NCBI GenBank assembly: GCA_038087875.1
Contig: CM075990.1
Location: forward strand, 5,768,001 to 5,832,000
Source: Malacoraja senta
Taxonomy: Eukaryota
Reading direction: 5' to 3'
Length of the DNA: 64,000 nt
Below the pieces are notes generated by a model, which was not told where the DNA came from, made no database searches, and saw only the letters and a list, made by a program, of their open reading frames with translations. Shown here piece after piece: positions 1 to 64,000 of the stretch (the first letter of the stretch is position 1; each line of letters starts with the position of its first letter). Position numbers and translations under genes: made by a program.

Positions 1-406
1 GAATTATAAACTGTACTCCAGGAGATGAATGGGTCATCCACACCTGCTTTTTTTTCTTGAATTGCATATATTTGAGATTAATTTCCATGAACTTAAAAGG
101 TTGTTTTCCCCAGTAAGGTTTAAAAAAATATATTAAAATCGGGAATAAGTGGTTTGTCATTGGAATGAGAATGAGAAGTGACCTTGTACATTGTTTAGAA
201 TACAAAGGAAGCAGTGTACATTTGTTTCTGACAATAAGAGATGAAAATATATAAAACTGTTGTTCATTGTTTTTCTACTAGATTGTTGTTTCAACAATTA
301 AGTTAGATTCCAAAGAGATTTGATCCTGAAATTGACTATTAATGGCAACTTTCTCCAACTAAAATGCATGTAGATCCTGGGAATCTTTGTCTTGCATAGC
401 TTGAAG

Positions 407-672
407 GTACAGGAGCCTGAAATCTGCATCATCCAGGTTCAGGAATAGCTACTTCCCCACAGCCATCAGGCGACTAAACTCAACTCATACAAAACTCTGA
501 ACATTAATAGCCCATTGCACTTTATCTGTTTATTTATTTGTGTGTGTGTATATATTTATTCAATGGTATATGGACACACTGATCTGTATTTATGCCTACT
601 ATATTCTGTTGTGCTGAAGCAAAGCAAGAATTTCATTGTCTTATCTGGGACACATGACAATAAACTCTCTTG
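407..672 (+). mobile_element. Rex/Babar-type LINE 3' fragment
   Basis: gtacaggagcctg...ccaggttcaggaatagctacttccccacagccatcagg (RF.NS.FP.AIR C-terminal motif) followed by a ...gacacatgacaataaa tail like other copies in the window. Confidence 0.55.
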
Positions 673-1095
673 AATCGTGAAAAGGAAGCATCACTATCAT
701 CCTGGAAGATAGAAGATAACCTGCGATACCTCTTGGAATTTTTCTCTCCCAAACTGTTCGCTGACATGTGAATGCATAATCTGGTTTAAGCATTTACAAC
801 CTCCTGTTTAAGTGGTACATCGCCCCTTTAAATGGGTCTTGGGTTGGCTTTGGTTTGGCCTGTAGAAGTACTTCGGGAGGGTGAGGGAATTGCTCATTTC
901 TTGCATGGTCATGTGGCATGTTTGTCAATCAAATTTAACTGCGATTTGGAAGATATAATAAGAGGATCTTAAATTGATGTTGGATTCATTTAGCTTAGGC
1001 TTTCCACCTATTTGAAAAAAGATCCGAGTTAAAAATCTCCTTGCAAGTAATTTTCCAGCTCGGAGTAAACCAGAGTAAAAGAGAATGGAGCAGCT

Positions 1096-1517
1096 GGGCT
1101 TGTACACTCTGGAGTTTAGAAGGATGAGAGGGAATCTCATTGAAACATAGAAGATTGTTAAGGGTTTGGCCACGCTAGAGGCAGGAAACATGTTCCCGAT
1201 GTTGGGTGAGTCCAGAACTAGGGGCCACAGTTTAAGAATAAGGAGTAAGCCATATAGAACGGAGACAAGGAAACACTTTTTCTCACAGAGAGTGGTGAGT
1301 CTGTGGAATTCTCTGCCTCAGAGGGCGGTGGAGGCGGGTTCTCTGGATGCTTTCAAGAGAGAGCTAAATAGGGCTCTTAAAAATAGCGGAGTCAGGGGAT
1401 ATGGGGAGAAGGCAGGAACGGGGTACTGATTGGGGATGATCAGCCATGATCACATTGAATGGCGGTGCTGGCTTGAAGAGCCGAATGGCCTATTCCTGCA
1501 CCTATTGTCAATTGTCC
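1096..1517 (+). mobile_element. CR1 (HER1-like) LINE 3' fragment
   Basis: ORF 1166-1429 reads SRTRGHSLRI...RKHFFSQRVVSLWNSLPQRAVEA, the CR1 ORF2 C-terminus. It is followed by the 3' UTR ggccgaatggcct..tcctgcacctatt. Confidence 0.9.
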
Positions 1518-1796
1518 TGCACCTTTTTGATAGTTCTGTTTCTTCATGCATTGTAATTTACACACAATAAATTATTTGTTACAACTGTTTTTTGCATATC
1601 TTTTTCTTTGCTAAAAGAAATTAGCAGAGAATTTTATTTTGATTTTAACTCCAATATTCTTGTGTGCTTATTCCTCTGAACTAAAGTATATACTCAATCC
1701 GTTCGATCTCTCCTTGTGTGTTTAAACCTACTTTTCCAACAACAGATCAAGTTAAACTTGCTGCTGTTTCTTGGTTGCAGGTATTTCCTTATTTTC

Positions 1797-1962
1797 GCCT
1801 TCCATCACAGTGACGAATGTGGAGTAGTCACTGTGGTGGATGTTTATGTTAAAATGTATTTGGTGTCTCCTGTTGCTTTTTATTTGAATGACTGATTTGG
1901 CAAATTAAATTATTCCTTGTATATTGCAAAACATACTTGGCTAATAAAGTATTATTGTGTGA
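1797..1962 (+). mobile_element. Short interspersed repeat with a 5' hairpin and a Rex/Babar-like tail
   Basis: Stem tccatcacagtgac...gtcactgtggtgga. Related copies at 11105-11275 (-) and 24841-25016 (+). Confidence 0.5.
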
Positions 1963-3139
1963 TTGTGTAGTTAGAGATCAGGCAAGTGGCAATCTTTTCA
2001 GAAGCTTATGTAATTGGAGCAAGGCGTTTCCATATAAATCGTTAGCCTCCATTGTGCTACAATGAATCCAGCTGACCCTTGAGCTTGGAAATTGAGTTTG
2101 AGCTTGAGGGCTGAAAGCATCTTTGATGTACATGCTTCCCCAAGCCGCATGAAGTGTTCTGATGTTTCACAAGACTGATTATTGTAAACAATAGGTCTTG
2201 GCCACCCATCAATGATCTGAGAAACCTTGTAATTTTTTTTTCCTCTGTTCTGTTTTTAATTGGGTTTATTGTACCTGATCATTCTGGACCTTGGATCATT
2301 GCCTGAACTCAATTCCACGCCACTCCTCTGGACATAACTTCAGAGGTTGGGAGGGGGACAACAAATTGACTCTGCACTTGTGAGGTAGCCTCTAGTTCTA
2401 TGTCCTGATTTTTCTTCCATGAGAGCTCCTATTGTTGAACCATTTAAGAATGTCAGATAGACAAATAAAGTAATTTCAGCTTTTATTTCAGAAAAGGAAA
2501 CCATGTAGCAGTATAGAGTACTGAAAACAAGAAAGGCTCTTCACAAATATAACCTGCTCTTGTTTTACAATAAAATAGAGGGGAAGAAACCTGCTTGATA
2601 GGTATTTTTTGTTCTTTAAATATTTATCTTGTAATGTTCTTGTAGACATACAGTTGAGGTTGAATTTAATTTGCAAAGGGAAGTATTCATTCTCTACATT
2701 ATTTGGAGGCTGCCTTTCAAACACGGGGACATGAAAGCTAGTACTTTAAAGTCTGGGGAGGAGTCTGAAATCAACAAGCCATCTGGCAACAATGGCAATT
2801 GGTTGAATAACTTGTATGTTTCAGCTTGTATGTTTCGGCTTGTAGGTTTCAACTTGTCAAAACAAACAGTTTTCTTTTTATTTACTGTTCTTACTGGGAG
2901 GTGATTGATGAACTGCTTGCTATTCACAGCAACAGGTATCTACTGCAAAAGTTGAGGGCTGTGTGAATTTTCAAATAATGGAGACTTCTTTAGGAATCTA
3001 ATCTCTTAATTAACTGATGGTCATGATTATTGGGAAAATACCACTGCTGATTCAAAACATCAGCAGTGACAAATTGAATAATGTTATCTTGTTATTCATA
3101 AGAAGTTGCTAACCAATATTTAAATGTTATATTCACTAG

Positions 3140-3287
3140 GCTGGATTGATTCATGCAGATATTGGCGAGTTTTTCATTGAGCCATTGGAGAAAGGCCAGA
3201 GGGTGCAGGAGGAGAATGGTCGTGTTCATGTTGTGTATCGTAGATCATCTATCAAACAAACGGTATCAAAGGACCCTGATACTGAAG
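3140..3287 (+). CDS. ADAMTS14: ADAMTS2/3/14-subfamily prodomain coding exon (most likely ADAMTS14)
   Basis: Acceptor ttcactag|G and donor GAAG|gtattt. 148 nt encode [49 protein letters not shown], carrying the FFIEPLE..G....GRVHVVYRR prodomain motif of procollagen N-proteinases. It ends in phase 1, matching the next exon. Confidence 0.9.
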
Positions 3288-4064
3288 GTATTTAAAGGAG
3301 TAAGGCTTGCAGAAAATGTCATGTCTTAAAGTCATGATTAAAAATAAATGATTTCTTAAATCCTTGGAATCTGAATGCTAACTTAGCACAATATAAATGT
3401 ATGTTTTATAAGACAAATGTTATTAAATATTTGTATTCTGCATTATTTGCTTGTTTTATCCATCTGCACAGTTATTATTGTGATAATCTGCTTTTTAGCA
3501 TTTTGTTTGAAGACCTGTAATTTCTCTTCTAATTTAATACCTTGTCTAGTGTTTTGTTAAATGTCCAGGAAATCACCCATTTAAAAGTGATGTGACGTTT
3601 AGCTAAAATAACTTGCTGATTTAATCTGCGTTAATCTATATTTCAATACAACATTTGTGGAATGCTGAGTTCTTGGAGAGAACATCTGCTTTATTCATAT
3701 TTGAATGAGGAAAGAAATTATAAGATGAGCTTTCTTGACTTTCACAAAGTCTCCTTTGCCTCCGAACCCATTCTCATCTAATTGCACTTTAAATCTGTGC
3801 CTTAGGATATTTGTGTATATTAAAACCAAGTTGTACATAATAAGCTCGGGGAGAATAGTTGAGGCTGTTGTTCAGTGGAATTATAACACTCTGAATAGTG
3901 TGTATTGCTAAACCAGGTGTTTCTATAAACTACACATTCAAAGACATGTAGCACTTCATTACTTAAGCTGAAAGCTATTTTCTTCAGATCAAACTCTGTT
4001 TGAAGCCCATGAAAGTAAGATTGATTACACTAAGGACAATGGAGTTCTTGAGACTGTATGAGGA

Positions 4065-4560
4065 AAAATTGTCTTCAGTATGATTATTTATTGTCATGTA
4101 CACCAGGGTGCGATGAAATTCCTAGTTCCCATGAAGCTCACAGTGCAAACTGTGTACATACAGTTGTTATAAATACAATGACCAATGCAAAACGGCAGAA
4201 TGCTGCAAGGATGTGGCACAAAATCAGAGGAGGGCAGAAGTACAAAACTGAATAACAGAATGAGGTTGAGTTAAGAATGGCAGCACCTCTGTGAATGGGG
4301 TGCGAAATAAGTGATTGGTTCAGAAGCCGTGGGGAAGAAGCTGTTCCGAAGTCTGGATGTCCTTCCTGACTCTTCTCCCAAATGATAGAAGAGAGAAACG
4401 GAAATAGCCAAGGTGCAATGATCCTTGACGATACCTCTAGCATTTCCGATGCAACACACCGTGAAGATAAACTGGATGGAAGGAAGCGATGAGCATGTGA
4501 TGCATTGGGCTGTGTTCAGCACACTATACAGGTTCAGCCCGTCAAATTGAATTGCCATTG
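4065..4560 (-). mobile_element. Degraded Rex/Babar-type LINE 3' fragment
   Basis: Minus frame reads ...ARGIVKD...RTSRLRNSFFPTA. The tail (tttattgtcatgtacacc on +) matches other copies. Confidence 0.55.
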
Positions 4561-4562
4561 GA

Positions 4563-4855
4563 AGCACAGTGGGAGAGTTGCTGCCTTATAACACCTGAGA
4601 CCCTGGTTCCATCCTGACTATGGGTGCGATCTGTCTGGAGTTTGCATGTTCTCCCTGTTATCCATGTGGGATTTTTCCAGGTGCTCCGTCCGGTTTCCTC
4701 CCGCACTCCAAAGACGTACAGGTTTGTAGGTTAATTAATTTCTGTAAATTGTCCCTAGTGTGTAGGATAGTGCCAGTGTACGGGGTGATTACTACTGGGC
4801 GTGGACTTGTTGTGCCGAAAGGCCTGTTTCCACGCTGTATCTCTAAAATCTAAAA
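4563..4855 (+). mobile_element. HE1-like tRNA-derived V-SINE
   Basis: tRNA-like head (gagttgctgcctt...ggttccatcctgac), central gctccg..ggtttcctccc.cactccaaagac domain, and tail ggcctgtttcc.cgctgtatctctaaa. Three other copies are in the window. Confidence 0.85.
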
Positions 4856-5072
4856 ATATATAATTTCAGGGTACAAAATAATGACTGACATTTACTCCAC
4901 ATATTGAGAGCATAGTCGTGGAAAGGGGAGGCAATGAACTATTGCAGATTAACATTTTTCAATGGAAACGTAAAGACAAAGAACTGCAGTTGCTGGTTTA
5001 AAAATAAAGACCTTTGGAGTGACTCGGTGCATCTCTTAACATCCTTCCAGTAACTGCTGTACTGGTCCAGTA

Positions 5073-5305
5073 ACCCAGAGAGTTGTGAATTTGTGGAATT
5101 CTTTGCCTCAGAAGGCAGTGGAGGCCGATACAGATGGATGCATTCAAAAGAGAGTTAGATAGACCTCTTAGGGCTGGAGGAATCAAGGGATATGGGGAGA
5201 AGGCAGGAACTGGGTACTGATTGTGGATGATCAGCCATGATCACATTGAATGGTGGTGCTGGCTTGAAGGGCCGAATGGCCTACTCCTGAACCTAGATTC
5301 TATTT
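5073..5305 (+). mobile_element. CR1 (HER1-like) 3' end
   Basis: Closely similar to 1285-1505 (cagagagttgtgaatttgtggaattc...ggccgaatggcctactcctg). Confidence 0.85.
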
Positions 5306-5965
5306 CTACCTTTATAACATTGCGCCCAGAACTGAACACAATATTCTAAATATGACCTCACCAACGTCTTGCATAACTGCAATATGACCTTCCAACATCA
5401 ACACTTGCAAGAAGACCTAGTATTAAAAGCTATTATGGGGCCAGAAATGGAAGTAGTGTGGTTAATAGTTTATTGGGCATAGGGCCAAGGCAACAGAAAG
5501 TGGGCATGTGGGAAAACTTGTTGGTAATAACTCCAAGGGAAAGTGAAAGATGCTTGAGAAAGATGTACCCAGAAACCTCACTTTCTTTAAAAAAAAATCT
5601 ATAGAGCACAAAGGATAGAATGTCCTTAAGTCACCACAGGTTGTGTGAATATTAAATACATTATTGTACATTTGTACTCCCTGCTATCCTCTTAGATTGT
5701 GAATTTAATAACGTTCCTCTAAGCACAGTTAAGAAGCAGCCAATCATAACATTATCCATTTGCTATTTAAATTGTAGAAAACCATATAAACTGCCAAAAT
5801 AGTCCATCAATCTACTCTGCTGTAGTGAAAAATGTATGCCAAGTTTTAGAACTTACTAGACCAAGTGGGAACTGTTGGGTCCCATCCTCCAAGGCGCATC
5901 ACAGGGGAGGACTGGTCCCCGAACGCATACACCACCTGCATTCCAGGCCTAGTTCCAGACCGAGG

Positions 5966-6095
5966 GACTGAAGAAGGATTTTGATCCAATAGGTCACCTA
6001 TCCATGTTTTCCAGAGATGTAGCCTGAGCCACTGAATTACTCCAGTGCTTATGTCCATTTGTATATTAACCAGCATCTGCAATTCTTTGTTTCTA
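5966..6095 (+). mobile_element. Degenerate Penelope-derived short repeat (hammerhead-bearing family)
   Basis: ctgaagaaggattttgatcc...ccagagatgtagcctg..ccactgaattactccag...ccagcatctgca, homologous to 24659-24755. Confidence 0.6.
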
Positions 6096-6719
6096 CTAAT
6101 ACAGTGATAATCCCTTACTCGGTTAGAGTGGACAATCGACAATAATGGACACCATTTCCACCCACTTCTTCATCCGTTATAATGAGGGTTTACCATAGTT
6201 TACATACTGAAAATATGCCTGAAAACTAAACATATATTTGTTTAGTGCTATCAATGCAGTCAGATATCAAGAATGGAAAGTTGCTGTATGCAATTTTGTT
6301 GATTTTGATTATTAAAAAAGAAAGATTCATAGTCTTATTCCTTGCTGAAACGCTTAGTTAATGAGTATTATGAATTATAGCCTATATAAAATAATATTGC
6401 TGACTTTCAATGAATGCCATGCAAAGGAAAAACAATTTGTTTGATTAACTGTGCCCGTATTGATCGTGTAAGACAAAAGACTGAGTGCAATAAACTAAAA
6501 AAAATCTATTAATGGGTAAAACAATCAGTGTTCAGTATTCAAGAAGCAGCTTAAATCAATGGTGCACAGTTGTTTGCTGCAGGCAGGGTAAGATTAACAT
6601 TTCATATCATGAGGCATTCTCGTATTGTATTTTCAAAAATATCATCTGTTCAAATAATCTGGCCCAAAAATTTATCCCAAAATCAGAGCTGGTGTAGCAT
6701 TGTACATAAAGTATGAAAA

Positions 6720-8160
6720 AAATAACGGTGCGAGTAAAGTTGGCTCAGAAAATCGGGGTGAAGACGCAGTCTGGGTATAGCTACGATGCACCAATGGGTG
6801 AAAATTTTCATGGGAGCCATCTATAGCCCTTCAAATAATAGGGGTCATTTAATGTGGGAAACATATAAAGTTGCCAGAAAAAAAGGTGGTTTAGAATTTG
6901 ACAAAAATTACCAGCAGCTTAATTTGAGAAGAAAAATGCTCTACCTTGCATGGATCATAAAAGCAATCTTTAAAAGCTTCCAGTGTTTGTAAAACAAAAG
7001 AGACAAATATAGGTCCCATACAATCAGTAAATGGAAAATTTATAATTGAAATTAACAGGAATGGGTATTAGTTAAAGAAAAAAAACCTGGAGAAAATAAT
7101 AAGACTGAAAGCTCATATGTCCCTCCAGTGATAATGTGCATTCTGAGCAATTATGAGATGAACAAGTCTTCGAGCTATAGGGATAAGTTGATTAGACTAG
7201 GACTCTATTCCTTGGAGCACAGGAAGATGAAAGGTCACAAAGAATGGTGGGTGTATGGAACTAGCTGCCAGAGGTGGTAGTATGACTCTAAGTCCTGAGG
7301 ATTTCAGTTTTCCTAAAGATTGGACAGATGGATAATGGGGGATGATAAACCACTTGTCCTAACATCACAAGTAGGGAAAATGCTAGAATTTGTAAAAAAG
7401 AATGTTATCAAAATGAAACGTGCTAGAGGACCTCCGAGTCGAGCAGCATCTGTGGAAGCAAAAGGTTGACACTCTGCATTAGGACTTTGTTTTCTGCACC
7501 CTGCCAGCTTAATGATGTATTTTCTATTGGAAACTGCGCAATATTCCAAGTGCAGCCTCACCATCATCTTTTATAATTGCAACATAGTGGCCCGTTCCTG
7601 TACGGAGTCCTGACTGATGTAGGCACTGTGCCACAAAAGCCTCCTTCAGCACCCTGTCTACCTTTGACGCCATTTTCAAGGAAGTATGTACTTGCGCTCC
7701 TAGGCTTGTCTGTTCCATGACACTATCCAGGGGCCTATCGTTCACTGTGATAGTCCTACCCTGGTTTGGGTATCCAAAATACAACACCTCAATGATGTTA
7801 ATCGAACAATTACACTCTCTTGACTCTTGGACGACTTGATTTGCTCCAACATTCAGTTTGATCGCGGCTGATTTTACCCTTTAGCACTTAATGCACCTTA
7901 AAGCTCTTTGTGTCAAGAAATCTATCTCCTTCGTAAATGTATTCAGTGCATTCGTCTCCACGTGGCAGAAACCTTCAATAAACTGCTCAACTAGAGTATT
8001 TGCCTTTGATTTATACAGTCTATATCCAGTATATACACAATTACCTAATTCTGTGTGGATCCTATGCAATCTAACCTTTTCGAGTAGGCTACCAAACAGG
8101 ATGTACTTGAAGTTGGTCATGATTACAGCATCAATGAGGTCCTCTGGTATATCCGCTTGT
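6720..8160. mobile_element. Cluster of old, degraded CR1 fragments in both orientations
   Basis: Minus ORFs contain MVRLHLEYC (CR1 VRPHLEYC) and RT-like LLEKVRLHRIHTELGN. A + strand piece at ~7170-7280 reads ctaggactctattccttggag...gtgggtgtatggaa. Confidence 0.6.
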
Positions 8161-8164
8161 TCTC

Positions 8165-9050
8165 CGAAGTAAGATAAAGGTGCGGGTTCATGAGTGAAGC
8201 TCTTCTCCCCCACTGTTAGAAGTTTTTGCAAGGATACCATCTGCTGTCGAGACCATGTTCATTTTTGAGATGGCACATGGCTATTTTTGGTCACTTGCAA
8301 TAGTTGCAAAGCTGAGCCAGAGGGTTTGCTGTCGGCAAGAGTCAGAATGAGATTTGATTAAAATCAGGGTCGTAGTTCCAAGTGTTTTATCAACGGGCAC
8401 TTAACAAATCTTTCTCTCTTGTCCTATCATCTCGATGATCAGGGGTTTTTGTTGAACCTCTCTGCCTTTAGCACTCTAGAGAGCTGTTTCTTCCCCTTGA
8501 GGCATGGGAATGAGAATCCGTATTCCATATATGATAAATTAGTTACTGCATCTCAAGGACATTCTTATAAAACTAGCCTTTTGTTTTCTGGTAAGAAGAC
8601 TGTTCCTCACAGGTGTTTTCACAGTATTTTCTTGTGACAGTGGACATGTTTCTGCTACTGTTAAAGCCGTGCAGATGGGGGATAACAGTGTGAATTAGGT
8701 GGTCGTTGAACAGTCATCAGTGCGGTCCTTGCCAGGGAATGTGGGCATTCTTTCTGTCTTTAGATCTTAAAATGATGCAATCTAACAGATGCCAGTTATT
8801 GGATCAGGATGTTTCCATGACATCTTGTGTTTGTCTCTTTCTGGCAAAACAGGGGATTTGTTATGACAAGCCTTTTGTTTGCAAGAGGACTCCATTAGAG
8901 TTTGTTTTCCCTGCTGTTCCTTGTCAATCAAATACTGGCAGAGTATTGTGAAGTTTCCAACCCCAAAGGATCAGTTTATCTTCTTGGAATGCAGGCTAAG
9001 ATTGGGGCATATATGCTTATGGCCATATCATATTGGTTGTTTGTCAGAGT
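8165..9050 (-). mobile_element. Degraded RTE-clade LINE (endonuclease region)
   Basis: My minus-strand translation gives GKTNSNGVLL...NWHLLDCIILRSKDRKNAHI...NDHLI. This resembles the RTE APE motifs GK.N.NG.LL / WHLIDY.I.R..DR..V / TDH.L. Many stops and frameshifts. Confidence 0.55.
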
Positions 9051-9349
9051 GAACCATTTTTAAAAAAGGAACCGTATCAGCCATTTGGCTCATAGCATAT
9101 GCAATCCCAATGGAAGTTTATCAACGTTTTTGCTTCCACAGAATATTGAGGAAATTTGGCAGGTCGCTGAAAACTCTATCGGTCTTCAACAGGTGAACAG
9201 CAGAGGGAATACTGGCTGGGAGCATCGCAAACTGGTTTGGTTACTCAACCACCTAAGAACAAAGGAGGCTACATAAAATAAAGGACGTTACCCAGTCTAA
9301 CACAAGTATTAACCTGCCCACTATCAAAAGGAAGTACAGGAAGCGCTGA

Positions 9350-9790
9350 CTCAAAGACAGTTAACATCATCAAAGACCCACACCACCTTGGCCACGCTCT
9401 CATCTCTGCTAGCATCGGGTAGATGGTACAGGAACCGAAAAACATGATCTCCAGGTTCAAGAACAGCTTCTTCCCTATGATCATCCGGATCTTGAACCAC
9501 TCTGCAAAATCCAAAACCGGTTTAGGTTTATTATTGTCGCATGTACTGAGGTACAATGAAAAGCTTTGTTTTGCAATCTGTCCAATCAGAAACGATACAT
9601 AAATGCAATCAAGGCAAACTCAAGTACAATAGAGCAAAGGAGAAGATACAGAGTGCAGACTATAGTTCTCAGCATTGTAGCACATCAGTTCCCGAGACAA
9701 AGTCCAAAGACCGCAGATGGGATAGAGGTGAATCGGGCAGTATCCTAGCTTATGGATGGTAACAGAAGGAAAGAAGCTGTTCTTAAGAAA
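9350..9790. mobile_element. Tail-to-tail pair of Rex/Babar-type 3' fragments
   Basis: + piece: catcatcaaagacccacaccaccttggcc...ccaggttcaagaacagcttcttccc. - piece: tttattattgtcgcatgtactgagg...ggaaagaagctgttctt. Confidence 0.55.
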
Positions 9791-11104
9791 CCACCTACTT
9801 CAGCAACAATCTACTGGGGACTTGGTTTTGGTTGCTCTATATACTTTGCCTATTAGAAACATAGAAAATAGGTGCAGGAGGAGGCCATTCGGCCCTTCGA
9901 GCCAACACCGCTTTAAACTGCAGCAATCAAGAATTTAACTGTTCTGTGCTGATGCATATAACAATTAACCTCCTTTCATTCTTGGTCTTGACTTGATTTG
10001 CTCCAGCATTCAATAGACACTCAGTATCATTGTGGCTGTTTCTTAATCCTGATGCCATATTTCCCCTTTGTTCCCAATATCTGCCTATGTAAGTGTATCT
10101 AGAGAACTTCATAAACTGCTCAGTTTAAAAGTAGATTAAAATCTCCTATTATTAACACTGTACTCCCAAGCAGAACTGTGTTATTCTTCCTGGGTGGACA
10201 GGGGAAAAGATCCAAAGATCTTCTCAAAGCTTCTGTGAAATGTTTGCAGCAGCTTGTGGGAATTCCTGACCCATGGCCACTCATAATGGAAGACAAGAAT
10301 TCAAAATGGTGTTGAGGACCTCAAATCCATTCATTGACAGCACCTAAACCCAAGAATCACACTACCTCCCGAACTAGCCTCTTAACTGCCACATCATGCA
10401 CTTCTTGCTTGACCAGAATATGGTCAAATCTGTGGGTCCAGCATTGGCCTATCGGCCAGCTCAGAATCATGGAAATGAAATAGATCAGGTTATCCTTGAG
10501 CCTTGGTCTAAGAATATAGCCCATATCTAACTGATGCCTTTGCATCTTTTCTGGCTGTTATCGTCTTTTAACTTTAATAAAATAACCAATTTATAGAATT
10601 CAAACAAAATCAAGTCGGTTGTAACCAATATGTTTTTCATTTCTTCCATGTTCTTTACTCACCCCCCCTGCCCTCCAAACCATTCCTTAAATTTAACTTG
10701 ACACTACCTCTCCAGGGATGCTTTTCTAAGACCACTTTATTTCAGCATAACAAGTGAAATCTCCTACTCCCAACCAAGCAAATACTGTAATAGCTGGTAA
10801 GGCTGAATTGAAGTTGACCATGAACACATTATTAATGCGCTGTGAACCTTGCCTACCTGCTAAAGAAAAACGAAAGACGTATTTATCTTTAGTTTTTTTG
10901 CTAACTAAATGCATTTACTTTTGAGTATTTTAAAAAAACACTGCAAACAATCATTGTTTGTTTTAGGACTGGGAATCCATCAGTTTATGGTGTCTGGCGA
11001 AGACATTCTTGGTAATTATTTCACAGGAGGGGAGTTTCACTATAAATCCTACAGAAAACAACAGAGAATCAATCTACTTTCTGCATGTATTCTGTCAGTG
11101 AAAC

Positions 11105-11275
11105 CATCAAAGGTTTCAAAGGTCTTTTATTGTCACATGTACCAATTAAGGTACAGTGATATGTGAATTACTATACAGTTATACAAAAAAACAGCAAGAC
11201 ACACACTACTACATAAAAGTTAACATAAACATCCACCACAGTGGATTCCCCACATTCCTCGCTGTGATGGAAGGC
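11105..11275 (-). mobile_element. Short repeat with hairpin head, same family as 1797-1962
   Basis: Reverse complement reads ccttccatcacagcgaggaatgtggggaatccactgtggtggatgtttatgttaa...ttggtacatgtgacaataaaagacctttgaaacc. Confidence 0.55.
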
Positions 11276-11935
11276 AAAAAAGTCCAATCTTCTCCCTCTT
11301 TATTTCATGGTAATGAAAAACAAAATCTAGCTATTCAAAGAGAATAATCATAAGATGCTCTTAAACTTTGTAGTTTACAGTGAATTTGGCATTGAACATG
11401 GTTAATTTACCACAATACTTTGATCACTTAATATTAGAATTAGTAGCCTCCAAACAAAACATTTGTTAAATGCTGATTCATAAAACAAACCACAATACCA
11501 ATCTGGGAACCTATCAGGATGTTTTAATATCAATAACCCACTTGCATTTACTGGAAATGTATGTCATTTACCAGGACCTTGCATAAAATGATGAGAATTT
11601 AATAATTTACATGTCAATTTATTTTAACATATAACTTCAATAATGTATTCCACCCTTCCTTCATGCGACTTACAGGTTATAACCATGCAGACATGTAAAC
11701 AAATAACATAGAGCAGTATAGTGCAGAAACAGGCCCTTCTGCTAACAATGTCCATGCCGAACATACTTCCAAGTTAAATTGCTGAGTATGATTTGTGGAT
11801 GTTGCAGCATCATCAACCACATCAGATAAATGGACGAAGATATCGCTCAGTCAAGCTCATGGTTGTGTCAGAGGTTCTGGGATAGATTCATGCAATAATG
11901 TAATTATATTACGAGTGTTTAAGGAATTTAGAGAA

Positions 11936-12139
11936 TGTAGATTGGCTATTTCATACTAGCGAATTATAGTGTTTGTTAGTAGTGACTCCACTTACTATGT
12001 ACTTCATATTATCAAGAGCTTGCTTACGCTAGTTAGAATAAATAGCAGCTCGGAGATGTGATGACTGCAGATCCTTGCTGTATGTAGATTTAATAAATAT
12101 GTGTTGTATCGTGATGTGTGTTCGAGTCGACTCATTACA
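11936..12139 (+). repeat. 5' LTR
   Basis: tgtagattggc...ctcattaca; contains AATAAA. Eight mismatches against the 3' LTR by manual count. Confidence 0.95.
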
Positions 12140-12152
12140 TGGTGTCAGAGTG
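12140..12152 (+). promoter_or_regulatory. Primer binding site (tRNA-Leu-like)
   Basis: TGGTGTCAGAGTG directly follows the LTR CA and resembles the TGGTGTCAG(A/G)AGTG tRNA-Leu PBS. Confidence 0.75.
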
Positions 12153-13517
12153 AATCTTGCCCACTCCGCTCATGTTTATCATGGTTTTTCTTCTGATTAT
12201 TTTGTGTGTTTTTTATCTCAATCATGGCAAACTCGTGTTGCCGTCCTTTGATTCTGACATTGCTGAACGCTGGCGTCTTTTCGAGCGTGATTACACTCAT
12301 TATGCTCGCATCGTTCATCGAAATGACCCCCCCCCCCAAGATGTGTGTCCCTGTACTGCTTAATTTGGCGGGACCTGTAGCAATGAATCATGCTGACTAC
12401 TTCACTTTTTCTCCTGCTGTTTTGGAAGATTACGGTCAGGTCAGAGTGCCTGCTGAAACAATCGATGACCCTGCGGTTTTGATCAGAAAGTTCAGAGCTG
12501 TGACCTGCCCTCTAACTACATTATTGAAAGGACCAAGTTCTATGCTCGTTTACAGCAGGTCGACGAACCAATTGAACGATTTATCAACGACTTGAAGCAG
12601 ATGGCTGCACGCTATCGCTTTCGTGATTTACGGGATGAATTCACCCGGGATAAGCATGTGGGAGGAATGCTTGACAGCAAGCTACGAGGTGAGCTCCTTT
12701 GCAACACTGAACAAGCAGAACATGCCTGTCGTATTTCTGAGATAATGTCTCCCCATACTGACTCTGTGTCCTTCAGTCAACGTTCGCAGCATAGTGTTAA
12801 TCTTACAGACCTCTCCCCTTGCAACCCCCGCACGGGGTCTGCAGTTCGTTGTCAAAATTGCAACTATTTCCATGCTACGGGTCATCAATTCTGTGTTGCC
12901 TATGGGAAAACCTGTAATTTCTGCAAGAAATTAAACCACTTTGCTCGGTGCTGCCATTCCCGTGTGACTCCTGTAGCTTCAAGGACGAGCCTGCACCTGT
13001 TTCAACATGAGTTTACTGATAATGCCTGACTCGCAATCCCTTGCACCGCTCTCAGAGAGTACAGATACCAGTTCTGCCATCCACTCTCTCCTCCCTTCGT
13101 CTAACATGACCCTGAGGTAACCATGTTTGTGAATAACAGGCCTTTGATCGCAAAGATTGATACTGGTGCCAAATGCAACATCATCTCATTAAGAGAGTTT
13201 TAAAAAATCCGTAATGCTGAACATATTGATAAGGCCTCCACAACGCTTCGGGCTTATGGAGGAGAAGTACTACACCCACTTGGACAAGTTGATTTAAAGT
13301 GCACCATCGACAGACCCATACCGTACTGTTTTATATTGTTAAGGGAGATTCAGAGACTTTGCTCGGTATCAATGCATGCCTGATTTAGGCCTGATCAATC
13401 TAGGCCTGATTTACTTTGGCGGACCCTAAACTGTCTCGCTGACGGGCCTACACAACAGCTACTCTCTCAATATAAAGAACTGTTTAACGATGAGCTTGGT
13501 AAGTTGCCTATCAAATA

Positions 13518-13851
13518 ATGATGATAATGATGGATTGGATTTATATAGCGCCTTTCTAATACTCAAGGCGCTTTACATCGCATAATTCATTCACTCCTCA
13601 GTCACACTCGGTGGTGGTAAGCTACTTCTGTAGCCACAGCTGCCCTGGGGCAGACTGACGGAAGCGTGGCTGCTAATTTGCGCCTACGGCCCCTCCGACC
13701 ACCACCAATCACTCACACACATTCACACACATTCACACACACATTCACACGCAGGCAAAGGTGGGTGAAGTGTCTTGCCCAAGGACACAACGACAGTATG
13801 CACTCCAAGCGGGATTCGAACCGGCTACCTTCCGGTTGCCAGCCGAACAGC
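13518..13851 (-). mobile_element. tRNA-derived SINE resembling teleost AFC (CORE-type) SINEs, nested in Gypsy pol
   Basis: Minus strand: ggaaggtagccggttcgaatccc (B box), gtcgttgtgtccttgggcaagacacttcaccc, ggtggtcggaggggcc...gtcagtctgccccagggcagctgtggctaca, and L2-type tail tgtaaagcgccttgag..aaggcgctatataaatcc. Splits pol LPIKY|HIAVD with AATA duplicated. Confidence 0.8.
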
Positions 13852-16300
13852 AATACCACATTGCTGTTGATCACAAAGTTATTCCTGTGGTCAGAGCGCC
13901 ACATCGTGTTCCGTATGCCATGTGCGACCGAATACACACTGAACTCAAGCTCATAGTGTCCATGGGTGTTATTGCTGAAGTTACAGAACCGTCTGACTGG
14001 GTTTCCACCATGGTCGTTGCAACAAAGAAAAACAAGGAGGAGATCCGTATCTGCATAAACCCCAGAGATCTTAACACTGCCATCAAACGCCCGCATTACC
14101 CAATGCGAACGACAGAAGAAGTTGCTGCCCAGATAGGCAACGCAGCAGTATTCTCAGTTCTGGATGCCAAAAGCTCGTTTTGGCAGATTCCACTGCACCC
14201 AGACTCGTCCAATCTCACTATGTTCGGCACCCCCTTTGGCCGATACAAATTTCTAAGAATGCCCTTTGGCATCAATTCCGCCAGCGAAGTTTTCCAGCGC
14301 ACTATGGAACAATTGTTTGCAGAGTACCCATGCGCTATCAATGTTGATGATATTCTCGTCTACGGACGCGATCTGGCTGAACATGACGCCAATCTGAAGA
14401 AAGTACTTGACCGTGCCATAGACATTTATCTCAAACTCAATCCCCTGAAGTGCAGGTTTCGAGTTCCTGAGGTTACTTACTTCGGTATGTGTTCACAAGT
14501 GATGGCCTCAAACCAGACCCGTCGAAAACTTCAGCTATCAACGAAATGTCTGTTCCTGCTGACATCGTGAGCTTACAAAGGTTCCTCGGAATGGTCAACT
14601 ACCTGGGTAAATTTATTCCCAACCTCAGCGACATATCTGCCCTCCCTACGAGAACTGACACACAAGGGCGCGGCATGGTCCTGGTACCCGCAGCACCAAA
14701 CAGCTTTTGACACACTCAAATTGCAGCTGGCTAGCGCACCTACTCTCGCCTACTTTGCTTTGGAATTACCAGTAACGCTCACCTGCGATGCGTCCCAGTA
14801 CGGGCTAGGCGCAGTGTGCCTACATACCACTGCCGATGGCATTTTCAAGCCCGTTTCATACGCCTCCTGTACGCTGACTGACACTGAACAGTGTTAGGCC
14901 CAGATTGAAAAGGAACTGCTCACAGTGGTTTTCGCCTGCACTAAATTCAAGGACTTTATCTTTGGAAAGTCTGTGACTATCGAGACTGACCACCAGCCGC
15001 TGGTCACAATTTTGAACAAACCCATCCACGCTGCCCCAGCACGACTACAGCGAATGATGATGCAACTACAGAGATTTGATTTCAACATTGTCTACAAGAA
15101 AGGCAAAGTTGTGCACATAGCAGACACGCTATCTAGAGCCCCGCGTAAAACTAACGAACAACAGCTCTCCGAACAGGACCAATTCTCAGTAATGAAGGTT
15201 TCGTTTGTGCCAACTGACTGTTTGAGCAGCCTAGCAGAGCACACGGCTGCTAATGAGATCTTACAATTGCTGTCTGCAGTCATCCGGCGCGGCTGGCCGG
15301 ATAAGCAACACAACACCCCGCTCGAGATATGCCCATACTTCCTGGTTTGCGATGAACTAGTATTACAGGACAGAATTATTGTCAAGGGCCACAAGGCAGT
15401 GGTCCCAGCAGCCCTCTGGGACAAATACTTTGACGACACCCACAGGGGCCACCCTGGCGTGGAGGCAACCCTCCAAAGGGCGCAAAGCATGTTTTACTGG
15501 CCAAGAATGACCAAATACATACGTTAAAAAACCGAAGTTTGCGCCGTCTGCAAAAGCCTGACACCACATCAGCAAAAGCAGCCTCTACTGCCGCACCCAG
15601 TACCCCCTCTCCCGTGGTCCACGTTAGCCACCGACATCTTTGAATGGCATGGGAAACACTATCTGGTCCTTGTAGACTCTTACTCTGGCTGGTTCGAAAT
15701 CGACTTACTTCAAACCACTACTTCTGAAGCAGTAATCAAAAAGCTGCAGCGCCACCTCTCCGTGCACGGCTCCGCTGCACATATCCAGTCCGACAACGGC
15801 GGACAGTTCACCAGCCAAACTTTTAAAATCTTTGCACAATGATGGGACTTTCAACATATTACCAGCAGCCCCGAATTCCCACAGTCCAAGGGACCCGCCG
15901 AACGCGCGGTCCGGAGTGCAAAACAACTCATGGAGCGGTCATACCTTGCCAAATCAGACGTGTACCTGGACTTGCTCAACCTAAGGAATATTGCGCGGGA
16001 TCCCATACTGGGTTCTCTAGCCCAACGAGTGATGTCTCACCAAACCCATGCTCCTCTGCCCACAAGTTCGTTCCCCAACTGCAGTTCAGAAGCAACTACA
16101 ATCCAAATGTGAGACGCAGAAATGCTTCTTCGACGTCCAGCAAGTCACTTAAACCTCTCGCTCGTGGACAAGTGGTCCGTCTCCAGACAAACAAGGGCTA
16201 AGCACGTCTGGGCCACATCTACGGCCCTGTCAAGGAGCCGCGCTCTTATATGGTCGAAGCGGAGGGTGCCATTTACAGACGCAACCGTCAATATAATCCT

Positions 16301-16575
16301 TTAAGACCGAGATGAGGAAAAACTTTTTCACACAGAGAGTGGTGAATCTCTGGAACTCTCTGCCACAGAGGGTAGTTGACGCCAGTTCATTGGCTATATT
16401 TAAGAGGGAGTTAGATGTGGCCCTTGTGGCTAAAGGGATCAGGGGGTATGGAGAGAAGGCAGGTACGGGATACTGAGTTGGATGATCAGCCATGATCATA
16501 TTGAATGGCGGTGCAGGCTCGAAGGGCCGAATGGCCTACTCCTGCACCTATTTTCTATGTATCTATGTATCTATG
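16301..16575 (+). mobile_element. CR1 3' fragment nested in the Gypsy integrase C-terminal region
   Basis: gagatgaggaaaaactttttcacacagagagtggtg...cctgcacctattttctatgt plus a (ATCTATGT)n tail. Imperfect TSD TATA(A)TCCTT; removing it restores RRNRQYILPMKE. Confidence 0.9.
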
Positions 16576-16917
16576 TATATCCTTCCAATGAAGGAACAGA
16601 GTCCTGCGATTCCGTATCCTGATGTCTCACGTTTCGTATACCCTCCCACAGTTGGTTCCGCTGCAGTCTCCCCGCGGCGTTTGCTGTCTAGCTCGCCTAT
16701 CTCGTCACCCTCCCTGCCTGTTGGGCCGCCGGTCGTTTCCCCATTTCCCTCCCTGGTTTCTTCTCCAATGAAAGGAGGTGAGGCGGACTCGTACCGCACA
16801 CGGGCAGGAAGGGTTTGCAGGCCACCCGTTAGATATGGCGATTTTGTGTAATTACGCAAATGTATCATTAACATTCCACCTATATTGCTTAGCCACCGAT
16901 GCTTCTTTTGTTTCTAC

Positions 16918-16926
16918 AAGGAAGGA
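16918..16926 (+). promoter_or_regulatory. Polypurine tract
   Basis: aaggaagga immediately precedes the 3' LTR. Confidence 0.7.
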
Positions 16927-17130
16927 TGTAGATTGGCTATTTCACACTAGCCAATTATAGTGTTTGTTAGTAGTGACTCCACCTACTATGTACTTCATAT
17001 TATCAAGAGCTTGCTTACGCTAGTTAGAATGAATAGCAGCTCGAAGATGTGATGACTGCAGATCCTTGCTCTATGTAGATTGAATAAATATGTGTTGTAT
17101 CGTGATGTGTGTTCGAGTGGACTCATTACA
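16927..17130 (+). repeat. 3' LTR
   Basis: Direct repeat of 11936-12139, followed by the TSD GAGAA. Confidence 0.95.
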
Positions 17131-18770
17131 GAGAACAAATGAGCATATGGATTTATGTCATAGATAAACCATAATCTTATTGAAATGAGGGAGCACCCGT
17201 CTGGTGCTAAATAACCTCCTCTACTTATGTGGGCAGAAATACAGAAGCATACTTGAGAGGTGGTGTGGCCGATTTTTCTCTCTTTTAATAATTTTTTGGC
17301 TTTGTGTAGTGAATCAGCTGCGTGCTGCCAAATCTACAGTAGCTTGGGCACTATTCATACTCTGCTCAGATATGTCCATAGCTTAATACAGACCTCCCTA
17401 AGATAGTGATAAATGTGTCATTAAAGAATGCCTTGCACCTTTGTCTTCAGTTCTCCAATGGTGTTTCCAAGAAAATATCCAATGCAAGCATTCTGGTTCT
17501 TCCCTCCACATAATCAGTCAGCGTGAATAGAACATGAAACTAACATTTACTTTTTTTTGGGATAATTAGGTACTTCTTTACTCTTTTGCTATCCTTGAGA
17601 GGTGATTTGGGTTTTGAAGGGAACATTGGAAACCGTTTTAGAGAATTTGTCAGGGAAGGCATGTATCAAGCCATTTAAACCTGGGGATAGAGGACACATT
17701 TTGCAGAGAACAATTTATGTGCTGTAAATAAATACAGCACTTCTCATGGATCATTTAAGTGCACGTAATTAAAGAAATTGCAATGAATCTGTCCTATTGA
17801 AACTTGATACCTTTTAATAGCATAAAATTATATTGCACATTAATTACTTAGACTCTCAATAAAGTGTATTTTCCTCCAAGAGTATGTAGAAATTACAGGA
17901 CGATGGAACGCTGGTGATTTTGGGACACTTGGAATTCAGGAACTTTGGTGCATTGGTTATGTTTCATTCACTTCTTACCACCTTGTGGTAATTAATTCAC
18001 TAGGAATGCAACTGCTATATGCAGTGCCCACAAGCATGTCTCAATTTATGTCAGATTTGTTTTGACCTTTATTAGATTTAAACTTCATAAATCGGGAGGA
18101 AAAAGAACAATCAATAATGAAAAATGTTCTGGCATTTTTGAAGTACAATTTTTTAATGATTTGTGGGATTAATAGCATTAGTATTGGAATAAATACATCG
18201 GTGTTAACATTTTTACGTATCAAAGTGCTCAGCATTGCTCCCTGCAGCAGAAAATGAGTGCATTTGATATTGACCAGAGTTAAGAATTCTGCTTTAGAAG
18301 CAAGTTGAGTAATGGTGATTAAACAGTCAAAATTCATAGTTTATGTACACATGCGATGAGATTGGATCTAAAATATATTGCTTAACCTCCTCCTGGTTGT
18401 ACAACAACCAGCGACAGCTGTTCTGATCTTCACAGAGCATCTGTTGTAAATGCAGAATGAAAGGTTCTTCTGGTTGTGCTGAGATGTACGGAAGTCATTA
18501 TAGAACAGTGAGACAATGCCAAAAAAGTAGTGAATTACATAATGTTCGTTCCATTTGGTCATGCAGCTCTAGAGATAGTTAACTATTTAATCCATCAGCA
18601 ATATTTTTAGATTTTGTTTTAAATCTTTTTTATACCAAATTAATCCGTCAATGGGCCATGTTGACTAGAAACGTCAAGAGATATTGTGTCTTATTGTGGC
18701 GTTCCTTTTTTCTAGAAAATGGGCTGCATCACGAGTTTCCGTAATACGAAGTCGCATCACCTGTGATGCT

Positions 18771-19105
18771 GATTCTGAGGAAGGGTCCTGATTTGAAATG
18801 TTGTCTGTTCATTTCCCTCCACAAATAATGCTCCTCCCACTGAGTTCCTCCAGTAGTTTGCATTTTGCTCTTCTCACAGCTGCAGATCCCGTTTATTGTG
18901 TATGAGTACAAAAAAACAATGTGCTTGGTTTTGCCCCATTCTTGCCTCTTTTTACCAGCTTTCATCACTCTACTCCATCAGTCTGAAGAAGGGTTCCGAC
19001 CTGAAAAGCTGTGTGTCCATTTCCCGGCGCAAGTTGCCTGACCCACTAAGTTTCTCCAACACTTTGTTTTATACTCAAGATTTCAGCTTCTCTAGTCTCT
19101 TGCGT
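18771..19105 (+). mobile_element. Two tandem degenerate Penelope pLTR-like units with hammerhead-like cores
   Basis: ctgaggaagggtcctgatttgaaat (18774) and gtctgaagaagggttccgacctgaaa (18981). Each is followed by a c.cactgagtt.ctcca motif. Confidence 0.6.
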
Positions 19106-19459
19106 CGCATCCATAATAGTCAGTTGCTTTTGCTTAATATTTGAGCAGAGGGACATATTTTAAATTTCCTAAGTATGCAGGAGATCAGATGAAAAATGGT
19201 GCTTATGTTAATAGCGAGAAGGTCAGATGAGGCTACAGAACGATATTGATCAACTGGTAAGCTGAGTTGATAGATGGATCAAGTAGCAGAAAAATATACA
19301 TTTACATTAGCTTTGCATAAAAGGTACAGCACAGAAACAGGACGTTCAGCCCAAAGATACTTTGGTTCAGCCTAAATGACCCATACCAGAGTTCATGCAC
19401 CACATGAGCCTCCGCATAATCCTCAAATCATGTTATATTTATTTAGTTACCTCAATGCC

Positions 19460-20300
19460 GTAGTTTGTAGTTGACATGAAAATTGCTGATATGGTTGATA
19501 ATGGGGCGAAAAATCTTAGGTTGCGGAATGATATTGATCAGCTGCTATATTGGGTGCAGCGATGGCAGGTGGAATTGAATCTTGATAAGTATGCAGTACT
19601 GCATTTTAGGAAATCGAATAAAGATCGGGCATACACTATGAATAGCAGAGTCCCAATGAAATATTGAAGACAGAGGGACAGTTAGTGTACATGTTCATAG
19701 ATCCGTAAAGGCTGCAGCATAGGTTGATAACGTTAGTGAAAAAGACATCTGGGGTGCTGGCCTTCATTAGCCAGGGCATAGAATATAAAAGCATAGAGGT
19801 CATGGTATAATTTCATTAAACTTTAGGCTAAGCTGAAGCGTTACATGCATTTTTTACCACCATTCTGTGGAAAGGAAGCAAATGCTCCGGAGAAAATGCA
19901 GGGGAAATTTACAGGATGTTGCCCGAGATGGAATGAGAGGAGACCAGGCTGGGTTTATTTTTAATTGGAGTGGAGGAGGTTGAAGGGGAACCTAATAAAG
20001 GTGTACAAAATTTGGGGTGTAGATAGGTGGGTTGTCTGAAACTTTTCCTCAATACACAGCAGTCTAAAACCAGAAGGTATGGGTTTAAGGCAAGCTGTAA
20101 AATAATTTGAGGGAATCGGGAACATTATTTTTGCATAATGAATGGTTTCAATCTGGAGTCCACTGCCTGAGAAGGTGGAGTGGCAGGTATTCTTGCGATT
20201 TAAAAAAATATATCTAGGTGAAGATTTGAATCATAATGGCATGGAAGACCAGGGACCATTTGCTGGTAAATGGAATAAGTGTAGATGGTTAATTGATGGT
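19460..20300 (+). mobile_element. Old CR1 LINE RT C-terminal fragment
   Basis: ORF 19476 reads DIDQLLYWVQRWQVELNLDKYAVLHF (CR1 RT motif WQMxFNxxKCxVLHFG). Downstream MVSIWSPLPEKV. Confidence 0.75.
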
Positions 20301-22544
20301 GAACATAAATGTAGTTGTCAACTCCCACGACTTTTCACATGCACAATCAAAACTAAGTCTAGTCTTTGTCAAGTTGTAATTGCACCTACTTCCTAGTGTG
20401 ATTTTATAGTACTCGCCTGAGCAGTAACACAGAATTGTTCTGTGTTATTTTTAACTGTGCGCTTCTTTACAGTTTGGATTTAAGAATGCAATTTGCATTA
20501 TTGGAAATGGCTAATATTGGATAGATCTAATCTATCTAATCTAAAAGCTACCATTTGTGTAGTATAAACATGACTTGCCATTTATCAATGACAATGTGAA
20601 ACATGCCTTGCTGTAAGTTTAGATGGAGTGCTTAATTATCTGATGAGTTGTGAATGGATTGAACACTCGGCAATCATCTGTCAATACAAATTCCTGATAT
20701 AATAGAGGGAAGGTCGTAGCTGAATGCTGAACATGCTACTTATAGCAGTAATTCCCTGAGGCGGTGTCTATTTCTAAAAAACTACAGTATTTGTGCTTGG
20801 TGTGACCCCAACCAGTGGAATTTTCCACTTGATTCCCACTATTTTTTATTGAGGCTCCCCATTGTTCCTAAAATGCTGCAATTATCTCAAGGGCAGTAAC
20901 TCTCTAATTGTCGCCACAATTAAGTTGTTTTGTCCATGTCAACATTTTTGACCAAGGCAACAATGAGAACAAGCTGGTCATTTTGAAACCCAAATTGAGT
21001 ATTACTGAACAAGCTATTTTGACAAGTTAATGAAGAAGATTAACCATCGTTTTGGTTGACTTTTATCAAATATGTTGCTGAGGTTGAAGAGAACAGACCT
21101 ATCCAATTTCATTCTAATTGTACATTTTAGTGGTAGCCTCGTACAACTGAGTGGCTTGCCAAGCATTTTGGACAGCAGTCAAGAATTAAGCAGGTTAGGT
21201 GACTTCATGACAGATTTGGGAGAAATGGGAGATTTCATTCTCTGTAAAAGACATAAGTGAGAGTGCTGACCAGGCTAATTTCACCTTCTAAAAATAGGTC
21301 TGTAGCACTGTAAATCATGACTAAATCAATTACTTTTGAAATGCGATGAGTATTTCTTTCATGCTGTGGATTTCAAGATCCTCTAGGTGGAAAAAATGCT
21401 TGCAAATCTTCCGTCTGATCCTACCAGATATTTTAAATGTCTGTCCAATGGCATTTGACCCTTGTAGGTGAAAAAGCCCTTCCCTTTTACTTTGTTTAGT
21501 CCTCTCATTCATTCGTCCAAGCAAGTTGCCCTCAACTTCTTTTCCAAACAAAACAACTCTGACTTATTTAGTCTTTCTCAATCTTGGCATCATTCCCATC
21601 AATTTATTCTGCATCCTAACTGTTGTAATAGTATCTTTCCTCTATTGGAACCAGAGCTATACAGTATTCTAGCTGTGAATTTACTCTTGTGAAAGTGTCC
21701 TTTCTTTGATGTAAAGGTCAGAATGTCTTCTCCGTTAGCACATTACGAGGATAACTGCTTTTAATGTCTCTGTAGGAAAAAATGTGCTAGTCATCTAATG
21801 GGCTAACCTATGCAGTCTGGATGATTGAACGTGATTCTGCATGTAGTGAAATTAAAATCATCTGTCCTGCGTGTTTATCTGACCATATTAATATTTTAAA
21901 TAAGCAGCTGGGGCCATTTAATTGGTCTCTGAAGAAAGCTTTTAGCTGGATTCCCAGTATAGCGATGCCTCTGACTCGCCATCAAATTTGAGGCAGGGAA
22001 TGTGGGTTCCTATTAAATACCAAAAAGAAAGAAAACACTGGAATTGCTCAACAAGTCAAGTGGCATCTGTGAAGATGATTAACATTCTAGGCCATGAGGT
22101 TTCATCAGAAACAGGCAAATTAGGACACAAGCAAATTTTAAATTAGAAAGAAGGTTGAGGGGTAGGGGTAAGAAAGGGAATGCAATGGTGTCACCAAGAG
22201 AGACTTTTACAAATGGCGGTACACCTTGCAGAGAGAAGGCAATGAAAGCTTATTGATTGCATTTAATTTATGTGGAGGAAATGATTGAGGATGGAAGGAG
22301 AAAAAAAGAACAATGCTGGAATTGTGAGAAACCGAGCATGACAGTTGCTGGAAATTTGAAATAAAAATATCCAGCAGGACAGGCAGCAGCTGCGGAGAGG
22401 GAAGAAGTGTTATAGACCATTCATCAGATGTAGCAATATACTTGTCAGAGGAAGAATCCAAACATGTATGAGAAGAGATTGGGTTAACCAAGTCTGTATC
22501 CACAAAGAAGGAGAGAAGGTTTAAACTCATAAATTCACTTTATA

Positions 22545-23295
22545 GTAGAATTAGGCCATTCAGCCCATCGAGTCTACTCCACCATCATGGCTGATCTCTG
22601 CCTCCTAATCCAATTTTCCTGCTTTCCACCCATAACACTTGACACCCATTCTAATCAAAAATGTGTCTATCTCTGCCTTAAAAATATCCACTGACTTGGC
22701 CTCCATAGCTTTCTGTGGCAATGAGTTCCACAGATTAACTACCCTCTGAGTGAAGTTCTCCCCTCAACCTTCCAAACTCCAGCGAGCAGAGGCCCTGTGC
22801 TGTCAAGCGCTCATCATATGCTAACCCACTCATTCCTGGAATTATTCTTGTAAACCTCCTCTGGACCCTCTCCAGAGCCAGCACATACTTCCTCATATAT
22901 GGGGCCCAAAATTGCTCACAATATTCCAAATGTGGCCTCACCAGCCCCTTATACTGTTTTTTGTCTTCCAGTCAACTTGATATAAATGCTACCATTGAAT
23001 TTGCCTTCCTTACTACAGATTCGACTTGCAAACTAACTTTTTGGGAGTCCTGCACCAGCCCTCTGATTTCTGGATTCTCCATCCATTTAGAAAATAATCT
23101 ACGCCCTTATTCTTATCACCAAAATGCACGACTCCACACTTTTCTATACTCAATTTCATCTACCACTTCTCTGCCCACTCTCCCAACCAGGCCATGTCCT
23201 TCTGCAGGATCCTTGCTTCCTCTACACTGCTTGCCCCTCCGCTTACTTTAGCATCATCTGCAAACTTGGCCACAAAGCCTTCATTATCCAAATCA
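22545..23295 (-). mobile_element. CR1 LINE fragment with internal deletions
   Basis: Minus ORFs contain VAKFADDAKV and RPHLEYCEQFWAPY.RKYVLALERVQRRFTR. 3' UTR tail near 22545. Confidence 0.85.
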
Positions 23296-23532
23296 TTTAA
23301 AAGAATATAATTGATGTCACATGTACCAAGGTATAGTGAAATGTTTGTATACCTTCTGCTGGACTGGATTAGGAAGAACAAGGAATTACCGGAGTGGAAC
23401 AAGTAATTGATTGTGTTAGAATTTTTTGGTGGGAATCTGGTCTGTGTGATGAACTTGGCTACATTCACAACTCTGCAATTTCTTGCGTTGGGCAGAGCTA
23501 TTCATAAATCAACCCATGATTCACCCATACAG

Positions 23533-23628
23533 GTACACAAAAATGCTGGAGAAACTCAGCGGGTGCAGCAGCATCTATGGAGCGAAGGAAATAGGCAACG
23601 TTTCGGGCCGAAACCCTTCTTCAGACTC
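23533..23628 (-). mobile_element. 96-bp Penelope-derived insert with 13-bp TSD
   Basis: Flanked by TTCACCCATACAG at 23520-23532 and 23629-23641. Homologous to the 3' part of the Penelope fragment at 24659-24753. Confidence 0.85.
23594..23627 (-). ncRNA. Minimal hammerhead ribozyme motif
   Basis: Minus strand agt-CTGAAGA-a-gggt(ttcg)gccc-GAAAC-GTT-gcc: CUGANGA core, stem II, GAAA, palindromic AACGTT stem III and NUH=GUU. Activity untested. Confidence 0.7.
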
Positions 23629-24332
23629 TTCACCCATACAGTATGCTTTCTATGTGTATCATATTGGTTTGGGAATATAAAACAGGAATCTGATGTTGAG
23701 ATAAATAATAAAGCTTCATTGAATGGCCCAGCAGTCTCAAAGGTCGAAAAGGTCTACTTTTATTTTAGTTTCAAGACCAGGTGAAATGCTGGTGTCAGAA
23801 GAAGCAATCCTTGGAATTTGTACTGGATAGATCTAATTGCACAGGTAGTTCATGTGGGCAAGTATTTCTTAAATACAAAATATAAATAGCTTGGTATTGG
23901 ATTTTTTAATGCATTTAATCTAAAATCATATTTAATTTTGAATTGGTACGAGGTAAGCATCTGGCGATAGCCAAGTTTTATAATCTGAATCTGAAAGCCT
24001 CAATTGGATTATTGTGAATCTGGAATTCTGTTCACTGAACAAATAAAAGATGTAGAATAAACAAAATGCTATGTTATCAATGTTGGTTAATATTACACAA
24101 ATGTTGCCCTTTTTGGTGGACCAGTTATCTTTCTATTTTGAAGTAGAGTTCTGTTGAGGTATAAAGTTAAAACGTGAACCAAAGAGAGCAGATCAAAATT
24201 AAGGAGCACTATTTTTTCCATCCCTGACCCAGCCATTCTGGCTGTAATAGTGTAACTCCAGTGGCGCAGTGGTAGAGTAGCTGCCTTACAGTACCAGAGA
24301 CCCGGGTTTGATCCTGACTATGGCTACTGTCT

Positions 24333-24753
24333 AAGAAGGAACTGCAGATGGTGGAAAATCGAAGTTAGACAAAATCTCCCGGTGGCTCAGCACTTCAACT
24401 CCCCCTCCCATTCCGAATCCGACCTTTCTGTCCTGGGCCTCCTCCATGGCCAGAGTGAGCGCCACCGGAAAGTGGAGGAGCAGCACCTCATATACCGCTT
24501 GGGCAGTCTGCACCCTAGTGGCATAAACATTGACTTCTCCAATTTCCGGTAGCCCTTGCTGTCTCCTCCCCTTCTCAGCTCTCCCTCAGCCCTCAGGCCC
24601 CTCCTCTTCCTTTCTCCTTTCTTCTCCCCATCTCCCCGCCCCCCCCCCACCCTACATCAGTCTGAAGAAGGGTTTTGGCCCGAAAAATTGCCTATTTCCT
24701 TCGCTCCATAGATGCTGCTGCACCCGCTGAGTTTCTCCAGCACTTTTGTCTAC
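24333..24753 (+). mobile_element. Penelope-like element 3' fragment with inverted 5' piece
   Basis: 24376-24552 encodes LPVAQHFNSPSHSESDLSVLGLLHGQSERHRKVEEQHLIYRLGSLHPSGINIDFSNFR* (GIY-YIG C-terminal half). A pLTR-like region with a hammerhead motif follows. 24333-24374 is an inverted pLTR end. TSD ctatgg(c/g)tactgtct at 24318-24332 and 24754-24768. Confidence 0.85.
24659..24692 (+). ncRNA. Hammerhead ribozyme motif, stem III decayed
   Basis: agt-CTGAAGA-a-gggt(tttg)gccc-GAAA-aattgcc, downstream of the GIY-YIG stop codon. Confidence 0.55.
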
Positions 24754-24840
24754 CTATGGGTACTGTCTGTATGGAATTTGTGTGTTCACTTGGTTTGGTA
24801 TAATTATGAATTGTCCCTAGTGTGTTGACTGAACTTTAGT

Positions 24841-25016
24841 GCCTTCCCTCACAGTGGGCAACTTTGATTCCGCTGTGTGGGGATGCCTATGTTAAAGACT
24901 ATCGTGTTCTGTGCTCTTTTTTTATTCGTATGGCTGTATGGTGACCACAAATTTCATTGTACCAATTGGTACATGTGACAATGTCTCTTGTCTTTTGTCT
25001 CTTGTCTCTTGTCTTG
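24841..25016 (+). mobile_element. Hairpin-headed short repeat nested in the HE1-like SINE
   Basis: ccttccctcacagtgg...ccgctgtgtggggatg.ctatgttaaa...ttggtacatgtgacaat plus a (GTCTCTT)n-like tail. Confidence 0.55.
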
Positions 25017-25603
25017 ACAGTGTGAATGTGCGGGGATTGCTGATCAGCGCGGACTCGGTGGGCCGATGGGCTGTTTCCACGCTGTATCACTAAACTAAAC
25101 AATTATCTTAAACCAACTCTTGATCTCTTGGAGAATTGTTGTAAGTCATCTTGACGAAGGTAAAGTAGTGGCTTGGCGCAATCTGATTGAATGCTACCTT
25201 TGGGTCCCATCTGGGTGAGGAAAATAATCAGGCCAAAATGTACAACTTCAACAGCAAAGGTACATAGATTACAAAGATAAGTGTAAAAGAATATTAACAT
25301 GCACCAATTTCTATGTTCTATATCCTACATTAGATCCACACTTAGTTCCTGTCTTTAAAACATTTAGTATTTTTTTTCACAAAAACATATTTATATTAGA
25401 AGTAATCTTGCTCACTTTAATTGAGCCATTCTGCCAGAAACATTGTTGCAGCATGTCCGTTTTGTTATTGTTAGTTTTGCTCAATACATTCTAATGTGGT
25501 TAGAAGCTGTGGTTTAGAAACAAATCATTTTTTAAATAACATTAATGGAATGAGAGTATCACATTTAATTCCCTTGGAAGGTGTGGACTTTTTTCAATCC
25601 TTA

Positions 25604-25917
25604 CAGTGCCCTCCATAGTGTTTGGGACAAAGACCCATAATTTTATTTATTTGCCTCTGTACTCCACAATTTGAGATTTGTAATAGAAAAAAAATCACAT
25701 GTGGTTAAAGTGCACATTGTCAGATTTTAATAAAGGCCATTTTTACACATTTTGGTTTCACCATGTAGAAATTACAACAGTGTTTATACTTAGCCCCCCC
25801 ATTTCAGGGCACCATAATGTTTAGGACACAGCAATGTCATGTAAATGAAAGTAGTCATGTTTAGTATTTTGTTGCATATCCTTTGCATGCTTGAAGTCTG
25901 CGATTTATGGACATCAC
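25604..25917. mobile_element. Tc1/mariner terminal fragment (single TIR)
   Basis: TA|cagtgccctccatagtgtttgggaca, with an internal direct repeat ccataatgtttaggaca at ~25812 (IR/DR-type end). Confidence 0.7.
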
Positions 25918-26080
25918 AAAAGGTGTAATATGGGCAAATAATTTGCACACAGAATGAACTCAATGGTTTAATTGCTGTTCCAGTAATGTTGGTTGACTGA
26001 TAAATATAGGCCACTACCATGAGGCCTTTTGCATCCACATGAAATTTTACCTGCAAGATTACAAAACTTGCCTAAGTGTT

Positions 26081-26166
26081 CGATACAAAAGGCTGAAGTA
26101 ACTCAGCGGGTCAGACAGCATCTCTGGGGAAAAGGAATAGATGACGTTTTGGGTCGAGACCCTTCT
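26081..26166 (-). mobile_element. 86-bp Penelope-derived insert with 8-bp TSD
   Basis: TAAGTGTT at 26073-26080 and 26167-26174. Minus strand agaagggtctcgacccaaaacgtcatc is a truncated hammerhead core. Confidence 0.75.
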
Positions 26167-26513
26167 TAAGTGTTAAGTATTAACCTAATTTATGTGCTGA
26201 AGTTCCTTGGCTGGAGCATAACACACATGGTCATATATTATGTCAATAAGAAAAGTCAACTCAGGTTTATAGCAGTTAGCTTTTTGTGAATTTTATCGTA
26301 AATCTTATGGCAAACTATTACCTTGTAGGGATTTGGTTTCTGTGTAATGCAAATGGTTTCACAACTAATTTTGAGCCCAAATGATTTTTTTTCTCTTTTC
26401 CAATTATTTGACACTGACAATTAACTTTTTTGAAAGACAGAAATATTTGAGCTTCAATGATTAAACTCAAAGCCCAGCTTTCAATTCCATAAGTGCTAAG
26501 TTTAATATGAGCA

Positions 26514-29374
26514 TTAACAAAGTTAGAGCTGAAGGAACAGGAGGAACTGGGTGCACAAATCTCAATTAAGGAATTAGAAGATACAATAAACTCACTAAAA
26601 AATGGAAAAACACCAGGCCCTGATGGATTTACTAATGAATTTTATAAAAACTTTTATGAAAAAATAATACCAAGATTACAAAAAATGTACCAATACGCTT
26701 TTAAAAAACGAATACTACCTGATACATTAGCGGAATCAACGATTACATTAATACCTAAGAAAAATAAGGATTTAGAAGATCCTGGCTCATATAGAGCTAT
26801 AGCATTGTTAAACACAGATCAAAAAATATTAGCGAAAACATTAGCCAGAAGATTAAGTAAATACATTAGTAAATTAATAAACCCAGATCAGACAGGGTTT
26901 ATCCCTAAGAGATACTCTTCTAATAATATGAGACGTCTACTCAACATAATGCACTCACACAAATCTGAAGATCAAGAATTATCAATTATTTCGCTGGATG
27001 CTGAAAAAGCATTTGATCAAGTAGAATGGAATTATATGGATAAAGTATTACAAAAATTTCAACTGGGAGAGAATTTTATTTTATGGATTAAGTTACTATA
27101 TAACAAACCTACAGCTAGAATACTTACTAATAACATATTATCCTCGAAATTTCAACTATCAAGGGGAAATAGACAAGGATGCTCATTATCACCACAGCTG
27201 TTTGCTCTCATTATTGAACCGCTAGCAGAAAAAATTAGAATACACCCTGATATTCATGGATATAATACTAAAGACTCATATAATAAAATATCTTTATACG
27301 CGGATGATATATTATTGTATATCACAAAACCTCAAATCACTATACCAAATATATTAAATTTAATTGAAGACTTCGGATCTTTTTCTGGATATAGAATAAA
27401 TTGGAATAAAAGTGAAATTATGTCAATAAAACCGAAAGATTCAACACATCTTTTAAAATTCCCTTTTAAAATAGCTACAGAAAAATTTAAATATTTGGGA
27501 ATCGAAATTACCAGAGCATATCAAGGTATGCTCAGGGCAAATTTTGACCCCCTACTTAATAAACTGAATACATTAATTAAATTCTGGAAAACGCTTCCGA
27601 TGTCTTTAATAGGCCGAATAAACGCAATAAAAATGATCTTTTTACCACAAATTTTATACCTATTTCAATCAATTCCTATATACTTACCTAAGAAGTTTTT
27701 TAAAAAACTCGACTCAGATATCACTAATTTTATATGGGACTATAAATCACATAGAATACAAAAAACCCATCTGAATAAATCTAAAGTATTGGGGGGTCTA
27801 GCACTACCCAATTTTATGTATTATTATTGGTCAGTAAATATTAAAAACATGATTCAACTGATGGATAACTCCGCCCAGCAAGTAGACTGGATTGTAATGG
27901 AGAAAGAGGATTGCTCCTCTAGAAACATTGGAGCGATCCTCCTCTCTCCAATGAAATTGAATAACATAAACTATAATAAGAACCCAATTATTCATAGTAC
28001 AATCCGTATTTGGAAACAAATAAAACAAAATTTAAAATTAAGAAACTTATCACTTTTATTACCTATAGTCAATAACCCTTCGTTTAGTCCTTCTATTATA
28101 GATAAAGCTTATACACAATGGGATAGACTAGGAATTAAAACGCTTGGTGACTTGTATGAAACTGGAAAATTACTTTCATTTCAACAATTACAAATAAAAT
28201 ATAAACTCGGAAATAATCAATATTTTAAATACTTTCAAATATGCGACTATTTGAAAAAATATATAAAAGATCATCATAATAACCCAGCAGATGTACTGGA
28301 CGAGGCAATGCAGACAAAAGCGGAATCAGCAAACTTAATATCATATTTGTACAATATTATCTTAAATGTACAAATACCATCTACGGAGGGTATCAGAAGA
28401 GACTGGGAACAAGAGTTAGCCATTAAAATTTCAAAGGAAAGTTGGAATGAATACTTATTAAAAGTACATAAATGCTCGATTAATGTAAGACACACTTTAA
28501 TACAATTTAAAATTTTACATAGATTATATTATTCGAAAACTAAAATTCATAAAATTTTCCCAAACGTATCATCTATTTGTGATAAATGTCAATCCCAAGA
28601 AGCAACTATAGCGCACTCATTTGTCTTCTGTACAAAAATTCAAAAATTTTGGAATGAAATTTTTGAAATCTTTACAAAGTTATTTAAAACAAGACTGATA
28701 CCCAAAGCAGAATGGATTATCTTCGGAATAACGGAAGATGATCCAGAACTAAATGTGTTTCAAAAGAAATTAATGGATTATGGGTTAATAACTGGAAAAA
28801 AGCTAATTCTAAAATTTTGGAAGAAGGCTCCAATACCAACTATAAATATGTGGATTTCAAATATGTTTGAAACACTACACCTTGAAGAGATAAGACTCCT
28901 CCTAGCAGGTAAACCAGATCACTTCCACCTGACGTGGTCTGCATTTATAGAATTATTACAAACATAGGGTGCAAAAGTACTTAAAAAAAATAAAAAATTG
29001 AGGTCGGGTAAGGGGGGATGATAGTTGAAGAGTTGGTATGTCCTATTTACGTGATGCTCAAAAAAAAAACATTTGTTTTTCTTTTTTTCTCTCTCTCTTT
29101 TCTTTTCTTAGGGCCTATTTCTTAACTCCTTTTTTTTTTTTGTCTTTAATTTCGCTTTCATAGGGTCCTCGTCCTTTTTTTTTTTTTTTGTTTGTTGTTA
29201 CATTTTCTACACTTTTCTACACTTGCACTTTTTCCTTCACTTTCTTCTCTCTTTCAATCTTTTCTTTCTTTAGCGTAAAAAAAAAAAAAAATAAAGGGAG
29301 TACATTAATTGTAAGAAGATATAAATGACGAGTATTAATGTATGTGGCTGTGATGTAATGTACTTCTAATAAAT

Positions 29375-29426
<52 letters not shown>
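26514..29426 (+). mobile_element. 5'-truncated L1-clade LINE with poly(A) tail
   Basis: Reading frame open from ~26514 (LTKLELKEQEELGAQ..GKTPGPDGF) to the stop at 28967. T-rich 3' UTR, AATAAA near 29368-29377, long poly(A) to 29426. Confidence 0.95.
26685..28967 (+). CDS. L1 ORF2p C-terminal part (RT and cysteine-rich domain), truncated
   Basis: SLDAEKAFD, RGNRQGCSLSP, LYADD and CDKCQSQEATIAHSFVFC motifs. No stop in 760 aa; homologous to ORF2 at 49285-53076. Confidence 0.9.
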   Translation: MYQYAFKKRILPDTLAESTITLIPKKNKDLEDPGSYRAIALLNTDQKILAKTLARRLSKYISKLINPDQTGFIPKRYSSNNMRRLLNIMHSHKSEDQELSIISLDAEKAFDQVEWNYMDKVLQKFQLGENFILWIKLLYNKPTARILTNNILSSKFQLSRGNRQGCSLSPQLFALIIEPLAEKIRIHPDIHGYNTKDSYNKISLYADDILLYITKPQITIPNILNLIEDFGSFSGYRINWNKSEIMSIKPKDSTHLLKFPFKIATEKFKYLGIEITRAYQGMLRANFDPLLNKLNTLIKFWKTLPMSLIGRINAIKMIFLPQILYLFQSIPIYLPKKFFKKLDSDITNFIWDYKSHRIQKTHLNKSKVLGGLALPNFMYYYWSVNIKNMIQLMDNSAQQVDWIVMEKEDCSSRNIGAILLSPMKLNNINYNKNPIIHSTIRIWKQIKQNLKLRNLSLLLPIVNNPSFSPSIIDKAYTQWDRLGIKTLGDLYETGKLLSFQQLQIKYKLGNNQYFKYFQICDYLKKYIKDHHNNPADVLDEAMQTKAESANLISYLYNIILNVQIPSTEGIRRDWEQELAIKISKESWNEYLLKVHKCSINVRHTLIQFKILHRLYYSKTKIHKIFPNVSSICDKCQSQEATIAHSFVFCTKIQKFWNEIFEIFTKLFKTRLIPKAEWIIFGITEDDPELNVFQKKLMDYGLITGKKLILKFWKKAPIPTINMWISNMFETLHLEEIRLLLAGKPDHFHLTWSAFIELLQT

Positions 29427-29427
<1 letters not shown>

Positions 29428-29893
29428 ATGATTCTAATGAATTCTTTAGGAAATATGTTTATTTTTTGTACATGCCACCTAGACTTGAGGATTCTGTTGG
29501 TCTCGGCCTGTTACAGAAATCATAAGAATACATTTTGTTTGGACCATCTTTGCAGGTGAACATTGTTTAGAGAGTTAAATAAACCAAATATTCCAGTGAC
29601 ATTAAAAATAAATACTAACCTAAATTATTAATGGATTGGTGCTGCAGACTCCAATGCTCAATTCTCTGTGGCATGTTCTGATTGTTTACGTTTCAAGTAG
29701 GGTGCATAGTCAGTGGGCTAGTCAAAACTCTGCCAGACCTGCAGAGTTTGTGATTGGTTGACTAATCCTTTGGAGGTTGATTCATTCACGGTTTATTGCG
29801 TATGAAAGTCATGGTTTACTGTTCACCACATTGTGCTTAAACATATTCACCGTGTTGAAGTCTATTCTGTGGAACAATATAATCTATGGTCAT

Positions 29894-29988
29894 AGGTAGA
29901 CACAATGCTGGAGTAACTCAGCGGGACAGGCAGCATCTCTGGAGAGAAGGAATGGGTGACATTTCGGGTCGAGACCCTTCTTCAGACT
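29894..29988 (-). mobile_element. ~95-bp Penelope-derived insert with hammerhead motif
   Basis: Minus strand agtCTGAAGAagggtctcgacccGAAAtgtcacc...gagttactccagcattgtgtctacct. Flanked by (at)ctatggtc repeats at 29882-29891, 29987-29994 and 29997-30006. Confidence 0.8.
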
Positions 29989-32039
29989 ATGGTCTGATCT
30001 ATGGTCTATTATAGTCTATTAAAGAAAATGGGGGTGAGGGGTCGTTCCCTCCAACAAGCAATCAAGTCATTATCAAATTCTGCAGCAAAAAGCAGCAATT
30101 GGATTTGGATCAAAAGGAGAGACGAAGAGACATTTGCAAGATGAAGACAGGAGGGTATGGAATTGAGGGGGGTGTAACTGGGACGCCAGATATCACCGTT
30201 TAGCCTTCTGGAGATGTTGTGGGCGTGTCAATGAAACGTCAAAGAAGGAGGGTGCCCACCTGATGCCCCGATGACGTACCTACCCTATCTTTCACCACTC
30301 CAATCCCACTGCAAATAGCAAGAGTTCCGACTTATTACAGGGATTGAAACATCAAGTCCTATTAGCTCTACTATGGTCTTTATAGTCTTTAATACTGATT
30401 TGCTTTTGAGAGTATTGTTCAATTTCAAATTAAGTTTGCTTATGTATATCTTCATAATATATTCTTACCAGAAAGTTGTTTAAAAGCCCTGCTGAATTTG
30501 AGCACATAATTTAATCATATTCTGATGGCTTAAAAACATTCAAGATTTGCATAAATATCTGAAAGGGAATGGACAAGGCATGGTTTTAATTGAATAGTGA
30601 GACTAATGTTCCAGATGGCCACCCTTGCCATATTATTCCATGATTCTGTCCAATTTATTTCTTAATCCTGGACATTTTACGTAATTTACTGGCAATTAGT
30701 GTGGTAGTTTATTGCAAAATGTATTTTTGGTTCTGTATTCTTGGAGGGTATCTGCCTCATGTTTTACTAATTTACCATATGAATGGTTCACATTTCTATC
30801 TGTGCGAGTCAATGGCTGAGGTCGAATGGAGTTAACATTTTAAAAGGGCATGCTATGGCGAAAGATTGGATCTCAAGTTTATATTGGTTCTACTAAATAT
30901 TCGGATCTCAAGCACTGTTTATGGGCCCTGCTGTTCAGCATGGGTAACTATCATGGAGAAAATGGAAAGATTGCATGCAAGCAAAATTGGAAAATAACAG
31001 CATTAGAATGAGAGCAGAGAAGTTCACATATGTTCCTGATAAACACAAAAACAGTGGTCATTGTTATAGGATGGGGGGAGAAGTGCTGGCGGTATGCTAT
31101 TAGTTATTGGGTAAAGAAAGTGTATGACTGCTAACACTGGCACATATTCTGGTGCTTGCACAATCCAATTGTTTGGTGTCATGTGAGCACTGTTCTAAGT
31201 GGAAATTTAGAATAAACAGCTGCTGCAACGGTTGTCTGAAACAATTTATTCTGAAATTATTAGAAATGCCATTTTTATGAAGACAATAGTCAATGGTATA
31301 AGGAATGTATTTTCATAACACTAAAGGTGTCCTATCACAGTGAAAATCCATTTAATTTCTAGTCACCTCTGGCTGCTTTGTGTGAAACATACATTCTCCT
31401 AAAATCAGCTCAGTAAATTTTTCAGTGCATTGATGGAAGCCGAATCCTTTTGGATAGCGTGCTAGATTAGATTTGTCAGTCATTGATATGCACAGTGCTC
31501 CAAAGCAGTTATTCAGAACGAAACATAGTTCAAAAGTATTAGAAAAAAAAATGCAAAGGGCAAAACAGAACAGTTCAAATCAGATAAGATGTGATGCAAT
31601 GCAATCTGAAAACCATCCAGCTATTGCAGCATGTGAAATTCATGGATTTACTTGTAGTGGCATGAATTCAGTATTTTTTCAACAGAATAGTAAAATCCAC
31701 ACTGTGAAAAGTGGCAGTATATAATTTTAAAGTTTTTCAATAAAAAACAAATCTGATATTGCTCCGACCACATTCATTAAGAGTTTTTAAAACGGCATCT
31801 TTCACATTTTAGTACTGAACTTTACATTAATGATAGAATCATTACAAAGTTTCCAGATGTTTATGTTATGGATATATTTGCTTGGATGTCCTTTAAATGC
31901 TTATAATAACTTACAGTGAGTATCAGAATATGAACGTTTTTCGTGATCAAGCTTGTTATTGATTTAATGGACTGTTATAATCTGATTTTTTTTTGTGTGA
32001 GACCATAGAATTTACTGAACCTATTTTAGCAGAATGAGT

Positions 32040-32670
32040 GGTGATTGCATTGAATCATTGAAAATTCTTACTGGGCTTGACATTGTAGATGGAACGTATA
32101 TTTTCCTTGGCTTGTGTGTCTCGAACCAGGGCTCACAACCTTAAATTAGGTGGTGATTTAAGATCAAGTATAAAAGTCTTTAGTCAGGTTAGCTAGTCTT
32201 TCAAATTCTCTACCCATGGAAAATGTGGAGGTTCAGTCTCTGAGTATTTAGTTTAGATTAGAGATACAGCGCAGAAACAGGCCCTTCGGCCCAATGAGTC
32301 CATGCCGACCAGCGATCTCCGCACACTTACACTATCCTACACACACTCGGGACAATTTACAATTATACCAAGACAATTAACTTACAAACCTGTATGTCTT
32401 TATAGTGTGGGAGGAAACTGGAGATCCCGCAGAAAACCCACGCAGGTCACGGAGATCACGGAGAGAATGAACAAACTCCATACAGACAAGCAGCCGTAGT
32501 CAGGATTGAACCTGGGTCTCTGACGCTCTGGCAGCAAATCTACCGCTGCACCTCCATGCCGCCCAAATATATTTAATTCAGATTTGTGGAGAAACTGGCA
32601 CTGAGTTAAAGGATCTTGTTGAATAACGGAACAAGAACAAGGTGCTGAATGGCCATCTACTTCCATTTCT
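32040..32670 (+). mobile_element. Old CR1 3' fragment interrupted by a SINE
   Basis: ggtgattgcattgaa...aaaattcttactgggcttgac...gtctcgaaccagggctcaca. Resumes after 32565 with gctgaatggcc.tctacttcc. Confidence 0.55.
32247..32564 (-). mobile_element. HE1-like V-SINE
   Basis: Reverse complement of the 4563-4855 family, with a near-complete head (gggcggcatggaggtgcagcggtaga). Confidence 0.85.
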
Positions 32671-34344
32671 TTTGTTCTGAAATAACATATTGACATCCCT
32701 GAACCAAATTGCTATAAAGGTTTCTACAGAAAAATAGGATATCATTTTATAAATTGTATTATCAGGGTGTTGGAGGGAATTTTGTGTTATACCTGTACCA
32801 TGAATCTGGCTTTACTAGGGGCCCCGCTCAGATAGGAACAAACACAAAATAAAACATCTCAAAGATCAGTGGTGAATTTCTCGAACAAGTCGGCTTATTA
32901 AAGGCCTTGACAGTGCGCACTGGTAGAAATACTCTGAGAAAACCCAAAGTGTGGATGGTGAGTGGGGGAACCTGGGCCCTGATAATTATTTGTTGAGTAC
33001 AACAAATGGGACCCCATCAAGCAGCCACTAAGCACTGCACCCGAGTCTCGGGAGCAAGAGAACCAGGTACCTGAAGAACAGGAAGGGAGCATGGGGACCT
33101 AGACCATGGAAGTCAACAGGGTGACCTAATGAGAAGGAAGGCAGCATAGGTACTGGGGTCCCAGAAAGTAGAAGACAAGGGCAGGAACAGGGGCCTTGAG
33201 TAGAAATTGCCAACCTCATCTAATAAGTCAGATGCCAAACCATCAGAATATCCAAGGGATGGATGCTCAGATTTTATTCTTTCTCAGGTGGAAATAGCAT
33301 TTAGCTTTCTCAGAAAAGAAAAAAAAATCTTTCTCAGGATTCATGTGCAATGTTACTTACACTGCTTCTGGGATATCACTTTAGTAATGTCAAGTTTTAT
33401 TTTTAATATTGCAGGATACATTTAAGAAGTCTCAAGGTTATCATCTATGATGCAGTTATGCTTTTCCTTGAAGCCACAGTAGGGAAAAGGCAAGTTTTAC
33501 AGTTAAATTTGTGAATTACTGATGTAGAACTTCAGCGTTTTTGGCAGTACTTTTGGCAAAGCAAGTCAGAGCACTGATGGGTGAAAAGTTCAGTGCTAAA
33601 TTCCTTTGATTCTGGGATAGCTAAAAATTAGCCTGAGGGATTTCCCCTTTTCTGAAATTCTGGAAATTGTTAAGAATCGCTGCTTCCACAGAGCTTTAGA
33701 AGACCCAGATTCATGATTGTTCAAAGATTACCTGGCAGTATGAAAATGAAAGCCTATCTTGCAGCATTTGTGTATAAACCAGTTTGTTTAGCCTGAAAGT
33801 TTGTGAATCGATTGAATCGCGAGGTAGGGCAAGTTATTCCATGAAGATTATTAAGATAGACTGTTAAGTCAGGAGGATAGACAGTTACAGGAATCACAAG
33901 CCCATTACCCTTTCTCAGAGGAATCTTTCGCCATTAACATTATTTTGGATCTGTGTCAATGAGTTACAGACTTTATCTCTGTTGCATGGTAAATCATATC
34001 GGCTTATTCAGCATCAATGTATTTGAAAATACTTCTGCAAGTTACAGTATTTGAATCCATGAGATTTCATGAAATTGACTGTAGAGATGATGATATTTAC
34101 TGCAAGTATAAATCAAAACTTAAAAAAAAGGTTTTGCTAGTGAATGACACTATAATAGTAGATGAGCTGCTCCTCCACCCAGAGAGTGCGCAGGATATGT
34201 GAATATTGCAACGTTCCATTGTGTTCCACTGTCACTGACAGCATACCATCTGTCAAAACACAACTCACTTTTTCCATTTCAAACTCAAAACTTCAATTTT
34301 ATTCCGGTAATTGATAAAACAAATGCGAATGAACCCGGAGATGT

Positions 34345-34995
34345 CTAGATTAACACATGATGAACGTTTGATGGATCTGGGCCTGTACTCACTGGAGTAT
34401 AGGAGGGTGAGTGGATAGAGTGGATGTGGAGAGGATGTTTCCATTAGTGGAGAGTCTCAGAGCAGAGGATACAGCCTTAGAAGGAAAGGGCATACATTTA
34501 GAAAGGAAATGAGCAGGAATTTGTTTAGTCAGAAGGTGGTGAATCTGTGGAATTCATTGCCACCAACTGCTGAGGAACTCAAGTCTTTGGGTATTTTTAA
34601 ATCAGAAATTTATAGGTTCTTGATTAGTAAGAGGATCAAAGGTCAGAGACGAGGAACTTTTTCTCACAGATAGTGGTGAGTCTGTGGAATTCTCTGCCTC
34701 AGAGGGCGGTGGAGGCAGGTTCCCTGGATGCTTTTAAGAGAGAGCTAGATAAGGCTCTTAAAAATAGTGGAGTCAGAGGATATCGGGAGAAGGCAGGAAC
34801 GGGGTACTGATTGGGGATGATCGGCCATGATCACATTGAATGGCGGTGCTGGCTCGAAGGGTCGAATGGCCTACTCCTGCACCTATTGTCTATTGTTATG
34901 GGGAGAAGGCAGAGAAATATGGTCAGAGGGAAAGATAGATCATTCACGATTCAATGGTGGAACAGACTAATTCTGCTCCTATATCTTTGAACTGA
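34345..34995 (+). mobile_element. Older CR1 3' end containing a younger CR1 3' end (~34643-34894)
   Basis: The older copy breaks at ggatcaaaggt and resumes at gttatggggagaaggcag. The inner copy is nearly identical to 1262-1510. Confidence 0.8.
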
Positions 34996-36313
34996 TGAAC
35001 AAATCCTTGTGTATTCTTCCATGAGGTGAAACCATTCTGTTGATTCTTTGTAAGCTGTGACAATCTTTTTGTTTAGTGTTTAAAGCTTCATTTGAACACA
35101 GTGTTTTGCACGCAACTAATGAGCAGTTTTCTTCTAATCTATTTTGGCTAAATGTGAACTACATATTTAATGGAAGCAATCTGTAGCCCACCTCTGAGAG
35201 TTTCAGATTCTTTCTGCACATTTTGCAAGATTTTCTTCTCGCAGGCAACTGTTGTCTAACATGTGTACAGTTTATGTCTCTGTGCAGTTATATTGCAGGT
35301 TGATATGAGCCTGTTTGGTGTTACAATCTTTGTTAACGTTGAATTATTTTTGGCACTGCAATTTTTCCATTACATATCAAACATTAATTCAGCCCTCTTT
35401 CTTCAACAAAGCAGCATTTTTCTGTGCATCACTTGTTATTTCACTATTTTCCATCTATGTTTAGCTGCTTTATCACCACCATGAGCATTTTGCTTCATTT
35501 ATTTCACCAGTTCTTGCACTCTTTTTCATGGTTCTTTTATTCCCGTGGTCTTTGCTGACCATGCTGCCTCTGTGTTGCTCTTGTTTCTCTCCAGCTTGTA
35601 GTGTGCTCTTCACCCTTCTCTGGCTTTGGTGCTTGTGGTACCACTTTGTCATTTCCGGTACACAATCCAACATTGTCAACAACGTTGTTATCTCCTGTAA
35701 ACCTTTTATTACTCCTTTGATCGAATAATAGTGCTCACCTGCTTGGAACACATCGTGGCACTGAGGTGGAATGGATGTAACCATTGGGGTCTCTGCAGTG
35801 TACATAGGTCATAAAATCAACAAGTTTACCGAAGGGATATATCGTGTGACTAATTTGCGATAAAAATCAGACGCAGATTACTGATATTCATAGATACGGG
35901 CTTTGTCTTTGATACTTATTAATATCATTAAATAACCACTACTAAGCAGGTAAATTTTAGTCTCTTAAATTTTGTCATCTAAATTAAATTATGAGAATGA
36001 GTAAGAATGTATAGAGAGAAATCTCCTTTTCACAGTGTATTTATGGAACAGCTGCTTGTGTCAAATTATTCAGTCTCAATTGACAACTATTAATAGTAAG
36101 ATTAAATGAGAACTTACCAGTTTGAAGTTTGATCTTTATTTTATGAGGAGTTACGATGAGGGATTACGTGAAGAGCCCGTCAGCAAGCATGCGCGTCAAC
36201 CTTCAAAGCAGCGGTGTGGAGTCACAGACAGCAAACATTGACCTGAGAATAATAAGATTCGAGAAACTAGAACTACCAGCTAAGTTTTATGAGGAGGGGT
36301 TGGGAGCGGAGGG

Positions 36314-36426
36314 CACGTAATCCCTCATCATAACTCCTCATAAAATAAAGATCAAACTTCAAACTGGTAAGTTCTCATTTAATCTTACTATTTTACTTCG
36401 GAGTCACGTGAGTGACTACGTGAAGA
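36314..36426. repeat. DIRS internal complementary region (ICR)
   Basis: 36314-36392 is the reverse complement of 36092-36170 (1 mismatch). 36391-36426 is the reverse complement of 40897-40932 (1 mismatch). Confidence 0.92.
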
Positions 36427-36598
36427 TTTTAAAGCTCTGTGACTTCATGCCGTGGAACGAGTCCATGCGTCACACACTGTATAGTTGACCAATGGAGAGT
36501 GGACAAAAAAAGACTGTTCAGTCATGACATAAATGAAACAAGTTGACAATTTAATGTACAAAGGAAACAACAATAGTCACCTCTCTACCCGAGAGGGA

Positions 36599-37582
36599 CT
36601 ATAAACCCAAACTTAAAACTGAGTTCGCAAACACGCTCGGTCTGGCTAAGGGTTTGTTATAGAACGTCTGAAACGTGCGTTCTGAGGACCATCCTGCGGC
36701 TGATAAAATCTGGTCTAGCGGGACATCCATGACCCTCGCTGCGGACGTAGCTGCAGCCCTGGTGGAATGAGATTTAAACATTTCAGTATCAACCCCAGCA
36801 TCTGCCAGAACCTGTTTCAGCCACCTGGAAATGGTCTGAGCTGAAACCCTCTTATGCGGTTTCTTGAGGCTGACCAATAATGCTAACTCAGACCCCCTAA
36901 GCCCCTTGGTGATCTTGATGTATTGCTGGAGGTGAGCAACTACACATAATTTGGGATCCAAAGGGTATGCCATGAACTGTAACTTAAGACCCGAAGTATC
37001 TGGTCTACTCTGTTTAATAGCGTCGTACACAAAAAAGGTGATACCACTGGCAGAGGTGAGCATCCTGTCCAGACGTAGCTTCTGCAATGACTGGACCCTT
37101 TGAGCTGACACTAAAGCCATGAGCATGGCCACCTTGTGCGTGAGCCGGAGTAGAGACAGGGATGTAACTGGAGACCATGAGCGAAGTAGAGTTAGGACCA
37201 CCCCTACATACCAAATTTCAGTGTAGCTGGGCCTAGGAGGGTTCGAATTGAAGACTCCCCTCATGAACCTCGATACTAAAGGGTGAGACCCCACAGACTG
37301 GTGTTCTGAACTCGGCAGCAAGTATAACGACAGCGCACTTCTGGCACAATTTAGAGAACTATAGCTTAATTTCTCATCGAAATGCAATTTCGAGAGGAAC
37401 TCCAAAACATCCGTAATGTGCGCTGCGTAATACGAGATATCGGACTGCGCACTGAACACTTTCCATTTCCTTATGTATGAGGCATACTGTTTTTGGGTAC
37501 TGTTTCTCCAGTCCGCAGTTAGCACATCCACCGTACGATCAGCTAGTCCAAGTCCGAGGAAAGGTCTTCTCAAAACCTGCAA
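36599..37582 (-). CDS. DIRS tyrosine recombinase (uninterrupted, no 5' ATG)
   Basis: 327 aa with the catalytic set R (SAQRVQ), K (IKQSRP), HxxR (SHSTRA), W (AAGWSS) and Y (TFQTFY). The N-terminal SAM-like part reads STQKQYASYIRKW. The listed start codon is TTG. Confidence 0.9.
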   Translation of the reverse strand: MQVLRRPFLGLGLADRTVDVLTADWRNSTQKQYASYIRKWKVFSAQSDISYYAAHITDVLEFLSKLHFDEKLSYSSLNCARSALSLYLLPSSEHQSVGSHPLVSRFMRGVFNSNPPRPSYTEIWYVGVVLTLLRSWSPVTSLSLLRLTHKVAMLMALVSAQRVQSLQKLRLDRMLTSASGITFFVYDAIKQSRPDTSGLKLQFMAYPLDPKLCVVAHLQQYIKITKGLRGSELALLVSLKKPHKRVSAQTISRWLKQVLADAGVDTEMFKSHSTRAAATSAARVMDVPLDQILSAAGWSSERTFQTFYNKPLARPSVFANSVLSLGL

Positions 37583-39519
37583 ATCAATAAGTTCAGCCGA
37601 TCATGCAGAGGATGTACTTCACCAGAAATGGGATGAGTTAGCAGAGACCTGCTTTTGGGAACCGTCATGACAGGTTCTACAACCATGCCCAGGATAAGAG
37701 GATACCATGGCTGAGTGGGCCAGTCAGGGACTACCAGAACGCCGGAGGCAGAGTCCTGCTGAATTTTATGCAGACATCGACTGACAAGGCAGAATGGGGG
37801 AATGCATAGAAAAACATTCCACCCCAATGTAGTGAGAACGCGTCTACCGCTACTGCCCCTGGGTCTGGTTCCTATGTAACATACTTCGGTAACTGATGAT
37901 TTAATCTTGAAGTGAACAAATCCATATCCATACCTAGAAACAATATCCTTAAACACTCTATGATTCAACATCCATTCTGTGTTGTCATTGAATTTACGTG
38001 AGCTGGTGTCCGCCACCGTGTTGAACTTACCTGGGAGGTAGGTAGCTGAAACCTAAATATTTCGAATGATGCACCAGTGCCAAATGAGGTTAGCCAATTT
38101 ATCACAGGATACTGATCTGATACCATCCATGTGATTTATGTGTGCCACCGCTGTGGTGTTATCTATCTGTAATTGAACATGCAGATGGTGCATGTGCCCA
38201 CAATAAGCCTTCAGACCATAGAGGGCTGCGAGCAACTCCAAATAGTTAATACCATGCACCTGCAGAAAAGATAGTTCATGCACATTCCATCTGGCACCGC
38301 AGCTAGAAACGGTGTCAGTGGCACCCCATCCCAGAGCACTTGCATCAGTCTGTAAAACAACAAAAGGCAATTCAATCGAAATATTGCCAGAACAATGCAA
38401 GATATTGGCTTTCCACCACTGCAGCTCGGCAATAGCTTCAGCCAGTAATTGCAGAGCCCTGTCAAAGTGGCCTGAATTATGTTTAAGTGCCTGCACCTTT
38501 GCTCTTTGTAATTGCTGATAGTGCAAAGGTCCATATTTAGCTGCTGGAAAGGCAGCCACCAATTTCCCAATTAAGCTGGCCAATTGCCGAATTGAAGGCA
38601 GCTGCTGTATAATAAGATGATTGCAGGCTTCTATTAACTTCAATCTTTTGCCCTCAGGCAAAGTCACAGACAGGTGATTGGAGTTAATAGTAAATCCCAA
38701 ATAATCCATAACTCTGGATGGTGTCATCTTGGATTTTACTGGGTGAATTAGGAACCCCAACTGCTCAAACACAAACTTGGTGGCTGAGACTGCCAAAATA
38801 GCCAATTCCAGAGTTATCCCTAATATGAGGATATCATCCAAATAAGCCATTACTATATGTTTTTGCGCTCGTAATAGAGCAAGAGCAGGTTTCAATATTT
38901 TAGTGAATAACCTGGGAGTTGAGGTTAATCCATTAGGCAATGCTTTAAACTGCCATAGCTGCCCCATCCAGTAAAATTTCAGGTATTTTCTGTGGTCCTT
39001 GTGAACCGGCACCGAGTAATAAGCATCTTTAAGATCGATGCATGCTATGTAACATCCCTTGGAAATCAATTGTTTGGCAGTAACAAAGCTTTTCATTTTG
39101 AAATGTATGTACTGCACATAGGTGTTAAGTTGGGTCAGGTCCAAGATGATGCGGCACCCCCCATCCTTCCTTTGCCTGGTAAATATGTTGGATACAAATT
39201 GGTGAGGTTCATGATTAGATTTTTCAATTACCCTTTTTGCACATAATGTCTCAATTTCAGCCTGAACTTCCAAACCATCCTGTTTTGAACGAACAAAGGT
39301 ACGGTTTGGGGCATGCTGTGTGGGTGGCAGTGAGCCAGAGAACGCAATTTGGAACGCATCTATACTGCGCAGTATGAACAAGTCAGATGTTATCCACCGC
39401 CATTCATGCAAAAAGAAACGTAACCTACCACCAACATGCGATAGACCCACACCCCGTATGTTCCATAGCGAACCAGACCCACCTACCTCCGTAGTTATTG
39501 GTGGATTCTGGATGTTCAT
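37570..39519 (-). pseudogene. DIRS ORF2: reverse transcriptase, RNase H and methyltransferase-like domain
   Basis: RT motifs IDLKDAYY, LPNGL, AYLDDIL; RNase H motifs TDASALGWG, INYLEL, DNTTAV, YLPGKFNTVAD. TAG at 38053-38055 is a premature stop in frame with ORF 38016. The MT region reads DLFTSRLNHQLPKY..EPDPGAVAVDAFSLHW..FYAFP(P)F in a shifted frame. Confidence 0.9.
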
Positions 39520-40727
39520 TTTCTCCCCCGATGTTTGGGGAATTGAGGTGCTGGAGTGCGCCAGCTGCGCAACTTCATTGTCGGCCGGCTTGGGCCATGT
39601 CCTAAAAAAGACTTCCGGCCGGTTCTTTCGGTCCTCGAGCTGGAGGTGGTTTCAGCAGACTGTCTGGTGCTGGTAGAGGCATAGGGGTGCTGGCGTTGAA
39701 ACGACGATTGTCTGCTCACTGGTGGAGCCCAAAGTAGCCCCACAGCCTTCGACGCGTCGTCCAGGTCCTTCACCTGCTTGGACAGGCCTCCTCCAAACAG
39801 CAAATTGGGCGGCTGCACATTACTGGACTTGCACAACCCCGCAAACTTGGGGTTGAGGACAGGACGAATGGCATTCTTGTGAAAGCAATTAATTTCAAAG
39901 TGTGCATTGCACAACAATGCCATTGCGTCCCGTTGCGCCTCAGATAAGGCGCTGCCGTCCACAGACCTGGCGAATGCTGTCACCCCTGACGCCAGCAGAT
40001 TCTGAATTCTCTGTAATTTGTCCTCTTGGGTCTTAATGCCACCACCAATGTAGCTCCAAATGGAACTATTCACCGACGTTACCATGAGGGAGGCGCAGTT
40101 GCTGGGCGTGTGGTACCTGAAGGCTGTCTCCATCATCACCTGTTCTTGAAGCTGGTGGGAAGCGAGGTCATTAATGCTGGCCGCCAGCTCTTCGTCCAGC
40201 GGCTCCCCAACCAGCAACGGCATTGCGAACATGGAGACCATAGTTGGCACCTCTGCTTCTCGCGGATCCCGTGTCAAGGGACGGTCCCTCTCACTGCAAT
40301 GCGAGTTCGCCCAGGACTGGTGGTCTACACTCCCATCCTCGGATGGGGAGACATAATGCAGCCCTGCACCAGGCGCTGCTGCGGGCCCCCGAGACCCGCT
40401 CTATTATGACTCCAGCATATCATGATGGAGCATCTTCTCCATAAGATGCTCTACTCGGGAAAGGCGTCCGACAACGCTCCCCGCTGGAGGAGGCGAACCC
40501 TCCCGGCCGGACTCATCGGAGTCAACTGGCCTGTTGGACTTGCACTTGGCTTTCCCGCCCCGCGGGGTAGCCACAGTGCTCTCCATGGGCACCGAGCCCA
40601 AAGTCGCTGGCTGTGGTGTCAGCGACCGCGATGGTGAAACGGACTGCCGCCCGCTGACCGCACTCCCGCGGTCTTCAGAAGCGGTTCTCCCTGCGGCCCA
40701 TCGAGACTTCACCCTCGCCTTATCCAT
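39516..40727 (-). pseudogene. DIRS ORF1 (gag-like) with an in-frame TAA TAG
   Basis: ATG at 40727 (MDKARVK). ORFs 40404-40754 and 39516-40277 share a frame and are separated only by TAA TAG at 40406-40401. The C-terminal part has the DIRS gag-like motifs TPSNC...VN..IW and LLFGGGLSKQVKDL. Confidence 0.75.
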
Positions 40728-40872
40728 CCTAGTCCGTTCTTGAAGCTGTAACAAGAACGGAAGACAAACGACCGCAGACTAAGTTCAAGAACTTACCTGG
40801 AGGTCTTTTAAAACTTACCGCTGGTGGAGCGAAGCGCCAACCAGCCAGTCAGAGCGCCATGCTTAGACGTAA

Positions 40873-40932
40873 TGACGCGCATGCGTGCTGACGGGCTCTT
40901 CACGTAGTCAATCACGTGACTCCGAAGTAAAA
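40873..40932 (-). promoter_or_regulatory. DIRS left ITR / putative promoter
   Basis: CpG-rich terminus with E-box TCACGTGAC (40912-40920) and NRF1-like GCGCATGCG (40877-40885). Promoter function is inferred. Confidence 0.5.
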
Positions 40933-41399
40933 CAAGGATTGTGAGCTGGCTAATTAATTTCAGTCAAATTATTATTGTGAGTTTCAAACCTCCTTTTCAA
41001 TACTCACTTCTAGTAAATTCATTTCAGAAATGTAGATTTTAAAAATTGCCCAATCATACTGACATTTTGATTTAATGGATACTTTAAAGTTTTTCATGTA
41101 AACGCTTCTTAATGTGTTAGATTCCTTCACTGGCAGAATTACCCTGTTGGTCCTTTTGTACCATTTTTGTTATGATGTACCTATTCTTACTTTTCTGTCG
41201 ATGAACTGAAGATAAGCAACAATTTCTATTATGTTGTTATCAGAATTTGTGAATGATTGACTTTTATTCCAAATACTCATCTGCAGGTTATATTGTAGTT
41301 TTGAATGTAAATTTCAACTTTTTTTTCCTATTTATAACAAATTATTATTTGCTGACTTTTGATTTGTTTCTAATAAATCATTTCTCTATTTGATAAGTA

Positions 41400-41794
41400 C
41401 AGTCTACCCTCGATATTACGGACAACTTTGGAACTGATTTTGGTTATAGAAGACAGGGTGTCCCTACAGTACTAATCAGGCACCACTATCCCTTTAAGAG
41501 CACAGGCTGCAAGACATTAAATGGAGGCCATTAAAATTGCCATGTAATTGCTTTGATCGACACTTATGCAATGATAATTAAACAATGTAACAAACAGCCT
41601 TTAATACTTTTAGCAATGCAGTAACAAAAGTACGTTTAGCTGTTAAAAGGAACTTTGTATTTGAGAACAACTTATTGTTTCATCGAGTAACCGCTAAGTG
41701 CTTGGAGCGAATCCCTCACTCTGTTATCGACAATAACGGACACCATTCCCCCCCCTTCCATCCCACATCATGGTCCCACAACAAGAGTTATCTG
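41400..41794. mobile_element. Possible pogo/Tigger-like MITE
   Basis: TA|cagtctaccctcgatattacggac left end and degenerate right end acaagagttatctg|TA. Confidence 0.4.
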
Positions 41795-43035
41795 TAATGA
41801 AAATTATTGCGTTATTTTGAATATGTTGAGCATATTACTCTTCATTATATGACGGTGCCCAATATGTGATCTTTCAGAAATCATTCTTTCACCTGTACCA
41901 TTCTTGGAGTGAAGCAAACAATATTTGGTTGTCTTCATTTATCAGGCAATTAAATAGGAAAATAAAATTACTCGAAGGAATTCTATCTATTCTAAAATTT
42001 AAGAGTTAAAATCCTTGCAAGATATCTCTGGATGTTGCAGACTGACTGAGGCAGTGAACATTGTATGTGAAACAATTATGCTAAAGCTAAAAATGCTCAT
42101 CAAATCAGGTACTATCTGTCAAGAGATAAATAGCTTCCAGATGCAGGGAAATGGATGAGGGAGTGGTAGGTAGGTCAGTGATGGAGTGAGAGATTGGAGA
42201 TATTAAATGAAGAAAAGTAAGCCAACAGAAGTCTCAAAGATGTACAAATAAAGCATAATTATCTGTAATTACCAAAGGAAATGGAATGGAAATTGTGCAA
42301 GGAATTCAAATTTCAGGAAATGTTTTTTATCTAGAGTTTGTTCAACTCAATGATTAGTCACGAGTCTCATCTTCAATGGAGATCAAATATAAATTGAGAA
42401 ACCTGAACAAATAGCTGTTAACGGGTTCTGCCTGAGTATTTCCAGCATTTTTCCTTCATTTCAAATGTGTGCCTTCTAAGTATTTTGCTTTCGTATCACA
42501 TTGCCCCATGGCATCAACATGTGTGAGATTATCTTAAAGGTGTATAATCAATCTATTTATCAAAATTTGCATGCATCAGTGTTACGTTTACTGTCCTTCC
42601 CAGTCTTACAAATAAAGTTATGCTTGCTTTATTTATCCATTCTTATCAACAAAACTGCTTCTGGCCCTTAACTTACATAGTTCATGATGAATGTTTAGTT
42701 GCTTGGGCAAGAGTAATTGTAGGGCTGCATGTTACTGATTATAAATGACATAAACATTATAATCCTAAACAGCATAATTCAATCATATAGAATATTTATT
42801 ATTAATAATTATTGTTTGGATTTGAATGTAAAGTAACTGTCTTTGAAATTCTGAAGTTTGGATTTAAATGAAATTCTGCTATATATTGCTGAGATGTGAG
42901 TAAACTGGGTAATATTTTGCACTTTTTTAATACTGCTTATAAGATGTATTTTAATATTTAAATATATCAATTAATTATTATAAAAGCAATGTTGATTTGT
43001 TTTTCTTTTGTCTTGCTAAATTTATTTCCCCAAAG

Positions 43036-43232
43036 CCTTGAAATTTGGTATTGGTGATCTTGCAAACTCTTTAGACATCATTGAGGAGAAACTAAATCAT
43101 CCAGCACGAAAACGAAGGCATGCAAAGAAAGATGACTACAACATTGAAGCTCTATTGGCAGTAGATGATTCAGTTGTTCGCTTCCATGGAAAACAGCATG
43201 TTCAGAACTATGTTCTGACCCTAATGAATATT
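43036..43232 (+). CDS. ADAMTS14: ADAMTS14-like exon: end of prodomain, furin site and start of metalloprotease domain
   Basis: Acceptor tttatttccccaaag|CC (phase 1; G+CC=Ala) and donor ATT|gtaagt. Encodes [70 protein letters not shown] is a furin site. FG.GDL, RKRRHAK and NYVLTLMNI favour ADAMTS14 over ADAMTS2/3 (from recalled sequences). Confidence 0.88.
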
Positions 43233-46218
43233 GTAAGTGGCCTTATATACTATTTATTGTATTTGATTCTTCCTTCATTAGTAACAATTGAATTTTGTGT
43301 CACCCATAAATCTGTAATTTGAAGAGTTAGTGTACGTAACATTTATCATTTTCTGTATTCTCATGGAATCTGGAGTTGTATAGTGGGATGATATCATGAA
43401 CTTGTGTGAATTTTCAACTCTAGGCTATTCTAGCACAGTCATTAATTAATGTAAATTGTATCGTACCTCCACAGTGAGAGCTGAGATAAAAGCTGAAGAA
43501 CAGATTATGTGCATAGCTGTCCATTTCATTGAGTAATGTTGAGAACGATGTGTTCAATTATATATATATATTTAAAAATACCAAGAAGTTCATTAAATAT
43601 GCAAAGCACAAACAGCCATTTTCATCACAGACCTGTTGCTTGTAAATTTTGCAGCACACTAGACATTAGCACTAATGAAACACGTTTGCACTTCAATAGG
43701 GTTTTCCATTATACTTTGTGCCAATGTACCTTGCACAAAAGAAAACTGGTAACTCAGCGTGTTACTGGTAACTCAAGAAAGTCCAGGAGTCTTGAGGAAG
43801 CAAAATAGAATGTTAGCAGGATTGGGGCAAGGTGTGGATGCCAGTAAGTACCGTGAATCTGAGGCCTGCATTCACCAGGCGACTAGGATTGTAAAGACTG
43901 TAAGCTTGGTGAGGATTGTAAAGACTGCAAACTTGGTGATATGGCCGATAAGTGCAATATAAATGGTAAAGGAGAGATACAGGGCATCCCCGGGTAACAA
44001 ACAAGTTCTGTTTTTCTGTACAATTATGTCCCCATGTTAGAAAATAGACGAGTATAACTTGAAATAACAACCATACCTCCATAGTATTGCAATGAATGTC
44101 ATCAAAAGCACATTAGACTGATGTGAATTAATCTTCTGGCCCAGCCTGTCATGAGGAAATTTGTTAAATGATTTACTAAAGTCCATTTAGAATGTTTTCC
44201 ATTTTGAAAACATCCACATCATTTTCATTACCTCTTCAAGTGCACACCAAATTTGTGAGAGAGTACCTCCTCCACAGAAAGCTGTATTGACTGATTATGA
44301 TCCAATTATGATGGTCTATTTATATATTTTAAAAACCCTCCTGGATGTAGTTAATAAATTCTGCCCCATCTAAGCCCCTGACTAATTTTCGAATGAGCAG
44401 CAAGTCTGGATACATTACACAAGATCCCCTTATTCAAACCATTGATAAAATGTAAGGTTGGCATCCAAGTATTGTTTCTATCTATAAATATTTAGCACTA
44501 TAGTATTGCACTTTTTGGCTGATTAGAAATATTGGAATTGTTATAGCTAATCACCAGTTGGTATCTGGGAAATTTGTGAAGTAAAATTAAGATTTGTACG
44601 TGCTCAAGCGAAAAGTAGTTTAAAGCTAGATTTCCTTCTGTTACCCTGCTAGTTAGAGATAACTTGGATTATCTCGGGTTACTTTTCATAGAATTATGTT
44701 TGACGTTCATTTTTTCTTATTATGGCATTAATTTTTTTGGGGAAAATGGCCTGTCGGCAATAACCAGTTAATGTATATAATGCTTGAATCTTGAACTGTA
44801 AGAAGTTTTGTTTCACTTTTTTTCTAATTATTCATAAAGTCTGCAAAATTACCTAAATATTGTCTTTCTGGCCTTTTCCTCGTCTGTTTTGCTCATTTTA
44901 CCATAATGATCAATAAGCCTGTGTATGTGCCAGTAATATTTAGTTTTATTGTTCCACTATCATCAACTGGTGACAGGATACAACTGGATGATTGCTTGTC
45001 TAGTATTATTGAGAATGGGCCAGATTTTTGTTTTGCCACTTTGTGTTCAAGACTGAAGGCATGCTGTCCAGTCAACACTTATAAACACTGCAGCTTAGTT
45101 TGTGTTCATTTTTTTCCTCTGCCACAATGTCTTTGTAATGTACATTACTTGGGTGACCTGCTAAATTCTCAGCTTAGCTTCAAATCCTAAATTCTGTCCC
45201 ATTTCCAGCTCTACAATATTTTCCTGCTGTTTCTGTTCCAATTTTAACCTGTGCCTATGGAAAATTTGAAGTGTTAACGATTCCAAATATAGAATAATTT
45301 TATTATTGGTTATTTTATGTGCCTTGCTTTGCTCTGTTACATCAAATTTTCCAGTGAATGAGTCTCATGGTATGCTAAATTTTGTATGTTTACTCATCCG
45401 TGAAGCATCTTGGAACTATTTACTGAAAATAGCTTATATGTGCTGAGATTGATGGGCATTGCAGCTGTTTGAGAATAATGCTGGATGGTGAAGTAAGCTG
45501 GCTTGTATCTGTGTTAACTTGTAAAATGCCTTACAAATACTAAATTAATCTCCTGATCTTTTAGTTTAGTGTTTTTGTTCACTAGGCCTGAAAAGTTTGT
45601 TCTTTAAAGTTAAAAGTTAGTCAGTGCATGAGAATGCACAAGAATATACAATTGTTGCAGTAATTTATGTTTTTAAAACTTGCTCTCTTTTCCATCTGCA
45701 CCACTACACAATAAAATATTTTTCTTGAAGCTCCATAGAAAGATGGTAAGCATGGATGGAATCTCCTGAAATACACTAGTACGTCGAATTGGAGGGACCC
45801 AATTAAAGCATCTGATTTTTCAGTGGCAGCAATTAGCAAAGAAAGATGAATGGTAAAAAAATGCCCAGAATTTGACATGGTGAGATATCCAATTGCTCTT
45901 GCACTATCTTATTAAATCTTTTCTGTGCCTTTTTCTAAAAGTGAGATCTAATGTAGGTTAGCAAAGGAAATGGGGTCTGAAAATTTCATTTTTAACCTCT
46001 TGGGTACAGCGTGTGTGGTGTGCTTTAAGATTGTGTTCCCTAGTAAATTATGTAATTAGGTTGCCTAGTGCAACAGTGCCCTGTTTACATTCCAGCATAC
46101 TAAGTCATTAATGTGTTTAAAATTGCACAGCTGCTCTCATTTAACCTCACAGCTATGAACTTCACATCTAGCCCTTAAAGGGCCACTTGCAGAAATAAAC
46201 CAGTGTTGTTCCAACTAA

Positions 46219-46256
46219 TGTTTAAGAAGGAACTGCTGATGCTGGATTTGTCTACC
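46219..46256. mobile_element. 38-bp Penelope insertion remnant with 13-bp TSD
   Basis: TTGTTCCAACTAA at 46206-46218 and 46257-46269 flanks tgtttaagaaggaactgctgatgctgga+tttgtctacc. Confidence 0.75.
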
Positions 46257-46492
46257 TTGTTCCAACTAAAGTGTGTTGCTTTCTCAAATATGGCTTCTGT
46301 AATAATGGGGGAAATAATAAAAGGTTTCAAAGGTGGCCTGTCTTAGAGCAGTGGAGAACGGCATCCACTGAAGGGAGTGCATCTGTTTCAGACATCCTCA
46401 GAGAACCTACAATACTATAATCAAATGTTCTTGGTATTAGATACCTATGTGAGCACTGCATGGAGTAAGCAGTGAGGATGCATAGTACTGAG

Positions 46493-46932
46493 CAGGCACG
46501 GAAATCGCTATCAAAACATGGGGGGGGACACAATTTCTTGGCGGCCGCGCGCACACACACACACACACATACGCACACACGCTAGGCTTCGGCCGTGGGC
46601 CCTGTGGATGGTAACATCGGAAGCTGACCTGGTTGGTGACATACTCCGAACTCCATCAACACAGCTTCGTCCGCCCTGAATCGTGGGGCTTCAATCGGCC
46701 CGTTCACGGCGGGGGCTTCAACATCGGGGGCCTCGATCACCTCGATGCAGCAGTTTGGCTTTAAGCCGCGCCGGGCGTTGAAAGGCCCCGCGAACGGGCC
46801 GATTCAGCCTTTAGAAAGCATCTGAAAGTCCAGATTACAAAACATAGGGGGGATTGCCCCCCACCTCTCAAAGCATGGGGAGGATGTGTCGTCGTTTCCC
46901 CCCTCCCCCCCCCCCTAGGATTTCCGCCCATG
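46493..46932. mobile_element. GC/CpG-rich non-autonomous DNA transposon-like element (hAT-like MITE?)
   Basis: Imperfect TIRs caggcacggaaatc and gatttccgcccatg; three caaa(a/g)cat(g/a)ggg subterminal repeats; (CA)n at 46551-46580. No clean TSD. Confidence 0.5.
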
Positions 46933-49284
46933 AGGAGCAGCCTGGCAAAGAATATAACTCAAATATGATTGGCTTTTTAAAGAATGCATTTTCAAGGAAT
47001 CCATGTCAGTAAAAGCTGGCTAGACTGAGTCAGACAGGTGAGGTAGAAAATCATGTGGAAAAGCAAGAAGTGGTAATTGCACTATTGCTGGAATCATTGG
47101 GGCATATCATGGGCTGAAAATACATTTCCAGAACTAACCAAAATTCTAATGGAAAATCAGTATAGATTTACCCACTGTTCGGTTCTCAGTGCTATAAAAA
47201 GTGGTTTGGTTCCACTATTGATTAAATTCATTTCCCACTTCTTTTATCACTTAAGAATGAATTTCTTGGCCAGGGTATCAAGGAACTGATTGACAGAACA
47301 AGCAACAATGTCTACCCTTTAACAATCAGGTTGAAAGATCGAGAAATGAATGAGGAAGCTAATATAAATTACACTTAATCTTGACCAAATCAGGTAAAAT
47401 AAAAGGAAAGTGCTTGATTTGATTAAGGGAGTAAAGGAAACAAAAGAAACATAAAATGTAAGGGTACATTCAGCAGTATCTGGCTCGGTGTCTGGACTTG
47501 CCACCCACTATTCCTGTCTCCTTTAACTACCTTTACAAACGCAAAATGCTGCAGGAACTGGCCTGTTCTCAAGAAGCGCCCTGGATTCCACTGTCAAAGG
47601 CCATTGGACTTTTTTTTACATCTCTGTTAGTTAAATATTTAAAATGTGTTTTATTTTTTTTTTTTAAGTTGTAAATTTAGTTGTAAAGGCATTGATATTG
47701 TCAGTCAGACAGAGATTGGGATAATGGTGCATTTTGGCTGCTTGCCTTTGGTCTCACTTTTATTGCAAAGGTTAGAGAATACCATGTGAGATATTTAGCA
47801 AAATAATTTGAAATGGAAAGAGAATAATTTGAAGATGTCAGATAATAGCATAGATAACAGTAGGCAGGTGAATATTAAAATAAATGCCATATCCATTTTG
47901 TGTCAACAAAGAAAGAAATCGTATAATTCAAGAATATTAAAGCATTTTAGGATTTTTGGAATCCATTTCAAAATTGTATTTTAACAAGAAGCCCCGTTTA
48001 AATTAAAGAATTTAATGAAATGGCAAAATGTAAACTTATAATAGTGTGTTTTATTACTTTGGGGGATCAGGGAAAATATTACTAATAAGGTAAATTCTAT
48101 ACATGGCAGCTGTGTGAATGAGAATTAATGATGTAATAAACTATGAAAATAAAGTTGTGTGATTCATATAATAAAAATCTCAGAGATTATGTTACAGTCT
48201 GAAATACATTTGTAGATCCCTGAGTAATTTTGCCACTTGAGTTAATTTTCATTTATGCTGCCACTGTTATACTTGGATGCTTGGATCACCAGTGAATGTG
48301 TTTTATTTTAAACTTTAATTATGGAAATAGCAGAATGCAGGTATGGAATGTATTTCTGAATAAATAAACATGTTCAATGCACAGAACTAGTTAAAATCAT
48401 ACCTTTGGACCCGAGATTATTGAGCATGCAGGGACGAGAGGAATGGATTTTAGAAACAACTGTTCACAAGGTATGAACATTGCTGACAATGATGCCTGCA
48501 TTTATTGGCCATCCCTAAATGACGTTAAAAGTCTTCTCGCTGCCCACAACACTGCCAATTTCCAAGTCATTAGTAAACTACGTTTAGGGGTAGCTAAGTA
48601 AACACGAGAAGGAATAGAGGGTTATGATGAAGCTTATGTGAGGTACAAACTCTGGTATGGGTCATTTCGGGCAAATGGCTTGTTTCTTGTGCTGTACATT
48701 ATATACAATTCTATTGCTAAAAATTCTACTAAAATGGCGAAGAACAGAATAAGATCTGAGCATTATTGGTTTACCAAAATTATCAATTGTACATTTTTAG
48801 GTGTACTGTTTGATAAGATATTTCATTGATATTAATTATTTATAAATCTTTTTTTTTTTTTTTTATTTTTTTTTTTTTATTTTTTATTTTTTTATTTTTT
48901 ATTTTTTAGAAGTACGGTAGATTACAGTAATGTACAACACGTATATATTAATACATTTTTTGTACCGCTTCACTTTTTTAATCTTTAAGAAAGAAAAAGA
49001 AAGAAGTAAGAAAAGTGAAGAAAGTGCACAAAGGTTGTGAAGTGCAAAAGAGTGTTGGGAAAAGAAAGCCCCTTAGAAAAGAAGTTAGAGAAGGAAGTAA
49101 AGTTAGAAAATAGACCCTAGAAAAAAAAAGAGAAAGAAAGAAGGAACAATCGCTCTATTATAATTCTTATACCATACTTCATAGAGAAGGAACTACCAAC
49201 CAAGTCTGTTTTTATTTTACCTCCCATTACCAGGTCCAGATACCTTTTATTTATTTATTTGTTTTTCTAAATTACTATTGCACC

Positions 49285-52200
49285 TCATGCTTGTAATAGG
49301 TCCAAAAACGTAGACCACGTCTTTTGAAATTGATCTACTTTGCCTACTAGGAGGAATCTCATCTCTTCCAGATGTAATGTTTCCAACATATTTGATGTCC
49401 ACATTTTTATTGTTGGTGTGGGCGCATTTTTCCAGAATTTAAGTATAAGCTTTTTTCCCATTATTAGCCCATAATTGAGTAAATTCTTCTGATACACGTT
49501 TAATTCAGGAATACCTTCCGATATTCCAAAAATAATCCATTCTGGTTTTGGTACCAGTTTTATTTTGATTAATTTTGAAAAAATATCAAATATTTCAAAC
49601 CAGAATTTTTGGATTTTTGTACAAAAAACAAAAGAATGTGCTATGGTAGCTTCTTGACATATACATTTATCACAGATTGGTGAGACGTTAGGAAAGATTT
49701 TATTTAGTTTGGTTTTTGAATAATATAATCTATGTAATGTTTTAAATTGGATAAGCGTATGTCGTACGTTGATCGAGCATTTATGCACCTGTAATAAATG
49801 ATTATCCCAACTCTCTTTTGAAATTTTTATACCTAGATCTTGTTCCCAATCTCTTCTAATTCCATCTGTTGTGGGTATTTCTATATTTAAGATGATATTA
49901 TATAAGTATGATATTAAATTAACTGATTCCGCCTTTGTCTTCATTGCTTCATCTAGTAAGTCGGAAGGCATATTATAATAATCTTTTGTGTGTGTTTTCA
50001 AATAGTCACAGATTTGTAGATATTTAAAATATTGATTATTTTTCAAATTATATTTCAGTTGTAGTTGTTGGAATGATAGTAATTTTTCTAATTCATACAG
50101 ATCTTCGAGCGTTTTAATTCCCATTCTTTCCCATTGTATAAATGCTTTATCTATGATTGAAGGTTTAAACGATGGGTTATTGACTATTGGTATTAAGAGA
50201 GATAGGTTTCTTAATTTTAGATTCTGTTTTATTTGCTTCCATGTTCTAATAGTGCTATATATAATTGGATTTTTATTATAATTTTTATTATTCAAATTTA
50301 TTGGAGAGAGAATAATCGCTCCTATATTATTCGGGGAGCAATCCCCTTTTTCCATTATAATCCAGTCCACCTGCTGGGCAGAATTGTCCAGCAGGTGAAT
50401 CATATTTTTAATATTTACTGCCCAGTTATAATACATAAAGTTAGGGAGCGCTAGACCCCCCAACTCTTTTCGTTTGTTAAGGTGTGTTCTTTGTATTCTG
50501 TGGGATTTGTAATCCCATATAAAATTTGTAATGTCTGAGTCCAGTTTTTTGAAAAACTTTTTTGGGAGATATATAGGTATTGATTGAAATAGGTAAAGGA
50601 TTTGTGGCAAGAAAATCATTTTTATAGCATTTATCCTACCTATTAAGGACATCGGAAGTGTTTTCCAAAATTTAATCAGATTATTTAATTTCTTAAGTAG
50701 GGGATTATAATTAGCTTTAAACATATCATGGTAATTTCTAGTAATCTCAATTCCTAAATATTTGAATTTTTCCATAGCTATTTTAAAAGGGAATTTCCTG
50801 AGATGTGTTGAGTCTTTTGGTTTAATCGTCATAATTTCACTTTTGTTCCAATTTATTCTATATCCTGAAAAGGATCCAAAGTCCTCAATTAAGTTTAATA
50901 TATTTGGTATACTAATTTGTGGTTTTGTGATGTACAGTAGTACATCATCAGCATATAGGGATAGTTTGTTGTTTGAATATTTTGTGTTATAACCGTGAAT
51001 ATTCGAGTGTGTTCTTATTTTTTCAGCAAGGGGTTCAATTACCAAAGCAAATAACAGCGGTGATAGTGAACATCCTTGCCTATTGCCCCTAGATAATTCG
51101 AATTTTGAAGATAATATATTATTAGTTAGTATTCTAGCCGTAGGTTTGTTATATAGTAGTTTTATCCATGCAATAAAGTTTTCTCCCAATTGGAATTTTT
51201 GCAATACTTTGATCATATAGTCCCATTCTACTTGATCAAACGCTTTTTCTGCGTCCAGTGAGATGATAGCTAACTCTTGGTCATCAGATTTATGTGAATG
51301 CATTATGTTAAGCAAACGTCTCAAATTATTAAATGAGTGTCTCTTAGGTATAAATCCTGTTTGATCCTCATGTATTAGTCTACTAACATACTTGCTTAAT
51401 CTATTGGCTAATGTTTTTGCTATTATTTTCTGATCCGTATTTAACAAAGCAATAGCTCTATATGATCCTGGTTCTTCTATATTTTTATCTTTTTTAAGTA
51501 TTAATATGATCGTTGATTCCGCTAGTGTTTCAGGTAGGTTTTGCTCTTTATAAGCATATGTATACATTTTTTGTAATCGTGGAGTAACTATATCATAAAA
51601 AGATTTATAAAATTCATTACTGAATCCGTCTGGTCCTGGTGTTTTTCCATTTTTTAGTGTTTTTATTGTGTCTTCTATCTCCTTAGAAGTAATTTGTGCT
51701 CCCAGTTCCTCTTGTTCCCTGCGTTCTAATTGTGGTAGATTACAATTATCTAAAAATTCTGAGATTTTATTATTGTCTATTGACGTTTTAGATGTGTATA
51801 GATTCTGGTAAAATTGAGCAAATCTTTTATTAATATCCTTGGGTAGTGTTAATACTTCCCCTCTATCTGATTTAATCTTTAATATTGCATTCTCTTTTTC
51901 CCGTTTTTTAAGTTGTCGTGCTAGAAGTTTGTGGGGTTTGTCCCCGAATTCGAAGTGTTCTTGTTTTGTGATTTGAAATAATGTTATAACTTTCTCTGAC
52001 AGTAATTTATTTAACTGAAATTTCAGTAGTAGTATTTTATTATGTTTATCCATAGTTGGGTCTTTAGCATTATCTATATCTAACTGTTTTATTTGATCTT
52101 CTAAGTGTCTTTGTTCATTCTTATTCTTTTTATTTTGATAAGCTTGAAATGAAATAATGACTCCTCTTATAAATGCTTTGAAGGATTCCCATAATAACGT

Positions 52201-53076
52201 GGGGGATATCTCTGGTGTATCATTTAACTCAAAAAATAGATCCATCTGTTTTTTTAGATAGATACTCCCTTGAGGGTCTTTTAAAATTTGTGAGTTAAAC
52301 CTCCAGAACGGTTTATTCATAGACATTCCTTCTAGTTTTAGAACAAAAGTTAACGGAGAATGATCTGAGATCGCATTAATATGATATTTAGGATTCAGAG
52401 ATTGCGAAATTAATTTTGTATCCACAAGAAAATAGTCTATCCGTGAATATGTTTTATGCACCATTGAATAAAACGAGTAATCCCTTCCCGTCGGGTTTGC
52501 AATCCTCCATACATCTGTTATATTTGTGTTTTCCATATATGTGTGTAAGAGTTCACTGGTTTTAGATTTCGTCTGACCTTTTTGTTTTTGCATCGATTTA
52601 TCTAAATAAGGATCTAAAACACAATTAAAATCTCCTCCGATTATAACATTTTGATAATTAGATTCTGCAATTATATTCAGAATTTTATTAAAAAATTGAG
52701 GGTTATCAAAGTTAGGCGCATATATGTTTACCAGCGTAATTGGCATATTATTGATCTCCCCTGCTACTATAAGATATCTCCCTTCCTTATCTAAAATAGT
52801 GTTCTTTGATTTAAATGGAATTCCTTTACGAATAATAATTGCAGTACCTCTAGATTTGGAGGTAAATGAAGAGTGAAATGTTTGGCCTATCCAGTTCGCC
52901 CTCAGTCTTGTCTGATCTTGCTGTTTAAGATGTGTTTCCTGTAGAAACGCAATGTCCGTGTTGTATGATTTCAACTGAGCTAGTATCTTGCCCCTTTTAA
53001 TAGGTTCATTAATCCCCCTTATATTCCAACTACATAATGTGATTCCTCCTATTTTCTTTTGATTGTCGTCATGCAT
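49285..53076 (-). CDS. L1 ORF2p (APE endonuclease, RT, CCHC domain)
   Basis: 1263 aa open. EN motifs SWNIRG, FLQETH, NIYAPN, GGDFN, SRIDYF, SDH; RT motifs LDAEKAFD, RQGCSLSPLLF, YADD; C-terminal CDKC...H....C. Confidence 0.97.
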   Translation of the reverse strand: MHDDNQKKIGGITLCSWNIRGINEPIKRGKILAQLKSYNTDIAFLQETHLKQQDQTRLRANWIGQTFHSSFTSKSRGTAIIIRKGIPFKSKNTILDKEGRYLIVAGEINNMPITLVNIYAPNFDNPQFFNKILNIIAESNYQNVIIGGDFNCVLDPYLDKSMQKQKGQTKSKTSELLHTYMENTNITDVWRIANPTGRDYSFYSMVHKTYSRIDYFLVDTKLISQSLNPKYHINAISDHSPLTFVLKLEGMSMNKPFWRFNSQILKDPQGSIYLKKQMDLFFELNDTPEISPTLLWESFKAFIRGVIISFQAYQNKKNKNEQRHLEDQIKQLDIDNAKDPTMDKHNKILLLKFQLNKLLSEKVITLFQITKQEHFEFGDKPHKLLARQLKKREKENAILKIKSDRGEVLTLPKDINKRFAQFYQNLYTSKTSIDNNKISEFLDNCNLPQLERREQEELGAQITSKEIEDTIKTLKNGKTPGPDGFSNEFYKSFYDIVTPRLQKMYTYAYKEQNLPETLAESTIILILKKDKNIEEPGSYRAIALLNTDQKIIAKTLANRLSKYVSRLIHEDQTGFIPKRHSFNNLRRLLNIMHSHKSDDQELAIISLDAEKAFDQVEWDYMIKVLQKFQLGENFIAWIKLLYNKPTARILTNNILSSKFELSRGNRQGCSLSPLLFALVIEPLAEKIRTHSNIHGYNTKYSNNKLSLYADDVLLYITKPQISIPNILNLIEDFGSFSGYRINWNKSEIMTIKPKDSTHLRKFPFKIAMEKFKYLGIEITRNYHDMFKANYNPLLKKLNNLIKFWKTLPMSLIGRINAIKMIFLPQILYLFQSIPIYLPKKFFKKLDSDITNFIWDYKSHRIQRTHLNKRKELGGLALPNFMYYNWAVNIKNMIHLLDNSAQQVDWIIMEKGDCSPNNIGAIILSPINLNNKNYNKNPIIYSTIRTWKQIKQNLKLRNLSLLIPIVNNPSFKPSIIDKAFIQWERMGIKTLEDLYELEKLLSFQQLQLKYNLKNNQYFKYLQICDYLKTHTKDYYNMPSDLLDEAMKTKAESVNLISYLYNIILNIEIPTTDGIRRDWEQDLGIKISKESWDNHLLQVHKCSINVRHTLIQFKTLHRLYYSKTKLNKIFPNVSPICDKCICQEATIAHSFVFCTKIQKFWFEIFDIFSKLIKIKLVPKPEWIIFGISEGIPELNVYQKNLLNYGLIMGKKLILKFWKNAPTPTIKMWTSNMLETLHLEEMRFLLVGKVDQFQKTWSTFLDLLQA

Positions 53077-53473
53077 TTTTACCAGTTTTAATGACCTTAA
53101 TTATTGTGGTGCGTTCATACCTCCGGACTCTGGTTATTTTGGGAGTATTTCTATTATAGACTTCCTTGGTAGTTCTCCTGCGCGATTGTCCTTGAAGAAA
53201 AAACACACAGATGTGACATATTGTGATTAAAAAAAATATATATAAATCAAATAAATTTACGGTGTCTAAAATTTCAACACCGTAGTGAGTGGCCCACTCG
53301 TCTGTGGGGTACGACATCCATAACGCTTCCGGCGTAGTTGGTATAAAGTTAGCCCCGCTGTATTTATTACCCAAAATCTATGGGGTCATTACCGTTTCCA
53401 ATTCAGTTCTATTTCACCCAGTTACAATTTATATATGTGTCAAATGTATTCGATTCCATATCCTACTCACTCT

Positions 53474-54066
53474 TTATCTCTTAACTATTTTAAAATGAAT
53501 TTAGTATTGTTAAAGTGAGCGGTTTACTGAGTGGATTAATCGGAGTCAGGTTCCTGGAATTGTGCCAGGTGCCTGATCTCCTCTCCTCTCCACGAGCTGC
53601 GAACATAGGTGATAACTGCTGTCTGCGTTATGACGCAGGCACCACAGTTTTATCAGTTTCAAATATTATTTCTATATTAGTATTGTTAATTATTAATTAT
53701 GATTAATTCTCAGCATTTTGTAAAACTATATAAGCCGTATATATTTTTCATATCAACCTCGAGTGTATATTATCTCTTAACTATTTTAAATTGATTTTAA
53801 TATTGTTAAAAATGAGCTGTTCGCTGGAAGGGTTAACGGGAGTCTGGCTCCTGGAGTTATGCCAGGTACCCGGTCTCCCCCTCCCTCCACTCTCGAGCTG
53901 CATAGCACTTGCTGTTATCTGCTAAACAGAGCAGACTGCACATTTTTTATCTATTTCAATTGCTATTTCTATATTAGTATTGTTAATTGTTAATTATTAT
54001 TAGTTCTCAGTTTTTTCAGTTTTTTATAAACAATATAAGCCATGTGATGTTTTTCACTCTCAGCCC
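53474..54066. repeat. Diverged ~296-bp tandem duplication in the L1 inter-ORF spacer
   Basis: Both units start ttatctcttaactattttaaa (53474, 53770) and share tatttctatattagtattgttaatt and tataagcc. Confidence 0.9.
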
Positions 54067-54294
54067 AGCAGTTCGTCTCGTGTTATCAGGTTTTCCTCGT
54101 TTGAGCACGTAGTGTCCTTGAATTACATAGCACAATGTTCCAGCGAAGATAATAATGTCTAGCCACGTCTCACTAAGAATCTGTTGCTTGAAGTCAAATA
54201 AAAAATAAAAAATCAGTGTTCAGTTAATTCACTTTCCTTGTGATACTCTTGTTGGAAGAATAAGCAAGTTTGTTTGTTCCTGTCGTCTTGGTTT

Positions 54295-55290
54295 TCAATC
54301 TCCAGTTGATGCAGCCTTAGTCGCGATTTCTTGAGCGTATTTGAGAGATTCATCCGAATTAGTGAATGTTTTTGACACTCCCTCAAAGGTGATACGCATT
54401 CTAGCCGGATAAAACACTCCACACAAAACTCCCTTAACACCATAAAGAACTTCTCTGGTCTGTGAGAACTTTCTTCTCTTTTGCTCAATCTCATAAGGGT
54501 AGTCCCGTAGGAGTTTAATAGTATCACCTCTGTACATCATCTTCTCTCCGTGGTTGATTTTTTTCATCAGCGCTTCCATTGTTGAGATATCCCGAAGTTT
54601 AATTATGATCTGTCGTGGGTAGGCACGTTCTCCTTGAGATCTTGATTTAAATCTGGGGAGTCGATGTGCTACTTCAATTACAGGTACTTCTGGTAGCTTC
54701 AGTACGTGTTTAATTAGGTTGGCAGCGAACTCACAAACATTGTCCCCCTCAGCTCCCTCTTTTACACCACGTATTCTTATATTTTGGCGTCTTGAGCGAG
54801 CTTCTAGGTCAACACATTTATTCGAAACCTTTGTGACTTGGTTCTTGAGACTATCTATTTCTGACTTCATAGTCTGCATCTCTCCAGCCATCACTTCCAC
54901 AGCAGCTTCCAAATCATTCACTGCAGATGCATTTGCAGCCACAGTTTCGTGCACAGCCTCAAACATCTTTGTGGTCTCTTCTGCCACCTTTTCAATTTTT
55001 ATCGATAGTCCTTTTTCCACACCTTCAATTCTTTTTTGGAGAGCCTCAATACCCTCAAGTATTTTATCATTACCGGCTATCAATTTACTGTTCCCAGCTT
55101 CCATATCATTTTTGATATCTCTTACCGAGTTTCTTAAGTCCTCCATTTCGATTTTCTCTTTTGCAGATCGAGTAGCCATTCCAGAGACCTCTCCAGAGGT
55201 CAGTTCTGAAGTTTCTTGCTGTTCCAGAGTCTTCAGCAGATGTTTTGAGATTTTCCTCTGTGGGCTCTGACCTGGAGATGTATTTTTCAT
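54295..55290 (-). CDS. L1 ORF1p (coiled coil, RRM, CTD)
   Basis: 331 aa open. Heptad region, then DLEARSRRQNIRIRGVKEG, IEVAHR, PRQIIIK and FYPARMRI motifs. Confidence 0.95.
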   Translation of the reverse strand: MKNTSPGQSPQRKISKHLLKTLEQQETSELTSGEVSGMATRSAKEKIEMEDLRNSVRDIKNDMEAGNSKLIAGNDKILEGIEALQKRIEGVEKGLSIKIEKVAEETTKMFEAVHETVAANASAVNDLEAAVEVMAGEMQTMKSEIDSLKNQVTKVSNKCVDLEARSRRQNIRIRGVKEGAEGDNVCEFAANLIKHVLKLPEVPVIEVAHRLPRFKSRSQGERAYPRQIIIKLRDISTMEALMKKINHGEKMMYRGDTIKLLRDYPYEIEQKRRKFSQTREVLYGVKGVLCGVFYPARMRITFEGVSKTFTNSDESLKYAQEIATKAASTGD

Positions 55291-55480
55291 TTAAAATGAC
55301 TTTCCCTCCGTTAAAATCGCGGCGCTTACTGATGACGTCATCAGCACCGCGACATGAAGCTCCGGTAAGTTTTTAAAAACGGTCCCGACCTCCAGACCCG
55401 ATTTTAACGCGAAAAATCGCGATTTTTTCAGCGGAGCTAAAAAGTTTGCGACTGCTAGCAGAGCATGTCGCAACCGGAAG
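55291..55480 (-). promoter_or_regulatory. L1 5' UTR internal promoter
   Basis: CpG-rich. Terminal ETS-type CCGGAAG at 55474-55480 and perfect 16-bp palindrome CTGATGACGTCATCAG (contains a CRE) at 55329-55344. Confidence 0.6.
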
Positions 55481-55853
55481 ATTTATTTATAAATCTAATA
55501 ACCAGTTACCAGTGTAGGTAAACACATGTCTTATTTTACATGCAGAGTTTACTTTTCTCATTTCATTGCATTTGGTGAAATCAAAAAGTATTGCTGTGGG
55601 ATTAGAAACATTTTAAAGGTATAATTCAGTTTGGTATTTTATCAAACATGTTTTTTGCTTATTTACTTCAGTTATGGTCAAGGTCTCTTCACATTTATAT
55701 TGAATTGTATTTGTGTGTATTTTAAATAAATTTTAAAAAAGAATAATGTCCTAATTGTACAAAAAAAATCCACATTACAGCTCCAAAATGTAGCATGTGA
55801 AATGAAGGGATATAATTTATTGTAATTTCACCTATCTGTTCTGATAACTGACT

Positions 55854-57014
55854 AGTAAGTAAGTAAGTTTATTGGCCAAGTATTCACATACAAGGAATTT
55901 GCCTTGGTGCTCCGCCCACAAGTAACAACATGACATACAATGACAGTTACGAATGACTCAGAAAGCACTAAACATTAATAATAATAAAACATTAATGATA
56001 AAGCACCATTGATCAAGCATGTGAACCAACAAAATACCGGATCAAGGGGAGGCGACAAATTTTTGGCTGTTGAGTAGAGAAAATACTCGTGGATAAAAAC
56101 AGTTTTTATGTCTGGCTGTGGCAGCTTTGACATTCCGGAGTCGCCTTCCAGAGGGTAGTGATTCAAAGAGTTTGTGGCCAGGGTGAGAGGGGTCAGAGAT
56201 GATCTTGCCCGCTCACTTCCTGGCCCTTGCAGTGTACAGTTCATCAATGGAGGGAAGATTGCAGCCAATAACCTTCTCTGCTGATCGGATGATTCGCTGC
56301 AGCCTCCAGGTGTCGTGCTTGGTGGCTGAGCCAAACCACACCATGATGGAGAAGGTGAGAACAGACTCTACGATGGCCGTGTAGAATTGGACCATCATTG
56401 CCTGTGGCAGATTGTGCTTCCTCAGCTGTCGTAGGAAGTACACCCTATTTTGTGCCTTTTTGACTGTGGAGTCGATGGTAGCCCCCCACTTAAGGTCCTT
56501 GGAGATGATGGTTCCCAGGAACTTAAAAGACTCCACAGATGTGACTGTGGTGTTGTTGATGGTGAGTGGGGTGAGGGTAGGGGGAGCTCTCCTAAAGTCT
56601 ACAATCAATTCCACTGTCTTAAGAGCATTGAGCTCTAGGTTGTTGCTATGGCTCCAGGACACCAGCTGTGATACTTCCTGTCTGTATGCAGATTTCTCCC
56701 CATCCTGGATCAGTCCAATCAGGGTTGTGTCATCCGCAAACTTGAGAAGCTTGACAGAGGTGTCTGTGGAGGTGCAGTTGTTGGTGTAGAGGAGAGGAGA
56801 GAGTAGGCAGCCTTGCGGTGCTGCTATGTTGAGTGTTTGCGGGTCCGAGATGTGCTTTCCCAGCCTCACATGCTGCTTCCTGTCTGTCAGGAAGTTGGTG
56901 ATCCACTGGCAGAGGGGTTCAGGCACAGTCAACTCTGAAAGTTTGGAGTGTAGTAGCTCTGGCACAATGATGTTGAATGCAGAGCTCAAATCAACAAACA
57001 GGATCCTTGCATAG
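55854..57014 (-). mobile_element. Rex1/Babar LINE, 5'-truncated
   Basis: YARILFVDLSSAFN, PQGCLLSPLL, LLKFADDTTLIGLI..G..SAYR.EV..L..W...NNLELN..KT.E..VDFRR. Ends in a (TTAC)n tail. Confidence 0.9.
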
Positions 57015-58572
57015 GATTAAGTTAATTGTCAGGATTAGATTATTTTTGTAGTGCCAACGCATCAATTAAATGATAGTTTTTTCACACAAGATAAAAAATA
57101 AGTAAAGAAATATTGCTATCTGACCTCTAGATCTATTTCCTGACAAATTCAACTTTTGCAACTCTTAATCCTAAAAGTAGAGATGAACCATTCTTTTATT
57201 AAATTCATTCATTTATTCGATTTACCCTCTATAGTTCTTAAAAGTGCATTTGTTTAATATTCGGAATATACCTGTTTAGGTTGGCAGTTTTGATTAACAT
57301 GGTGTATTAGGTTTGTGCAAAGAGGCAGGGTCAATAATTAGGTTCAATTGTTAAAACAAAATTGTTGGGTTTCTGATATAGGTTTACAACAGTTTGTGTT
57401 GTATTCAGCCAAATTAATTGCTTGGTTGATTATTGCATGCAGAGAGATCAAGATGTGCCTCATTTACAGCGGAGAATTACAATAGTCCATTTGCATTAAA
57501 TGGAAGTGCTTTGGTGTGGGATTTGCTGTGGTTACATTGTAGACCACATTTGAATGCAAATGCTGACACACAATTAATTGATCCAGTAAGCTTGTACTGT
57601 GGTGCCCAAAAGTCTCAATTATAGCTTCTATTTATCTGATGAAAGGCTTCAAATCTGAACAATGGGGCTATCAACTTTAAAAAGAATCTAAATGTTGCAT
57701 AGGTTTTATTCAGTTATATATATTCTAGGAATAAACATTGCAATTTGAGGAATTCTCTGTCACTCTTTCTTTAATACTTATCTATGAGAATAAGATCACC
57801 TAAGTGACAAAAAACTTAATCTTATTTGATATTACTCCTGAAAAACATATTCTATTTTGGAAATAAGTACTTTGTAACAAAGTGAAAGTGTATTAAGCAA
57901 AAAGAATAATTAAAAAATGATCACAGCATAAATTTATCTTTGAGTGTTAAACTTTGTACCTGCAAAGGATAATGTTGATATGATGAATTAAGAACAGATT
58001 TGCAATATTTTACATTGCCCATTTCTCTTATAATCCTCTCTTTGGTCAAAGCAATGTATTTATTCCAATACGAAATGTCCAGGCTGCTGCCATTGATGAG
58101 ATATTATAAATAGTTTTTTTTTCAGATGTTGAATTATGGAACTAGCTCATTAAGTAACTGGTTGCAAGCTGTCTTAATTCTTCTGTCGTTAAAGGCTCCA
58201 CCAGTTCCTGACACCTTAATCAGATTATTACATAAATCCTTCAAGTCAGATTTTGTAGCAAATGGTTTCAGCCTGTAACAGTTACCATTTGGCCCCAAAG
58301 ATGGTTTGATTGTTATACTTGGTTAACCATTGCCTGGGATGTTAGAACCTGCTGCAGATGTCTGATTAAGTCATGAAGAAAAATGAATAAGTAAACTTAA
58401 ATCTTGATTGATTAAAACGATGAAAAAATATTTTCTCAATTGAAAACTATTTATAACATATGCATCTCCCAACACAATTTTTCTGCAATACGTTCTCTAA
58501 TGGGCATTTGAATGGATTAATTCGATCTCAAAGAGAGGTTATGGTGCCCATCATTCCAACCAAAGTGGAATA

Positions 58573-58889
58573 CAGGGACATCCCAGGTTATGAATGACCC
58601 GATTTACGTAAATCTCACTTAATGCAAATTCTCCCATACATTTTAAAAACATTTTTCAAGATTGTAATAATAATAAAATGTTTTGTAATATTCATTAATA
58701 ACTGATGCATTTGATATATTTGATTATTTTAATTATGGATAATGTTAGGGTGATATTTGATTAAATGAAAGAATTACAGCAAGTGTACGTAAAGTAATAC
58801 CATATGGGTACCTATGGAAAATGTTGTTTTTAACATGGAGAAATTGGCTTATAAATAGTTCTCAGACCTGTATTAGTTTTGGGGGACTG
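58573..58889. mobile_element. Possible old Tigger-like MITE
   Basis: TA|cagggacatcccaggttatgaa left end and degenerate gggggactg|TA right end. Confidence 0.3.
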
Positions 58890-59413
58890 TACTTTAAGAC
58901 TGGATTGTGTACATCCCCACCAAAATTATTGCTGCAAATTACCCCCAAAAAGTGGTGGTTTCCACTTAGCTTCATTGTGCCAATCTCAAAACTTGCCATA
59001 GTTGATATCTGCCACTAGTTTGAGCAAACTCTTGTTGAGGCCTGCATTCACATTACTCAGGAACAAATGGAAACACATCTCTTTGGCAAACTATCTTCAT
59101 GAGAGAATGAGATGCCTATAACGCTCAGAATATCCAAACTTTTAAAGCCAGAAAAAATAAAGTTGTTTGCTGGAGGGGCATGTAACTACCTCCAGTTTAA
59201 AGGTAAATGGCATGCGTGTTCCGAAAAATCAATTTGACTTTGAGAATTGCCACCAGCATTTAAGTTTCTGTATTCTTTATACCATTCTTGAATGTCATCA
59301 ATGTCATAAAGTTTGAATTATCCGAAGTACCTCAAACTCATCATGCAAAGATTGATTAAGCATTTAGCCATCAATAATATAAGCCAACTATTTTACTTAA
59401 GCAAAATTACATA

Positions 59414-61022
59414 CAGTGTATTCAGAATGTATTCACACCCCATTACTTCTTCCACATTTTGTTACGTTACAGCCTTATTTTAAAATGGATTAAATTCATT
59501 TTTTTAAATCATCAATCTACAAACAATACCCCAGAATGAAGAAACGAAAACAGGTGTTTAGAAATTTTTGCAAAGTAATTAAAAATAAATAACTGAAATA
59601 TCACATTCACATAAGTATTCAGACCCTTTGCTATGACACTCAAAATTGAGCTTAGGTGCATCCTGTTTCCATTAATTATCCTTGAGATGTTTCTACAACT
59701 TGAATGGAGTCCACCAGTGATAAATTAAATTGATTGTACATGATTTGGAAAGGCACACACTTGTCTACATAAGGTCCTAAGTTGACAGTGCATGTCAGAG
59801 CAAGAACCAAGCCATGAAGACGAAGGAATTGTCTGTAGACCTCCGAGAGAGGATTGTGTTGAGACACAGATCTGGGGAAGGGTATAAAACAATTTCTGCA
59901 GCATTGCAGGTCCCGAAGAGCACAGTGGCCTCCTTCATTCTTAAATGGAAGAACTTTGGAGCCACCAGGACTCTTCATAGAGCTGGCCGCCCAGCCAAAC
60001 TGAGCAATCGCTGGCGAAGGGCCTTGATCAGGGAAGTGACCAAGAACCCGATGGTCTCTCTGACAGAGCTCCAGAGTTCCTCTGTGGAGATGGGAGAACC
60101 TTCCAGAAGGACAACTATATCTGCAGCACTCCACCAATCAGGCCTTTATGGTAGAGTGCCAGACGGAAGCCACTTCTCAGTAAAAGGCACATGACAGCCC
60201 GCGTGGAGTTTGCCAAAAGGCACCTAAAAGACTCTCAGACCATGAGAAACAAGATTCTCTAGTCTGATGAAACCAAGATTGAACTCTTTGGTCTGGAGGA
60301 AACCAGGCACCGCTCATCACCTGGCCAATATCATACCTACGGTGAAGCATGGTGGTGGCAGCATCATGTTGTGGGGATATTTTTCAGCGGCAGGAACTGG
60401 GAGACTAGTCAGGATCGAGGGAAATATGAATGGAGCAAAGTACAGAGATCCTTGATGAAAACCTGCTCCAGAGCATTCTGGACCTCAGACTGGGGCGGAG
60501 GTTCACCTTCCAACTGGACAACGACCCAAAGCACACAACCAAGACAACGCAGGAGTGGCTTTGTGACAATCTGTGAATGTCCTTGAGTGGCCCAGCCAGA
60601 GCCCGGACTTGAACCCGATCGAACATCTCTGGAGGGACCTGAAAATAGCTGTGCATCGACGCTCCCAACCCAATCTGACAGCTTGAGAGGATCTGCAGAG
60701 AAGAATGGGGGAAATTACCCAAATACAGATGTGCCAAGCTTGTAGCGTCATACCCAAGAAGACTTGAGGCTGTAATCACTGGCAAAGGTGCCTCAACAAT
60801 GTACTGAGTACAGGGTCTGAATACTTATGTAAATGTGATATTTCAGTTATTTATTTTTAATTACGTTGCAAAAATTTCTAAACACCTGTTTTTGCTTTTT
60901 GTATTATGGGGTATTGTGTGTAGATTGATGATTTAAAAAAAAGGATTACCATTTTAGAATAAGGCTGTAACGCACAAAATGTGGAAAAAGTGAAGGGGTC
61001 TGAATACTTTCTGAATGCACTG
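59414..61022 (+). mobile_element. Full-length Tc1-family DNA transposon (IR/DR-type TIRs)
   Basis: TA TSD at 59412-59413 and 61023-61024. ~210-bp TIRs at 59414-59627 and 60812-61022 with inner/outer gtattcagaccc repeats. Confidence 0.95.
59814..60807 (+). pseudogene. Tc1 transposase, frameshifted
   Basis: MKTKELSVDLRERIV...GEGYKTIS...AGRPAKLS (paired-like HTH, GRPR-like), [24 protein letters not shown] and [15 protein letters not shown], spread over different frames. Confidence 0.92.
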
Positions 61023-61959
61023 TATATGCCAGCTGAAATCTCAATTTTAAATTTCTGATGCAGAACATAATTCTCCAAAAACCAACCATTAGGAAACGTC
61101 GGTGAGCCATTTGCTGCAATTGAACAATAGGCACTTGAACGTCCTGGAGGAGCAGTGAGAAAATTGCGGTAGGTGTAGCAGGGTAATCCTTTTTGAATAT
61201 CCTTACTGAGAAACTCTCCATTGTGGAAAAACTAACTGCGGGTTCAGTCGTGGGTTCAGTCACTGGTATATGGCCTGTTTAAGTGGTGTGGTGCATACCA
61301 GACAGGAAGCTCAGTCTGGAATAGTCATCATCACAAATATAAATACCTACCTGCTGCTGAATGTCATGAATCTAAGTCATGCTTGTAGACAGAAACACCA
61401 GTTTTGGCTCACAGCTATACATCAATCTCCAACTGGAGTAGCTGTTCCAGATAGTTGTTCCTATTTAAAATAAGAAATGTATCTCCATCCTTAAAACAAA
61501 TTTACTTAAAATATTGAAAAGTAAAACTTGAGCTTTATATTGGTAAGAAAGCTAAATGCTGAAAAATTGTAACAGAAAGGCTGGAAATGTGCATGGATCT
61601 GAATTTGATTTAAACTTCTTTGTGCTATAAACTTCATCAGTGCCTGTTGTTCTGGCCAACTATTAACGACAACTAACATCACTGGAAAAGATTACAGTAA
61701 AACCCAGATAATCAGGTATCCAGTTGTTCAGAACACTCAACGGTTCAGCATATGGTTTGCTCATTAGTCCTTGTTATCCTTAGTCCTCCTCTCTACAGAT
61801 CCACATAATCTCATCTGTTCCTGAGAGTGTGAAACAGATGTGCAGCCATCGTTTGGATTGGGAAAACTCGGGTTCAAGAACATCGGTAGGTGTGTGGTTG
61901 GAGCTGGATTCCAATGAGCAATCTGGTATCTGGAGTGCACGTACATTTACCCTTCAGTC

Positions 61960-62180
61960 AACACAAGGTGCTGGAAGAACCCAAAGGGCCAGGCAGCATC
62001 TGTGGAGGAAATGGATAGGCAATGATTCAGATCGTAACCCTTCTTCAGACCCTCCTTAAGTCTAACGAAGTGTCCCAACCCAAAATATTGCTTGTGCATT
62101 CCCCCCAGGGTGCTGCCTAACTTGCTGAGTTCCTTTGTGTTTTGTCTTTGAGCAAAGATTTGCAGTTGCTTGTGCCTGCA
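61960..62180. mobile_element. Inverted pair of degenerate Penelope pLTR-derived units
   Basis: - unit ...gcagcatctgtggagg..atggataggc...acccttcttcagac (to 62050), then + unit gtctaacgaagtgtcccaacccaaaa...gctgcct.acttgctgagttcc. Confidence 0.55.
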
Positions 62181-62409
62181 TTTTCAGTTTGTTTGACAAA
62201 CTGAAATTAGCAAGCTGAAACTCACCTGGTTCCTTTTTGAACTCACTAGTGCTCAGTTTTCCACTCCCTTCAAACTCACTAGGTTCACTGGAAAATTTAC
62301 AATAGTTCTATTTTTTAAAAAAAAGGAAAAGTGCTTTGGGGGTGCATGAATAACATCCTATAGTATGGACACTCTGCTAGCCTGGCACCATCAACATTCT
62401 GAAGGAGCT

Positions 62410-62702
62410 TGATTAGTTTAATTCCGAGATACATTGTAGAAAGGCGCCCTTTGGCCCACTGAGTCCGTGCCGACCAGTGATCACCCATACACTAGTTCTA
62501 TCCTACACATGGGACAATTTACAGAAACCAATTAACCTACAAACTTGCACATCTTTGGAATGCGCTAGGAATCCGGAGCACTGGAGAAAACCCACGAAAT
62601 CACAGGGAGAACGTACAAACTCTACAGACAGCAATGAGTCAGTATCGAACCAAGGTCTCTGACGCAGTAAGGCGGCAATTCTACCACTGTGCCGGTGCCG
62701 TC
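62410..62702 (-). mobile_element. HE1-like V-SINE
   Basis: Reverse complement of the 4563-4855 family (ggcacagtggtagaattgccgccttac...gagtttgtacgttctccctgtga). Confidence 0.85.
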
Positions 62703-64000
62703 TTAACAATTTTAGTGCATATATAATTATGAACATATGATATGATAGAACTTAATTTATCCCAGGACGGAAATTAATCAATTACTTTGCTGAATTTCCT
62801 CCATTTAAACAGTTTCAAGAGTATTTAATTAGCTTTAAAACATGTTGTTAATATTAGGGGTTATGAAAGGTAGTATGCCAAAGCAAGTTTTATTACTGTA
62901 ACAAAATGTAAACAATGGGAAAATTGGTAAAGAGCAAACTAAAAAATATCTTAGTTCAATAACAGCAAAATGCACATGGAATGTCAATTGTTGTTCTTTT
63001 GAGATTTAGGAATGGCTTCTTCCCAGCACAAGTCTGAAATTGCTCACAGATGACAGAGTTGTATTGCCTTCTACATATAAGAAGCTGTTTATTTTTAAGT
63101 TCAAGGTTTTATTGGAAGGGAGATTGCACTCTGGAGCATTGAGGATGGTTAGACTTGGAAGTAAGTTCACAGCTGCAAAATACAATCTAAACAATCTGGT
63201 GAAAAACAATCACTACTACTTCAGGATGTATTGAAAATAAAGGAGATACAAAATGAGGGCCAAAAAATTAATGTTGCATAGCATTTTAAAATTTAATTCT
63301 AAACTTAGCCCTTCAGGTTAGAACGGGAGGTTGTCTTTAATATGTCACATCCCATCACAATGTGCCATATACTGTACCTGCCTACTTTGAACCTTAATAA
63401 CTATAATGTTAATTATATTTCAGTAAGCCCATTTGAAATGCCTAAATTTGCTTAGGTTCTCATTTTTTTGCATTAGCGCGTTCCACCACCACTAATTCAA
63501 AAGCGGAGCGATGGAATTCTGGCCCATTGGTTAAAAAGAAAAGCATTAGGGTTGTAAAAAGACTACATTGACACGCAAACATCAATCCAATTGTGGCACA
63601 TGCAAAGCTCAGGTGACCTAGCCAACGATGATTTTACAGAAATGCACAGTGCTTATTGACTCACTTGACTGAAATGATGTATGATATCCTGTCCTGACCC
63701 CTGCTGGCAGCTCAACGACAAAAAACTGACAAACCAACTGCTCACAATGTACATATTTGCAAAACTAAAGAATTCCACAGTTTGAGAGGCCATTTGGCTC
63801 ATCATGCCAGTGCCAGCTCTTTGAAAGAGCTAGATTAGTTGATAGTCATATACACCAGGATGCAATTAAATTTAATGTTCACATCAAGCTCACAGAGTAA
63901 ACATTATACATGCAGTAATGATAAATACAAGAAAAATACAAACATACAAACAGCAGAATGGTGCAAGATTGTAATGCAAAGTTTGAGTAATGCAAAAGAG

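Follow-up and report, generated by a model that had tools for sequence, protein, structure and literature searches.

Short hammerhead-bearing inserts in a skate genome and their probable origin from a Penelope-like element

Short inserts and related copies in the window

The window analysed here, a 64,000-nt stretch of the Malacoraja senta genome, contains nine copies of a short sequence built around a minimal hammerhead motif (Table 1). Each of the nine is recovered by a profile of the other eight with E of 1.9e-9 or better, and the best match in a reversed-window control has E of 5.1. Three of the copies are short inserts on the minus strand, of which the insert at 23533-23628 is referred to as the focal one. 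Another, 24659+, is a long copy of a Penelope-like element (PLE) that includes the end of an open reading frame (ORF). Positions within element copies are numbered relative to C3 of the CUGA box.

Table 1. PLE-related features of the window and their coordinates
Feature	Position	Strand	Remarks
Old copy with tail	5963..6098	+	Core broken; no duplication found
Old copy	18771..18890	+	Start at about -4; 3' end approximate
Old copy with pyrimidine-rich upstream pLTR and TCAGTC	18920..19109	+	Both ends approximate
Weak, very old relative	22027..22109	-	Profile E 0.015
Target duplication of focal insert, 3' copy	23520..23532	-	13 bp, exact
Focal short insert, 96 bp	23533..23628	-	G at 23628, then pLTR -3 to +91
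Complete minimal type I hammerhead core	23597..23624	-	Predicted cut after 23597
Target duplication of focal insert, 5' copy	23629..23641	-	13 bp, exact
Duplication flanking long copy	24318-24332 / 24754-24768		15 bp with 1 mismatch
Long 5'-truncated PLE copy, 421 bp	24333..24753	+	Within a tRNA-like SINE
Inverted PLE 'tail' at 5' junction of long copy	24333..24375	-	Opposite-strand joint 24358/24755 in public contigs
Last 58 codons and stop of PLE GIY-YIG endonuclease (P0001)	24376..24552	+	
Pyrimidine-rich upstream pLTR part	24553..24661	+	Ends in initiator-like TCAGTC; putative promoter
Hammerhead (helix III pair mutated) and downstream pLTR	24662..24753	+	95% identical to focal insert
Short insert, starts inside box 1, core broken	26081..26166	-	8-bp exact duplication, 26167-26174 / 26073-26080
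Short insert, starts at -3, CpG-type change in helix III	29894..29988	-	6-8-bp duplication, 29987-29994 / 29884-29891
Old copy, head-to-head with 62059..62183	61958..62053	-	Possible 9-bp duplication, 1 mismatch
Old copy with tail	62059..62183	+	

The first-pass annotation of this DNA had described three minus-strand inserts with target duplications of 13, 8 and 8-10 bp. The inserts and the first two lengths stand. Applying the same tight search to 1000 random positions, a duplication of at least 13 bp was reached at 0.2% of them and one of at least 8 bp at 0.7%. At the third insert the first two element bases fall within the 8-bp duplication, and the 10-bp match lies in a repetitive target and stops 9 nt short of the junction on its upstream side; for these reasons the length is more safely given as 6-8 bp. 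Together with the 15 bp at the long copy, the duplications thus vary in length, as they do for PLEs that carry an endonuclease (EN+). The 3' ends of the short inserts all lie at +88 to +93. The G at 23628 that begins the focal insert is absent from both the target and the matched long copy 24659+.

Among the decayed relatives proposed at the same time, those at 5966, 18774, 18981, 24659 and 62030 were recovered by the profile (as 5965+, 18772+, 18980+, 24659+ and 62051-), with an additional copy at 62059+. The relative at 22085 is weak, and 57637, which neither profile search of the window found, is rejected as a copy. Describing 24659 as merely decayed was a mistake, as it is the ORF-linked long form. 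The 5' ends of the five old copies were placed by composition, not by a duplication, and the possible 9-bp duplication at 61958..62053 is not significant (null 22%). A G at -4 occurs in 4 of 7 short copies (p = 0.03), a post hoc count that partly reflects an older start motif. The two old same-strand copies within 18771-19109 lie 208 bp apart and may be a partial tandem.

The hammerhead core

The complete core that had been reported for the focal copy was borne out. Its RNA has box 1, a 4-bp stem II, GAAA, CG, U, and U as H17, together with the palindromic 15.2/16.2 pair and a NUH site; stem I has 2 bp only. The focal copy is the only one of the nine with a complete core. The insert at 26081-26166, for example, lacks one because it starts inside box 1 and has AAAA in place of GAAA. 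The hammerhead pattern matches once in the window, compared with no match in 100 shuffled sequences. Stem I reaches about 4 bp in one old window copy. For stem II, 35 of 36 cells are paired and one double change is seen, which is not above shuffles (170/500). Core positions are more conserved than downstream ones (91/99 compared with 388/495, p = 0.001), a difference that is biased because the copies were anchored on the core.

The Rfam hammerhead models gave no match in the window or in the focal 201 bp, and this carries little weight because minimal motifs are defined by a descriptor. The unit RNAs fold no better than shuffled sequences (z from 0.04 to 0.44). In predicted folds the probability of stem II is at most 0.04 in four window unit RNAs, compared with 0.94-0.95 in the unit of a related family, G001, described below. 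The latter value led us to drop the notion that the core is always sequestered by the downstream pyrimidine run; the alternative helices of that notion also showed covariation not above shuffles. DNA pattern scans found no match in metagenome contigs, genome contigs or viral contigs, and scanning the viral contigs at the protein level yielded 10 candidates, of which none was confirmed.

Relationship to a Penelope-like element

The first-pass annotation suggested a PLE connection and overlooked two features at 24333-24552 that bear on it, the end of a GIY-YIG ORF and an inverted tail, both of which are present. The ORF end (24376-24552) matches the C-terminus of GIY-YIG proteins and lies upstream of the pLTR on the same strand, with the hammerhead core 110 nt past the stop codon. 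The same order of GIY-YIG ORF, pLTR and hammerhead is found in seven loci of other DNA (L001-L007). The 58-aa peptide (P0001) by itself has no Pfam hit. It shares 81% and 77% identity with the ends of two skate gene models, matches 353 cluster representatives at E 0.001, and aligns at 44% to the C-terminus of P0008, a protein with both reverse transcriptase (RT) and GIY-YIG domains. A zebra-shark model (P0005) ends in SLMKGLRPKR, where the insert has SLKKGFGPKR. A PLE-type RT is absent from the window and present in the homologues P0006-P0008 and in L001-L007. The closest homologues carry a C-x4-C-x2-C linker, a region that the window copy is too short to include; linkers of this type (CX2-5CxxC before GIY-YIG) are described for Neptune and Nematis (PMC8557442).

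The 5' junction of the long copy begins with the inverted tail (24333-24375), of the 30-40-bp kind known from PLEs, and inverted arrangements recur in the head-to-head pair at 62053/62059 and in joints of public contigs. Sister copies of the host SINE contain the duplicated site once. The ORF end, the linker of the homologues, the inverted tail and the 15-bp duplication together identify the inserts as pLTR ends from a PLE with an endonuclease. On this evidence from sequence, the short inserts very probably stem from a Penelope-like element, and the element is likely of the Neptune type.

Insertion ends in public contigs

Contigs of four public sequencing runs, none of them recorded as RNA, were placed on 24300-24800 (42,466, 73,797, 77,107 and 7,282 contigs). 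Contig depth was not taken as a measure of copy number. Coverage is deep over the ORF end as well as the hammerhead part. Loose ends at 24755 occur in all four runs (321, 544, 696 and 117 contigs). On the upstream side, the 24 loose-end rows listed of 1905 include piles with random flanks at 24660 (run X2, 105), 24659 (run X18, 30) and 24666 (3), and among the same rows runs X1 and X3 show no such pile. The consensus of the X2 pile ends in G, and that of the X18 pile in A, not G. Among the 15 joints listed of 175, five of eight inverted-tail joints land at 24656-24661, and three distinct joints into 24659 each contain one G. A joint at 24690, the first base past the predicted cut, is also among these (X2, depth 381). 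Between-letter rows were considered among the 12 listed of 266.

The boundary at 24659-24660 coincides with TCAGTC (24657-24662, with its A at 24659) in the long copy. This stretch can also be read as a splice acceptor, a pyrimidine tract and CAG before TCTG, in which case the inserts would derive from spliced RNA. Pyrimidine-rich runs ending in CAG precede the boundary in both long window copies (0.89 and 0.80; null 0.1% and 0.4%), and an intron of D. virilis Penelope is described as ending at helix I (PMC4209133). However, the flanks of the piles are unrelated (agreement 0.35-0.38) and reveal no common first exon, the piles lie at -3/-2 and not at -1, and the G001 family has a TATA box in place of the pyrimidine tract. 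We give splicing only a slim chance.

One further joint, which contains one G, links 24703 to 24659 and has a depth of 993 in X2 and 181 in X1. It could stem from a partial tandem present in many copies, or from a 46-nt hammerhead repeat at another place in the genome. As a possible tandem form it also bears on the suggestion, made in the first-pass annotation, that the inserts are a separate non-autonomous element of about 95 bp, similar to a SINE or retrozyme and amplified from its own masters by PLE proteins. Such an element would account for two fixed ends and a duplication at each insertion. An internal promoter is known for Penelope (PMC2377424), and non-autonomous PLE derivatives are described (PMC8557442; bioRxiv 10.64898/2026.07.22.740005). 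Yet the focal insert is 95% identical to the ORF-linked copy and only 81% and 76% identical to the other two short inserts, which speaks against a single short family; the comparison uses pairwise identities in a window with two long copies only. ORF-end sequence is abundant in the public runs, and the window has no tandem array of intact units of the kind that marks retrozymes. The inserted unit would also lack RNA that a PLE protein needs: the Anolis protein is reported to require RNA to +172, about 55 nt past RT starts at +111 to +118 (PMC11167929). A separate element is therefore disfavoured, and we consider it improbable.

A related family in other genome bins

A protein scan found seven Neptune-type loci (L001-L007) in two genome bins, evidently in animal DNA. 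Both bins, G001 and G002 (L001-L062), are prokaryote genome bins that contain animal PLE DNA; G002 has one copy only, and G001 must be heavily host-contaminated, since it holds over 50 hammerhead-bearing arms. The pLTR of L001-L007 consists of the stop codon, CCAAT, TATATAAA at -39, and a core with the same spacing as in the window. Evidence from G001 is evidence by analogy, because the family and the animal are different.

We collected 56 arms from G001 with a motif at +59 to +89, which makes the collection blind to the 5' end. Ten arms extend at least 390 nt, ten end between -389 and -15 (one of these at a locus edge), and 23 start at -14 to -1, compared with 10 in the upstream 375 nt. Five arms start at 0 to +10, none at +11 to +24, five at +25 to +33 and three further down. 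When head-to-head pairs are counted once, there are 18 events in -14 to -1 compared with 9 in the upstream 375 nt. A set anchored on the core agrees (26 of 56 arms at -14 to -1; two pairs there may be duplicates). The 3' ends fall into two groups, at +85 to +99 (24 of 56) and at +140 to +159 (28 of 56).

These starts also bear on ordinary 5' truncation as the origin of the boundary, with its edge sharpened by RT stalling at a C-rich tract and by the core-based way in which copies were found. In the window a C run does lie directly upstream of the edge, and the short unit served as query for finding the copies. The G001 family, however, has no poly-C run at its edge, and its 5'-blind set still clusters and is empty at +11 to +24. 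Truncation is thus largely refuted for G001 and, as an account of the inserts in general, very improbable. The earlier claim that simple random truncation does not explain the 5' boundary is supported by these 23 of 56 arms and by the contig breaks at 24659-24660, and contig ends and G001 arms alike favour its suggestion of a stereotyped product of PLE integration.

Within the cluster, 12 of the 18 events reach -14 to -7, mostly 29 to 32 nt past the TATA box (TATA+29 to +32). The remaining six start at -3 to -1 only, off the site predicted from TATA and at the 5' edge of the 3-bp stem I of that family. This smaller group fits a stem I boundary and speaks against the start-site origin proposed below. 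A PLE origin could be combined with a 5' edge set by a folded or protein-bound hammerhead, through 5' trimming of the RNA or resolution of the cDNA at the base of stem I. The X2 pile at -2, where stem I (2 bp in the window) starts, agrees with an edge of this kind. On the other hand, the 12 events lie beyond stem I, the extra G is left unexplained, and stem II is hardly formed in the predicted folds of the four window unit RNAs. We regard an edge set by stem I as unlikely.

Two of the 56 arms start at +28, where the predicted cut product would begin: L044 starts exactly there and has a target duplication, and L059 does so with a one-base ambiguity. The chance that two of five events fall on one named site of 48 is 0.004. 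These starts hint at occasional cleavage and could be a genomic trace of it in vivo, for which RNA data are described as giving no support to date, with no reads ending at the cut site (PMC11167929). Three further arms start at +32, within a small palindrome.

Several G001 loci (L024, L025, L030, L037, L039 and L045) are head-to-head palindromic mini-inserts centred at -10 to -8, often with one arm short and the other tailed. Four solo copies that begin at -3 (L017, L028, L029 and L054) share an upstream purine triplet that is absent from the long copies.

A possible route to the short inserts

These observations lead us to propose that the inserts are end pieces of the pLTR, made when RT primes about 92 nt into a capped mRNA that has not been cleaved and reverse-transcribes it up to the likely start site; we put the probability of this account at roughly 0.6. 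The PLE RT would prime at the first pLTR of the uncleaved mRNA and proceed to a transcription start just ahead of the hammerhead, and the resulting leader of about 95 nt would be integrated. Priming at the downstream pLTR of a read-through RNA may give the longer, randomly truncated copies. The 5' cluster would mark the transcription start site, the extra G could be a copy of the cap, and the core would be retained because the template RNA was uncut. A complete leader copy from the start site to the RT start resembles strong-stop cDNA. TCAGTC at 24657-24662 fits the initiator consensus.

The ORF-family membership, the target duplications, the fixed 3' end, the clustered 5' end and the retained core were observed in the present sequences, and internal initiation, a tail between two RT starts and the use of uncleaved RNA are carried over from another PLE. 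In the Anolis PLE, RT is reported to have two internal starting points past the hammerhead, with the tail located in between, and to use mainly uncleaved RNA as template (PMC11167929). By this analogy the fixed 3' end fits the published internal initiation. The short copies would be dead ends, since they should lack the RNA past the RT start that the Anolis protein needs.

Transcription start sites of PLEs have been placed within the pLTR (PMC2377424; PMC8557442), and full-length L1 insertions are marked by an extra, cap-derived G (PMC11702581). TCAGTC stands at the boundary in both long window copies. Several observations speak against a start-site and cap origin. The motif TCAGTC occurs 39 times in the window, the long copy 24659+ has no TATA box, the X18 consensus ends in A, the insert 29988- lacks the extra G, and so do two solo G001 starts at -7.

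More generally, it is conceivable, at somewhat less than even odds, that priming on capped mRNA at its first pLTR is routine for PLE RT and leads to integration of a leader of the strong-stop kind. The 5' ends of short copies would then record the transcription start, and a minor class that begins after NUH would record hammerhead cleavage in vivo.

Relation to known systems

The motif shares with the minimal pLTR hammerheads described for metazoan PLEs (PMC4209133) the CUGANGA box, an extra nucleotide before stem II, a G-C first pair, the palindromic 15.2/16.2 pair and the lack of a real helix III, as well as the occurrence mostly as solo copies from truncated PLEs. With 4 bp in stem II and 2 bp in stem I, it is shorter than the S. 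mansoni motifs described there. The Anolis Poseidon element PAc resembles the present system in its two fixed 3' ends past the hammerhead (here in G001), the intervening tail and the retained core; the present element, in contrast, is probably of the Neptune type, and the main text of PMC11167929 makes no mention of genomic copies that end at the transcription start.

For EN+ PLE insertions, a pLTR with TATA and Inr, inverted copies, a tail and 8-10-bp duplications are described, and the inverted tail, head-to-head pair, partial tandems and variable duplications seen here agree with that anatomy (PMC3846280; PMC8557442). Solo pLTRs without duplications are ascribed there to recombination or deletion, whereas the present short inserts appear to be direct insertion products, given their own duplications and fixed ends. 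Non-LTR retrozymes, as described in PMC7229834 and bioRxiv 10.64898/2026.07.22.740005, likewise have a type I hammerhead, a relation to PLEs, a small size and dispersed monomers; the present inserts differ in having no tandem array, a minimal and not a canonical motif, and a unit that is not delimited by cut sites at both ends.

Searches of the open-access PMC and bioRxiv literature turned up no description of genomic PLE copies that end at a start site or cut site. Published work already covers pLTR hammerheads, solo copies, tails and inversions; what is new here is modest, a testable twist on where short copies begin. Should the proposed route be correct, a histogram of breakpoints from any good assembly would map the start site of a PLE without bench work and would also give the frequency with which cleaved RNA serves as template. 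Many 'solo hammerheads' in these genomes would then be dead leader copies and not functional ribozymes or retrozymes. The question bears on the in vivo role of the minimal hammerhead and on the origin of short and inverted PLE inserts.

Other elements in the window

The window also contains an L1-type element at 49285-55290 (-) with two open frames, one of 1271 aa for endonuclease and RT and one of 331 aa upstream of it; a truncated copy of it, 77% identical, lies at 26511-29429 (+). A DIRS-like element (36092-40939) has RT and tyrosine recombinase frames and split repeats. An LTR retrotransposon at 11932-17130 has 208-bp repeats that are 96% identical and a broken coding region, and a transposon of the Tc1/Sleeping Beauty type at 59411-61025 has 217-bp inverted repeats.
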